Shown: positions 1-24,000 of the stretch, in pieces
Layout: each line of letters opens with the position of its first letter
How positions within the stretch are numbered: position 1 is the stretch's first letter
NCBI RefSeq assembly: GCF_035506375.1
Contig: NZ_DATJPM010000029.1
Span: 6,902-30,901, forward strand
DNA from: Methanocella sp.
GTDB lineage: Archaea > Halobacteriota > Methanocellia > Methanocellales > Methanocellaceae
DNA: 24,000 nucleotides
Reading direction: 5' to 3'
Program-made: the position numbers and the translations under genes
Notes under the pieces: model-generated
Database searches by the model: none
Told to the model about the DNA's origin: nothing
Seen by the model: the letters and a program-made list of their open reading frames with translations, nothing else

Positions 1-165
1 CTCGCAATCGTGAAGCTGGACGAGGGCCCTCACCTGACCACGCAGGTCATCTGTGATCCGGCCGAGGTAAAGATCGGCATGAGGGTGACGAAGGTGTTCC
101 GCAAGATCGGCGAGGACGGCGAGAAAGGCATGATCTACTACGGCACGAAGTTCGTGCCGGCATAA
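1..165 (+). CDS. 3-prime end of a DUF35-type OB-fold/Zn-ribbon protein (partial, continues left of the window)
   Basis: Frame 1 is open from the window edge to TAA at 163-165. The tail is LAIVKLDEGPHLTTQVICDPAEVKIGMRVTKVFRKIGEDGEKGMIYYGTKFVPA. It resembles the C-terminal OB-fold of DUF35 proteins that accompany archaeal thiolase/HMG-CoA synthase. Recognition is by memory of the family only. Confidence 0.45.
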   Translation, partial: LAIVKLDEGPHLTTQVICDPAEVKIGMRVTKVFRKIGEDGEKGMIYYGTKFVPA

Positions 166-197
166 AGGGCTGACATCAGCCCTTCTTTCTTATTTGT
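166..197 (+). terminator. Hairpin plus T-rich tract after the partial CDS
   Basis: A 7-bp stem AGGGCTG (166-172) / CAGCCCT (177-183) with a 4-nt loop is followed directly by TCTTTCTTATTTG. Confidence 0.4.
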
Positions 198-271
198 CGC
201 CGCTGATTTGCCGCTCATAAATCGTCCTCTAAATATACAGAATATATTTGGCTTTTATTAATCTTTAAAAA

Positions 272-280
272 TTTTATATA
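272..280 (+). promoter_or_regulatory. TATA-box-like element in the AT-rich spacer upstream of 471..1982
   Basis: TTTTATATA lies in a very AT-rich stretch (about 230-300). Using it would imply a 5-prime leader of about 165 nt. This is positional inference only. Confidence 0.25.
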
Positions 281-470
281 GTAAACTTTATTCGAATGAA
301 ACGCTAATTCATTATTGTACAAGCAGTCACTTCTTTAGCGTTCGCAGGCCATTCGTTTTTTCTATAAACGAGCGGCATCACTGCGGGCCTGAGGAGTTCG
401 CTACCGCAGTAAAGCGAATCCATTGGCCGGTGGGGCCTTTGAAATGGTAGCAAAATAGGAGGGGTTATAA

Positions 471-1982
471 TTGAGTGAACAGAACGATATTACACGGCTG
501 GCCGCAATGGCATTCATAGTACTTATCACTACGGTTGTGCTTATCAACGCTGCCGGTTCGATACTAAAGATAGATATCATAGGAAAAAGCACTGCCAGCG
601 GGCTGGTATATAAACCACCGCCCATTTATGTCAACCCGTCGATCATCGCGAACTTACCCACGCCGACGCCAACGCCGGCGCCCATCGTGATAAAACCGCC
701 AATTTATGTCAACCCGTCGATCATCGTGAAATTACCCACGCCCACGCCCACGCCCACCCCTGGGCCTATCGTGATAATACCGCCCATTTACATCAACCCG
801 TCGATCATCGCGAACTTACCCACGCCCACGCCCACCCCGGGACCGATACTCAGGCTCCCGCCGGGTGCCTTAGTTCCGAAGACATATATCCCGCCCAATA
901 TCATTCCAGGCAATATTGTACCGGGTAACACGGGCCAGGCCGGCGGCGACATTACGACGGTCACGCCGCTGCCTCCCGACACGCAGATACCCTCGCCCCG
1001 TCCCGGTGCAGTCGGGTCACCGGCGAGCCTGTGTCTGGATTCCATGGGGTATATCGCCAATAATGACAGCACTTTGACCGTGGACATCATCAGGCAGGGC
1101 GGCGACGGCATGGTATTTTACGAGATCGATGGGCTCAGGGGCAACATCGATCCCGCCGCTGCCGGGTGGTCGAACGTGAAGGGGGCCAGCGATTCGCCGG
1201 GCCAGACCATGGAGATGAAGATCTCGCTGAAGATACCGGCCGATAACAGTCTCGCGGGAAAATACTTCAATATCGTGCTCAAGCCCTTATCGCCCGAGAA
1301 TACGAAGGAGAGCGTGCCCTTCATGGCCACCATTACCATCCCCGACCTGAACGCGCCTCCGCAGCAGGCCACGGTCAGCTTCGATGCCGACGCGTACAGC
1401 CTGAACAAGGGCGGCTCGGCGCTGGTCACGATCCAGAGGACCGGGGGTAGCGGTGTCGTCTGGGTGAACGTCGTGGCCTACCCGGCCGCGGCGGACGGCA
1501 GCCCCGACCCGAACCCGAGCATGGTGAACTGCTGGTGGATGAACTCCTACAGCACGGCCCCGGGCGATAACATCCAGTTCGAGGTCCGCGCGAGCCAGGA
1601 CGTGAAGTCCGACGACGGCCTTGTGTTCCACCTGCCGCCCGCGGGCAGCACCGTGGACACGAGCGGTGACCTGGTCTATTACATGGACCTGACGCCCCTC
1701 GACAGCAGGCTGGCCGCAGCGGGAGAACCGTGGCGGGCTAAGGTGACGCTGCACAACGGCAACACGACCATCACGCCGATAACCACGACAGCGGCCGCAA
1801 AGACCGGCTCGCTATCGTCCGGCGGCTCGACCATCAACCAGGACATCAACACGATCGGAGGGAACAATGGCCAGGGCGATTCTGGCCAGGCAGTGGAGCT
1901 CAACCCGCAGCCTGAGCCGCCGGCGCCGGACTTCATAACGGGCATCGTGAACTGGTTCAAGGGATTGTTTGGGATGCACTGA
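471..1982 (+). CDS. Secreted/anchored cell-surface protein: N-terminal signal anchor, three proline-rich tandem repeats, two Calx-beta-like domains
   Basis: - TTG start is preceded by the SD-like TAGGAGGGG (456-464).
- The N-terminal hydrophobic helix is LAAMAFIVLITTVVLINAAG.
- The repeat is 3 x PPIY[VI]NPSII..LPTPTPTP..PI.
- The segments ATVSFDADAYSLNKGGSALVTIQRTGGSGVVWVNV and KYFNIVLKPL...ATITIPD resemble the start and end signatures of Calx-beta domains. Confidence 0.75.
   Translation: MSEQNDITRLAAMAFIVLITTVVLINAAGSILKIDIIGKSTASGLVYKPPPIYVNPSIIANLPTPTPTPAPIVIKPPIYVNPSIIVKLPTPTPTPTPGPIVIIPPIYINPSIIANLPTPTPTPGPILRLPPGALVPKTYIPPNIIPGNIVPGNTGQAGGDITTVTPLPPDTQIPSPRPGAVGSPASLCLDSMGYIANNDSTLTVDIIRQGGDGMVFYEIDGLRGNIDPAAAGWSNVKGASDSPGQTMEMKISLKIPADNSLAGKYFNIVLKPLSPENTKESVPFMATITIPDLNAPPQQATVSFDADAYSLNKGGSALVTIQRTGGSGVVWVNVVAYPAAADGSPDPNPSMVNCWWMNSYSTAPGDNIQFEVRASQDVKSDDGLVFHLPPAGSTVDTSGDLVYYMDLTPLDSRLAAAGEPWRAKVTLHNGNTTITPITTTAAAKTGSLSSGGSTINQDINTIGGNNGQGDSGQAVELNPQPEPPAPDFITGIVNWFKGLFGMH
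618..857 (+). repeat. In-frame tandem repeat, 3 copies (78, 84, 78 nt) encoding PPIYVNPSIIANLPTPTPTP(A/G)PIVI-like units
   Basis: The copies sit at 618-695, 696-779 and 780-857. The core ATTTATGTCAACCCGTCGATCATCG(C/T)GAA(C/A)TTACCCACGCC is nearly identical at the DNA level in all three. Confidence 0.9.
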
Positions 1983-1988
1983 ACCATC

Positions 1989-2004
1989 CCTCTTTTCTTT
2001 TTTT
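1989..2004 (+). terminator. Oligo-T tract between convergent genes
   Basis: CTCTTTTCTTTTTTT lies 7 nt after the TGA of 471..1982. Archaeal termination typically uses oligo-T runs. Confidence 0.35.
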
Positions 2005-2028
2005 AAAGGCATTATAACATGAGCCCCG

Positions 2029-2814
2029 CTATCGCATTGCCTCTGTCGGGGGGACGATGCCGAAGATCTTCCGGGCGTTCAGCTCGCCGACCATCTTTAT
2101 TTTATCCTCGACGGCCCCGTGCATTTTTAAAAGGTGTACGGTGCGGGGCACGCCTAAAACGTCCGTCGGGTTCGACGAGGCGTCCGTGTTCAGCACCAGC
2201 ATGCCCGCGTCAAGCCGCTCCACGATATCGGCCGCCTGCTGCGGCGTGAGCTTTGAGGGCTGGACCGTGAGGCCGGCGTTGTAGCCCCCGTCCAGGATAA
2301 GAGGGGTTGTTTCCTGGTCGGCGTGGTCGACTACGACCTTTTTCTTATCGAGCGGGCGGGTGGAGAGTATATCCAGTATGTCCCTCGTTACCATGAGCTT
2401 ATTCGAGCGGGGCGTATGGACGATGATGGGTAAGCGGTATTTTACCGAGAGGTCGAGCTGGCGCTCGAGCAGGCCGATCTCGAATGGGCTACCCGTCTCA
2501 AGCCCGGTTTCGCCGATGGCGAGCACTTTCCTGTCACCCTTTGCCAGGTACGATTCGAGTAGCTCGAGACATTTATCCGGGTCATCCGGCCGTATGCGGG
2601 GATGCAGGCCCAGGCAGACATGGAGGCGGAGCCCGGACCTCCCGACACGCGACTTTTCGGAGAACAGCCGCTCGAAATGGTCTTTAATGACCACGCTGGT
2701 ACTCATGCGCATGGGGTCGTGGGCGAGCGTCAGGACGTCAGTTATGCCGGCCAGCGCCATGGCCTCGAAGTCCTCGTAGGGCCTGGTATCCACGTGAGTA
2801 TGCGTATCAATCAT
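2029..2814 (-). CDS. TatD-family metal-dependent hydrolase
   Basis: I shortened the ORF to the ATG at 2814, giving MIDTHTHVDTRPYEDF with the HxH motif at the extreme N-terminus, as in TatD/amidohydrolase-fold proteins. Further His/Asp motifs are present (LHPR, IVHTPR, VVVDHAD). A TATA-like TTTTATTT (reverse complement of about 2853-2860) lies inside the rejected N-terminal extension. Confidence 0.7.
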   Translation of the reverse strand: MIDTHTHVDTRPYEDFEAMALAGITDVLTLAHDPMRMSTSVVIKDHFERLFSEKSRVGRSGLRLHVCLGLHPRIRPDDPDKCLELLESYLAKGDRKVLAIGETGLETGSPFEIGLLERQLDLSVKYRLPIIVHTPRSNKLMVTRDILDILSTRPLDKKKVVVDHADQETTPLILDGGYNAGLTVQPSKLTPQQAADIVERLDAGMLVLNTDASSNPTDVLGVPRTVHLLKMHGAVEDKIKMVGELNARKIFGIVPPTEAMR

Positions 2815-2906
2815 TGGATGGATATAGGATGCCGCGGGGCATAATCGTATCGAAATAAAAGGGGAGGGCGGAGGTGAGCGCCCTCGGGCTGCCATGCTTA
2901 ATGATA

Positions 2907-3812
2907 TTACTTGCTCGACGTCGAGTTGTTCAGCAGGTCGGCGTAGAACAGCGGCCTTCCATACTGGGCCTGGCCGTACTCGGCTATCTTCTGCTGCGTC
3001 GGCTGGCTCGCCAGGTAGTCGATGAGCTTTTTCGCCATCGGGTAGTTGACCGACGGGTACTCCGTCTGGTTGACCGCGATCACGTCGTACTTGTTGATGA
3101 GCGTGACGGGGTCGTTCTCCACCAGTATGGTCAGGTTGAGGCTCTTCGACAGAGACTCGTAGGTGGCGATGTCGCTCAGCGTATAGGCCTGAAGCTGGTC
3201 CGCCATGCGCAGGGTATCGCCCATGCCCGAGCCGGTCGCCTTATACCAGGTGTTGGTCACGTTCGAAGGGACGGCCTTGAGGCTGGTCTTATTCCAGATA
3301 TCCCTGTTCTTTGTATCCGTGCCCGACGCGTCGACCCTCGCGACGAACGTCGACTTCGCCTGGGCGATCTTATCGTACGCCTGGGTGGCGTTCAGGCCCT
3401 TGATGCCCGCCGGATCGCTCGTGGGGCCGACGATCACGAAGAAGTTATGGGCGAACTGGGTCCTATTCCAGCCGTGGCCCTGGTTCATGAAGGTCGTCTC
3501 GGCCGCCGGGCTGTGCACGATGAGCACGTCCACGTCGCCGCTGGCGCCGTAGGCGATGGCCTGGCCGGAGCCCGCCGACAGGACCTGGACATTGACGTTA
3601 TTCTCCTTCTCGAAGTCGGGCAGGATGTAGTTGAGAAGGCCCGAGTCGTTCACGCTCGTGGTCGTCGCGAGCTTCAGCGTCTGTACGGGCGCCGTCGTAG
3701 GCACCGGCGTCGCCGTTGCGTTGCCGGCCTGGTTCGTGCAGCCGGACAGCGGCACTGCAATGGCTATAAAGACCATTGTTATGATCAAGAGTTTCAATAA
3801 TTTATTGGACAT
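2907..3812 (-). CDS. tupA: TupA-type tungstate (oxyanion) ABC transporter substrate-binding lipoprotein
   Basis: - Start is moved to the ATG at 3812 (MSNKLLKLLIITMVFIAIAVPLSGC), preceded by the SD-like GAAGAGG.
- The signal peptide ends in a lipobox-like LSGC.
- The mature part contains LKLATTTSVNDSGLLNYILPDFEK...SAGSGQAIAYGASGDVDVLIVHSPAAE...FVIVGPTSDPAGIKG.
- This closely matches the TTTS...DSGLL...GTG...GD.DV.LVH signature of TupA. Confidence 0.8.
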   Translation of the reverse strand: MSNKLLKLLIITMVFIAIAVPLSGCTNQAGNATATPVPTTAPVQTLKLATTTSVNDSGLLNYILPDFEKENNVNVQVLSAGSGQAIAYGASGDVDVLIVHSPAAETTFMNQGHGWNRTQFAHNFFVIVGPTSDPAGIKGLNATQAYDKIAQAKSTFVARVDASGTDTKNRDIWNKTSLKAVPSNVTNTWYKATGSGMGDTLRMADQLQAYTLSDIATYESLSKSLNLTILVENDPVTLINKYDVIAVNQTEYPSVNYPMAKKLIDYLASQPTQQKIAEYGQAQYGRPLFYADLLNNSTSSK

Positions 3813-3941
3813 AATAAACCTCTTCCATATACTACTTATGCAGAATAAATAAACGTAGCGTAAGTAAAAGCGATTGCCGGGATCGAAAAAACATCCCTGA
3901 GTTTTAGTGAACAGTTTCAATTTTCCGAAGCATTATTTGTC

Positions 3942-5405
3942 ATGGCTTATGGTAAATATTTAATAGGATGGGGGTTAAACATCGCTCCTATGGCTCCTGA
4001 AATGCAGCGCAAGCTGGCCCTGTTCGCCTGCCTGCTGCTCGTTCTCGCCGGCCTCCTGACCATGGTGCCGGACGCCTGGCTCCTCGGCCCGCAGGCCGCG
4101 TGCCACAGCTGCCACGAGGCGCAGTACCCGGCCAGCCACCTTCTTTACAGGACGAACTACATGGGCTATAACTCGCTGTGCTCCTTCGCCCCCTTCAGCA
4201 CGCTCATCCTCATCGGCACCGCCATGCTCATATTCCTCACGACGTTCCGCATCAAGTTCGAGCACTGGGGCCCGCAGTACCGCCTGATCGCGGGCATCGT
4301 GCTCTTAGCGTTCGCCGTGCTCACGGTGCTGCCGGCGCAGACTGAATACAGGGACCTGCTGGGATACAGCACGCTGGACCCGCTGGTGCCGGCGAGCACC
4401 ATTATCTTGCTGGCCCTGGCGGCCGCCGCCCTCATGGGCTATATCGTTTGCCCCTTCCTGATCATTATGAGATGCCGCTGCCCTGTCCTCGAAAAAGAGA
4501 TGGACTCGAATTACTCCCCAGACCGGGCGATCTTACGCTATTTGAAGATGGCCGCCACGGGAAAGCTGAGCGACGAGGACGTGCGCCGCCTGTACCGGTG
4601 CACGCTGTGCAACGGCTGCTGGATGGCCTGGTTTAACCGTAGCACGCGCGCCATGGCCGTGGGAAAAGGCATCGTGCCGGCCCACCTTGCCTCGATTAAA
4701 GGTTCAGTTGCCGCATACGGGAACCCCTATGGCATCGCGATTTCGGCGGACGGCGGGGAGCTGAAGGGCGCCGATACGGATACCGTGCTGTTCAAGGGCT
4801 GTACGGCGCGCTTCAAGGCCCCGGAGATACTCGCGGCCGCACGGGAATTGCTCGATAAAAAAGGCATTAAGTATAAACTCCTGGAAGGCGAGACCTGCTG
4901 CGGATATACGCTATATAATTTAGGCGACATCGACGCAGGAAATGCCGCCGTGGACAGAAATATCAAGGCCTTCCGGGACACGGGCGTGAAGCGCATCATA
5001 ACTATATGCCCCGGCTGCTACTCGGCCTTCAATAAATACTATAATGGGCGTGGCGGGTTCGACGTCGATGTCGCCCTGGCCATGGACCTGCTCAAGGATA
5101 TGAAGGTGCCGGCAAAGGGCGTGACGATACACGACCCGTGCCACGCCAAAGAGAAGAGCGAGACGGCCCACGGCATGCTCATGGGTGCCAGGGAAGACGG
5201 GACCGGCGCCTGCTGCGGGGCCGGCGGCGGCGTAATGTCCTTCGACCGGATGCTTGCCGGCGCGAGGGCCGGGAGGATCCTGGAGGAGAACGAGAGCACC
5301 GTCGTTACCTATTGCCCGTTCTGCTACCTCAACCTTTCGAGGGCCGGCGAAAAAAGGGTCGCCGACCTGTACGTTGTCCTGGCTCAGGGTGGCTTAAATG
5401 GTTGA
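3942..5405 (+). CDS. Membrane-anchored (about 4 TM) Fe-S protein with two CCG cysteine-rich domains (HdrD/DsrK/GlpC-like) and an N-terminal CXXCH
   Basis: - Hydrophobic helices occupy aa 25-42, 83-103, 115-131 and 150-175.
- CHSCH is at aa 54-58 (nt 4101-4115), in the predicted outside loop.
- The C-terminal half carries CTLCNGC, then the CCG-domain motifs FKGCTARF...ETCCGY...ICPGC and HDPCHAKE...GACCGAGGG...YCPFC.
- The start is uncertain. ATG 3990 (MAPEMQRK) is an alternative, preceded by the TATA-like AAATATTTAATA at 3953-3964. Confidence 0.75.
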   Translation: MAYGKYLIGWGLNIAPMAPEMQRKLALFACLLLVLAGLLTMVPDAWLLGPQAACHSCHEAQYPASHLLYRTNYMGYNSLCSFAPFSTLILIGTAMLIFLTTFRIKFEHWGPQYRLIAGIVLLAFAVLTVLPAQTEYRDLLGYSTLDPLVPASTIILLALAAAALMGYIVCPFLIIMRCRCPVLEKEMDSNYSPDRAILRYLKMAATGKLSDEDVRRLYRCTLCNGCWMAWFNRSTRAMAVGKGIVPAHLASIKGSVAAYGNPYGIAISADGGELKGADTDTVLFKGCTARFKAPEILAAARELLDKKGIKYKLLEGETCCGYTLYNLGDIDAGNAAVDRNIKAFRDTGVKRIITICPGCYSAFNKYYNGRGGFDVDVALAMDLLKDMKVPAKGVTIHDPCHAKEKSETAHGMLMGAREDGTGACCGAGGGVMSFDRMLAGARAGRILEENESTVVTYCPFCYLNLSRAGEKRVADLYVVLAQGGLNG

Positions 5406-6078
5406 TGTGCCCTTTGAAGGCCTCACGGTCGTGGAGCAATTCCACAGCCGGAAAAATAAGGTCTACCTGGTCGAGCGGGGCGGATGGCGCCTCGTCTTAA
5501 AGGTTTACGAGAACGGCCGCTGCAAGAACGAGGCCAGGACGCTTCGGGCGGCTCGAAGGGCAGGGATCGCGGTACCCGAAGTCGTGGACGTGGGCGATAA
5601 CGCGCTCCTCCTTGAGCTCATACCCGGCAGGTCCGTCAACGATTATCTGAATACGCCGTCCATGGGCGAAAAAGCGCTTGGCGTGGCCGCCTGGCTGGCC
5701 GCTTTTCACGGGGCTTTCCGCTCGGGCGATGAAGTGCTGGTCAAGTCGGACGCGATCTTTAAGAACTTCCTCGTCTCCGACCGCATCTATGGCATCGACT
5801 TCGAGCTGTCCCACCGGGGCCGGCCCGAGGAGGACGTGGGCGAGGCGCTCGCCTATTTACTCGATACCGAGCCCATGTTCTCGGAGGAAAAATATGCACT
5901 CGGCCGGCGATTCATCGGTCGCTACGAGGGGGATTCCGGGATAGCGCTAAAGAATATCGACGCCTTCGTCGCTAATTCCCTGAGACAGGCCGCAGAGTTC
6001 CGTCCGGGCCAGAGGGAGCTGTTATTAAAAAAGGCCCGGGATATCGAAGATTCGAGGCCTTTTACGCCTCGCCGATAA
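5398..6078 (+). CDS. Small atypical protein kinase, Bud32/RIO/LPS-kinase-like
   Basis: - The ATG overlaps the upstream stop (ATGGTTGA, 5398-5405).
- It has a kinase-like N-lobe (VYLVERGGWRLVLKVY...NEARTLRAARRAGIAVPEVVDV...LLLELIPG).
- The catalytic-loop-like SDAIFKNFLV has D and N spaced as in HRDxxxxN.
- IDFELS sits in place of DFG.
- Subfamily assignment is uncertain. Confidence 0.55.
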   Translation: MVDVPFEGLTVVEQFHSRKNKVYLVERGGWRLVLKVYENGRCKNEARTLRAARRAGIAVPEVVDVGDNALLLELIPGRSVNDYLNTPSMGEKALGVAAWLAAFHGAFRSGDEVLVKSDAIFKNFLVSDRIYGIDFELSHRGRPEEDVGEALAYLLDTEPMFSEEKYALGRRFIGRYEGDSGIALKNIDAFVANSLRQAAEFRPGQRELLLKKARDIEDSRPFTPRR

Positions 6079-7168
6079 CGAGCGGTATGTACATGTCGTC
6101 GGGCAGCAGAGTGCCGTGGTTGCCGCCGCCGCCCGTCAGGTTATGGCACCCGTGGTCGGCGTAAATGACCACGACCGTGCCATTATCCAGGCTTTTCAGG
6201 ACCTCGCCGACTTCGACATCGGCCGTTTTCACCGAGGCCAGCCCTTCGGGCGAATAGGGGCCATATTCGTGCATTTCCAGGTCAGTATCCTTGTAGTGGA
6301 CGACCATAAAGTCGGCGCCTGCCCGGTATTCGTCGATGGCCGCCGCGGTGACCTCGTCGTCAGCGGAGCCGTCGCCGTTCTCGTCGAGGGCGAACACCGT
6401 ATCGTTCACGGCTACGGGCGGGCTGTTGCCGTCGACCCAGACGGCCTTGAGCCCTTTGCGCTCGAGGATGTCGAAGACCGTGTCATTATAAGGCAGGTAA
6501 GACCGGAAATCCCCCCTGGAGAGGTTCGGCGCCAGCCCGGTGGCCATGGCCTTCGCGTTATTCTGGGTGATGGATGGGTAGACGCATACAGCCTTTACCG
6601 GCTCTCCCAGAGATGATATATTGCTGATCAGGCCCCTCTGCCGGGCGTCCTGATAGCGCTCGTAGCCGAAAGCGTCCAGATAGAACAGGACGACCCTGCT
6701 CGCCTTTTCGTGGATCAGGTCGTCCCTGCCCCCGGCGTCCAGGGCATAAAGGATAGACGGCGCGACGTCCAGCGTGGACACTCCGGGCTTATCGGCAAGC
6801 GTAACGTTAATGTCCGTGGGCATAGCCCTTTTGCCGGCATAGTAGACGCTGCCGTTGGGCTCAACAAGCATGGGGATGTCCTTGCTCGCCGCCGAGGCGG
6901 CATCTGTCCAGTTATATACCGTGCCATTATACGATATGGCCGTGACCGGATATACGCCGTAGTAAGCGAGGAATATTTCGAGCGGTATGCCGGTGACGCC
7001 GTCGTAGGTCTTCGCGTCGTTCGCCAGCTTTTCATAGAGCGAGCTATTGACGCTCTTCGACGAATCGCCGTTGATTGCGAACGACCACTCCCTGCCCGCA
7101 GTAATACAGCCCGAAAGGGCGATAAAAAAAAGAATGAGCAGGACTGGGAGAATTTTTTTAACGTCCAT
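6062..7168 (-). CDS. Exported lipoprotein of the nucleotide pyrophosphatase/phosphodiesterase (alkaline phosphatase superfamily) type, with an N-terminal accessory domain
   Basis: - The signal peptide has a lipobox (FIALSGC).
- NPP-type motifs are present: VVLFYLDAFGYERY, YPSITQNNAKAMATGLAP (nucleophile Thr context), HYKDTDLEMHEYGP (D..H..GP) and VIYADHGCHN.
- The N-terminal 130 aa or so contain GVTGIPLEIFLAYYGV, resembling the module repeated in the upstream genes.
- Its ATG at 7168 abuts the stop of the upstream gene (7169-7171). Confidence 0.7.
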   Translation of the reverse strand: MDVKKILPVLLILFFIALSGCITAGREWSFAINGDSSKSVNSSLYEKLANDAKTYDGVTGIPLEIFLAYYGVYPVTAISYNGTVYNWTDAASAASKDIPMLVEPNGSVYYAGKRAMPTDINVTLADKPGVSTLDVAPSILYALDAGGRDDLIHEKASRVVLFYLDAFGYERYQDARQRGLISNISSLGEPVKAVCVYPSITQNNAKAMATGLAPNLSRGDFRSYLPYNDTVFDILERKGLKAVWVDGNSPPVAVNDTVFALDENGDGSADDEVTAAAIDEYRAGADFMVVHYKDTDLEMHEYGPYSPEGLASVKTADVEVGEVLKSLDNGTVVVIYADHGCHNLTGGGGNHGTLLPDDMYIPLVIGEA

Positions 7169-8035
7169 TTACTCCGCCGTTATCGCTTCCACGCCCATCC
7201 AGTTTGCCCGGGCCTTATCGCTCGACGCTATCTTGATCTTGCCCTGGTCCCGGGTGACGAGCAGCCCGGCCGTCTCATCCCGGGTATAGGTCTTTTCGAC
7301 GACGGGGCCCTTAATGGTCACGTTCGAGTAGCCCGCGAATCCTTCCTTCGCCAGCAGATTATCAAGGCGGATGCCCGGCACGACGAAGGCCGACTGGTAC
7401 TGGTAATCGCGGTCCGTTCCCGCGTATCCGGTCGTCTTGCTGCTGTAGACCAGGCTGTCCATGCCATCATCGATCATTTGACCGTAGGTCAGCTCCTTCC
7501 CGTTGAGCTGTATGGAGTCGCCGGAATTGCCGCCCACCACGACGATGGCCCGGATGTTCTTTGCCCACACGTTCACGGGCATGTTGGGGCCGAGCACGCG
7601 AATGGAGTATTCCATGGGCACGAATATCGTCTCGTTGCTCATCTCGCTCTTATTTAGTGTCATCTCATAGTCGTCCGCATAGAAGACCAGCCGGTCGAAG
7701 CCGGTCACGCCGTGCGCCTGCAGGAAATCATAGACGGAGACCCCCTTCGATGGGACGCCTACGCCGTCCTGCTGCTTTAGCGTGGTGATCTCGATCTGCC
7801 TGAGCTTGAAGATGTCGTCGATGACCACGTATTCGTCCTGCGGCGTATCTCCGGTCAGCAGCAGCGTGCCATTCATGTTGACGTCGGGCGCGACCACGCT
7901 GCCGTGGCCCTCGTGGCACTGCTTGCAGTCGAGCTGCTGGGGCTGCGTGCTGGACGTATACGCGAAGGTCGCCGCCGCGGCCAAGACAAGCCCGATGGCC
8001 AGGCCGGCGATCAGGAACTTATACGCTTTTTCCAT
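7169..8035 (-). CDS. N-terminally anchored CXXCH protein with two sulfite-oxidase/YedY-like modules
   Basis: - There is one N-terminal TM helix (FLIAGLAIGLVLAAAATFAY).
- It is followed by DCKQCHEGHG (CKQCH = nt 7913-7927, minus strand). These are the only two Cys in the 288-aa protein.
- Two modules follow: GVPSKGVSVYDFLQAHGV...YADDYEMTL...IRVLGPNMPVNVWAKNIRAIVV, and VPGIRLDNLLAKEGF... Confidence 0.7.
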   Translation of the reverse strand: MEKAYKFLIAGLAIGLVLAAAATFAYTSSTQPQQLDCKQCHEGHGSVVAPDVNMNGTLLLTGDTPQDEYVVIDDIFKLRQIEITTLKQQDGVGVPSKGVSVYDFLQAHGVTGFDRLVFYADDYEMTLNKSEMSNETIFVPMEYSIRVLGPNMPVNVWAKNIRAIVVVGGNSGDSIQLNGKELTYGQMIDDGMDSLVYSSKTTGYAGTDRDYQYQSAFVVPGIRLDNLLAKEGFAGYSNVTIKGPVVEKTYTRDETAGLLVTRDQGKIKIASSDKARANWMGVEAITAE

Positions 8036-8041
8036 GGCTGA

Positions 8042-8977
8042 TCACGATAGCTCTATGGTGGCGAGCTTATTGACCCACGTGGAGAACTGCTGCGAGGGCA
8101 GGATGTCCCGTAGCGTGCCGTTCTGCTGGTCGATGGCGATGATGGCATCGTTGTCGGCCCGGATGTCGGTCATGTTGACCGTCTTATTGTAGCCGTCGGA
8201 CGCGATGAACCTGACCTTCGTGGCAGTGGTGTTCGCCGCGTAGTCGTCCAGGATCTTATTCAGGGACGGACCGGAAACGCTCAGCGTCGTGTTGTTTTTA
8301 AAGGGCACCGTCAGGGACTTGACCGGGTACGACTGGAGCTTCGACATCTTCAGCCCGATGGCGTTCGCGGTGACGCCGGTGATGTTCAGCACGAACGGCT
8401 CTGTGCTGGAGCCGGCGGCCTGGGTGAGCTCGATCTTGACCGGCACCTTCATCCACATCTCGCCCGGCTCGTCGGGCACGACTATGCGGATGGAGTTCTT
8501 GTTGATGTTATCGGTGAGCGCCGTGCCGTTCTCCTTCAGGCCGAGGATGGACTTTTCGAGCTGGGCCTTCGTGTAGACCTTCATGTACCCGTCGGACGCG
8601 GAGATCTTGAAGTTATAGTCCCCGGCGGGCAGGCCGGCCTTGTTGATAATATCCATCATGGGCACGCCCACGTAATCGCTTGTCGTCTCGGTGCCTACAG
8701 AGTTGATCATGACGACCCCGTCTTTCTCGACCAAGCCCATGGCCTTAATATCGGCATACGCAAGCGTCACGTTCGTGTTTCCGCCAACTACCTGGAGCTT
8801 ATAGTTCGGCACGTCCGTCAGGCCCGCCTTGAGGCCCGAATTATCGCCGCCGGCCGCGCTCGGGGCCGCCGTGGTCGGTGTCGCAGTATTAGTGTTCGTG
8901 CTCGTAGTGCAGCCGCTCAGAGCCGCGGCTACCAGAACAACCGTAAGAATCAATAGTATCGATGCATTATACCTCAT
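8042..8977 (-). CDS. Lipoprotein with two sulfite-oxidase/YedY-like modules (cysteine-free)
   Basis: - SD GGGGTGA lies upstream of the ATG at 8977.
- The signal peptide has a lipobox (AAALSGC) followed by a T/N/P-rich linker.
- Module 1 is YVGVPMMDIINKAGL...SASDGYMKVY...IRIVVPDEPGEMWMKVPVKIEL.
- Module 2 is GPSLNKILDDYA...IASDGYNKTV...FSTWVNKLATIEL. Confidence 0.7.
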   Translation of the reverse strand: MRYNASILLILTVVLVAAALSGCTTSTNTNTATPTTAAPSAAGGDNSGLKAGLTDVPNYKLQVVGGNTNVTLAYADIKAMGLVEKDGVVMINSVGTETTSDYVGVPMMDIINKAGLPAGDYNFKISASDGYMKVYTKAQLEKSILGLKENGTALTDNINKNSIRIVVPDEPGEMWMKVPVKIELTQAAGSSTEPFVLNITGVTANAIGLKMSKLQSYPVKSLTVPFKNNTTLSVSGPSLNKILDDYAANTTATKVRFIASDGYNKTVNMTDIRADNDAIIAIDQQNGTLRDILPSQQFSTWVNKLATIELS

Positions 8978-9030
8978 AGTTTCACCCCATTTTGTCTTAA
9001 GGTGTAATAAGCAAAGTAATTAGCATCTGT

Positions 9031-9042
9031 ATTATAATAAAC
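9031..9042 (-). promoter_or_regulatory. Possible internal TATA box in the 90-nt gap between ecfT and the downstream lipoprotein gene
   Basis: The minus strand reads TTTATTATAAT about 55 nt upstream of the ATG at 8977. This is the only sizeable gap in the 12862-6062 gene string. Confidence 0.3.
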
Positions 9043-9067
9043 ATGATGCAATCGATATTAGTTGCTT

Positions 9068-9877
9068 TCATGGAAAAGTGAACGACGCCGGCATGGTCAG
9101 GAAGTGGAGCCAGAGGTTAAGCGCCAGAACGGCCACGATGGCGACGGCCGTAGCGCTAATCACGGCATCCGTCGCCCGGAACGGCCTGCTCCGCGTGAAT
9201 GTGCGCGCCCGGCTGTAGCCGAACGCCCGGCTCTCCATGGAGATGACCAGCACGTCCACCTTGGACAGCGCCGAGACGATCAGCGGCATGAGCGTAAACC
9301 GTACGATTTTTATCACGCTCTTTATCCCTCCGCTGTCGATCTCCAGGCCCCGGGCCGCCTGGGCATTTCTCACGGTGCCGGCCTCAGATTCGAAGACCGG
9401 CAGGAAACGTATGGCCGTGACTATCATGAACCCGAAGCGGTAGGGCAGGCCCGCCTTCATGAGCGCGTAGGCCAGCTCGTTCGGCTCGGTGGTGACGATG
9501 AAGATGGCGCTGCCCAGGATGATGGTGAGGAAGCGGAAGGCGATGAGAAGCCCGTTGTAGACTCCCATGGTCGTGATGTTCACGGTGAAAAGCACGAGGG
9601 GTACGCTGACGATGAGGCCGCCTCCGCCCGTGAACAGCGCCTGGACGGCGACGATGAGCAGGGCGAAGGAGATGAAATATTTAGACGTGACCAGCGAGGC
9701 CAGCGTCCTGGACCGGAGCCATGCGGCGATCGCGAGCATGGCCAGGAAACACAGCAGCTCGGCCGTCAGGCTGCTGAACATAAAGATGGATACGCTGTAG
9801 GCGACGAGCACCAGCAGGCGTGTCAACGGGTTCAGCCGGTGTATAAAAGAAGAGCCCCCCTCGTAACGGAGCCTCAT
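9068..9877 (-). CDS. ecfT: ECF transporter transmembrane (T) component, EcfT/CbiQ family
   Basis: - The ATG overlaps the stop of the ATPase gene (9874-9877).
- It is a polytopic membrane protein.
- It opens with the N-terminal IHRLNPLTRLLVLV motif typical of CbiQ/EcfT.
- Coupling-helix-like motifs AIRFLPVFESEAGTVRNAQAARGLE are present. Confidence 0.8.
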   Translation of the reverse strand: MRLRYEGGSSFIHRLNPLTRLLVLVAYSVSIFMFSSLTAELLCFLAMLAIAAWLRSRTLASLVTSKYFISFALLIVAVQALFTGGGGLIVSVPLVLFTVNITTMGVYNGLLIAFRFLTIILGSAIFIVTTEPNELAYALMKAGLPYRFGFMIVTAIRFLPVFESEAGTVRNAQAARGLEIDSGGIKSVIKIVRFTLMPLIVSALSKVDVLVISMESRAFGYSRARTFTRSRPFRATDAVISATAVAIVAVLALNLWLHFLTMPASFTFP

Positions 9878-11385
9878 TTCCTGCAGCCCTCCGGCACATA
9901 GTCCTTCATTCCTGATTCCTCTATGCGCCGCATTGCCGCTTCCGGCTTATCGTCCACCAGGACGATGCCGTCCTTGAGGAGCACGATGCGGTCGCAGTAC
10001 CTGTAGACCATATCCATGTCGTGCGAGACCAGCACGAGGGCCTTGCCCCCGTCCCTCAGCCTTCGCAGCTCGCGGCACATGCGTGTCACGTTGGCGTAGT
10101 CCTGCCCGACGAAGGGCTCGTCCATGATGATGAGCGTGGGGTCGTGCGGCAGGACCGAGCATAAGTTCAGGCGCCGCTTTTCGCCGAAACTGATGCCCAG
10201 CGGATGCTTATCCCTGTATTTGGCCAGGCCGTACTTCTCTAGGACGGGATCGACGAGATGGGCGGCCTCATCCTCTCCCGTGCCGAAGTTCCTTAAGGCG
10301 AAGGCGGCCTCGGCGTAGACGGTCCTCTCGAATATCTGGTGGTTGGGGTTCTGGAAAATGAAGCCCGAGCGCCGGGCGATATCGGACGTCCGGGACTTTC
10401 CCACGTCCAGTCCCGTGACCGAAACGCTTCCCGAGTCGAATTTGTGGAGCCCCATGAGCACGTTGAGGAAGGTGGTCTTGCCGGAGCCGTTCGGCCCGAT
10501 GATGCCCACGATCTCCGAATTATTCACTTGCATGTCGATGCCGTGGAGCGCCTCCCTGCCGTCGTACGACGCGCGGAGGCCTTTAACCTCCACAACTGGC
10601 GTCTTTTTCGTCGTGCCGCCGTCCGCCGCGAAGGCCGGGCAATCGAGGCCAGGCAGCCTGACGCCGATAGAGTTTAGCTGCTCCCGGTATCTGCCAACGA
10701 CCTCCCGGGGCTCTCCATCCATGACGATCCGGCCTGCCTCCATGACGACCAGCCTGTCCGCAAGCCCCATGAGCCTGTCGAGCTTATGCTCGATAACGAT
10801 GATGGTCATTCCCGTATTCTCTTTAAGGCGCTCGATAGCAGAGAAGACGGTCGCTGTGCTGGACGGGTCAAGGTTCGAGGTGGGCTCGTCGAGGATCAGC
10901 GCCCGGGGATGCATGGCCAGCAAGGAAGCGATGGCCACCCGCTGCTTCTCTCCACCGGAAAGCTCGTGGATCTCCCGGCCCTTCAGGTATGAGGCCCCGA
11001 CAAGGGCCAGAGACTCATCGACCCTGCGGTTCACTTCATCCGCGCTCAGCAGAAGATTCTCGGGCCCGAACGACACCTCGTCCCGCACGTTCAGCGTGCA
11101 TAGCTGAGACTCGGGGTCCTGCTGCACGATGGCCACGAGGGGGGCGATGTCGGACAGTTCCACGTCCGTCGTGCGCTTGCCATCCACCTCGATAGAGCCC
11201 TCCATCCGGCCCTCGAATACGTGGGGGATGTACCCGCCCATGGCCAGGGCCAGTGTGGACTTGCCGCACCCTGATGGCCCCGTGATGGCCAGGAACTGCC
11301 CTTCAGGTATCTCCAGGCTGATGCCGTCCAGCGCTTTCCTGTCAGAGTTAAAAAAAGAGAACGACAGGCCCCTGATCGAGATCAT
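9874..11385 (-). CDS. ecfA: ECF transporter fused double ATPase (EcfA-EcfA')
   Basis: - Two ABC cassettes lie in one 503-aa protein.
- Cassette 1 has Walker A GPSGCGKST, signature LSGGEKQRV and Walker B LILDEPTSNLD.
- Cassette 2 has Walker A GPNGSGKTT, the degenerate signature ISFGEKRRL and Walker B LIIMDEPFVGQD. Confidence 0.9.
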   Translation of the reverse strand: MISIRGLSFSFFNSDRKALDGISLEIPEGQFLAITGPSGCGKSTLALAMGGYIPHVFEGRMEGSIEVDGKRTTDVELSDIAPLVAIVQQDPESQLCTLNVRDEVSFGPENLLLSADEVNRRVDESLALVGASYLKGREIHELSGGEKQRVAIASLLAMHPRALILDEPTSNLDPSSTATVFSAIERLKENTGMTIIVIEHKLDRLMGLADRLVVMEAGRIVMDGEPREVVGRYREQLNSIGVRLPGLDCPAFAADGGTTKKTPVVEVKGLRASYDGREALHGIDMQVNNSEIVGIIGPNGSGKTTFLNVLMGLHKFDSGSVSVTGLDVGKSRTSDIARRSGFIFQNPNHQIFERTVYAEAAFALRNFGTGEDEAAHLVDPVLEKYGLAKYRDKHPLGISFGEKRRLNLCSVLPHDPTLIIMDEPFVGQDYANVTRMCRELRRLRDGGKALVLVSHDMDMVYRYCDRIVLLKDGIVLVDDKPEAAMRRIEESGMKDYVPEGCRK

Positions 11386-11389
11386 AAGG

Positions 11390-11827
11390 TCAGGATACGT
11401 CCAGCTCGGTGGCCTGCTCTACCCACATGCCTCCCGCGAAGCCCCTGGCGATGACGCGGACCGTGTCGTTGTCGTTGATGAGGATGACGTTATCGTTAGC
11501 GGTCACGTTGGCAAGGTCGAACGTCTGGGCGTACCCGTCGGAGGCCCTGATGGTGACGTTCGTAGCGCCGCTCTTCACTCCGGCGTCGGAGAGCACTGTC
11601 CTCAGCGGGACGCCCGTATAGTTCGCCTCCGGCAGGTGCGTGACCTTGCCGTCAAGCTTCGCCGTGATGGTCACGAACCTGTCCTTATAGCTGTTCAGGT
11701 CGTACGTCCCGGGCTTATCTACCTGTCCCTTAACGTTAAAGCTCAGCTTCTTCTCAGTCGTGCATCCAAGCGACATAGCCATAATGACCATCACGATAAA
11801 TACAATAGCGATTCCTGATCTCCTCAT
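11390..11827 (-). CDS. Small lipoprotein consisting of a single sulfite-oxidase/YedY-like module (cysteine-free)
   Basis: The signal peptide has a lipobox (AMSLGC). The module is FVTITAKLDGKVTHLPEANYTGVPLRTVLSDAGV...RASDGYAQTF...VRVIARGFAGGMWV. By eye it is roughly half identical to the C-terminal domain of the upstream S-component protein. Confidence 0.7.
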   Translation of the reverse strand: MRRSGIAIVFIVMVIMAMSLGCTTEKKLSFNVKGQVDKPGTYDLNSYKDRFVTITAKLDGKVTHLPEANYTGVPLRTVLSDAGVKSGATNVTIRASDGYAQTFDLANVTANDNVILINDNDTVRVIARGFAGGMWVEQATELDVS

Positions 11828-11836
11828 AGTAAAGCC

Positions 11837-12862
11837 TCAATACACTTTTATCATTTTCATCTTATCGACCCATAATTGACCCGGATACCCGCGGGCGACC
11901 AGCCTCAGATGGCCGTCCTCCTGGACGATGATGAGGTCGTCGTTGTCCATGATATCGGAAACGTTGAACGACTGCGTATAGCCGTCGGAGCCGACCACGT
12001 CCAGGGTCTTCGCGCCGGCGCCTACCCGGGCGTCCCGGAGCACGTACCGCACGGGCAGCCCCGTGTAGTTCTGGGCCGGCAGGTGAGTGACGGCCCCGTC
12101 GAGCTTCGCGTTGATGGTCACGAACTCCGACGCGTAGGACGGCTGATAATAGTCCTTCGGGGACGCCACTGCGCCGGTCACGGTGAACTGGAGCGGATCG
12201 CCCTTTAGCCGGACCAGGGCAAAATAATATATCGCCGAGAACACGATGAGCAGCGCCAGGATGACGGCGACGACCCTCGTCGCCGTGAACCCGAAGCCCT
12301 TTTTCTCGGGCTTTTTCTCCCGGCGCACGATGCCCGCTTCCTCGAGATTGTCCATGATGCCCACGCTGAAGTATCCCGCGAACACCGCCCCTGAAACGAT
12401 GGAAAGCAGGCCGACCGCGGCTAACAGGAATATGTTCGGGTAGACGTTGAACAGAAGCTGGCTCGCGAGCACGTAGGCGAAGGAGCCCAGGATACCGCCG
12501 GTAAAGTAAGAGAGCTTCGGGTACTTCTTAAACGGCCAGAAGCCGATCTCCACGAAAATGCCCTCCAGGAGCGAGATGAACACGACGAAGATGCCATGGG
12601 AGCTCCCGGAGAGGAATTCTACTAAGCCCTTGAGAAGCCCTCCCCCGACGCCGGCGCCGGGTTTTTTTGTGATGGCCACCATCAGGACGAGCCAGAAGAT
12701 GTGCAGGCCGGCCACTATCTCGCCGGCGCCGTACGGCACGCCTGCAAGGCGGTTGATGACGTTAGCCAGGTACTGCACGTACGTCGACATCACGCCGCCC
12801 AGAGACGCCAGGATGGCGACCGTGAGCAGGTCCCTGGTGGTGAAATAGTATTTTGGCGCCAT
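11837..12862 (-). CDS. ECF-type S (substrate-capture) component fused via an extra TM helix to a C-terminal sulfite-oxidase/YedY-like module
   Basis: - aa 1-170 form about six hydrophobic helices of S-component size, in the first position of an ecfA/ecfT operon.
- aa 171-189 are a K/R/E-rich linker (DNLEEAGIVRREKKPEKKG).
- aa 190-217 are an additional TM helix.
- aa 221-341 are the module (FVTINAKLDGAVTHLPAQNYTGLPVRYVLRDARV...GSDGYTQSF...LRLVARGYPGQLWV).
- The S-component subfamily and substrate are not identifiable by eye. Confidence 0.6.
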   Translation of the reverse strand: MAPKYYFTTRDLLTVAILASLGGVMSTYVQYLANVINRLAGVPYGAGEIVAGLHIFWLVLMVAITKKPGAGVGGGLLKGLVEFLSGSSHGIFVVFISLLEGIFVEIGFWPFKKYPKLSYFTGGILGSFAYVLASQLLFNVYPNIFLLAAVGLLSIVSGAVFAGYFSVGIMDNLEEAGIVRREKKPEKKGFGFTATRVVAVILALLIVFSAIYYFALVRLKGDPLQFTVTGAVASPKDYYQPSYASEFVTINAKLDGAVTHLPAQNYTGLPVRYVLRDARVGAGAKTLDVVGSDGYTQSFNVSDIMDNDDLIIVQEDGHLRLVARGYPGQLWVDKMKMIKVY

Positions 12863-12872
12863 GCTCCACCGT

Positions 12873-12886
12873 TATTTATTTAAATT
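12873..12886. promoter_or_regulatory. AT-rich TATA-like element in the 90-nt divergent spacer (ECF operon / ccsA-like gene)
   Basis: TATTTATTTAAATT lies between the ATG at 12862 (minus) and the ATG at 12953 (plus). Read on the minus strand it could serve the ECF operon. Confidence 0.3.
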
Positions 12887-12925
12887 AACAATGGTTTTTT
12901 GTGTAATCCGAGTATAACTAGGACA

Positions 12926-12935
12926 GGATATAAAA
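12926..12935 (+). promoter_or_regulatory. TATA-like box for the ccsA-like gene (near-leaderless spacing)
   Basis: GGATATAAAA is centred about 23 nt upstream of the ATG at 12953. The spacing is consistent with a leaderless or very short-leader archaeal mRNA. Confidence 0.35.
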
Positions 12936-12952
12936 CTTGTGAGACGACGCTT

Positions 12953-13723
12953 ATGGAAGAATGGCTTTTGTGGGCGGGCGCGGCGGCGTTCTGTGTCTTT
13001 GCCCTATCGACGCTCCTGCTGAAAAAGGGTAAGATACCATCGTATATTTCCTTCGCCGGCTGCCTGCTCGTCATCGGCGCGCTTTTATTGCGCTGGTATA
13101 CGCTGGGCCGGCCCCCGTGGGCGACTCTCTACGAGACGGCCGCGTTGCTGGCGCTGGCTACGGGCGTCGCTTCCGCTTACTGCTATCGCCTTAAGGAAAC
13201 GCCCGCGTTGTACCTTCCGCTGGCCGCCGTGGCCATCGTATTGCTGGTATTTTCAGCCATGTCCTGGGAAGCCAACCCGTCGCTCTCGCCGGCGCTTGAG
13301 AGCGGCTGGCTGCTCATCCACGTGCCCGTCGTCATCCTGGCGTACGCCGCCTTATCCGTAGCGTCCATCGCCTCCGGCGCCCTCATCGCGCTGAAAGCAC
13401 TGGGCAGGGGCGACGATAGAACAATAAAAAGGCTCGACTCGATCGCTTACAATCTAATTATCGCGGGGCTGGCATTGCTTGTACTGGGCATCGTCATGGG
13501 CGCAATGTGGGCGAAAGCGGCCTGGGGCGCCTACTGGTCATGGGACCCCAAGGAGACCTGGTCGCTCATCACGGCCTTAGTCTATGCGGCTTACCCTCTC
13601 GCCCGGCGGGCGGGCATGAAGCCCGAGGACTCGGCGTTCATCGCGCTACTGGGGCTCCTGGCGATACTTTTCACTTACCTGGGCGTATCCTACCTGATAC
13701 CGGGCCTGCACAGCTACGCTTAA
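12953..13723 (+). CDS. ccsA: CcsA/ResC/CcmC-family heme-handling (cytochrome c assembly) membrane protein with WWD domain
   Basis: - Start is moved to the ATG at 12953 (MEEWLLWAG). The track ORF begins at a non-ATG codon at 12899.
- It is a polytopic membrane protein.
- The motif WAKAAWGAYWSWDPKETWSLI (nt 13508-13555 for W...E) matches the W-rich WGxxWxWDPKE heme-binding WWD signature.
- Conserved His candidates are in LLIHVPV and in the C-terminal GLHSYA. Confidence 0.8.
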   Translation: MEEWLLWAGAAAFCVFALSTLLLKKGKIPSYISFAGCLLVIGALLLRWYTLGRPPWATLYETAALLALATGVASAYCYRLKETPALYLPLAAVAIVLLVFSAMSWEANPSLSPALESGWLLIHVPVVILAYAALSVASIASGALIALKALGRGDDRTIKRLDSIAYNLIIAGLALLVLGIVMGAMWAKAAWGAYWSWDPKETWSLITALVYAAYPLARRAGMKPEDSAFIALLGLLAILFTYLGVSYLIPGLHSYA

Positions 13724-13809
13724 AAAAGTTTGCCTCCTGCGCGTTTATGGGTTGAAAATTTTCATCTCCTACCGATATGCCTTCCTGGAGTGTCCATAAC
13801 CACAGAGGC

Positions 13810-14252
13810 CAGTAGTTCCGTGTTTGTTTAGCGGTCCTTTCATATTTTCCACTTTCGTACAGCCCCTCGGTTTTTCAACACGAAAACACGAATTATTTTT
13901 TTATCCCACGTAAGTCTCGATAATCACTAAGTTCCATGCCTGGCGCTTAAAACACGAAACAACCTCCCGAATGAGCACCAAATTCACCAAAGGATTGAAC
14001 CACGAGAACGGCATGATCCTTCCTTATACTTTATTTTATATGCTTTTTCTAGTGTTTCAAGTTAATTTAGTGAAGTTCGTGCCTTTGGGAGGTTGTTTAG
14101 TGTTTTGACGTGAAAGCATCCATCTTAGTGTGGTTCGTGCCCCTTACGTGGGACTAAAAAATAATTCGTGTTTTCGTGTTGAAAAACCGGACAAATCAGC
14201 GAACCACACAAAACAAAGGGCAAACGATCGCATAACAAACGCGGAACCACTG
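13810..14252. repeat. Large imperfect palindrome (about 443 bp, centre near 14030) in a convergent intergenic region
   Basis: Arm blocks, comparing each left block's reverse complement with the right block:
- 13868-13914 vs 14143-14189: 45/47 identical.
- 13949-13968 vs 14087-14106: 19/20 identical.
- 13810-13833 vs 14229-14252: 20/24 identical.
- Intervening segments are roughly 50-80 percent matched.
- The centre is AT-rich (TTATACTTTATTTTATATGC).
- The region has no ORF of 60 aa or more. Confidence 0.85.
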
Positions 14253-14297
14253 ACGGAGAAAAGCGAGAGCACTTAACAGATAAAAACTAATAATACT

Positions 14298-14318
14298 AAA
14301 AACGCGCAAAAAACAAAA
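14298..14318 (-). terminator. Oligo-T tracts (minus strand) just downstream of the TPR gene
   Basis: The minus strand reads CTTTTGTTTTTTGCGCGTTTTT starting 3 nt after the stop at 14322-14324. Confidence 0.4.
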
Positions 14319-14321
14319 GTT

Positions 14322-14894
14322 TTATCCTATCAGGGTCTCGAACGCCTTCGCCTTGCGCATGGCCCTGTCGGCTTCTTCCATGCGGCCGAGGCCGCAGAGT
14401 ATGACCGCCTTGTTCATGTAGGCGTCGGCATAGCGCTTATCGATGGCGATGGCCGCCTCGACGCACTTTAGCGCCTCCTCGTCCCGGCCCAGGCCGTAGA
14501 GGCAGATCCCCTTATTATTCAGCGCTTCCTTATCCGCGGGATTGTTCTTGATGATGAGCTCGAAACATTCGATGGCCTCCGAGATCCGGCCACAGCCGTA
14601 AAGCATCATGCCCTTGTAATTCACGGCATCCCGGTAGTTCGAGTCGACGGCGATGATCGTGTCCAGCATCTTGATGACCCCGTTAAAGTGCTCGATGGCC
14701 CGGTCATAATCGTCGTCCGTGGCCTTGAACGACTCGTTACTGGCGACGGCCGCCCTGAACATCTCGTCCAGGCTCGCCTTATTGAGCTTCGTTCCCGCGG
14801 CCCGGGGCGCCTTCGCCGGCTTCGCCGGCGCCCTGACTGACCTGGCCGCCCTGGCCGACTTTCCGGATTTCGTGACCTTCGTCGCCTTAACCAT
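14322..14894 (-). CDS. TPR-repeat protein with a lysine/alanine/proline-rich basic N-terminal tail
   Basis: The N-terminus is MVKATKVTKSGKSARAARSVRAPAKPAKAPRAAGTKLNK. About 3-4 TPR units follow (NYKGMMLYGCGRISEAIECFELIIKNNP, ALNNKGICLYGLGRDEEALKCVEAAIAID, AYMNKAVILCGLGRMEEADRAMRKA). Confidence 0.75.
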   Translation of the reverse strand: MVKATKVTKSGKSARAARSVRAPAKPAKAPRAAGTKLNKASLDEMFRAAVASNESFKATDDDYDRAIEHFNGVIKMLDTIIAVDSNYRDAVNYKGMMLYGCGRISEAIECFELIIKNNPADKEALNNKGICLYGLGRDEEALKCVEAAIAIDKRYADAYMNKAVILCGLGRMEEADRAMRKAKAFETLIG

Positions 14895-15036
14895 CTTTCC
14901 GCCTCGAATTCGCTCGTATATTACGGGCCATAGGGCATAAACCTTCTCAATTAATATTTTCAGATAAAATCCTCATAAAGCCCGTAAGAGTTTAAAAAGC
15001 AATTAATAAACCGAAAAAACCCTCGATTTACCATAA

Positions 15037-15046
15037 CTTATATATA
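15037..15046 (+). promoter_or_regulatory. TATA box candidate for the histone gene
   Basis: CTTATATATA lies about 65 nt upstream of the ATG at 15108. A strong SD, GGAGGTGG (15096-15103), sits between them. Confidence 0.4.
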
Positions 15047-15107
15047 GAACGGTTTTTAACTAATATATAATCAAATAATCCCCTATTTTCGAGATAGGAG
15101 GTGGAAT

Positions 15108-15320
15108 ATGATGAAAGAACTTCCCGTAGCTTCAGTTGACAGGATAATAAGGAATGCGGGCGCTGACAGGGTCAGCGAGGACGCAAAGGAGGCGCTGGCA
15201 TCGATATTAGAGGACTATGGCATGAAAGTTTCCGTAGAAGCTATCAAGCTATGTAAGCATGCCGGCCGTAAGACTGTCAAGGAAGAGGACATAAAGCTGG
15301 CCTCGCAAAGGCTGATCTAA
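15108..15320 (+). CDS. Archaeal histone (HMf/histone-fold family)
   Basis: The 70-aa sequence is MMKELPVASVDRIIRNAGADRVSEDAKEALASILEDYGMKVSVEAIKLCKHAGRKTVKEEDIKLA. It has the canonical archaeal histone pattern (LP.A.V.RI.K.AGA.RVS.DA...L...LE......A...A.HAGRKTVK..DI.LA). Confidence 0.9.
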   Translation: MMKELPVASVDRIIRNAGADRVSEDAKEALASILEDYGMKVSVEAIKLCKHAGRKTVKEEDIKLASQRLI

Positions 15321-15336
15321 AGGATTTTACGGGGTT

Positions 15337-16239
15337 CTATCTGCCCCGTACCTTGTTTTTGTATTCGATCCCCCTTATCAGTGCCGTTATCGCATCGTTG
15401 TACGGCGTGGGCACGCCCGTTTTACGCCCCAGCTCACACACCCTGCCATTCAGCGCATCGATCTCCGTACGCCTGCCCCGCGAAACGTCCTGGAGCATCG
15501 AAGAGCGGTTACCTGAAGTATCCCTTATCACTTTGAAGGTGTTCTCCAGCGGGTCGACGCCCGTCTTTATGCCCAAAGCGCTCGAGACCGAGGCGGCCTC
15601 GCTTACGATGCCGGCGACCAGCGCCTTGAGCTCCGGCACTTCGAGGAGCATGCCGTTGTTCATGGCAGTAATGGCCGTTAAGGGGTTGATGGCGATGTTG
15701 GCGTACAGCTTTTCCCACTGCGCCGCCCGGATGTCGTCCGCCACCCTCGCCCTCAGGCCGGCCTTTTCCAGCAGGTCCCGGACCATCCCGAGCCTGCCGC
15801 GGACTTCAGACTCCACCGATCCCAGGACGGTCTCCGTATAGCCCGCCAGCCTCACCCGGCCTGGCTCTAAGAACGTCACGCCGCTGTATGAAACGCCGGC
15901 GGCCACGTGGCCTTTCCCCAGGATCGAGGTGGCCGTCTCGTCCGGCCCCAGGCCATTGTGGATGACGACGACGATCGTCCCGGGCTTTGGGCATATGCCT
16001 TTTACGGCCTCCGCGACGTCATACGCTTTTACCGTGACGAAGATGACGTCAGAAGCCGGAGTTGCGGTGGCGATCGATGGCATGGCGGTAATTTCCCTGG
16101 CGCCAGTAACCCGGATACCATCCTTCAGGATATCAGCGTCCTTCTCCCGGCAGACGAGGGTTACGTCATGCCCCGACGAGGAGAGCATCGCGCTATAAAA
16201 AGTGCCCAGCGCTCCGGCTCCGATGACCGAGATCTTCAT
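15337..16239 (-). CDS. panE: 2-dehydropantoate 2-reductase (ketopantoate reductase)
   Basis: - The N-terminal Rossmann motif is MKISVIGAGALG.
- The motifs HNGLG, QWEKLYANIAINPLTAI and SSMLQDVSRGRRTEIDALNG are typical of PanE/ApbA. Confidence 0.8.
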   Translation of the reverse strand: MKISVIGAGALGTFYSAMLSSSGHDVTLVCREKDADILKDGIRVTGAREITAMPSIATATPASDVIFVTVKAYDVAEAVKGICPKPGTIVVVIHNGLGPDETATSILGKGHVAAGVSYSGVTFLEPGRVRLAGYTETVLGSVESEVRGRLGMVRDLLEKAGLRARVADDIRAAQWEKLYANIAINPLTAITAMNNGMLLEVPELKALVAGIVSEAASVSSALGIKTGVDPLENTFKVIRDTSGNRSSMLQDVSRGRRTEIDALNGRVCELGRKTGVPTPYNDAITALIRGIEYKNKVRGR

Positions 16240-16263
16240 GATTAAAATAATGGCGGCGGCGTA

Positions 16264-17532
16264 TTAAGGGTTTACGACCGGTGCCGAGCCTTCGAGAAGC
16301 TTCCCCAGACGTTTCAGCACGCTCTCCCGGGCCTCGACGTTCGCCTTTATCGTGTTCCCGTCGTACTCCACGTGGTGTACGATGGCCTCGTCGTGGAGCC
16401 TGGAAAGCATGGACAAGCCCTCCTCGGTGCGGGGCAGCGTGACCTCGGTGGAGGCCCACTTCGGCAGGTACTTCCCGATCTTTCGCTTCAGCTCGTCCAG
16501 CCCCTCTCCAGTCCTCGCCGATATGACGACGGGGTTAGGGGCAAGGTGCACGATGGCTTGCTTTCGCACTTCCAGCTCTTCCTGCGTAATAAGATCGCTC
16601 TTATTTAAGGCCGTGATGACCGGCACCGGGCCGATCTCGTCCCACATGGTATCGTGGCAGGTGACAAGCTTGTCCACGATGGCCTCCGGAGGTTCGCTCA
16701 CGTCGACGACGAGGATGATGACGTCGGCCAGGTAGATCTCCTCGAGCGTAGAGCGGAACGCCTCGACCATGAAGTGCGGCAGGTACTTGATGAAGCCGAC
16801 CGTGTCAGTCAGAAGCGCCTTGCGCTGCCCGATCTGGAGCGACCGGGTCGTGGGAACGAGCGTGGTGAAAAGCTGGTCCTTCGCGACGACTGACTCGCCT
16901 ACCAGGGCGTTCATGAGAGTGCTCTTGCCGGCATTCGTATAGCCGGCCAGCGCCACCAGGTCGAAGCCCTTTTCCTTCCTCTGCTTCCGCGTCTCGTGCT
17001 GGCGTTTTCGGATGATGTCCAGCTCGGCCTGTATTTTTGCGATCCGGCCCGTGATCTCGCTCTCGTAGACGTCGGCCTGATACCGGCCGAGGCCCTTGAA
17101 GCCTGGCTGTTCGCCCCTCCTGGCCAGCGTGACCTTCATGCGGGCCTTGGGCCGCTCATAGATGAGCGATGCCAGCTCGACCTGAAGCTTTGCCTCCTTT
17201 GTCCGGGCCCGGCTGGCGAATATCTCGAGAATGAGATTGAAACGGTCGATGACCTCGAGCTTGCAGAGCTTCGATAAATTGTAGATCTGGACGGCGCTGA
17301 GCTTTTCGTCGAAGACCACCTTTTCAGGCTTCAGCTCTGCGACAAGTTCCGCTATCTCTTCCGCCTTGCCCTTTCCGACGGCGAACGCCTTATCCGGGGT
17401 ACGTACCTGTGTCACTTCGCCGAGCACTTCATAGCCTGCGGAGTGCGCCAGCTCTTCCAGCTCTTCCAGGCTACCATCCGTGCCGGGCTGTATCCGCTTT
17501 ACTAGTAGAACGCCTTTTTCGTCGCTATTCAT
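16264..17532 (-). CDS. hflX: GTPase HflX
   Basis: - It has the HflX N-terminal domain.
- G1 is GYTNAGKSTL, G3 is DTVGF and G4 is NKSD.
- The ATG overlaps the stop of the upstream ORF by 8 nt (17525-17532). Confidence 0.85.
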   Translation of the reverse strand: MNSDEKGVLLVKRIQPGTDGSLEELEELAHSAGYEVLGEVTQVRTPDKAFAVGKGKAEEIAELVAELKPEKVVFDEKLSAVQIYNLSKLCKLEVIDRFNLILEIFASRARTKEAKLQVELASLIYERPKARMKVTLARRGEQPGFKGLGRYQADVYESEITGRIAKIQAELDIIRKRQHETRKQRKEKGFDLVALAGYTNAGKSTLMNALVGESVVAKDQLFTTLVPTTRSLQIGQRKALLTDTVGFIKYLPHFMVEAFRSTLEEIYLADVIILVVDVSEPPEAIVDKLVTCHDTMWDEIGPVPVITALNKSDLITQEELEVRKQAIVHLAPNPVVISARTGEGLDELKRKIGKYLPKWASTEVTLPRTEEGLSMLSRLHDEAIVHHVEYDGNTIKANVEARESVLKRLGKLLEGSAPVVNP

Positions 17533-17893
17533 GGAGCATCCTGTGGACGGCCAGCGAAACGTGGTGCGCCACCTCTATGGCCTTTCTTTCGCCCACGCTT
17601 TCCGCGTATTTGAACTTTCTCCCCAGGATGGCCTCCACCCGCCACTCCGGGTAATTATAGAACTCGCCGGGCTCCGTAATGATTGTGCCCCGGAACCGTG
17701 TGCATGCCTTTTTTATCAGGTCGACAATGGTATCCATGGATACGTCGTCCGCTTTTTCCTGGCAGATCCGCATGTCCTCGATCTTATCGACGTCGAACGG
17801 CGACAGGACGGCCGAGACGGCGACACAGACAAGATGGTAGCGCCCGTCCGCCATCCTGTGCCTGCCCGAAATGTCGACCACGACCACCTTCAA
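17525..17893 (-). CDS. Conserved-looking hypothetical protein (122 aa), possibly the archaeal DUF2209-like family
   Basis: It lies 10 nt downstream of thiI and overlaps hflX, so it is very likely translated. The N-terminus MKVVVVDISGRH...DGRYHLVCVAV looks like the first beta-hairpin of RNase H-like/RuvC-like folds. The family name is a recollection, not verified. Confidence 0.6.
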   Translation of the reverse strand: MKVVVVDISGRHRMADGRYHLVCVAVSAVLSPFDVDKIEDMRICQEKADDVSMDTIVDLIKKACTRFRGTIITEPGEFYNYPEWRVEAILGRKFKYAESVGERKAIEVAHHVSLAVHRMLHE

Positions 17894-17903
17894 CCCGGCA
17901 CCC

Positions 17904-19082
17904 CTACAGTTTCGTCACTATCGCCCCGGAGAGCTCCTTTTCCGCCAGCGCCCTGATGTCGAACTCGGCCTCGATCCTAGCGATCTCCTCGAGCCGCCCA
18001 TGGATGGAGGGGTGTTTCGGCACGGCCTTACAGCAGGTCGCCGGGCGCACGGAAATATCGTAGGTGCCGATCTTCCGGGCGATCTCGACGATCTCATTCT
18101 TGTCCAGCCCTATCAAAGGATGATAGACGGGAAAGTCGATCAAATAATGCTCGATCATGAGGTTATCGGACGTCTGCGAGGCTACCTGGCCCAGAGACGA
18201 GCCGGTGATGAGGCCGTGGGCGCTCTCGCGCCTGGCGATCTCGACGGCCGTCTTATACATCATGTGCTTGCAGAAGACGCACGTATACTTGATGTTGCCT
18301 TTCTCGATGAACTCCCGGAGCGAGTCGCCGTGGGGCACCTCGTAGACCTTGAAAGAGTGGCCCGGCGCCCAGGCCTTTAGTTTTTTTATCGTGTCCATGG
18401 CCCGCTCGGTGTAATCCTTATCCGAGAACATGCCGTTGTTGAAGAAGGCCGGTATGAGGTCGCAGCCCCGTCGCATCATGAGCCACGCAGCCACGGGCGA
18501 ATCGATGCCGCCTGAGACGAGGGCGATCATCTTTCCCTGGGAGCCCAGCGGCATGCCGCCCACGCCCTTGATGACCTTTGAAAAGACATATGACTGGCTT
18601 TCCCTCATCTCCACGAATATCTCATGGTCCGGATCCGAGAGGTCAACTCGGGGGTTACGCTCCCGGACGGCCTCGAAGACCGCGTCCCCGCACATGCGCC
18701 CGATCTCCTGCGACGTATAGGGCTGCTCCCCGGTCCTGCGGGCCCGGATTGCGAACGAGCTGTTAGCCCCGATGGTCTCCCGGCCCAGGGCGGCCGCCGT
18801 CTCCCGGACCTCCTTTATATCGGTGCCCGTTACAGCCACGGGGCTCACGGAGACGACGCCAAATACCCTGGCTATGGCATCCGGAGCTCTCGGGTCCGCA
18901 CTGTTGACGAATATCCTGCCCCGCTCACGGACGATATCGTCGAACGGAATGTCATTCTCGCGGAGCATCGCCTCGATGTTCCCGATGAGCAGGCGCTCAT
19001 ATTTGGCGCGGATCTGCTCGCTCTTGATGCCGATCTCGCCATAGCGGACCATGACGCAGTGAAAATCCATATATGTGAACAT
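17904..19082 (-). CDS. thiI: tRNA 4-thiouridine/thiamine sulfurtransferase ThiI (archaeal type, no rhodanese domain)
   Basis: - The N-terminal half is THUMP-like (VRYGEIGIKS).
- The PP-loop is LVSGGIDSPVA.
- The CxxC motif is YTCVFCKH, with further Cys in PATCCK. This is the Cys pattern reported for methanogen ThiI that binds an Fe-S cluster instead of using a rhodanese domain. Confidence 0.85.
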   Translation of the reverse strand: MFTYMDFHCVMVRYGEIGIKSEQIRAKYERLLIGNIEAMLRENDIPFDDIVRERGRIFVNSADPRAPDAIARVFGVVSVSPVAVTGTDIKEVRETAAALGRETIGANSSFAIRARRTGEQPYTSQEIGRMCGDAVFEAVRERNPRVDLSDPDHEIFVEMRESQSYVFSKVIKGVGGMPLGSQGKMIALVSGGIDSPVAAWLMMRRGCDLIPAFFNNGMFSDKDYTERAMDTIKKLKAWAPGHSFKVYEVPHGDSLREFIEKGNIKYTCVFCKHMMYKTAVEIARRESAHGLITGSSLGQVASQTSDNLMIEHYLIDFPVYHPLIGLDKNEIVEIARKIGTYDISVRPATCCKAVPKHPSIHGRLEEIARIEAEFDIRALAEKELSGAIVTKL

Positions 19083-19139
19083 TATGCGCGCTACACGTTA
19101 AAGCGTTATGGAATACAGCAAAATAAAAAAGACTTCAGT

Positions 19140-19340
19140 CTAAGCTTTTAACTTAGCGGCGGCGGTCATTTCGCTGGCACTATAGAGAAGCTGGTAGACC
19201 TGCCTGCAGGATTCGCTGCAGAAGCCTTCCTCTGAGTCGCCATGCTCTTCGCAATACTTGCGTTCGCACATTAAACAGCGCATTTCCATTCCCCGAAAAA
19301 GAAGGGCTTGCTCGTACTTAAGCCGTTTGCTCCTTGCCAA
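19140..19340 (-). CDS. Small Cys-rich protein with a TRASH/YacG-like zinc-ribbon motif (start uncertain)
   Basis: - The motif is CLMCERKYCEEHGDSEEGFCSESC, i.e. C-x2-C-x15-C-x3-C.
- It includes the FCSxxC hallmark of TRASH/FCS-type metal-binding domains.
- The track start at 19340 is TTG. The ATG at 19289 (MEMRCLMC) would give 49 aa. Confidence 0.4.
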   Translation of the reverse strand: MARSKRLKYEQALLFRGMEMRCLMCERKYCEEHGDSEEGFCSESCRQVYQLLYSASEMTAAAKLKA

Positions 19341-19670
19341 GGCCCTCTAAACATCATACGAATGCACGAAGACGGTTTCAGCCTCAAAGCTACTCTAAGC
19401 GGGCTCTAAGTTCTCTAAGACTTATTAAAAATAAGTTGGTGCCGCCTGGTGATTAAATAAAAATTCCGTGTGGCCTGGTGTAACCAAAGTGCCGCTTACT
19501 AGCACTTTTTTCAACCGCACAAAGTTTACACCAGGCGGCACCACGTTTACACCAGGCCGCACTAACGATTTCTAAATATTTATTAATGCCTTCGTGTAGC
19601 TTCATGCCCGCTTAGAGTAGCTTTGAGGCTGAAAAAGTCTTAGAGCATTCTTAATAGGCTTAGGGGGCTT
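19341..19670. repeat. Large imperfect palindrome (about 330 bp, centre near 19497) containing four copies of a 17-18 nt motif
   Basis: - A perfect 28-bp inverted repeat pairs 19376-19403 (TTTCAGCCTCAAAGCTACTCTAAGCGGG) with 19607-19634.
- Outer arms 19341-19375 and 19635-19669 match at about 24/35 positions.
- The motif GTG(C/T)(C/G)GCCTGGTG(TAAAC) is at 19439-19451 and 19468-19484 (forward).
- Its reverse complement is at 19524-19541 and 19545-19562.
- The central hairpin AAAGTGC (19486-19492) / GCACTTT (19502-19508) runs into six Ts. Confidence 0.85.
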
Positions 19671-19677
19671 AAGAGAA

Positions 19678-19697
19678 GGGGCAGGAAGCCCTGCCCT
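19678..19697 (-). terminator. GC-rich hairpin immediately downstream of the 19699..20310 gene
   Basis: A 7-bp stem GGGCAGG (19679-19685) / CCTGCCC (19690-19696) has a 4-nt loop. On the minus strand it starts 2 nt after the stop and is followed by CTTCTCTT. Confidence 0.4.
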
Positions 19698-19698
19698 G

Positions 19699-20310
19699 TT
19701 AGAACTCGTATGTGCCGAAGCTGTTGTCGGCCATATTAAGCGTCTTCTCGAAGAGCGTCGCCTGGCCGCCCCGCCACTGGGCTACGATAGTGACGGTCGC
19801 GGGCACGTTCTTGTTGTGGTAGACGTCGAACGAAACATCCTTCCGGTCCTCCCACTGCATTACCCCGATGTTCTGGGGCTTCGTGATCGTGTTGGTCAGG
19901 TTATGCACGGTGCCATCGGCGTCTATGACGGTGGTGGGCGTGGTCACCTTGTAGAGCAGGACGATGTCGAGCACCAGGTTATCCTTGTTCACGTTATTCA
20001 GGGTCATGGTGGCCGTTTCGTGGGCCTGCCCCTCGAAGCCGGTGGTATCCCAGGTGATCTTGATATTCGAGACCGACACGGGCGAGTTGTTCGAATAGAC
20101 GGGCCACGGGGTCGGCGTGGGCGTTGGTGTCGCTACGGGCGCCGGAGTCGGGGTTTCGGAGGGCACGGCGGCGGCCTCGGGCGTCGGCACGGCCGTGGCA
20201 TTCGGAGTAGCCGTGGGCGTCGGCGTCGCGGCGGGCGCCGAGCATCCGGCCGCGGCCACGCCGGCGGCGATCAATAAAACGATGAGCACGGGCTTAAATT
20301 CCATAAACAT
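19699..20310 (-). CDS. Lipoprotein of unknown function with a Pro/Thr/Ala-rich linker and a beta-rich C-terminal domain
   Basis: - Start is placed at the ATG at 20310 (the track's 20313 is TTG), preceded by the SD-like AAGAGGA.
- The signal peptide has a lipobox (VAAAGC).
- The linker is APAATPTPTATPNATAVPTPEAAAVPSETPTPAPVATPTPTPTP.
- No recognisable catalytic motif is present. Confidence 0.7.
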   Translation of the reverse strand: MFMEFKPVLIVLLIAAGVAAAGCSAPAATPTPTATPNATAVPTPEAAAVPSETPTPAPVATPTPTPTPWPVYSNNSPVSVSNIKITWDTTGFEGQAHETATMTLNNVNKDNLVLDIVLLYKVTTPTTVIDADGTVHNLTNTITKPQNIGVMQWEDRKDVSFDVYHNKNVPATVTIVAQWRGGQATLFEKTLNMADNSFGTYEF

Positions 20311-20373
20311 CAATCCTCTTGTGTAGTCAAACCCTTAAAGTATATAACCAAGTTGCTGATACGGTACATAAGG

Positions 20374-20380
20374 TTTATAA
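20374..20380 (+). promoter_or_regulatory. TATA-like box upstream of srp54
   Basis: TTTATAA lies about 45 nt upstream of the ATG at 20422. The SD-like AGAGGA is at 20411-20416. Confidence 0.35.
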
Positions 20381-20421
20381 GTGAGCGAGCCAGAATTAAG
20401 CTGAAATTTTAAGAGGATAAC

Positions 20422-21753
20422 ATGGTGCTCGATAACCTCGGGTCTTCGCTTAAGAGCGCGATCCAGAAGCTCGCCAACGCCGGCAAGATCGACAAGGAAG
20501 TCATCGATGAGGTAGTGAAGGATATCCAGAGGGCGCTGATTCAGGCCGACGTGAACGTGAAGCTGGTCATGAAGCTCTCCAACCGGATAAAGGAGAGGGC
20601 CCTGACCGAGGCGCCCCCGGCCGGCATGGATTCCCGCGAGCACGTGCTCCGCATCGTTTACACGGAGCTTGTCAATATCATCGGCAAGGCGACGCCAATC
20701 GCATTAGAGCCACAGACCATAATGATGGTGGGCCTCCAGGGCTCGGGCAAGACCACCACGACCGCCAAGCTGGCGCGCTTCTTCTCCCGCAAGGGCCTCA
20801 AGCCAGCGGTCATCTGCGCCGACACGTACAGGCCGGGCGCGTACGATCAGCTAAGCCAATTATGCGAGAAGCTGGGCGTCATGTTCTACGGCGAGCGCGA
20901 CAACAAGGATGCGGTCGCCATCGTGAGGAAAGGACTAAAGGAGACCGCGAAGTACGACGTCCGCATCGTCGATACAGCAGGCCGCCACGCCCTCGAGACC
21001 GATCTCATAAAAGAGATGAAGGATATCTGTGCGCTCACGAATTACACTCACCGTTTCCTCGTTCTGGACGCCGCCATCGGCCAGCAGGCCAGCGAGCAGG
21101 CGATGGCGTTCAACGATGCCGTCGGGATCACGGGCGTGATCATCACCAAGCTTGACGGCACGGCAAAGGGCGGCGGCGCCCTCTCCGCCGTGTCGGACAC
21201 GAACACGTCCATCGCCTTCATCGGCGTGGGCGAGACGCCGGACGACCTGGAGCGCTTTGACCCGGACGGATTTATTTCGAGGCTGCTGGGCATGGGCGAC
21301 CTGAAGGCGCTCGTGGAGAAGGCCAACGAGGTCCTGTCGCAAAAAGACGTGGACGTCGAAAAGATGATGACGGGCAAGTTCACGCTGAACGACATGTACT
21401 CCCAGCTCGAGGCCATCAACAAGATGGGGCCCCTGAAGCAGATCATGTCGATGCTGCCGCTGGGCGGCATGGGTGGGAACATAACCGACGACATGTATAA
21501 GGTGACCCAGGATAAGATGCAGGGCTACCGTATCATCATGGACTCGATGACCGAGGCGGAAAAAGAGGACCCGAAGCTCATAGGGAGCAGCCGCATCGCC
21601 CGCATCGCCACTGGCTCGGGCAGGTCGCCCGAGGACGTGCGGGAGCTCTTAAAGTACCATAAGATGATGCAGAAGGCCATGAAGGGAATGAAGGGCGGCG
21701 GCCAGGGCAACAAGAACCTGAAGAAGATAATGAAGCAGATGAACATAAAATAA
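20422..21753 (+). CDS. srp54: Signal recognition particle protein SRP54
   Basis: - It has the N domain.
- The G domain motifs are [15 protein letters not shown] and TKLDG.
- The Met-rich M domain contains [32 protein letters not shown].
- The C-terminal tail is basic and Met-rich. Confidence 0.95.
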
Positions 21754-21756
21754 GCC

Positions 21757-21770
21757 TTTCCTGTTTTTTT
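21757..21770 (+). terminator. Oligo-T terminator after srp54
   Basis: TTTCCTGTTTTTTT (seven consecutive Ts at 21764-21770) starts 4 nt after the TAA. Confidence 0.45.
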
Positions 21771-21894
21771 AATCATCCATCTTTTCACGACGGTTCCGCT
21801 ATATTCATAAATTTAGCGGACTTTTTATGAAAATGCCTGTTTATCGTTTTTTACCGTAATAGGGGATAAAAATCCGCAAGCCGATTAACCTCAT

Positions 21895-22689
21895 ATGGGC
21901 GTGAGTATTGGGTATCGGCTGAAAGCGGTAGCTATAGTCCTGAGCATTACCGCTTTATTATTAATCGCAATTTCCGGCGCTTTGCCGGCTCAAGTAGACG
22001 CAAGGGCGAACCTGACGGCCTACAAGTCCGTAACTCCGAACGGCTGGGAGCCCGAAGGATATAACGTGACCGGTACCGTGCCGTATTATATAACGCATAC
22101 GCTGGGATGGAACAACGTAAAGATCATGGGCAACGTCGGAATTGGTAACGGCGGTGTGCAATATCTGAACGGGACGAGTAACCAGAACATAAACTATACG
22201 GATAATAATTTTATGGCGGGCGATGTTTCCGAGGCCCCATGGGATCCGGGTCGCCTGACCAGCGCGCCAGGGGTAGCCGTTAATTCCGCGACGGCCGCTA
22301 CAGGCGTATCGGCCGGAAAAAATTCCATCGCGAACAATACGTCCTCGACATCAGGCAATACCAGTCAGTCAATGATAAATATACCCGATATCGGAAAACT
22401 TAGCTTCGATAATAACACCCCGGCCGGCACGGGCAATGAAAGCACTTTGTCAGCGAATGATATGACGATAGTCAATTCGAACCAGATAAGCGTGGGAAAT
22501 AAGTTCAGTAACATGCCCCTGAACGACCCGTATCACTCGATACTCCTGGGCAGGCCCGTCGACGACCTGATGTACGAATACCCGCTCGCGCCGACGATCA
22601 GCGCTTACTTCAAGCTCGTAGGCATACCAATGCCGTGCGGCAGCGGGCTTGCAAGCTTCTCCATGAGGTGCCTGGGCTACGGATACTAG
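21895..22689 (+). CDS. Secreted/anchored Asn/Ser/Thr-rich protein of unknown function, many N-x-S/T sequons
   Basis: - The N-terminal hydrophobic segment is AVAIVLSITALLLIAISGALPAQVDA.
- At least 10 N-x-S/T sites are present (NLT, NVT, NGT, NYT, NNTS, NTS, NNT, NES...).
- GC is lower than in the housekeeping genes.
- A TATA-like GATAAAAA lies about 25 nt upstream of the ATG, which would make the mRNA leaderless. Confidence 0.6.
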   Translation: MGVSIGYRLKAVAIVLSITALLLIAISGALPAQVDARANLTAYKSVTPNGWEPEGYNVTGTVPYYITHTLGWNNVKIMGNVGIGNGGVQYLNGTSNQNINYTDNNFMAGDVSEAPWDPGRLTSAPGVAVNSATAATGVSAGKNSIANNTSSTSGNTSQSMINIPDIGKLSFDNNTPAGTGNESTLSANDMTIVNSNQISVGNKFSNMPLNDPYHSILLGRPVDDLMYEYPLAPTISAYFKLVGIPMPCGSGLASFSMRCLGYGY

Positions 22690-22702
22690 GCCGAGGCACT
22701 AT

Positions 22703-22735
22703 CGGCATAGCCGGACACTGTTGCTGGCTATGCCG
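22703..22735 (+). terminator. 10-bp hairpin downstream of 21895..22689 (function uncertain)
   Basis: CGGCATAGCC (22703-22712) pairs with GGCTATGCCG (22726-22735) around a 13-nt loop, 14 nt after the TAG. No strong T-run follows. Confidence 0.25.
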
Positions 22736-22951
22736 CACGCTCTTAAAAACGATGAGCGCTATTCTGGCCATGATGCCTTAGAGGGCTGCGGCGTTAAGTG
22801 ACGCGATCTTTCATAGTCAGCCGGGATACTCAAAAAGCTTACTGTATCTAGCCCTGCCTATAAAGCGCCTTAATCGATGAAAAATGCGGAGAGAAGGTTG
22901 GCCAACACCTGGCCGTTAGATATTTGGACACTGGAAAAAGTTTAAAAAACG

Positions 22952-23350
22952 TTATCCGAATGTGTCCGTGAAGAAGTATGTCCGCTCGTAGGCCGTCCTA
23001 CCGATCACCGACTGGCTGATCGACGGGAACGCCAGGCTCACCGGCCCGAAAGGCAGGATGTTCGACGTAAAGCTGTGATCAGGGCTGGTTATGCTCGTCG
23101 GGCCGGCAGCGAAGCCGTCCGAAAATAGGGGGAAATCTATATTAATATTCTCAAAATCGCTGCTAGTCATGGCCAGCGAGTTAAATTCCAGTATCGTCAG
23201 CCCCGTCGAACAAACGGGGAACATGAAAATCGTGCTATCCGTCGTAATGAATGGCGAAGCGGTCACGTTTAAAGCCGTGGCCGGCTGAATGGCCAGGGCC
23301 GACGTTAATAATATGGCCAGGACCATGGCTACCGCTATAAATGCTCTCAC
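22952..23350 (-). CDS. Small secreted protein of unknown function (132 aa)
   Basis: The GTG start at 23350 is preceded by SD GGAGGGT. The signal peptide is MRAFIAVAMVLAILLTSALAIQPATA. No recognisable domain is present. Confidence 0.6.
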   Translation of the reverse strand: MRAFIAVAMVLAILLTSALAIQPATALNVTASPFITTDSTIFMFPVCSTGLTILEFNSLAMTSSDFENINIDFPLFSDGFAAGPTSITSPDHSFTSNILPFGPVSLAFPSISQSVIGRTAYERTYFFTDTFG

Positions 23351-23578
23351 TTATTACCCTCCTCACAATATAAATCATTAGAATGTCGATGTTCAAATAT
23401 ATTATTATTTAATTGATTGTATAATTACTTAATAATGGCTATTAAACCGTTTTTATGACATTATCTTAAAATCGTCTCTGCTCTATGTTATTTTTAAGGG
23501 GCCGCCTTATGGGAAATTCCGCTTTTGGTGCAGGCAATATTTTTTGCTCTCCGGCCCGCTGGTTTAACTGGTGAGTGC

Positions 23579-23884
23579 ATGATGAAGTTGGGGAGAATCA
23601 TGATCATAGTGTCTATTTGCCTGGCGGCCGCCTCGATGGCAGCAGCCCCGGCTTTTGCCTGGGACTGGCCCATCATGGGCTTCGGCCCCGGCGCGGGAGC
23701 ACCGCTGACGAACGGCCCGCTGCCCAGCACGATCTTACCAGGCACCATCGAATGGGCATATCAGCCCGGGTGCGCGGCCCAGCTAGTCCTCCCGGGATAC
23801 ACCTATGGCCGGGACGCGTTCAGCGGTAACGTCGGCGTCGGCCCGGTACCTTCATACAGGCCCCTTCCGTCGCTATTACGGTAG
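23579..23884 (+). CDS. Small secreted Gly/Pro-rich protein of unknown function (101 aa)
   Basis: Start is moved to the ATG at 23579 (MMKLGRIMIIVSICLAAASMAAAPAFA, a clear signal peptide). The track ORF begins at a non-ATG codon 54 nt upstream. Confidence 0.55.
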   Translation: MMKLGRIMIIVSICLAAASMAAAPAFAWDWPIMGFGPGAGAPLTNGPLPSTILPGTIEWAYQPGCAAQLVLPGYTYGRDAFSGNVGVGPVPSYRPLPSLLR

Positions 23885-23936
23885 CTCCGGCGGCCGGGTC
23901 CGGGAAGTATTGAATAGATAAATCATTCGTAATATC

Positions 23937-23950
23937 TCTTTTTCGTTTTT
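23937..23950 (+). terminator. Two T5 runs downstream of 23579..23884
   Basis: TCTTTTTCGTTTTT lies about 50 nt after the stop, within an AT-rich tail. Confidence 0.3.
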
Positions 23951-24000
23951 AAATCAGGTCATAGATAAAAATTCATATGCTCATCTACCAAATATGGGCC

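Follow-up and report, generated by a model that had tools for sequence, protein, structure and literature searches.

Within the 24,000-nucleotide stretch of Methanocella DNA analysed here (the window; contig NZ_DATJPM010000029.1), one gene is predicted to encode an integral membrane Fe-S oxidoreductase of the HdrB/HdrD (CCG) kind that is specific to Methanocellaceae. Its anchor is, judging by profile comparisons, an undescribed four-helix module derived by tandem duplication of a 2-TM 'Cys-loop hairpin', the first repeat of which appears from the alignments to have gained, in Methanocellaceae, a 21-residue outward insertion with an invariant CHxCH...H. The leading reading of that insertion, to which we would give about one chance in three, is that its CxxCH would hold covalent heme c, attached by a CcsA-like protein from scavenged heme, and would link thiol/disulfide chemistry to a partner outside.

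The open reading frame on the forward strand spans 3942..5405, and a sequence-only reading of the window had begun the protein at 3942. That start has been given up: the Met equivalent to ATG 3990 is the start in 36 of 37 orthologues, and GC3 is 0.31 over 3942-3989 as against 0.81 in the coding sequence, on which grounds the true start is almost certainly ATG 3990, with the upstream ATG 3942 probably non-coding. Residue numbers are those of the 487-aa product counted from ATG 3942 unless the 471-aa model is stated. Full-length relatives are known from Methanocellaceae only.

3990..5405, forward strand: the 4-TM plus CCG fusion gene, whole coding sequence, 471 aa, corrected start ATG 3990

The iron-sulfur half and its kin

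Two CCG domains and a CTLCNGC motif had been proposed for the C-terminal part and both are borne out: PF02754 matches twice (E 3.4e-24, 85.2 bits against a cutoff of 20.6) with all cysteines in place, and it is the only Pfam family found in the fusion protein, there being no Fer4-type match.

4470..4484, forward strand: R-C-R-C180-P181 right behind TM4, C180-P181 invariant
4599..4619, forward strand: CTLCNGC (C220-T-L-C223-N-G-C226), read from the sequence, invariant in long and short homologues
4785..5030, forward strand: CCG domain 1 (C287/C319-C320/C356/C359, CX31CCX35CXXC), best PF02754 stretch, aa 282-363
5124..5351, forward strand: CCG domain 2 (C400/C424-C425/C458/C461), second PF02754 stretch

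The first domain aligns to HdrB residues 4-85 and the second to HdrB residues 192-247; the CCG cysteines number ten, matching the disulfide-reducing site of HdrB, and none of them varies among the long and short homologues. HdrB is also the best PDB sequence match, and with the C-terminal domain modelled by AF2 at pLDDT ~88-96, Foldseek matches it to the HdrB chains 8rwn_B, 8rvy_b, 5odc_B and 7bkb_B and to LutA (E 2.5e-07 to 6.4e-06). By sequence and modelled fold the C-terminal part is a genuine HdrB/HdrD-type double-CCG module, whose CCG sites are predicted non-cubane [4Fe-4S] sites.

CTLCNGC is the sole ferredoxin-type CxxCxxC motif of the protein and no CP follows it. C180-P181, at the end of TM4, may together with C220, C223 and C226 hold one [4Fe-4S] cluster at the inner membrane surface, and this cluster would feed, or be fed by, the two CCG clusters; in the soluble 300-aa homologues a C-x-P stands 11 residues further along instead of C180-P181. 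HdrD, while sharing with the fusion protein two CCG domains with the full ten cysteines and a cytoplasmic catalytic Fe-S domain, has two CxxCxxCxxxCP motifs, so the likeness to HdrD named by the sequence-only reading holds for the double CCG and does not extend to the ferredoxin part. HdrDE moreover has a separate NarI-like b-cytochrome, HdrE, whereas here the membrane part is fused, of unrelated fold and lacking TM histidines. HdrE is reportedly absent from M. paludicola and RC-I, the former having a separate HdrD candidate, MCP_0282, with two [4Fe-4S] motifs (PMC3146512), and both HdrE and VhoC are reported to be missing from the 4/4 Methanocellales genomes surveyed (PMC8351635).

What, then, should such a protein be called? 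Identity with the Hdr equivalogs was rejected on NCBIfam scores (HdrB TIGR03288, 41.6 against 345.15; HdrB NF041780, 31.4 against 450), as was identity with TfrB, at 92.8 against a 385-bit cutoff, though that is the best NCBIfam match (aa 277-470, E 1.8e-26). TfrB is alike in this CCG region, and its name is carried by the database entries of several relatives, but its [2Fe-2S] and two [4Fe-4S] N-terminal parts are missing from the fusion protein and no TfrA gene was found nearby. Of the names under which these proteins are filed, 'fumarate reductase (CoM/CoB) subunit B' and 'HdrD', the sequence supports neither.

The top Foldseek match is EtfD (Rv0338c family, 9ojn; E 1.5e-11), in which, as in the fusion protein, one polypeptide joins two CCG domains to a ferredoxin-type Fe-S part and a TM domain at the N-terminus. 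EtfD has 5 TM helices, binds heme b through His78 and His241 and also has a menaquinone site; its cubane [4Fe-4S] clusters number two, and a linear [3Fe-4S] cluster occupies one of the CCG sites (PMC13083937). The 4 TM helices of the fusion protein, by contrast, have another origin and lack His, and the protein has one CxxCxxC and an outward CxxCH; global superposition of the two is poor (rmsd 19 Å, TMq 0.55). The single-chain union of TM and CCG parts is accordingly not new, HdrDE-like fusions existing in mycobacterial EtfD; of the earlier suggestion of a single-polypeptide analogue with a substitute membrane partner, the difference of the module from HdrE/DsrM stands, and the single chain has its precedent in EtfD.

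A four-helix anchor made of two hairpins

4014..4067, forward strand: TM1, aa 25-42, with a cytoplasmic MxxxxRK tail ahead (hydropathy, K+R statistics, AF2 helix)
4077..4148, forward strand: insertion of ~21-24 aa in the outward loop of repeat 1, with CHxCH (hhalign gap)
4155..4202, forward strand: hairpin motif 1, N-Y-M-G-Y-N-S-L-C80-S-F-A-P-F-S-T, at the outer end of TM2 (aligns with small 2-TM proteins)
4197..4247, forward strand: TM2, aa 86-102 (hydropathy, AF2)
4248..4283, forward strand: cytoplasmic loop 2, F-R-x-K-F-E-x-W-G-x-x-Y-R, K/R-rich (orthologue alignment, K+R counts)
4284..4334, forward strand: TM3, aa 115-131, beginning of repeat 2 (hydropathy, AF2, hhalign)
4353..4400, forward strand: hairpin motif 2, D-L-L-G-Y-S-T-L-D146-P-L-V-P-A-S-T (orthologue and small-family alignment)
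4395..4469, forward strand: TM4, aa 152-176, kinked at G166...C170-P171 close to the cytoplasmic leaflet (hydropathy, AF2)

Kyte-Doolittle analysis finds the four N-terminal hydrophobic segments that had been claimed, roughly at aa 25-42, 85-102, 115-131 and 152-176. Over 37 orthologues the mean K+R count is 1.95 in the 8 aa of the N-tail, 4.49 in the 12 aa of loop 2 and 2.68 after TM4, as against 1.03 in the 43 aa of loop 1 and 0.81 in the 20 aa of loop 3; this distribution points to an inside N-terminus, loops 1 and 3 outside and a cytoplasmic Fe-S domain, in line with the topology originally proposed. The CHxCH is thus predicted to lie on the extracytoplasmic side and not in the cytoplasm, both by the positive-inside rule applied to the 37 sequences and by the even number of helices ahead of a cytoplasmic Fe-S domain. 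In loop 2 F106, W109 and Y113 are invariant and R114 nearly so, and at the TM4 kink P171 is invariant and C170 nearly invariant, the AF2 model having a helix break in TM4 at residues 150-154 of the 471-aa model. Histidines occur only at positions 55, 58, 66, 108, 248, 397, 401 and 410, so that none is inside a TM helix, just as the sequence-only reading had cautioned.

The module (aa 1-190) matches nothing in Pfam or NCBIfam, and alone it matches no PDB fold (Foldseek best E 0.88); a known family of non-redox function, which the sequence-only reading had reckoned with, did not turn up. What it does resemble is itself and a set of small proteins. hhalign relates repeat 1 to repeat 2 at 96.9%, and to a small hairpin family at 99.1% for repeat 1 and 98.6% for repeat 2, and a profile search, with which the alignment agrees, matches the small proteins on both halves of the module. 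The family, not described in Pfam, consists of free-standing hypothetical proteins of 55-166 aa in Asgard, Thermoproteota and bacterial MAGs, with the pattern TM, (L/V)P, a short outward loop N-L-L-G-Y-x-S-x-C-x-[FW]-x-P-x-S-T and TM, which each module half fits. Hairpin motif 1, in which N72, G75, Y76, S78, C80, P84 and S86 are invariant, aligns with the NLLGYxSxCxFxPxST of the small proteins; the position in repeat 2 that matches C80 is Asp in most orthologues (D146) and Cys in a subset.

Unlike the fusion module, the free-standing hairpins have a single Cys and no CxxCH: the CHxCH...H segment is a gap in the hhalign comparisons of repeat 1 with both repeat 2 and the small family. One hairpin subfamily has, instead of a CCG domain, a flavodoxin gene as partner in MarR operons; the MarR-flavodoxin-hairpin arrangement is present in 7 metagenome loci, and in 3 more a flavodoxin gene lies directly upstream. 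These operons suggest the hairpin as membrane partner for a small cytoplasmic redox protein, a role in which it appears to recur, and since the ancestral hairpin works without CxxCH, the basic function of the module would be independent of heme. The earlier view of a different membrane module thus survives (no TM His, no fold match) and needs enlarging, the module being also a duplicated hairpin with free-standing relatives, and the CHxCH part of a lineage-specific insertion.

The motif itself was correctly located at the outset: CHSCH is aa 54-58 (nt 4101-4115), between TM1 and TM2. Orthologues have kept it. C54-H55-x-C57-H58, P63 and H66 are invariant within the insertion; the 37 aligned orthologues all have CH[STVG]CH, as do the genes of loci L015-L018; and CHxCH, H66, C80 and C180-P181 are retained by all 41 full-length relatives that cover the first loop. 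As C..CH would be expected only ~0.014 times per sequence at the protein's own composition, and as CHxCH stays unchanged even in relatives of 52% identity, the loop residues on either side of it being variable, it is more than chance. AF2 models the segment with pLDDT <50.

What the outward motif may hold

5398..6078, forward strand: gene of a Bud32/RIO/APH-like small kinase, its ATG overlapping the fusion-gene stop codon
7169..8035, reverse strand: 288-aa protein with an N-terminal TM anchor, a conserved CxxCH(A)EGHG and then a domain (sequence, locus comparison)
12953..13723, forward strand: CcsA-like WWD-domain protein, 256 aa, at the far end of the cluster (PF01578, E 9.3e-38)

A cluster that unites the fusion gene with the genes of the 288-aa CxxCH protein, an ECF transporter and the CcsA-like protein is kept in 8 loci at 42-75% protein identity, with the CcsA-like gene in 4/4 of the loci long enough to show it and the kinase-like gene after the fusion gene in 5/8. 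Synteny within one archaeal family may reflect inheritance, not function. Apart from the fusion gene and that of the 288-aa protein, no genuine gene in these loci has a conserved CxxCH. The clade of the CcsA-like protein is confined to the Methanocella lineage, and its genes occur on contigs that also bear the fusion gene.

It is from these conserved neighbours, the CcsA-like gene and a second CxxCH protein, that heme c draws its support. The outward CxxCH of the fusion protein would carry covalently bound heme, attached by the clustered WWD protein and scavenged, not self-made, and the protein would tie cytoplasmic thiol/disulfide chemistry to an extracytoplasmic redox partner, with redox or oxidative-stress handling, not core energy conservation, as its purpose. 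The TM-anchored 288-aa neighbour would be the likely candidate, and its partnership with the fusion protein is possible; it has independently been listed as a candidate monoheme cytochrome c ('cluster 47') by Kletzin et al., who modelled its domain on the molybdopterin subunit of sulfite dehydrogenase (PMC4429474).

The likeness to the c-type cytochromes of System II (CcsBA/ResBC) lies in the outer-face CxxCH and in the presence in the cluster of a WWD protein which, in alignments to CcsBA 7s9y and bacterial CcsA, retains the WWD motif, P-His1 and P-His2. It has TM-His2 replaced, and falls just short of the NCBI equivalog (TIGR03144, 182.2 against a cutoff of 187.6). The passage of heme from inside to the WWD site depends on the TM histidines (PMC6299221), and the loss fits an organism that does not export heme of its own. 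All Methanocellales surveyed encode bacterioferritin and yet lack heme synthesis, the use of exogenous heme being suggested by the authors of the survey, in which AhbABCD, CcmCF and CcdA were each found in 0/4 genomes (PMC8351635). On the other side of the ledger, the fusion protein has no cytochrome c fold, the segment able to hold heme is only ~25 residues, and the maturation genes found come down to the CcsA-like protein, without TM-His2 or a CcsB part, no CcsB/ResB partner having been seen in the cluster. Some PF01578 proteins, such as HemX and YpjD, are not cytochrome c synthases. Nor does the sequence offer TM histidines or any other obvious relay between the outer heme site and the inner Fe-S cluster, a gap that we estimate at roughly 20-30 Å, and the sequence-only reading's reservation that no complete transmembrane electron path is evident still applies. 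Crossing the membrane with no visible cofactor would mean slow long-range transfer or a relay that the sequence does not betray.

Should the motif not be for heme, the same residues could serve a metal, with C54, H55, C57, H58 and H66, together with C80 and D/C146 from the hairpin caps, binding Zn, Cu, Fe or Ni. Its role would be structural or sensory, with no electrons crossing the membrane: the 4-TM module would mainly anchor and position the CCG enzyme, or signal the state of the outside to it and to the co-transcribed kinase. We regard this as rather unlikely, while noting how much it accommodates. Invariant throughout, 3 Cys and 3 His make up a dense set of ligands, the pseudo-symmetric counterpart of C80 in repeat 2 is Asp or Cys, both of them metal ligands, and the CxxCH(A)EGH of the neighbouring 288-aa protein is likewise ligand-rich; no membrane-crossing electron path is visible, the kinase-like gene is translationally coupled in 5/8 loci, neither heme synthesis nor a Ccm system is reported (PMC8351635), and 4347/4410 archaeal single CxxCH motifs have been rejected as heme sites (PMC4429474). 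Yet both neighbouring proteins have an invariant His right behind the second Cys, which is the signature of heme c, and a His so placed would be badly positioned to share a metal with that Cys; a metal site would also give the conserved CcsA-like WWD protein nothing to do; and the motif fits no known metal-binding family in Pfam or NCBIfam.

The cysteines invite a further thought, which we consider improbable, that the protein is a transmembrane thiol-disulfide relay, a functional analogue of DsbD/CcdA. The CCG site would reduce C170, perhaps C178, and through it C80 and the outward C54-x-x-C57 dithiol, which would keep extracytoplasmic cysteines reduced, for instance those of the CxxCH of the 288-aa protein ahead of heme attachment, or of oxidant-damaged proteins. 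The CCG sites of HdrB are disulfide reductases and all ten cysteines are here. There are conserved Cys on both membrane faces, and for either half of the fusion relatives are found alongside flavoproteins in operons under MarR control, as is typical of oxidant or electrophile response. Furthermore, Methanocellales, with CcdA in 0/4 genomes (PMC8351635), nonetheless have outward CxxC(H) proteins and a CcsA-like gene. DsbD/CcdA and DsbB/VKOR are polytopic as well, and they too draw on a cytoplasmic reductant and have conserved Cys, among them an outward CxxC. Homology to them was rejected, there being no sequence or fold match (Pfam, NCBIfam; Foldseek best E 0.88). They differ too in that the fusion protein has no Cys pair in the membrane core, only C80 at the outer cap and, far from it, C170 at the inner kink as the single conserved intramembrane Cys. 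The invariant H55, H58 and H66, which have no counterpart in those families, would go unexplained, the free-standing hairpins carry one Cys, and C180 is more likely an Fe-S ligand.

The inner face has its own claim to attention. Aromatic and basic side chains are conserved along the cytoplasmic loop and at the end of TM4, F106, W109, Y113, R177 and R179 without exception and R114 almost so, and here the module might bind a lipophilic electron carrier (quinone- or phenazine-like) or an electrophile beside the [4Fe-4S] cluster, as in heme-free fumarate reductase anchors, the outward CHxCH being then merely structural. We know of no quinone or methanophenazine in Methanocella. That GlpC, SdhE, LutA and EtfD pass electrons to membrane quinones is established (for EtfD, PMC13083937), and the pairing of hairpin relatives with flavodoxins in MarR operons recalls quinone or electrophile detoxification. 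But no VhoC or HdrE homologues turned up in the Methanocellales surveyed (PMC8351635), and the module's strongest conservation is on its outer face, not its inner. A carrier site seems very improbable to our minds.

A possible redox exchange in a methanogen thought to lack cytochromes

Methanocellales are major producers of methane in rice fields, unusually oxygen-tolerant, and classed as without cytochromes. A strictly conserved heme-c-like motif would be surprising in such a group. One may go beyond the leading reading, heme c at the outward CxxCH, and imagine, though this is unlikely, that Methanocellaceae run a minimal cytochrome c system on scavenged heme, in which the CcsA-like protein, its transmembrane heme-channel histidine lost, takes up heme from outside and attaches it to two membrane proteins, one of them wiring an outward heme c to an HdrB/HdrD-type reductase by way of the hairpin module. 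Covalent heme would then be used in the absence of heme synthesis.

Whatever the cofactor, the 2-TM Cys-loop hairpin is a membrane module without a database family. Diverse uncultured archaea and bacteria have it on its own in MarR-flavodoxin operons, and Methanocellaceae have it in duplicate and fused. Were Hdr-type disulfide chemistry indeed joined to an outward heme or other cofactor, a methanogen would have a new route for the exchange of electrons or redox signals. For Methanocellaceae this would be a direct redox link between the outside and the cytoplasmic thiol/disulfide pool, whose substrates might be electron donors or acceptors outside the cell, or the oxidants of the rice rhizosphere.

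The fusion gene and its CCG half

3942..5405, + strand: fusion ORF as first listed in the ORF list

The Met at 3990 is the start in 36 of 37 orthologues, and GC3 is 0.31 in the 48 nt upstream of it versus 0.81 in the CDS. Of the two starts between which the sequence-only reading had wished to decide, that at 3942 is thereby rejected and the gene is 3990..5405, encoding 471 aa (residue numbers below are nevertheless those of the 487-aa product counted from 3942). The layout proposed in that reading, hydrophobic helices with CHSCH in the first loop, then CTLCNGC and two CCG domains, is borne out by the sequence and by Pfam. Four hydrophobic segments lie within the first 176 residues of the 3942..5405 product, with CHSCH (aa 54-58, nt 4101-4115) between the first and second; there follow a single CxxCxxC motif (C220, C223, C226) and the cysteines of CCG1 (C287/C319-C320/C356/C359) and CCG2 (C400/C424-C425/C458/C461). 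Two PF02754 (CCG) domains, E 3.4e-24, were all that a Pfam scan of the protein returned.

Modelled in full by AF2, the protein has a mean pLDDT of 82.5, with 88-96 across most of the CCG region. Its top PDB fold matches are Mycobacterium smegmatis EtfD (9ojn, E 1.5e-11), HdrB chains and LutA, while by sequence HdrB subunits are the best solved relatives; NCBIfam models for TfrB, LdhH, HdrB, GlpC and others also match, every one scoring far under its curated cutoff. On these grounds the C-terminal part is a CCG-superfamily protein whose ligand set is complete and HdrB-like, and it belongs to no named equivalog. Membership of HdrD, TfrB or GlpC was rejected on those scores and on the missing second ferredoxin motif. 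The protein has neither the two ferredoxin motifs and HdrE partner of HdrD, nor the 5-TM heme-b domain of EtfD, nor the defining features of TfrB.

EtfD is itself a single-chain HdrDE-like enzyme, with five TM helices, two cubane clusters, two CCG sites and a heme b whose ligands are His78 and His241 (PMC13083937). A fusion of TM and CCG parts is therefore not new as such, which qualifies the sequence-only reading, sound in what it observed and partly supported in its interpretation. The features that set this protein apart from EtfD are its membrane module and its reduced ferredoxin part. It would work as a membrane-bound HdrD-type enzyme does, and EtfD is its nearest relative of solved structure. 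In the M. paludicola genome paper another HdrD candidate is treated, and a full-text literature search covering main texts found none of the locus tags Mtc_0078, Mtc_0079, Mtc_0081 and LRC329.

Full-length relatives (about 470 aa, 52-85% identity) occur only in Methanocella/Methanocellaceae genomes and metagenomes, the named genomes including M. conradii, M. arvoryzae, strain CWC-04 and strain MCL-LM. C54-H55-x-C57-H58 is kept in 37/37 aligned orthologues and in the genes of L015-L018, loci of the Methanocella lineage, so that the motif singled out from one sequence has been lost in none of them. Also invariant among the aligned orthologues are H66, C80, C180-P181 and many outer-loop residues, between which positions vary; C170 is nearly so. 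Methanobacterium has homologues of about 300 aa that have no membrane part, strain CWC-04 has one as its second paralogue, and these begin with C-x-P followed by CxLCNxC. The Cys of that C-x-P is missing in the long form, where C180-P181, 11 residues upstream, is invariant instead, which suggests from the alignment that C180 would be the fourth ligand of the single [4Fe-4S] cluster, directly where TM4 ends. In Methanobacterium oryzae the gene order is nitroreductase, MarR, soluble 300-aa CCG protein and metallo-β-lactamase/ODP-fold protein (locus L001, 4919-7581), which looks like a redox-stress operon.

A duplicated hairpin in the membrane

Positive charge is distributed unevenly around the four segments.

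Mean K+R counts over 37 full-length orthologues
N-terminal tail (8 aa): 1.95
Loop 1 (43 aa): 1.03
Loop 2 (12 aa): 4.49
Loop 3 (20 aa): 0.81
After TM4 (16 aa): 2.68

These counts, and a necessarily cytoplasmic Fe-S domain following an even number of TM segments, predict an N-in protein with loops 1 and 3 outside and the Fe-S domain in the cytoplasm, the same orientation as had been proposed from the single sequence. None of the TM segments contains a histidine and, as the sequence-only reading had cautioned, no electron path across the membrane is visible. A cleaved signal peptide or lipobox in TM1 was rejected, for no lipobox precedes C54 and TM1 is conserved as one element of a hairpin unit.

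That unit emerged from a module profile built from 16 orthologues and searched against 1.84 billion representative proteins. Apart from the Methanocella family and its fragments, only small proteins of 61-113 aa matched, weakly (E 2e-07 to 1e-03), and both halves of the module align with them. Common to all is a TM segment, (L/V)P, a short loop N-L-L-G-Y-x-S-x-C-x-F-x-P-x-S-T and a second TM segment. In profile-profile comparison repeat 1 matches repeat 2 at 96.9% (E 1.8e-10), and the small family is matched by repeat 1 at 99.1% and by repeat 2 at 98.6%; judged by these profiles, the N-terminal module arose when a 2-TM hairpin was duplicated in tandem. Repeat 1 has 21 extra residues inserted in its outward loop, and these form the CHxCH...H66 segment. 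For an extracytoplasmic Rieske- or mitoNEET-type Fe-S site on CHxCH, which was rejected, the spacing is to our knowledge wrong, and we know of no assembly of Fe-S clusters outside the cell.

In repeat 2 the conserved Cys of the hairpin is replaced by Asp, with Cys retained in a subset of orthologues. A metal site at the outward Cys and His residues would account for this Asp/Cys alternation at the symmetric cap position and for the density of potential ligands; we hold it to be only slightly less probable than the heme c reading weighed below, and it leaves unexplained the CcsA-like gene that accompanies the fusion gene.

The membrane module belongs to no described family. Neither Pfam nor NCBIfam matches it, and the AF2 model of the module alone (pLDDT 68.8, with the CHxCH loop below 50) has no Foldseek match in the PDB, the best E being 0.88. 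As far as these tools tell, it is not HdrE/NarI-, DsbB-, VKOR- or CcdA-like; a DsrM-like identity was discarded with these, there being no match to any of them by Pfam, NCBIfam, profile or PDB fold. Nor did the searches turn up a known family of non-redox function, an outcome that would have spoken against the redox interpretation.

The small family has 115 detected members, all annotated 'hypothetical' and matching no family where scanned against Pfam. Some belong to Promethearchaeota, Thorarchaeota, Thermoproteota or Firestonebacteria and others lie on unassigned metagenome contigs; the broad alignment of the family offers no conserved stretch for a locus search. One subfamily has the order MarR, flavodoxin, hairpin at seven loci (L014, L025, L027, L030, L031, L032, L034), and a flavodoxin gene lies directly upstream of the hairpin gene also at L008, L024 and L035. 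Between the Promethearchaeota pair and the others identity reaches only 37-40%, so the flavodoxin-hairpin pairing is old. The three-gene operon, which occurs in metagenome contigs and spans 3018-4243 at L014, consists of MarR, a short-chain flavodoxin and a hairpin protein of ~72 aa. Other members have uninformative neighbours, those of three further ones examined being unannotated throughout.

The conserved neighbourhood and its CcsA-like protein

5398-6078, + strand: Bud32/RIO/APH-like small kinase gene, its ATG overlapping the fusion-gene stop codon
6062-7168, - strand: TM-anchored phosphodiesterase/alkaline-phosphatase superfamily protein, between the fusion and 288-aa genes in 8/8 loci
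7169-8035, - strand: 288-aa TM-anchored CxxCH protein, with CxxCH(A)EGHG just after the anchor in 8/8 loci
8042-8977, 9068-11385, 11390-11827 and 11837-12862, - strand: ECF transporter and Oxidored_molyb-like genes
12953-13723 (ORF listed from 12899), + strand: CcsA-like protein, PF01578

Eight loci were compared: the window, L003, L004, L005 and L015-L018. All eight share one convergent cluster behind the fusion gene, its proteins being 42-75% identical. It encodes a phosphodiesterase-like protein, the 288-aa protein, proteins bearing Oxidored_molyb-like domains, an ECF transporter (T, A-A' and an S component to which another such domain is fused) and, in 4/4 loci long enough to show the cluster end, the CcsA-like protein. 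The kinase gene, whose product has the kinase-like motifs VLK, D-x4-N and DFE by eye, comes after the fusion gene in 5/8 loci and is absent in L015-L017.

Among the real genes of the eight loci, just two encode a conserved CxxCH, those of the 288-aa and fusion proteins. No Pfam family matches the 288-aa protein, which Kletzin et al. (PMC4429474; 2015) list as a candidate monoheme cytochrome c of 'cluster 47' (Mtc_0081, LRC329); the fusion protein is not among the entries in the available part of the supplement to that paper. Kletzin et al. credit Methanocella spp. with one maturation homologue only (PMC4429474).

The transporter comprises a CbiQ-like T component, a double ATPase and a PF09819 S component, the last fused to an extracytoplasmic Oxidored_molyb-like domain that two more cluster proteins carry and that has weak, short matches to the NCBIfam 'GEGP motif-containing diheme protein'. 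That it carries heme or another tetrapyrrole is no more than a guess. A TupA-like tungstate-binding protein (PBP_like_2; 2907-3920, -) is encoded divergently from the fusion gene, and the TTG listed as its start is probably too far upstream; the two genes adjoin each other also in M. arvoryzae, strain CWC-04 and strain MCL-LM, not in M. conradii. Further off, 471-1982 (+) encodes a 503-aa protein, probably a surface protein, with an N-terminal TM segment, no Pfam match and three near-identical repeats of P-P-I-Y-V-N-P-S-I-I-A-N-L-P-T-P-T-P-T-P type.

The CcsA-like protein, which probably starts at ATG 12953 since its orthologues have 256-258 aa, matches PF01578 (E 9.3e-38) and reaches 182.2 bits with TIGR03144, the System II model, just under the cutoff of 187.6. 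Its close relatives are confined to the Methanocella lineage, on contigs in common with the fusion gene; next come bacterial CcsB proteins at about 40% identity. Alignment with Helicobacter hepaticus CcsBA and bacterial CcsA places the WWD motif, P-His1 (WLLxHV) and P-His2 (GLHSY) among the kept features, while TM-His2, which bacteria have within YLHxR, is replaced by L, I, G, V or S in 8/8 Methanocella-lineage sequences. In CcsBA heme cannot move from inside to the external WWD site without the TM histidines, and at that site it is ligated by the P-His residues (PMC6299221). No CcsB part was found in the protein and no CcsB gene in the cluster; a ResB/CcsB, ResA or CcdA gene adjoining it was likewise sought and not found.

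What the outward cysteines and histidines may hold

That the outward CxxCH carries heme c is the reading we tentatively put first, at a probability of roughly 0.35. In its favour, the outward motifs of two neighbouring proteins both have an invariant His immediately following their second Cys, and there is a conserved linkage to a WWD protein whose retained heme ligands are precisely the external ones. Against it, the loop has few residues and its model is poor, the fusion-protein sequence shows nothing that bridges an outer heme and the inner Fe-S cluster across the membrane, and AhbABCD, CcmCF and CcdA are each found in 0/4 Methanocellales genomes (Johnson et al., PMC8351635). Bacterioferritin is present in 4/4, and use of exogenous heme has been suggested (Johnson et al., PMC8351635), an idea that a CcsA-like protein devoid of its transmembrane heme site would fit.

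A DsbD-like thiol relay fits the absence of CcdA, and it is in keeping with CCG sites acting as disulfide reductases and with relatives of both halves occurring in a MarR/flavoprotein context. Such a relay leaves the histidines unexplained and has no Cys in the membrane core, and we consider it improbable. A carrier site at the inner face has a slim chance only, and all other readings together have no better one.

Heme c on the fusion protein, if true, would be surprising. Whatever a test for heme shows, the hairpin family is a clean, unexplored lead.

Follow-up and report, generated by a model that had tools for sequence, protein, structure and literature searches.

We have identified in Methanocella an ECF importer of the dedicated type (group I), which displays sulfite-oxidase (SUOX)-like modules outward. 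This importer is best explained as a member of the molybdenum/tungsten-cofactor regulon, and uptake of the Mo/W cofactor, or of the pterin part alone, is a strong candidate for its function. The present analysis establishes the gene content of the cassette, the fold and topology of its proteins, the co-occurrence statistics and the linkage to a riboswitch. The observation made in an earlier note on this DNA holds as a whole and its interpretation is supported, every refutation test proposed there having favored its reading.

Organization of the Operon and Transporter Core

The window (the whole stretch of 24,000 nucleotides that was analyzed) contains a co-directional run of seven minus-strand genes (12862-6062), all open reading frames of which were confirmed at the following coordinates.

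11837-12862, minus strand: S341, S component::module fusion, 341 aa (PF09819 E 2e-21, partial PF00174)
11390-11827, minus strand: L145, single-module lipoprotein (SLGC), 145 aa (PF00174 E 5e-8)
9874-11385, minus strand: fused EcfA-EcfA' ATPase, 503 aa (TIGR04521 E 4e-115, TIGR04520 E 1e-112)
9068-9877, minus strand: EcfT (CbiQ family) transmembrane coupling component, 269 aa (PF02361 E 1e-28)
8042-8977, minus strand: L311, two-module lipoprotein (LSGC), 311 aa (PF00174 in two stretches, E 3e-10)
7169-8035, minus strand: C288, TM-anchored protein with CKQCHEGHG and two modules, putative monohaem c-type cytochrome
6062-7168, minus strand: P368, lipoprotein (LSGC) whose N-terminus (aa ~24-110) is a probable degenerate module, with a type I phosphodiesterase/nucleotide pyrophosphatase domain of the AlkP superfamily

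The successive junctions measure +9, +4, -4 (overlap), +90, +6 and 0 nt, which bears out the tight spacing with a single 90-nt gap described before. As anticipated, a Pfam scan yielded PF09819, a partial PF00174, two ECF ATPase domains and CbiQ, and each of TIGR04521 and TIGR04520 (NCBIfam) matches two stretches of the EcfAA' protein.

S341 is composed of a YkoE-family S domain (aa 1-~185; COG4721/YkoE), a K/R-rich cytoplasmic linker, TM7 (aa 197-215) and a C-terminal, extracytoplasmic SUOX-like module (aa 222-341, i.e., 11840-12199). The closest solved structure to the S domain is B. subtilis YkoE (5EDL, E 6e-5), in agreement with its proposed identity as a genuine ECF S component. The fused module is placed outside, as also proposed, because six helices map on YkoE, the K/R-rich loops are all cytoplasmic, an RREKKPEKK linker and TM7 precede the module, and its paralogue L145, with 40% identity, is a lipoprotein.

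The Extracytoplasmic Modules

Six copies of a module of about 115 aa can be assigned solidly by profile comparison. A profile built from fusion homologues matches the modules of S341 (E 1e-53), L145 (E 2e-47) and L311 (A, E 1e-9; B, E 7e-15; about aa 57-196 and 200-311), and hhalign with a broader profile of 168 modules recovers those of C288 (A, E 2e-11, 97%; B, E 2e-7, 94%; aa 55-169 and 172-288), a reversed-sequence control against the broad profile giving E 0.33. Seven copies had been claimed: the seventh, at the N-terminus of P368 (E 1e-4, 58%, 81 columns against the 168-module profile), is probably a module too, though truncated, with the C-terminal Trp strand missing, and degenerate. 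The modules are all cysteine-free, as claimed: the only cysteines of these proteins are those of the lipoboxes (L145 C22, L311 C23, P368 C21), those of CKQCH in C288, which precedes both modules there, and a pair within the phosphodiesterase domain.

The AF2 model of the L145 module (pLDDT 90.5) adopts the fold of a trimmed sulfite-oxidase domain, with SorA, YedY and nitrate reductase as best Foldseek matches (E 2e-7 to 1e-5, TMq about 0.7); together with the profiles, this substantiates the proposed relationship of the modules to one another and to that fold. L145 matches both the SUOX family and PruR, and the C288 model (pLDDT 84.8) shows two domains with module topology that match SoxC and PruR. 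Among relatives of matching size, PruR proteins rank best (TMt about 0.6), one of them being 7RKB, a structure with bound neopterin. Across 169 divergent modules, D97 (100%), G98 (92%), Y99 (93%) and W135 (84%) are conserved; there is no conserved Cys and basic residues are weakly conserved.

Module arrays reach 10 copies, and modules are also joined to PKD, SLH and dockerin domains and to unrelated binding proteins of several classes. The fusions to Peripla_BP_2 proteins, the class that handles bulky metal cofactors, favor the salvage model given below. The dihaem protein NF041762 (NCBIfam) has the module in common. Such an apparently generic building block could be a SUOX-derived spacer, oligomerization or envelope-anchoring domain used on many surface proteins, with no transported ligand. 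We consider this quite improbable: the conservation of D97, G98, Y99 and W135 (84-100%) points to a binding site, PruR as the sole characterized relative of module size binds a ligand, L145 is a free-standing single-module lipoprotein with no obvious structural role, and the strict co-occurrence with a single transporter family and a single class of riboswitch suggests that the ligand is a common one.

Distribution of the Cassette and Its Enzymes

The S::module fusion is present in 235 species-level genomes, all of them from strict anaerobes, in keeping with a cargo of extreme oxygen lability. Across Archaea and Bacteria, EcfAA' adjoins the fusion in 70 of 72 loci, and all 53 loci with room contain EcfT, so that a chance juxtaposition, put forward earlier as a refuting outcome, fails. 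Additional module proteins are recurrent partners (63/80 loci).

The earlier note overlooked a conserved kinase just outside its coordinates as well as the haem motif and CcsA link treated below. The neighboring genes are:

5398-6078, plus strand: small cytoplasmic APH/RIO/Bud32-like kinase, convergent with the operon (PF01636 E 2e-10)
12953-13723, plus strand: CcsA/ResC-type cytochrome c synthase-like haem-handling protein (PF01578 E 9e-38, WGAYWSWD motif)
3942-5405, plus strand: four-TM CHSCH/double-CCG membrane protein, TfrB/HdrB-like (PF02754 E 3e-24)
2907-3920, minus strand: orphan TupA-like (tungstate-type) solute-binding protein (NF041772 TupA E 2e-49, short of the family cutoff)

The phosphodiesterase domain of P368 is matched by PF01663 (residues 248-344, E 1e-13) and PF01676 (E 8e-8). 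Other lineages have a functional parallel in Metallophos-plus-module enzymes: a Pfam-confirmed, SpdA/CpdA-like Metallophos partner occurs in 47/67 loci, with intact catalytic motifs in 51/53. Two non-homologous exported phosphodiesterase families, Metallophos and NPP-type, are thus found at the same cassette, both fused to modules, and about 30% of the loci with room have no recognizable phosphodiesterase. Kinase orthologues (E 1e-14 to 1e-44) that retain the catalytic K, E, D..N and D stand beside the cassette in 33 of 80 archaeal and bacterial loci; about 60% of the loci have no kinase within 10 kb, which, like the loci without a phosphodiesterase, counts against a salvage reading. The partnership of S::module, kinase and phosphodiesterase is common to Methanocella and bacterial loci. 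Cleavage of a dinucleotide by an NPP/PDE would leave the phosphate on molybdopterin, so that a kinase step is less obviously needed, a further point against such a reading.

Riboswitch Linkage and the Nature of the Cargo

The Moco riboswitch RF01055 has 22 matches in about 405 kb from 36 bacterial loci, and in 16 of the 23 loci with upstream sequence it precedes the first cassette gene in cis, typically at a distance of 86-292 nt and with terminator hairpins after the aptamers. The cassette riboswitches have no P3 stem and are hence of the tungsten-type, Tuco-associated class of Moco riboswitch (Regulski 2008). This linkage concerns bacterial orthologues, which are 35-40% identical to the Methanocella protein; archaeal cassettes have no riboswitch. 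Upstream of all cassettes, RF01055 is the sole recurrent class, and no riboswitch for a vitamin, be it TPP, THF or another, was found. The earlier speculation on a pterin, metal-cofactor or nucleotide-linked cofactor as substrate is strongly reinforced by these data; the identity of the ligand, like the enzyme specificities, the relay and the haem role, is what we infer.

Moco/Tuco riboswitches classically control mod and tup transporters, and the cassette may accordingly import the metal itself as tungstate/molybdate or as poorly available thio- or complexed W/Mo, with modules, TupA-like proteins and even the 'phosphoesterases' as extracellular oxyanion traps. Metallophos and AlkP active sites bind tungstate/molybdate as phosphate mimics, and the S-domain pocket retains two acidic residues in the alignment to YkoE (E82 and an E at the Gln95 position) that could ligate W/Mo, as in WtpA. 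The orphan TupA-like gene, possibly part of the association, is near the cassette in 3/4 Methanocellales loci; a homologue (58% identical) adjoins the CCG gene in locus L007, and a PBP_like_2 gene is present in L008. TupA-like genes adjoin the cassette in 6/80 loci, and a PBP_like_2::module (TupA-like) fusion exists (P0350). Such TupA::module fusions and the orphan gene suggest an oxyanion and weigh against salvage. We nevertheless regard metal uptake as unlikely. Dedicated TupABC and MOT1 oxyanion transporters are found in cassette operons or neighborhoods (loci L063/L069, L031, L043), which would make the cassette redundant and argues for a cargo other than free tungstate or molybdate. Moreover, the S component stems from an organic-vitamin family (YkoE) and not the CbiM/NikM metal type, the module conserves aromatic and acidic residues (D, Y, W) instead of basic ones, oxyanion uptake would leave the conserved cytoplasmic kinase without a role, and we know of no ECF oxyanion transporter.

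A heterocyclic vitamin or precursor other than Moco (neopterin, monapterin, a methanopterin/folate fragment, or thiamine/HMP) is an unlikely cargo. It would imply that the Methanocella system differs in function from the bacterial cassettes under riboswitch control, which is at odds with the shared set of fusion, kinase and phosphodiesterase, and with RF01055 as the only recurrent riboswitch. The YkoE family of the S domain and its conserved pyrimidine-binding Glu77 favor a vitamin, yet the residues that contact thiazole in YkoE have changed (Tyr46 to Ala, Asp131 to Val), and a near-invariant His stands in place of Trp49. Also on the side of a vitamin, thiamine kinase is a member of the APH family, a phosphatase outside with a kinase inside is generic vitamin-salvage logic, and PruR takes monapterin and neopterin in a cleft said not to fit Moco.

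Haem and Redox Neighbors in Methanocellales

C288 carries its CxxCHxxHG motif at aa 37-45, and the CxxCH haem-attachment motif is kept in 57/58 homologues; the distant locus L004 also encodes a true homologue of C288 (E 2e-27). The CcsA-like gene is divergent from the S gene with a gap of about 90 nt, an arrangement repeated in L006, L007 and L008, where the outer flanks differ and L311 orthologues are present. Its product scores 182.5 bits against TIGR03144 (cutoff 187.6), and homologues fit an ATG start at 12953 in place of the listed TTG at 12899. The CCG membrane protein, a Methanocellales-specific neighbor whose CH[ST]CH motif and synteny are kept in 4/4 loci, has its CHSCH outside, after TM1, and an HdrB/TfrB-like double CCG domain in the cytoplasm; it is possibly a transmembrane electron conduit.

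SUOX-fold proteins are known to pair with haem partners (SorAB, sulfite oxidase, MsrPQ). Taken with the conserved CxxCH, the CcsA-like gene and the HdrB-like CCG protein of Methanocellales, and the module of dihaem NF041762, this could indicate a divergent, sulfite-oxidase/MsrPQ-like extracytoplasmic redox enzyme, to which the ECF transporter supplies a cofactor or is unrelated. We deem this highly improbable, as the modules lack the Mo-ligating Cys and roughly one third of the Moco domain, nearly all non-Methanocellales lineages with the cassette are devoid of the haem and CcsA genes, and 235 genomes encode the module in covalent fusion with the S component.

A Model for Cofactor Salvage

We give an even chance to the cassette being a hydrolyze-capture-import-rephosphorylate salvage system for a Mo/W-cofactor-related pterin. 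An exported phosphodiesterase (NPP-type in Methanocella, Metallophos/cNMP-PDE-like in most other lineages) would cleave a phosphodiester- or pyrophosphate-linked cofactor shed by other cells, e.g., molybdopterin dinucleotide. The modules would capture the pterin moiety via their conserved Asp-Gly-Tyr plus Trp site and relay it to the S-tethered one, much as NEAT domains do with haem. The S component would then bind the pterin for ATP-driven import by EcfAA'T, and the APH/RIO-like kinase may rephosphorylate it for re-entry into Moco/Tuco assembly, although we know of no biochemical precedent for dephospho-molybdopterin salvage. In bacteria, the cofactor would switch expression off via the P3-lacking riboswitch. 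In Methanocellales, the CcsA-matured two-module monohaem protein, possibly with the CxxCH/CCG protein, may keep the oxygen- and redox-labile ligand reduced.

Comparison With Known Systems

PruR is a characterized non-catalytic periplasmic pterin binder with a Cys-free trimmed SUOX domain, whose N102, Y104 and W160 clamp monapterin or neopterin in a truncated cleft reported too short for intact Moco (PMC11194511). Judged by motif spacing and fold, D97/G98/Y99 and W135 of the module would parallel this clamp. Since the module is smaller still than the PruR domain, intact Moco may be too large for it, and the ligand could equally be a smaller fragment or precursor of the pterin type. The architecture had been called undescribed; PruR is a precedent for the trimmed domain, and the claim stands for its recruitment to an ECF importer, of which, as of an ECF-based uptake system for the Mo/W cofactor or its pterin part, we found no description in the literature. 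If the model is true, PruR-like pterin-capture domains serve as outward ligand traps of an ECF importer.

Operon Organization

The operon consists of seven co-directional minus-strand genes, separated in the ORF listing by junctions of +9, +4, -4, +90, +6 and 0 nt, with coordinates exactly as given in the earlier note. Each gene is labeled here by the length of its product in amino acids. A protein match at 100% identity assigns the window to a Methanocella MAG.

Genes of the operon
12862-11837, minus strand: S341, PF09819 YkoE-type ECF S component (E 2e-21), with a partial PF00174 match at residues 264-332
11827-11390, minus strand: L145, PF00174 (E 5e-8)
11385-9874, minus strand: A503, two ECF ATPase domains (TIGR04521, E 4e-115)
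9877-9068, minus strand: T269, CbiQ/EcfT (PF02361, E 1e-28)
8977-8042, minus strand: L311, PF00174 in two stretches (E 3e-10)
8035-7169, minus strand: C288, without a family match, CKQCH motif present
7168-6062, minus strand: P368, PF01663 type I phosphodiesterase/nucleotide pyrophosphatase at residues 248-344

TIGR04521 and TIGR04520 each match A503 in two stretches, and all elements of a group I ECF transporter (an S component, two ATPase domains and a T component of the CbiQ family) are present in the operon. ATP-dependent import of a micronutrient by this complex is predicted from these assignments. Elsewhere in the window, the ORFs 471-1982 (+), 19699-20313 (-) and 21895-22689 (+), of 503, 204 and 264 aa, respectively, have no Pfam match, and the first has none in NCBIfam either; each may be either a gene missed in annotation or a non-coding ORF.

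S Component and Topology

S341 aligns in phmmer with residues 13-180 of Bacillus subtilis YkoE (5EDL, E 6e-5), which, together with its PF09819 match (E 2e-21), confirms it as an ECF S component. Mapped onto the six helices of YkoE, all K/R-rich loops of S341 are cytoplasmic. A seventh transmembrane helix (residues 197-215) comes after the linker RREKKPEKK, and such a helix after a cytoplasmic linker places the fused module outside the cell, where the earlier note had expected it. L145, a lipoprotein 40% identical to the S341 module, is consistent with this location.

The thiamine-binding residues of YkoE are Tyr46, Trp49, Glu77, Gln95 and Asp131 (PMC5037267). In the alignment with S341, Glu77 is kept, Tyr46 is replaced by Ala, Trp49 by a near-invariant His, Gln95 by Glu and Asp131 by Val. 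Judged from this alignment, the S341 pocket is related to that of YkoE but is not a thiamine pocket, because the thiazole contacts Tyr46 and Asp131 are lost and Trp49 and Gln95 are exchanged. Within the fusion family, His54 and Glu82 are invariant. Thiamine or HMP, the substrate implied by COG4721 annotations, was set aside as the leading candidate given the lost thiazole contacts and the absence of an associated TPP riboswitch.

Module Copies and Fold

The C-terminal module of S341, L145 and both halves of L311 are interlinked by BLASTP (E 1e-35 to 1e-4). A profile of 106 fusion homologues recovers S341 (1e-53), L145 (2e-47) and the first and second modules of L311 (1e-9 and 7e-15), and scores the first module of C288 weakly. 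The second module of C288 and the N-terminus of P368 are not recovered with this fusion-only profile, which also gives weak hhalign comparisons (E 6e-4 and 0.023). Gathering 168 modules from a library of 1.84 billion proteins yielded a broad profile that matches the first (E 2e-11, 97%) and second (E 2e-7, 94%) modules of C288 as well as the P368 N-terminus (E 1e-4, 58%), the latter over 81 columns with the C-terminal Trp strand missing; a reversed-sequence control gave E 0.33. The AF2 model of C288 (pLDDT 84.8) consists of two consecutive domains with the strand and helix order of the L145 model, and matches SoxC and PruR. Of the seven related modules originally proposed, six are thus solid, and the seventh, in P368, is probably a degenerate copy.

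Every module in the window is free of Cys, as had been claimed. Apart from the lipobox Cys and the CxxCH of C288, the operon's module proteins have just two Cys residues, both within the phosphodiesterase domain. Across the family, 88 of 169 modules are Cys-free, and the hairpin that bears the Mo ligand has no Cys column. The most conserved positions among these 169 modules are D97 (100%), G72 (99%), Y99 (93%), G98 (92%) and W135 (84%), with basic residues weakly conserved, a pattern that would suit a heteroaromatic ring held by stacking and hydrogen bonds.

The proposed sulfite-oxidase (SUOX) fold was borne out by the PF00174 matches and by Foldseek, which matches the L145 model (pLDDT 90.5) to SorA, YedY, SoxC and nitrate reductase (E 2e-7 to 1e-5, TMq ~0.7). 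The model spans a quarter to a third of these enzymes (targets of 260-450 aa, TMt 0.24-0.39). Its size-matched relatives are PruR proteins (TMt ~0.6), represented by 7KOS (TMq 0.62, TMt 0.61), 7KOM, 7KP2 and 7RKB; the matched structures include Klebsiella PruR with neopterin bound. PruR is a periplasmic, non-catalytic, Cys-free trimmed SUOX domain, in which the pterin is clamped between Y104 and W160 and hydrogen-bonded by N102, and whose cleft is reported to be too short for intact molybdenum cofactor (PMC11194511).

Modules also occur in other settings. Arrays reach up to 10 copies (library protein P0263, 1556 aa), and modules are found fused to or beside Peripla_BP_2 proteins, PstS/TupA-like PBP, PKD arrays, SLH and a dockerin-bearing protein (P0269, P0276, P0298, P0350, P0265, P0336, P0341, P0397, P0404; homologous loci L018 1729-2955 and L063 13710-14660). 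By analogy with NEAT domains, these fusions to binding and surface proteins suggest a general role in capture or relay. The NCBIfam family NF041762 ("GEGP motif-containing diheme protein") shares the module core at positions ~155-209, an overlap that hints at another family combining haem and module.

Distribution and Conserved Partners

The full-length S::module fusion is present in 235 species-level genomes, all of strict anaerobes. Archaeal carriers are Methanocella, Thermoplasmata/Methanomassiliicoccales, Methanofastidiosia and Thor-, Hermod-, Heimdall-, Odin- and Promethearchaeota; bacterial carriers are Syntrophomonadaceae, Syntrophaceticus, Dethiobacteria, Desulfitobacteriaceae and the cultured Anoxynatronum. 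Partner genes were counted in 80 fetched loci.

Partners of the S::module fusion ("with room" denotes loci with enough flanking sequence)
ecfAA' adjoining the S::module gene: 70 of 72 loci with room
ecfT next: 53 of 53 loci with room
Extra module-bearing proteins within 9 kb: 63 of 80 loci
Genuine Metallophos catalytic domain: 47 of 67 loci with room, 34 immediately upstream
APH/RIO-like kinase orthologue: 33 of 80 loci

The Metallophos count is based on a catalytic-domain HMM with Pfam checks (confirmed in L018, L030, L034, L058 and L060), as a single-sequence HMM over-counted via a module-like tail. Most of these enzymes have an N-terminal hydrophobic segment, and they are often fused to 1-10 modules. 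They are closest to the cyclic-nucleotide phosphodiesterases SpdA and CpdA, and 51 of 53 retain intact catalytic motifs. The Methanocella operon lacks a Metallophos gene and has instead the NPP-type P368 with its degenerate N-terminal module; the module has thus recruited phosphodiesterases from two non-homologous families and become fused to both.

The kinase (5398-6078 in the window, APH/RIO/Bud32-like, convergent with P368) surfaced from unbiased clustering of neighbourhood ORFs. It has orthologues beside the cassette (E 1e-14 to 1e-44) in Methanocella, Methanofastidiosia, Thermoplasmata, Thorarchaeota, Syntrophomonas, Dethiobacteria, Desulfosporosinus and Anoxynatronum. The kinase has no signal sequence, and its conserved residues include the catalytic Lys, Glu, Asp…Asn and Asp. 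Serine dehydratase, IF-2B, RpiA, amidohydrolase, GNAT and DUF389 genes were rejected as partners, since their synteny is lineage-specific and not cross-lineage.

In Hermod- and Promethearchaeota loci (L011, L016, L021, L022 and others) a ~370-aa two-module protein lies upstream of the S gene; no recognisable phosphodiesterase is present in these loci, and this protein, without a Pfam match, holds the position. Small genes without family assignment directly follow ecfT in L018 (13486-14466 and 14463-15026) and L005 (5312-5872), the latter with one weak module match. Locus L001 is labeled [Eubacterium] cellulosolvens (GCA_975970955.1), but with its genes for NMD3, Arf/Ras/Roc and PTS_2-RNA it looks archaeal (Asgard-like) and is probably either mislabeled or a contaminating contig.

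Moco/Tuco Riboswitches and Oxyanion Transporters

Bacterial vitamin transporters are usually under riboswitch control, and the bacterial loci were therefore scanned with Rfam (36 loci, ~405 kb). The molybdenum/tungsten cofactor (Moco/Tuco) riboswitch RF01055 gave 22 matches of 54-79 bits (gathering score 36). Among the 23 loci with at least 400 nt of upstream sequence, 16 have it on the coding strand upstream of the first cassette gene, and it typically ends 86-292 nt before that gene. Terminator-like hairpins occur downstream of the cassette aptamers. All three aptamer alignments that were inspected lack the P3 stem, a variant linked by Regulski et al. to tungsten-cofactor genes (PMC2408646). 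No TPP riboswitch was found upstream of the cassette in the 36 bacterial loci; one in L082 (2441-2553, minus strand) is on the opposite strand, ~2.4 kb upstream of the Moco riboswitch, and apparently unrelated to the cassette. The window itself has zero Rfam and zero tRNA-scan matches, thus no archaeal riboswitch, and the case for riboswitch control is carried over from orthologues of 35-40% identity.

In L063, the first riboswitch precedes genes for a TupA-like SBP, a permease, an ATPase, a MOT1-type transporter, Metallophos, S::module, AA' and T, and a second one lies ahead of the gene for a 1618-aa module protein. In Anoxynatronum buryatiense, the riboswitch is followed by the kinase homologue, a module-SLH protein, a 1504-aa module protein, a further module protein, Metallophos, S::module, AA' and T. 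An alternative is that the cassette imports tungstate or molybdate itself. The oxyanion transporters TupABC and MOT1 share an operon or neighbourhood with the cassette in L063/L069, L031 and L043, and a lone TupA-like SBP gene is present in L018/L020. The TupA link keeps oxyanion uptake alive as an explanation, but the presence of dedicated TupABC/MOT1 transporters alongside the cassette argues for a cargo other than the free oxyanions.

An orphan TupA-like, tungstate-type binding protein is encoded in the window as well (2907-3920, minus strand), without adjacent permease or ATPase. Its homologues hold the same position in the Methanocellales loci L007 and L008, and P0350 fuses such a PBP to two modules. 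In Anoxynatronum (L018 15227-19391, same in L020), a second Moco riboswitch precedes a different ECF S component (PF12822, 178 aa) and a Moco enzyme of the xanthine dehydrogenase family; this is possibly another cofactor-linked S component.

Haem-Related Genes of Methanocellales

In four Methanocellales loci with differing outer flanks, a divergent CcsA/ResC-like haem-handling gene with a WG[AS]YWSWD motif lies ~90 nt upstream of the cassette. In the window, this gene scores just below the TIGR03144 cutoff, and no ResB/CcsB partner was seen there. Its listed TTG start (12899-12952 stretch) is doubtful. The ATG at 12953 yields 256 aa, in line with homologues of 252-260 aa, and with it the intergenic region between the divergent genes measures 90 nt, as in L006-L008; the TTG start is probably wrong. 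On the other side of the cassette, Methanocellales loci carry the kinase and a four-TM protein that combines an extracytoplasmic CH[ST]CH motif (CHSCH in the window copy) with a cytoplasmic HdrB/TfrB-like double CCG domain.

C288 carries CKQCH at residues 37-41, just after its TM anchor and on the extracytoplasmic side. The motif CxxCHxxHG is kept in 57 of 58 homologues, and also in a true C288 homologue (E 2e-27) after ecfT in the distant locus L004. Speculatively, C288 may be a c-type haem protein that acts on a redox-labile ligand bound to the modules, perhaps with electrons from a transmembrane conduit. Methanocella is a textbook methanogen "without cytochromes"; the conserved CxxCH proteins beside the CcsA-like gene (12953-13723, plus strand) suggest that it makes at least one c-type haem protein. 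Haem as the cargo, an idea prompted by the CcsA-like gene, the CxxCH motifs and the Peripla_BP_2 fusions, was set aside, with the haem genes confined to Methanocellales and one other lineage.

Proposed Salvage System

The combination of genes points to a salvage system for a pterin related to the Mo/W cofactor. The exported phosphodiesterase would perform a hydrolysis step outside the cell, and outward-facing, pterin-type domains, one of them tethered to a vitamin-type S component, would capture the ligand. The ECF complex would then import it at the expense of ATP, and the small cytoplasmic kinase would rephosphorylate it, a step for which we know of no biochemical precedent. The system would be repressed by the cofactor. 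The restriction of its carriers to strict anaerobes fits an oxygen-labile cargo.

In its most specific form, which we advance tentatively and hold somewhat less probable than its negation, the cassette would be the first transporter for the Mo/W cofactor or a molybdopterin moiety in any organism. In this anaerobe-specific salvage, a dinucleotide cofactor would be cleaved outside, relayed by Cys-free carriers derived from SUOX, imported by the ECF complex and reactivated by the kinase, with the haem system of Methanocella keeping the cargo reduced. If true, Moco/Tuco would be a shared public good in anoxic communities, and ECF transporters could employ extracytoplasmic binding domains, changing the textbook picture. 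Syntrophy and methanogenesis depend centrally on tungsten and molybdenum formate dehydrogenases and aldehyde oxidoreductases, and cofactor sharing would therefore affect what limits anoxic communities, digesters and the methane emitters of rice fields.

Uptake of Moco is documented in nematodes, and we know of no Moco transporter. How pterins cross membranes is unknown according to a 2026 review (PMC13259868). The cassette offers a concrete candidate for such passage of the Mo/W cofactor or a pterin, with cultured hosts in Anoxynatronum, Desulfosporosinus and Methanocella. It would also bring a cofactor-type importer into the Moco/Tuco riboswitch regulon and widen the role of PruR-like domains from Proteobacterial signalling to nutrient capture in Archaea and Firmicutes.

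The overall interpretation of the earlier note, that the modules are non-catalytic capture or scaffold domains recruited to an ECF importer, is supported. Its claim of an undescribed architecture stands in part: the Cys-free SUOX module has a precedent in PruR, whereas its recruitment to an ECF importer was not found described. The literature likewise yielded no prior description of S-component fusions, of a link between ECF transporters and Moco riboswitches, of a Moco transporter, of the conserved phosphodiesterase and kinase partnership, or of Moco/Tuco riboswitch control.

Comparison With Known Systems

ECF transporters are defined by the absence of an extracytoplasmic binding protein. The system described here differs from this canon by the outward-facing module on S341 and by four further exported module proteins. 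It resembles YkoEDC, the thiamine/HMP group I ECF transporter of B. subtilis, in its S family (PF09819/COG4721) with the conserved pyrimidine-contacting Glu77, in its dedicated operon with a fused double ATPase and T component, and in riboswitch control in bacteria. It differs by the extra TM helix and extracytoplasmic module of S341, the lost thiazole contacts and the Trp49 to His exchange, by a Moco/Tuco rather than TPP riboswitch, and by its partners, i.e., an exported phosphodiesterase, module proteins and a kinase instead of YkoF. With the Moco/Tuco regulon (moa, mod, tup, Moco enzymes) it shares the RF01055 class, in the P3-lacking variant, located upstream and accompanied by terminator-like hairpins. 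Biosynthesis genes, oxyanion transporters and cofactor-dependent enzymes make up the regulon as published, and neither an ECF system nor a cofactor importer is listed in it (PMC2408646, PMC3766115).

The modules share their fold and detectable sequence homology (PF00174; SoxC, E 1.6e-6) with the Moco domains of SUOX enzymes. These too associate with haem partners, and the bacterial members are likewise extracytoplasmic. With ~115 aa they are smaller than the ~170-250 aa Moco domain, and they lack the Cys ligand, the dimerisation domain and the deep cofactor cleft of the full-length domain; the module is not expected to be catalytic. Closer in kind is PruR of Agrobacterium, Vibrio and Klebsiella, likewise a small secreted protein whose trimmed SUOX fold lacks the Mo-ligating Cys (here with a lipobox or signal anchor). 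PruR has an aromatic and polar site of N-x-Y and W, and the D-G-Y and W signature of the modules, compatible with that pattern, may correspond to it. Sequence similarity to PruR is marginal (profile E 0.13), PruR ranks sixth in the profile search of the PDB, and the PW motif that replaces Cys in PruR is absent from the modules, which have a conserved Gly at the hairpin tip. In Proteobacteria, PruR signals to its operon partner DcpA, a diguanylate cyclase/phosphodiesterase, whereas the modules are linked or fused to an ECF importer, occur in arrays and are found in anaerobic Archaea and Firmicutes. GGDEF and EAL proteins are absent from the window and the sampled loci, where ECF genes, a phosphodiesterase and a kinase accompany the modules.

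An analogous but unrelated system is the Isd/NEAT haem relay of Gram-positive bacteria. There too, small beta-rich capture domains are present in multiple copies on surface-anchored proteins, and they hand a scarce cofactor on to the binding component of an importer of the ABC type. The present modules are also found fused to Peripla_BP_2 proteins, the class of IsdE. By this analogy, ligand would be relayed between modules, but with an unrelated fold, a different ligand and an ECF S component as the terminal acceptor.

What the first reader, a model, noticed from the sequence alone, without database searches (positions are those of the whole stretch)
7169..8035. Single-CXXCH, N-terminally anchored protein embedded in the ECF operon
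**Seen in sequence**
- The 288-aa protein has one N-terminal TM helix.
- It is followed about 10 residues later by DCKQCHEGHG (nt 7913-7927).
- These are its only two cysteines.
- The rest is two of the repeated modules.
- The motif context C-x-x-C-H-E recurs in the unrelated membrane protein at 3942-5405 (ACHSCHEAQ), also just outside the first TM helix.

**Established knowledge**
- CXXCH is the covalent heme c attachment site.
- Attachment occurs on the extracytoplasmic face and needs a WWD-domain heme-handling protein. One is encoded divergently at 12953-13723.

**Inference**
- This is a monoheme c-type cytochrome domain tethered to the putative capture modules. That would give the transport cluster a redox or heme-related role.
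- A CXXCH by chance is rare at typical Cys and His frequencies. Two in the same topological position within 4 kb are unlikely to be coincidence, but I computed no statistic.
Basis: partly seen in the sequence, partly recalled or inferred. Interest (0 to 1): 0.7.

Follow-up and report, generated by a model that had tools for sequence, protein, structure and literature searches.

The report
Heme-tagged pterin-module protein, tungsten-cofactor ECF cassette
A Methanocella surface protein carries a strictly conserved heme-attachment motif on two pterin-binding-type modules, inside a transporter gene cluster that looks dedicated to tungsten/molybdenum cofactor supply; this is odd because these methanogens are thought to make neither heme nor cytochromes.

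Summary
ORF 7169-8035(-) encodes a 288-aa protein oriented N-in/C-out, with one TM helix, only two Cys (CKQCH, nt 7913-7927) and two beta-rich modules. The motif is really CxxCH-x(1-3)-HG. It is present in 59/61 Methanocella-type and 67/67 Anaerolineae-type homologs (66 tandem, one distant relative with CX4CH); chance expectation is 7e-5.

The cytochrome c idea is not new. This family is "Cluster 47" of Kletzin et al. 2015, predicted but never tested.

New here:
- In bacteria the whole cassette (ECF S/A/T, modules, phosphodiesterase) follows a P3-less Moco/"Tuco" riboswitch (3/3 loci).
- The modules resemble SUOX Moco domains and the pterin-binder PruR, and a TupA-like gene is syntenic. The cluster is therefore tungsten/molybdenum-pterin related, not heme related.
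- The divergent CcsA-like gene co-occurs with the motif (5/5 motif loci against 0/2 motif-less loci).
- That gene is a clade-specific variant: it keeps WWD, P-His1 and P-His2 but lacks TM-His2 in 73/73 sequences (bacteria 127/127 His), and no CcsB is nearby.
- Published surveys find no AhbABCD in Methanocellales.

Verdict: probably a minimal covalent-heme tether (about 0.65), possibly loaded with exogenous heme. A Cys/His metal- or cofactor-binding loop remains a live rival.

The parts
7169..8035 (-). Target gene: membrane-anchored protein with a CxxCH-x-GHGS segment and two SUOX/PruR-like modules (Kletzin 'Cluster 47' family).
7961..8017 (-). N-terminal TM anchor (residues 7-25), N-in/C-out.
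   Evidence: hydropathy and positive-inside rule; helix at 2-29.
7898..7927 (-). Invariant C37-x-x-C40-H41-x-G43-H44-G45-S46 segment; candidate covalent heme c site with an extra invariant His.
   Evidence: 100% columns; 59/61 and 67/67.
7535..7867 (-). Module 1 (residues about 57-167); SUOX Moco-domain / PruR-like fold with no Cys.
   Evidence: pLDDT >90; Foldseek hits to SoxC, SorA, YedY and PruR.
7175..7516 (-). Module 2 (residues about 174-287).
12953..13723 (+). Divergent stand-alone CcsA/ResC-like WWD protein. P-His1 (H123), WWD and P-His2 (H253) are kept; TM-His2 is replaced (YAAYPLARR). The ORF could also start at TTG 12899.
3942..5405 (+). 4-TM protein with cytoplasmic CxxCxxC and two CCG domains (HdrD/TfrB-like). 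It carries an outward-facing invariant CH(S/T)CH (nt 4101-4115) plus H66, C80 and C170. It co-occurs with the target's motif.
8042..8977 (-). Two-module lipoprotein (Oxidored_molyb-like, Cys-less apart from the lipobox); paralog of the target.
6062..7168 (-). Anchored type I phosphodiesterase / nucleotide pyrophosphatase; always the next gene after the target, in archaea and bacteria.
9068..12862 (-). ECF transporter: S component (PF09819) fused to a C-terminal module (11837-12862), small module lipoprotein (11390-11827), fused A/A' ATPase (9874-11385), and T component CbiQ (9068-9877).
2907..3920 (-). Lone TupA-like tungstate-binding lipoprotein; syntenic with the cassette in several Methanocella-type loci.
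   Evidence: NF041772, 168.6 bits, below the cut-off of 400.

Best explanation
The gene encodes a cell-surface protein held in the membrane by one N-terminal helix. Directly outside the membrane sits a short, strictly conserved c-type heme attachment segment (CxxCH-x-GHGS). It is followed by two Cys-less modules with the fold of the sulfite-oxidase Moco domain and the pterin-binding protein PruR.

The protein belongs to a cassette shared between Methanocella and Anaerolineae. The cassette has a dedicated ECF importer whose S component is itself fused to such a module, further module lipoproteins, and an anchored nucleotide pyrophosphatase/phosphodiesterase. In the bacteria the cassette is switched by a P3-less Moco ('Tuco') riboswitch.

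Inference on function: the cassette most likely captures and imports a tungsten/molybdenum-pterin cofactor or a precursor. The modules would be the capture sites and the phosphodiesterase would trim dinucleotide forms. The heme (one in Methanocella, two in most bacterial relatives) would be a redox centre tethered next to the captured, oxidation-prone pterin/dithiolene, keeping it reduced or reading its redox state.

Inference on maturation: in Methanocella the heme would be attached by the divergently encoded stand-alone CcsA-like protein. That protein retains only the outer WWD/P-His heme site. Because the TM heme site (TM-His2, and CcsB with TM-His1) and the Ahb pathway are missing, the heme probably reaches that site from outside rather than being exported through this protein.

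Shown: motif conservation, topology, synteny, co-occurrence, riboswitch, fold similarity, and loss of TM-His2.
Inferred: that heme is really attached, the substrate of the transporter, the role of the heme, and the source of the heme.
For: Motif:
- Invariant in 32 aligned Methanocella-type sequences down to 50% identity.
- Present in 59/61 and 67/67 homologs, 66 of the latter tandem.
- Distant relatives keep CxxCH-x(2-3)-HG; many have CxxCH-x5-H-x-CxxCH-xx-HG and one has CX4CH.
- The only family models touching the segment are multiheme cytochromes c: PF02085 E=0.001, nine-heme cytochrome c, HmcA, NrfB-like, QrcA and Paired_CXXCH, all sub-threshold.

Topology: the motif faces outward.

Maturation gene:
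- The PF01578 gene is divergent from the S-component gene in the window, L001/2, L003/4, L005 and L092.
- It is absent from motif-less L091 (13 kb) and L097 (19 kb).
- WWD, P-His1 and P-His2 are invariant in 73 clusters.
- CcsBA needs only a short CXXCH peptide as substrate (PMC8112865).

Cassette function:
- RF01055 at 71-83 bits (gathering score 36) lies directly upstream of the S gene in L008, L009 and L101, and all three copies lack P3.
- P3-less RNAs correlate with Tuco metabolism (PMC2408646; PMC11725836).
- Foldseek hits to SoxCD, SorA, YedY and PruR.
- PF00174 in the neighbouring proteins.
- TupA-like gene syntenic.
- The target-phosphodiesterase gene pair is conserved across domains.

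Prior independent prediction: Kletzin 2015, Cluster 47.
Against: - No heme biosynthesis (AhbABCD 0/4), no CcmCF and no CcdA are reported for Methanocellales (PMC8351635).
- No ResB/CcsB was found in Archaea by Kletzin et al., and none lies near the locus.
- TM-His2, which is required in CcsBA (PMC6299221), is missing in 73/73 sequences.
- TIGR03144 scores 182.2, below its cut-off of 187.6.
- The motif segment has pLDDT below 50 in both AF2 models, and no cytochrome fold or distal-ligand geometry could be evaluated.
- H44 is too close to H41 to be the distal ligand of the same heme (geometric inference).
- Relatives P0062, P0064 and P0066 work without any motif.
- P0013 has the motif destroyed.
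- Tuco riboswitches also control iron transporters in E. limosum, so riboswitch control alone does not fix the substrate.
- No PF01578 gene is next to the bacterial cassettes.
Confidence: 0.55

Rival explanations
1. The CxxCH-x-GH segment is not a heme site. It is a flexible Cys2His2-type loop that ligates a metal or the metal-dithiolene of the captured cofactor (W/Mo, or Zn/Cu/Fe). It would supply the thiolate ligand that the Cys-less SUOX-like modules lack.
For: - The modules have no Cys, whereas SUOX enzymes need one to ligate Mo; PruR also lacks it (for the Cys count).
- An extra invariant His and Gly follow the motif.
- The segment is disordered in AF2.
- Methanocellales lack Ahb.
- There is a weak zinc-finger model hit for one relative (NF041909, E=0.15).
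- Kletzin et al. list Zn sites and thioredoxins as common CxxCH false positives.
Against: - His immediately after the second Cys is kept in all 126 motif-bearing sequences.
- Tandem spacing and a CX4CH variant are typical of class III cytochromes.
- The motif co-occurs with a WWD heme-handling protein whose heme ligands are under selection.
- Adjacent Cys-His ligating one metal is geometrically awkward (inference).
Confidence: 0.2
2. Relic. The motif and the CcsA-like gene came with the cassette by horizontal transfer from a cytochrome-making bacterium. In heme-less Methanocella the protein works as an apo-protein through its modules only.
For: - Bacterial relatives exist.
- The nearest CcsA relatives are bacterial at about 42% identity.
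- TM-His2 is lost and the position is variable, which looks like relaxed selection.
- Motif-less relatives are viable.
- No Ahb is reported.
Against: - The motif is 100% conserved inside a fast-evolving linker across Methanocella diversity, down to 49% identity.
- WWD, P-His1 and P-His2 are invariant in 73 clusters.
- A relic would decay at these sites too.
Confidence: 0.1
3. The CxxC is a redox-active dithiol/disulfide (a thioredoxin-like function) that exchanges reducing equivalents with the outward CxxC of the TM-CCG protein. That protein would act as a CcdA/DsbD-like transmembrane thiol relay fed by its cytoplasmic HdrD-like domain.
For: - The TM-CCG protein has invariant Cys residues in or next to TM helices (C80, C170, C180) and no invariant His within the TM helices.
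- CCG domains are disulfide-reductase modules.
- The TM-CCG protein co-occurs with the motif.
Against: - There is no thioredoxin fold.
- Invariant His after the second Cys in both proteins is unexplained by a dithiol function.
- The tandem and CX4CH variants are unexplained.
- The link to a WWD protein is unexplained.
Confidence: 0.08
4. One reading: the ECF cluster handles heme (uptake or delivery), and the modules capture heme.
For: - A WWD heme-handling gene lies next door.
- Methanocellales appear to be heme auxotrophs.
- ECF-type heme importers exist in staphylococci (LhaSTA; from my own knowledge, not checked here).
Against: - The bacterial cassettes are under a Moco/Tuco riboswitch.
- The modules have a pterin/Moco-binding fold.
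- The S component is of the YkoE type, PF09819.
- A TupA-like gene is linked.
- Motif-less cassettes lack the WWD gene yet keep the transporter.
Confidence: 0.05

Closest known systems
Kletzin et al. 2015 'Cluster 47' predicted monoheme cytochromes c (M. arvoryzae LRC329/Q0W8J1; M. conradii Mtc_0081/H8I5G0)
   Same: Same protein family. The printed sequences align with ours. [quoted passage not shown]
   Different: It was only a motif-and-threading prediction from 2 sequences. There was no operon, riboswitch, bacterial relatives, CcsA-variant analysis or experiment.
Sulfite/sulfane dehydrogenases SorAB and SoxCD (SUOX Moco subunit plus heme c subunit)
   Same: A SUOX-type domain paired with c-type heme on the outer side of the membrane; these are the best Foldseek hits.
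   Different: The target's modules are about 110 aa, lack the Mo-ligating Cys and the dimerisation domain, are duplicated, and sit in a transporter operon. The heme is on a short tether, not a cytochrome domain.
PruR periplasmic pterin-binding protein (PDB 7KOS, 7KOM, 7RKB)
   Same: A small, Cys-less SUOX-like fold that binds pterins outside the cytoplasm (TM-score about 0.6 normalised to the target).
   Different: PruR is a single domain paired with the DcpA signalling protein. It has no heme motif, no ECF transporter, and low sequence identity (11-16%).
System II cytochrome c synthase CcsBA/ResBC (H. hepaticus 7S9Y)
   Same: The neighbouring gene product aligns over the CcsA half (E=2e-26) with WWD, P-His1 and P-His2 conserved.
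   Different: It has no CcsB half or TM-His1, and TM-His2 is replaced in 73/73 sequences. In having only the outer site it resembles CcmC functionally, but by sequence it is CcsA-like (TIGR03144 182 bits against ccmC 35 bits).
Class III (c3-type) multiheme cytochromes
   Same: The bacterial relatives' tandem CxxCH-x5-H-x-CxxCH-xx-H has four His for two hemes, includes a CX4CH variant, and gives a weak PF02085 hit.
   Different: The hit is below threshold. There are only 1-2 hemes in about 25 residues, fused to non-cytochrome modules.
Dedicated (group I) ECF vitamin transporters, e.g. YkoEDC
   Same: PF09819 S component, CbiQ T component and fused A/A' ATPase in one operon, under riboswitch control in bacteria.
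   Different: The S component is fused to an extracytoplasmic binding module and accompanied by extra module lipoproteins, a phosphodiesterase and a heme-motif protein. The riboswitch is Moco/Tuco, which my literature searches did not link to any ECF system.
GEGP-motif diheme protein (NCBIfam NF041762)
   Same: The neighbouring modules give weak local hits to this family, which combines a related module with two hemes.
   Different: Scores are 30-33 bits against a cut-off of 300, and the target itself gives no hit.

Membership tests
c-type cytochrome (covalent heme on CXXCH) | CXXCH motif conserved among orthologues | tested here: met
   Invariant in A1; 59/61 and 67/67 homologs.
c-type cytochrome (covalent heme on CXXCH) | Motif located on the extracytoplasmic side | tested here: met
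   Single N-in TM helix, with the motif about 11 residues outside. This is a prediction only.
c-type cytochrome (covalent heme on CXXCH) | A complete maturation system in the organism | tested here: inconclusive
   Only a CcsA-like protein lacking TM-His2 was found. No CcsB lies in any locus. The literature reports no ResB, CcmCF or CcdA. The whole genome could not be searched here.
c-type cytochrome (covalent heme on CXXCH) | Heme b available (biosynthesis or uptake) | not testable with these tools
   The literature reports AhbABCD in 0/4 Methanocellales genomes.
c-type cytochrome (covalent heme on CXXCH) | Covalently bound heme demonstrated, and a distal axial ligand identified | not testable with these tools
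   This needs heme staining, MS or spectroscopy. The AF2 models have pLDDT below 50 at the motif.
System II CcsA/ResC cytochrome c synthase | WWD domain flanked by P-His1 and P-His2 | tested here: met
System II CcsA/ResC cytochrome c synthase | TM-His2 axial ligand of the transmembrane heme site | tested here: not met
   0/73 Methanocella-type sequences have His, against 47/47 and 80/80 bacterial relatives. It is required in CcsBA.
System II CcsA/ResC cytochrome c synthase | CcsB/ResB partner providing TM-His1 | tested here: inconclusive
   None within 10 kb in five loci. Kletzin found no ResB in Archaea. No genome-wide search was done here.
System II CcsA/ResC cytochrome c synthase | NCBIfam TIGR03144 equivalog score | tested here: not met
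   182.2 bits against a cut-off of 187.6.
Sulfite-oxidase (SUOX) family molybdoenzyme | Moco-binding domain fold | tested here: met
   Foldseek hits to SoxC, SorA and YedY; PF00174 in the paralogs; hhalign link to them.
Sulfite-oxidase (SUOX) family molybdoenzyme | Conserved Cys ligating Mo within the domain | tested here: not met
   The only two Cys are in the N-terminal motif. The lipoprotein paralog has only its lipobox Cys.
PruR-like pterin-binding proteins | Small secreted Cys-less SUOX-like domain | tested here: met
   (TM-score 0.54-0.63 normalised to the target).
PruR-like pterin-binding proteins | Pterin-contacting Trp/Tyr, and operon with a DcpA/DTB sensor | tested here: not met
   The operon partner is an ECF transporter, not DcpA. 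Residue equivalence was not examined.
Moco/Tuco riboswitch regulon | RF01055 aptamer upstream of the operon | tested here: met
   3/3 bacterial cassettes, at 71-83 bits, all P3-less. None in the archaeal loci, as expected.
Group I ECF transporter | S, T and A/A' components encoded together | tested here: met
   PF09819, PF02361 and TIGR04521/04520.

The most novel reading that the evidence does not exclude
Methanocella is classed as a methanogen without cytochromes and without heme synthesis. On this reading it nevertheless makes c-type heme proteins, by attaching scavenged environmental heme at the cell surface with an 'outer-site-only' CcsA that has lost the transmembrane heme channel. It does so to equip the first recognised prokaryotic uptake/salvage system (ECF type) for tungsten/molybdenum-pterin cofactor with a redox guard. 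A 4-TM HdrD-like protein would carry a second outward CXXCH and link the system to cytoplasmic thiol/Fe-S redox chemistry.
Probability: 0.22. Interest if true: 0.85.

Novelty: new variant of a known kind. Interest (0 to 1): 0.62.

Why it matters
If heme is really attached, three textbook statements need footnotes:

1. Only Methanosarcinales among methanogens have c-type cytochromes.
2. Archaea use only System I for cytochrome c maturation.
3. CcsA needs CcsB and its transmembrane histidines.

A CcsA that keeps only the external heme site would be a natural experiment separating heme export from heme ligation.

Independently of the heme question, the cassette is a concrete candidate for Mo/W-cofactor or pterin uptake by prokaryotes. 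It combines a Tuco-type riboswitch, an ECF importer, PruR/SUOX-like capture modules and a nucleotide pyrophosphatase. I found no description of such a transporter. It is testable in cultivated Methanocella and in Anaerolineae.

Tried and rejected
- Pfam and NCBIfam on the target at default thresholds gave nothing.
- AF2 on both the archaeal and the bacterial proteins leaves the motif segment at low confidence, so no distal ligand or pocket could be judged.
It was useful only as a TM-His2 control set and to show that no bacterial CcsA locus carries the cassette.
- Context look-ups for P0071, P0062, P0072 and P0075 gave only 2-4 kb contigs. L090 was cut at the contig end.
- No Rfam family was found in the window or in the archaeal loci.
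- Literature searches for an ECF system linked to Moco, Tuco or molybdopterin found nothing relevant.
- Heme-import reading of the ECF system: rejected on the riboswitch, fold and co-occurrence evidence.
- Classical SUOX enzyme reading: rejected because there is no Mo-ligating Cys.
- H44 as distal ligand of the same heme: considered unlikely on geometry.
Full report
**1. Observation.**
ORF 7169-8035(-) encodes the 288-aa protein described. A hydropathy scan finds one TM helix (residues 7-25) with the positive charges on the N side, so the bulk of the protein is extracytoplasmic. AF2 gives a helix at 2-29. C37-K-Q-C40-H41 corresponds to nt 7927-7913. The protein has exactly two Cys and three His. 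AF2 (mean pLDDT 82) shows two beta-rich domains, at about 57-167 and 174-287, and an unstructured 28-54 segment containing the motif. The family profile aligns collinearly with the neighbouring two-module lipoprotein (hhalign probability 92%, E=6e-7, 171 columns), so 'two of the repeated modules' is right. CHSCH in ORF 3942-5405 sits in the K/R-free loop between TM1 and TM2 of a 4-TM protein whose C-terminal CCG/Fe-S part must be cytoplasmic. That loop therefore faces outward too. The WWD protein at 12953-13723 is real (PF01578, E=9e-38).

**2. Is it more than chance?**
The expected number of CxxCH in a permutation of the target's residues is 7e-5, and 0.013 for the TM-CCG protein. The expectation for all 22 genes of the window is 0.011, against two observed. 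More important is conservation. Across 32 aligned homologs (50-83% identity to the window protein), the linker before the motif shows 19-56% column identity. In contrast C37, C40, H41, G43, H44, G45 and S46 are 100% conserved, and the two X positions vary freely. Of 61 Methanocella-type proteins, 59 have CxxCH-x(1-3)-HG. One exception is an N-terminal fragment. The other (P0013) reads CDQWPRGPRGS, which looks like a compensated frameshift.

**3. Prior art.**
The family is 'Cluster 47' in the supplementary tables of Kletzin et al. 2015 (PMC4429474).

**4. Relatives outside Methanocella.**
A profile search of 1.84 billion representatives found 38 hits.
- Three closer relatives (P0062, P0064, P0066) have the anchor and modules but no Cys motif at all.
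- More distant full-length relatives keep CxxCH-x(2-3)-HG.
- Many carry a tandem CxxCH-x5-H-x-CxxCH-xx-HG, which gives four His for two hemes. One (P0076) has CTAGGCH, a CX4CH variant.

A second search showed that these relatives are from Anaerolineae (Pelolinea sp., Anaerolineae bacterium). All 67 have the motif and 66 are tandem. The only curated models that touch this segment are multiheme cytochrome c families, all sub-threshold: PF02085 class III (E=0.001, 19.7 bits against a cut-off of 22.9), nine-heme cytochrome c, HmcA, NrfB-like, QrcA and Paired_CXXCH. A His directly after the second Cys in every motif-bearing sequence, the CX4CH variant and the tandem spacing all fit heme c better than a zinc- or copper-type site.

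**5. Genomic context.**
In four further Methanocella-type genomes (L001/2, L003/4, L005, L092; target identity 50-64% to the window protein), the arrangement is the same. A CcsA-like gene is divergent from the operon of S component(+module), (small module), A/A' ATPase, T component, two-module lipoprotein, target and phosphodiesterase. The TM-CCG gene is convergent downstream, and usually a lone TupA-like gene lies nearby.

Anaerolineae loci carry the same cassette: S, A/A', T, target (diheme), phosphodiesterase, a 159-aa Oxidored_molyb protein and an unknown protein. They have no PF01578 neighbour. Two motif-less relatives with long flanks (L091, 13 kb; L097, 19 kb) have the ECF/module cassette, and L097 also has a TupA-like gene. 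Neither has a CcsA-like or TM-CCG gene anywhere in the locus. The motif therefore co-occurs with the WWD gene and the TM-CCG gene: 5 of 5 motif loci against 0 of 2 motif-less loci. None of 80 bacterial CcsA loci has the cassette.

**6. What the cassette is for.**
Rfam finds the Moco riboswitch (RF01055) at 71, 73 and 83 bits (gathering score 36), directly upstream of the S-component gene in all three bacterial loci with upstream sequence. All three copies lack the P3 stem. Regulski et al. 2008 showed that P3-less representatives correlate almost perfectly with tungsten-cofactor (Tuco) metabolism (PMC2408646), and a 2024 study uses the same criterion (PMC11725836).

Foldseek matches the target's modules to the Moco domains of SoxCD, SorA, T. 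thermophilus sulfite oxidase and YedY. It also matches PruR, the periplasmic pterin-binding protein, with TM-score about 0.6 normalised to the target; PruR was solved with neopterin bound. Like PruR (PMC13259868), the modules lack the Mo-ligating Cys. Together with the phosphodiesterase/nucleotide pyrophosphatase and the syntenic TupA-like gene, the best reading is a capture-and-import system for a W/Mo-pterin cofactor or precursor. I found no description of such an ECF system. One caveat applies: Tuco riboswitches also control iron transporters in E. limosum, so the substrate is inferred, not shown.

**7. The WWD protein is a special variant.**
Aligned to H. hepaticus CcsBA (7S9Y, E=2e-26), it keeps P-His1 (IHV), WWD (WGAYWSWDPKETW) and P-His2 (GLHSYA). 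At TM-His2 (..YAIILHLRF) it has YAAYPLARR. TM-His2 is His in 80/80 bacterial loci and 47/47 nearest bacterial proteins. It is absent in all 73 Methanocella-type clusters, where the position is variable (G/I/V/A/L), while the three outer-site features stay invariant. In CcsBA all four His are required, and the TM-His pair forms the membrane heme site from which heme is passed to the WWD site (PMC6299221). No CcsB is encoded nearby. The protein is thus CcsA-like by sequence (TIGR03144 182 bits, just under the 187.6 cut-off; ccmC 35 bits) but 'outer-site-only' by architecture. Longest-contig lengths in the target and CcsA-like hit lists coincide 11 times, consistent with the two genes lying on the same contigs.

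**8. The heme paradox.**
Johnson et al. 2021 report for Methanocellales (4 genomes) HemBCD, SirA and SirC but AhbABCD 0, CcmCF 0, CcdA 0 and 'heme c motif' 0 (PMC8351635). Against simple refutation stand the strict selection on the motif and on the heme ligands of the WWD protein, and their co-occurrence. A coherent reconciliation is that heme is not exported through this protein but reaches its external site from outside, which fits the loss of the TM site. This is inference. CcsBA attaches heme to 9-11-residue CXXCH peptides (PMC8112865), so the absence of a cytochrome fold is not an obstacle.

**9. Mechanism proposed.**
The protein would be a minimal covalent heme tether at the membrane surface next to pterin-binding-type modules, serving as a redox centre for the captured cofactor. 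H44 is too close to H41 to ligate the same heme. In the tandem proteins the four His suffice for two bis-His hemes with cross-ligation. In Methanocella H44 may ligate a partner heme, either in a dimer or the heme on the TM-CCG protein, which has invariant H55 and H66. This last point is speculation. The TM-CCG protein could instead be a CcdA-like thiol relay, since it has invariant C80, C170 and C180 and no invariant His within the TM helices.

**10. Verdict.**
- The 'heme-related transport' idea is rejected in favour of a W/Mo-pterin role.

My probability estimates are: covalent heme in the family overall about 0.65-0.7, and in Methanocella in vivo about 0.6; cassette related to W/Mo-pterin about 0.7; the specific redox-guard role about 0.3. 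The main rival is a Cys/His metal- or cofactor-ligating loop (0.2).

Noticed in passing
window 3942-5405 (+); motif nt 4101-4115: A 4-TM protein fused to a cytoplasmic HdrD/TfrB-like CxxCxxC plus two CCG domains. The outward loop has invariant C54-H55-x-C57-H58, P63, H66 and C80. C170 (in TM4) and C180 are also invariant, and there is no invariant His within the TM helices. It could be a second heme c protein or a CcdA/DsbD-like thiol relay. It is present only in motif-bearing loci. The true start is probably M17 (nt 3990).
   Followed up: partly
window 12953-13723 (+): The stand-alone CcsA-like protein belongs to a family of 73 clusters, apparently restricted to Methanocella-type genomes. All lack TM-His2 while keeping WWD, P-His1 and P-His2. 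There is a sharp gap to the nearest bacterial CcsA (46% identity or more within the family, about 42% to bacteria).
   Followed up: yes
L008 6197-6317, L009 6222-6344, L101 6227-6348: P3-less Moco ('Tuco'-type) riboswitches lie directly upstream of an ECF S-component gene in Anaerolineae. I found no described ECF system under this riboswitch.
   Followed up: yes
window 2907-3920 (-): A lone TupA-like tungstate-binding lipoprotein gene with no adjacent permease or ATPase genes. It is syntenic in L001, L005 and motif-less L097. Its NF041772 score (168.6) is well below the cut-off (400), so its specificity is uncertain.
   Followed up: partly
window 11837-12862 (-) and 6062-7168 (-): The ECF S component carries a C-terminal extracytoplasmic Oxidored_molyb-like module. 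This is unusual, because ECF transporters normally lack binding proteins. From reading its sequence, the phosphodiesterase appears to have a lipobox followed by roughly 130-150 N-terminal residues of unassigned function before the catalytic domain.
   Followed up: partly
P0013 (homolog; 3 member sequences on 3 contigs): It reads LDCDQWPRGPRGSVV instead of LDCDQCHEGHGSVV, so the motif is destroyed by what looks like a compensated frameshift. This is either a real natural loss or a recurrent assembly error.
   Followed up: no
L090 2476-9817: In one motif-less relative, the target-phosphodiesterase pair is followed by a Dimerisation-domain (PF08100) protein, DUF4213/DUF364, a radical SAM protein and a FecCD-type ABC importer with two Peripla_BP_2 proteins.
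   Followed up: no
window 471-1982 (+): A 503-aa protein with three near-identical Pro/Thr-rich repeats (PPIYVNPSIIANLPTPTPTP...) after an N-terminal TM segment; probably a surface or S-layer-associated protein.
   Followed up: no
window 5398-6078 (+): A gene for a Bud32/RIO-type small kinase overlaps the end of the TM-CCG gene by 8 nt. It is syntenic in L001 and L005 but absent in L003.
   Followed up: no
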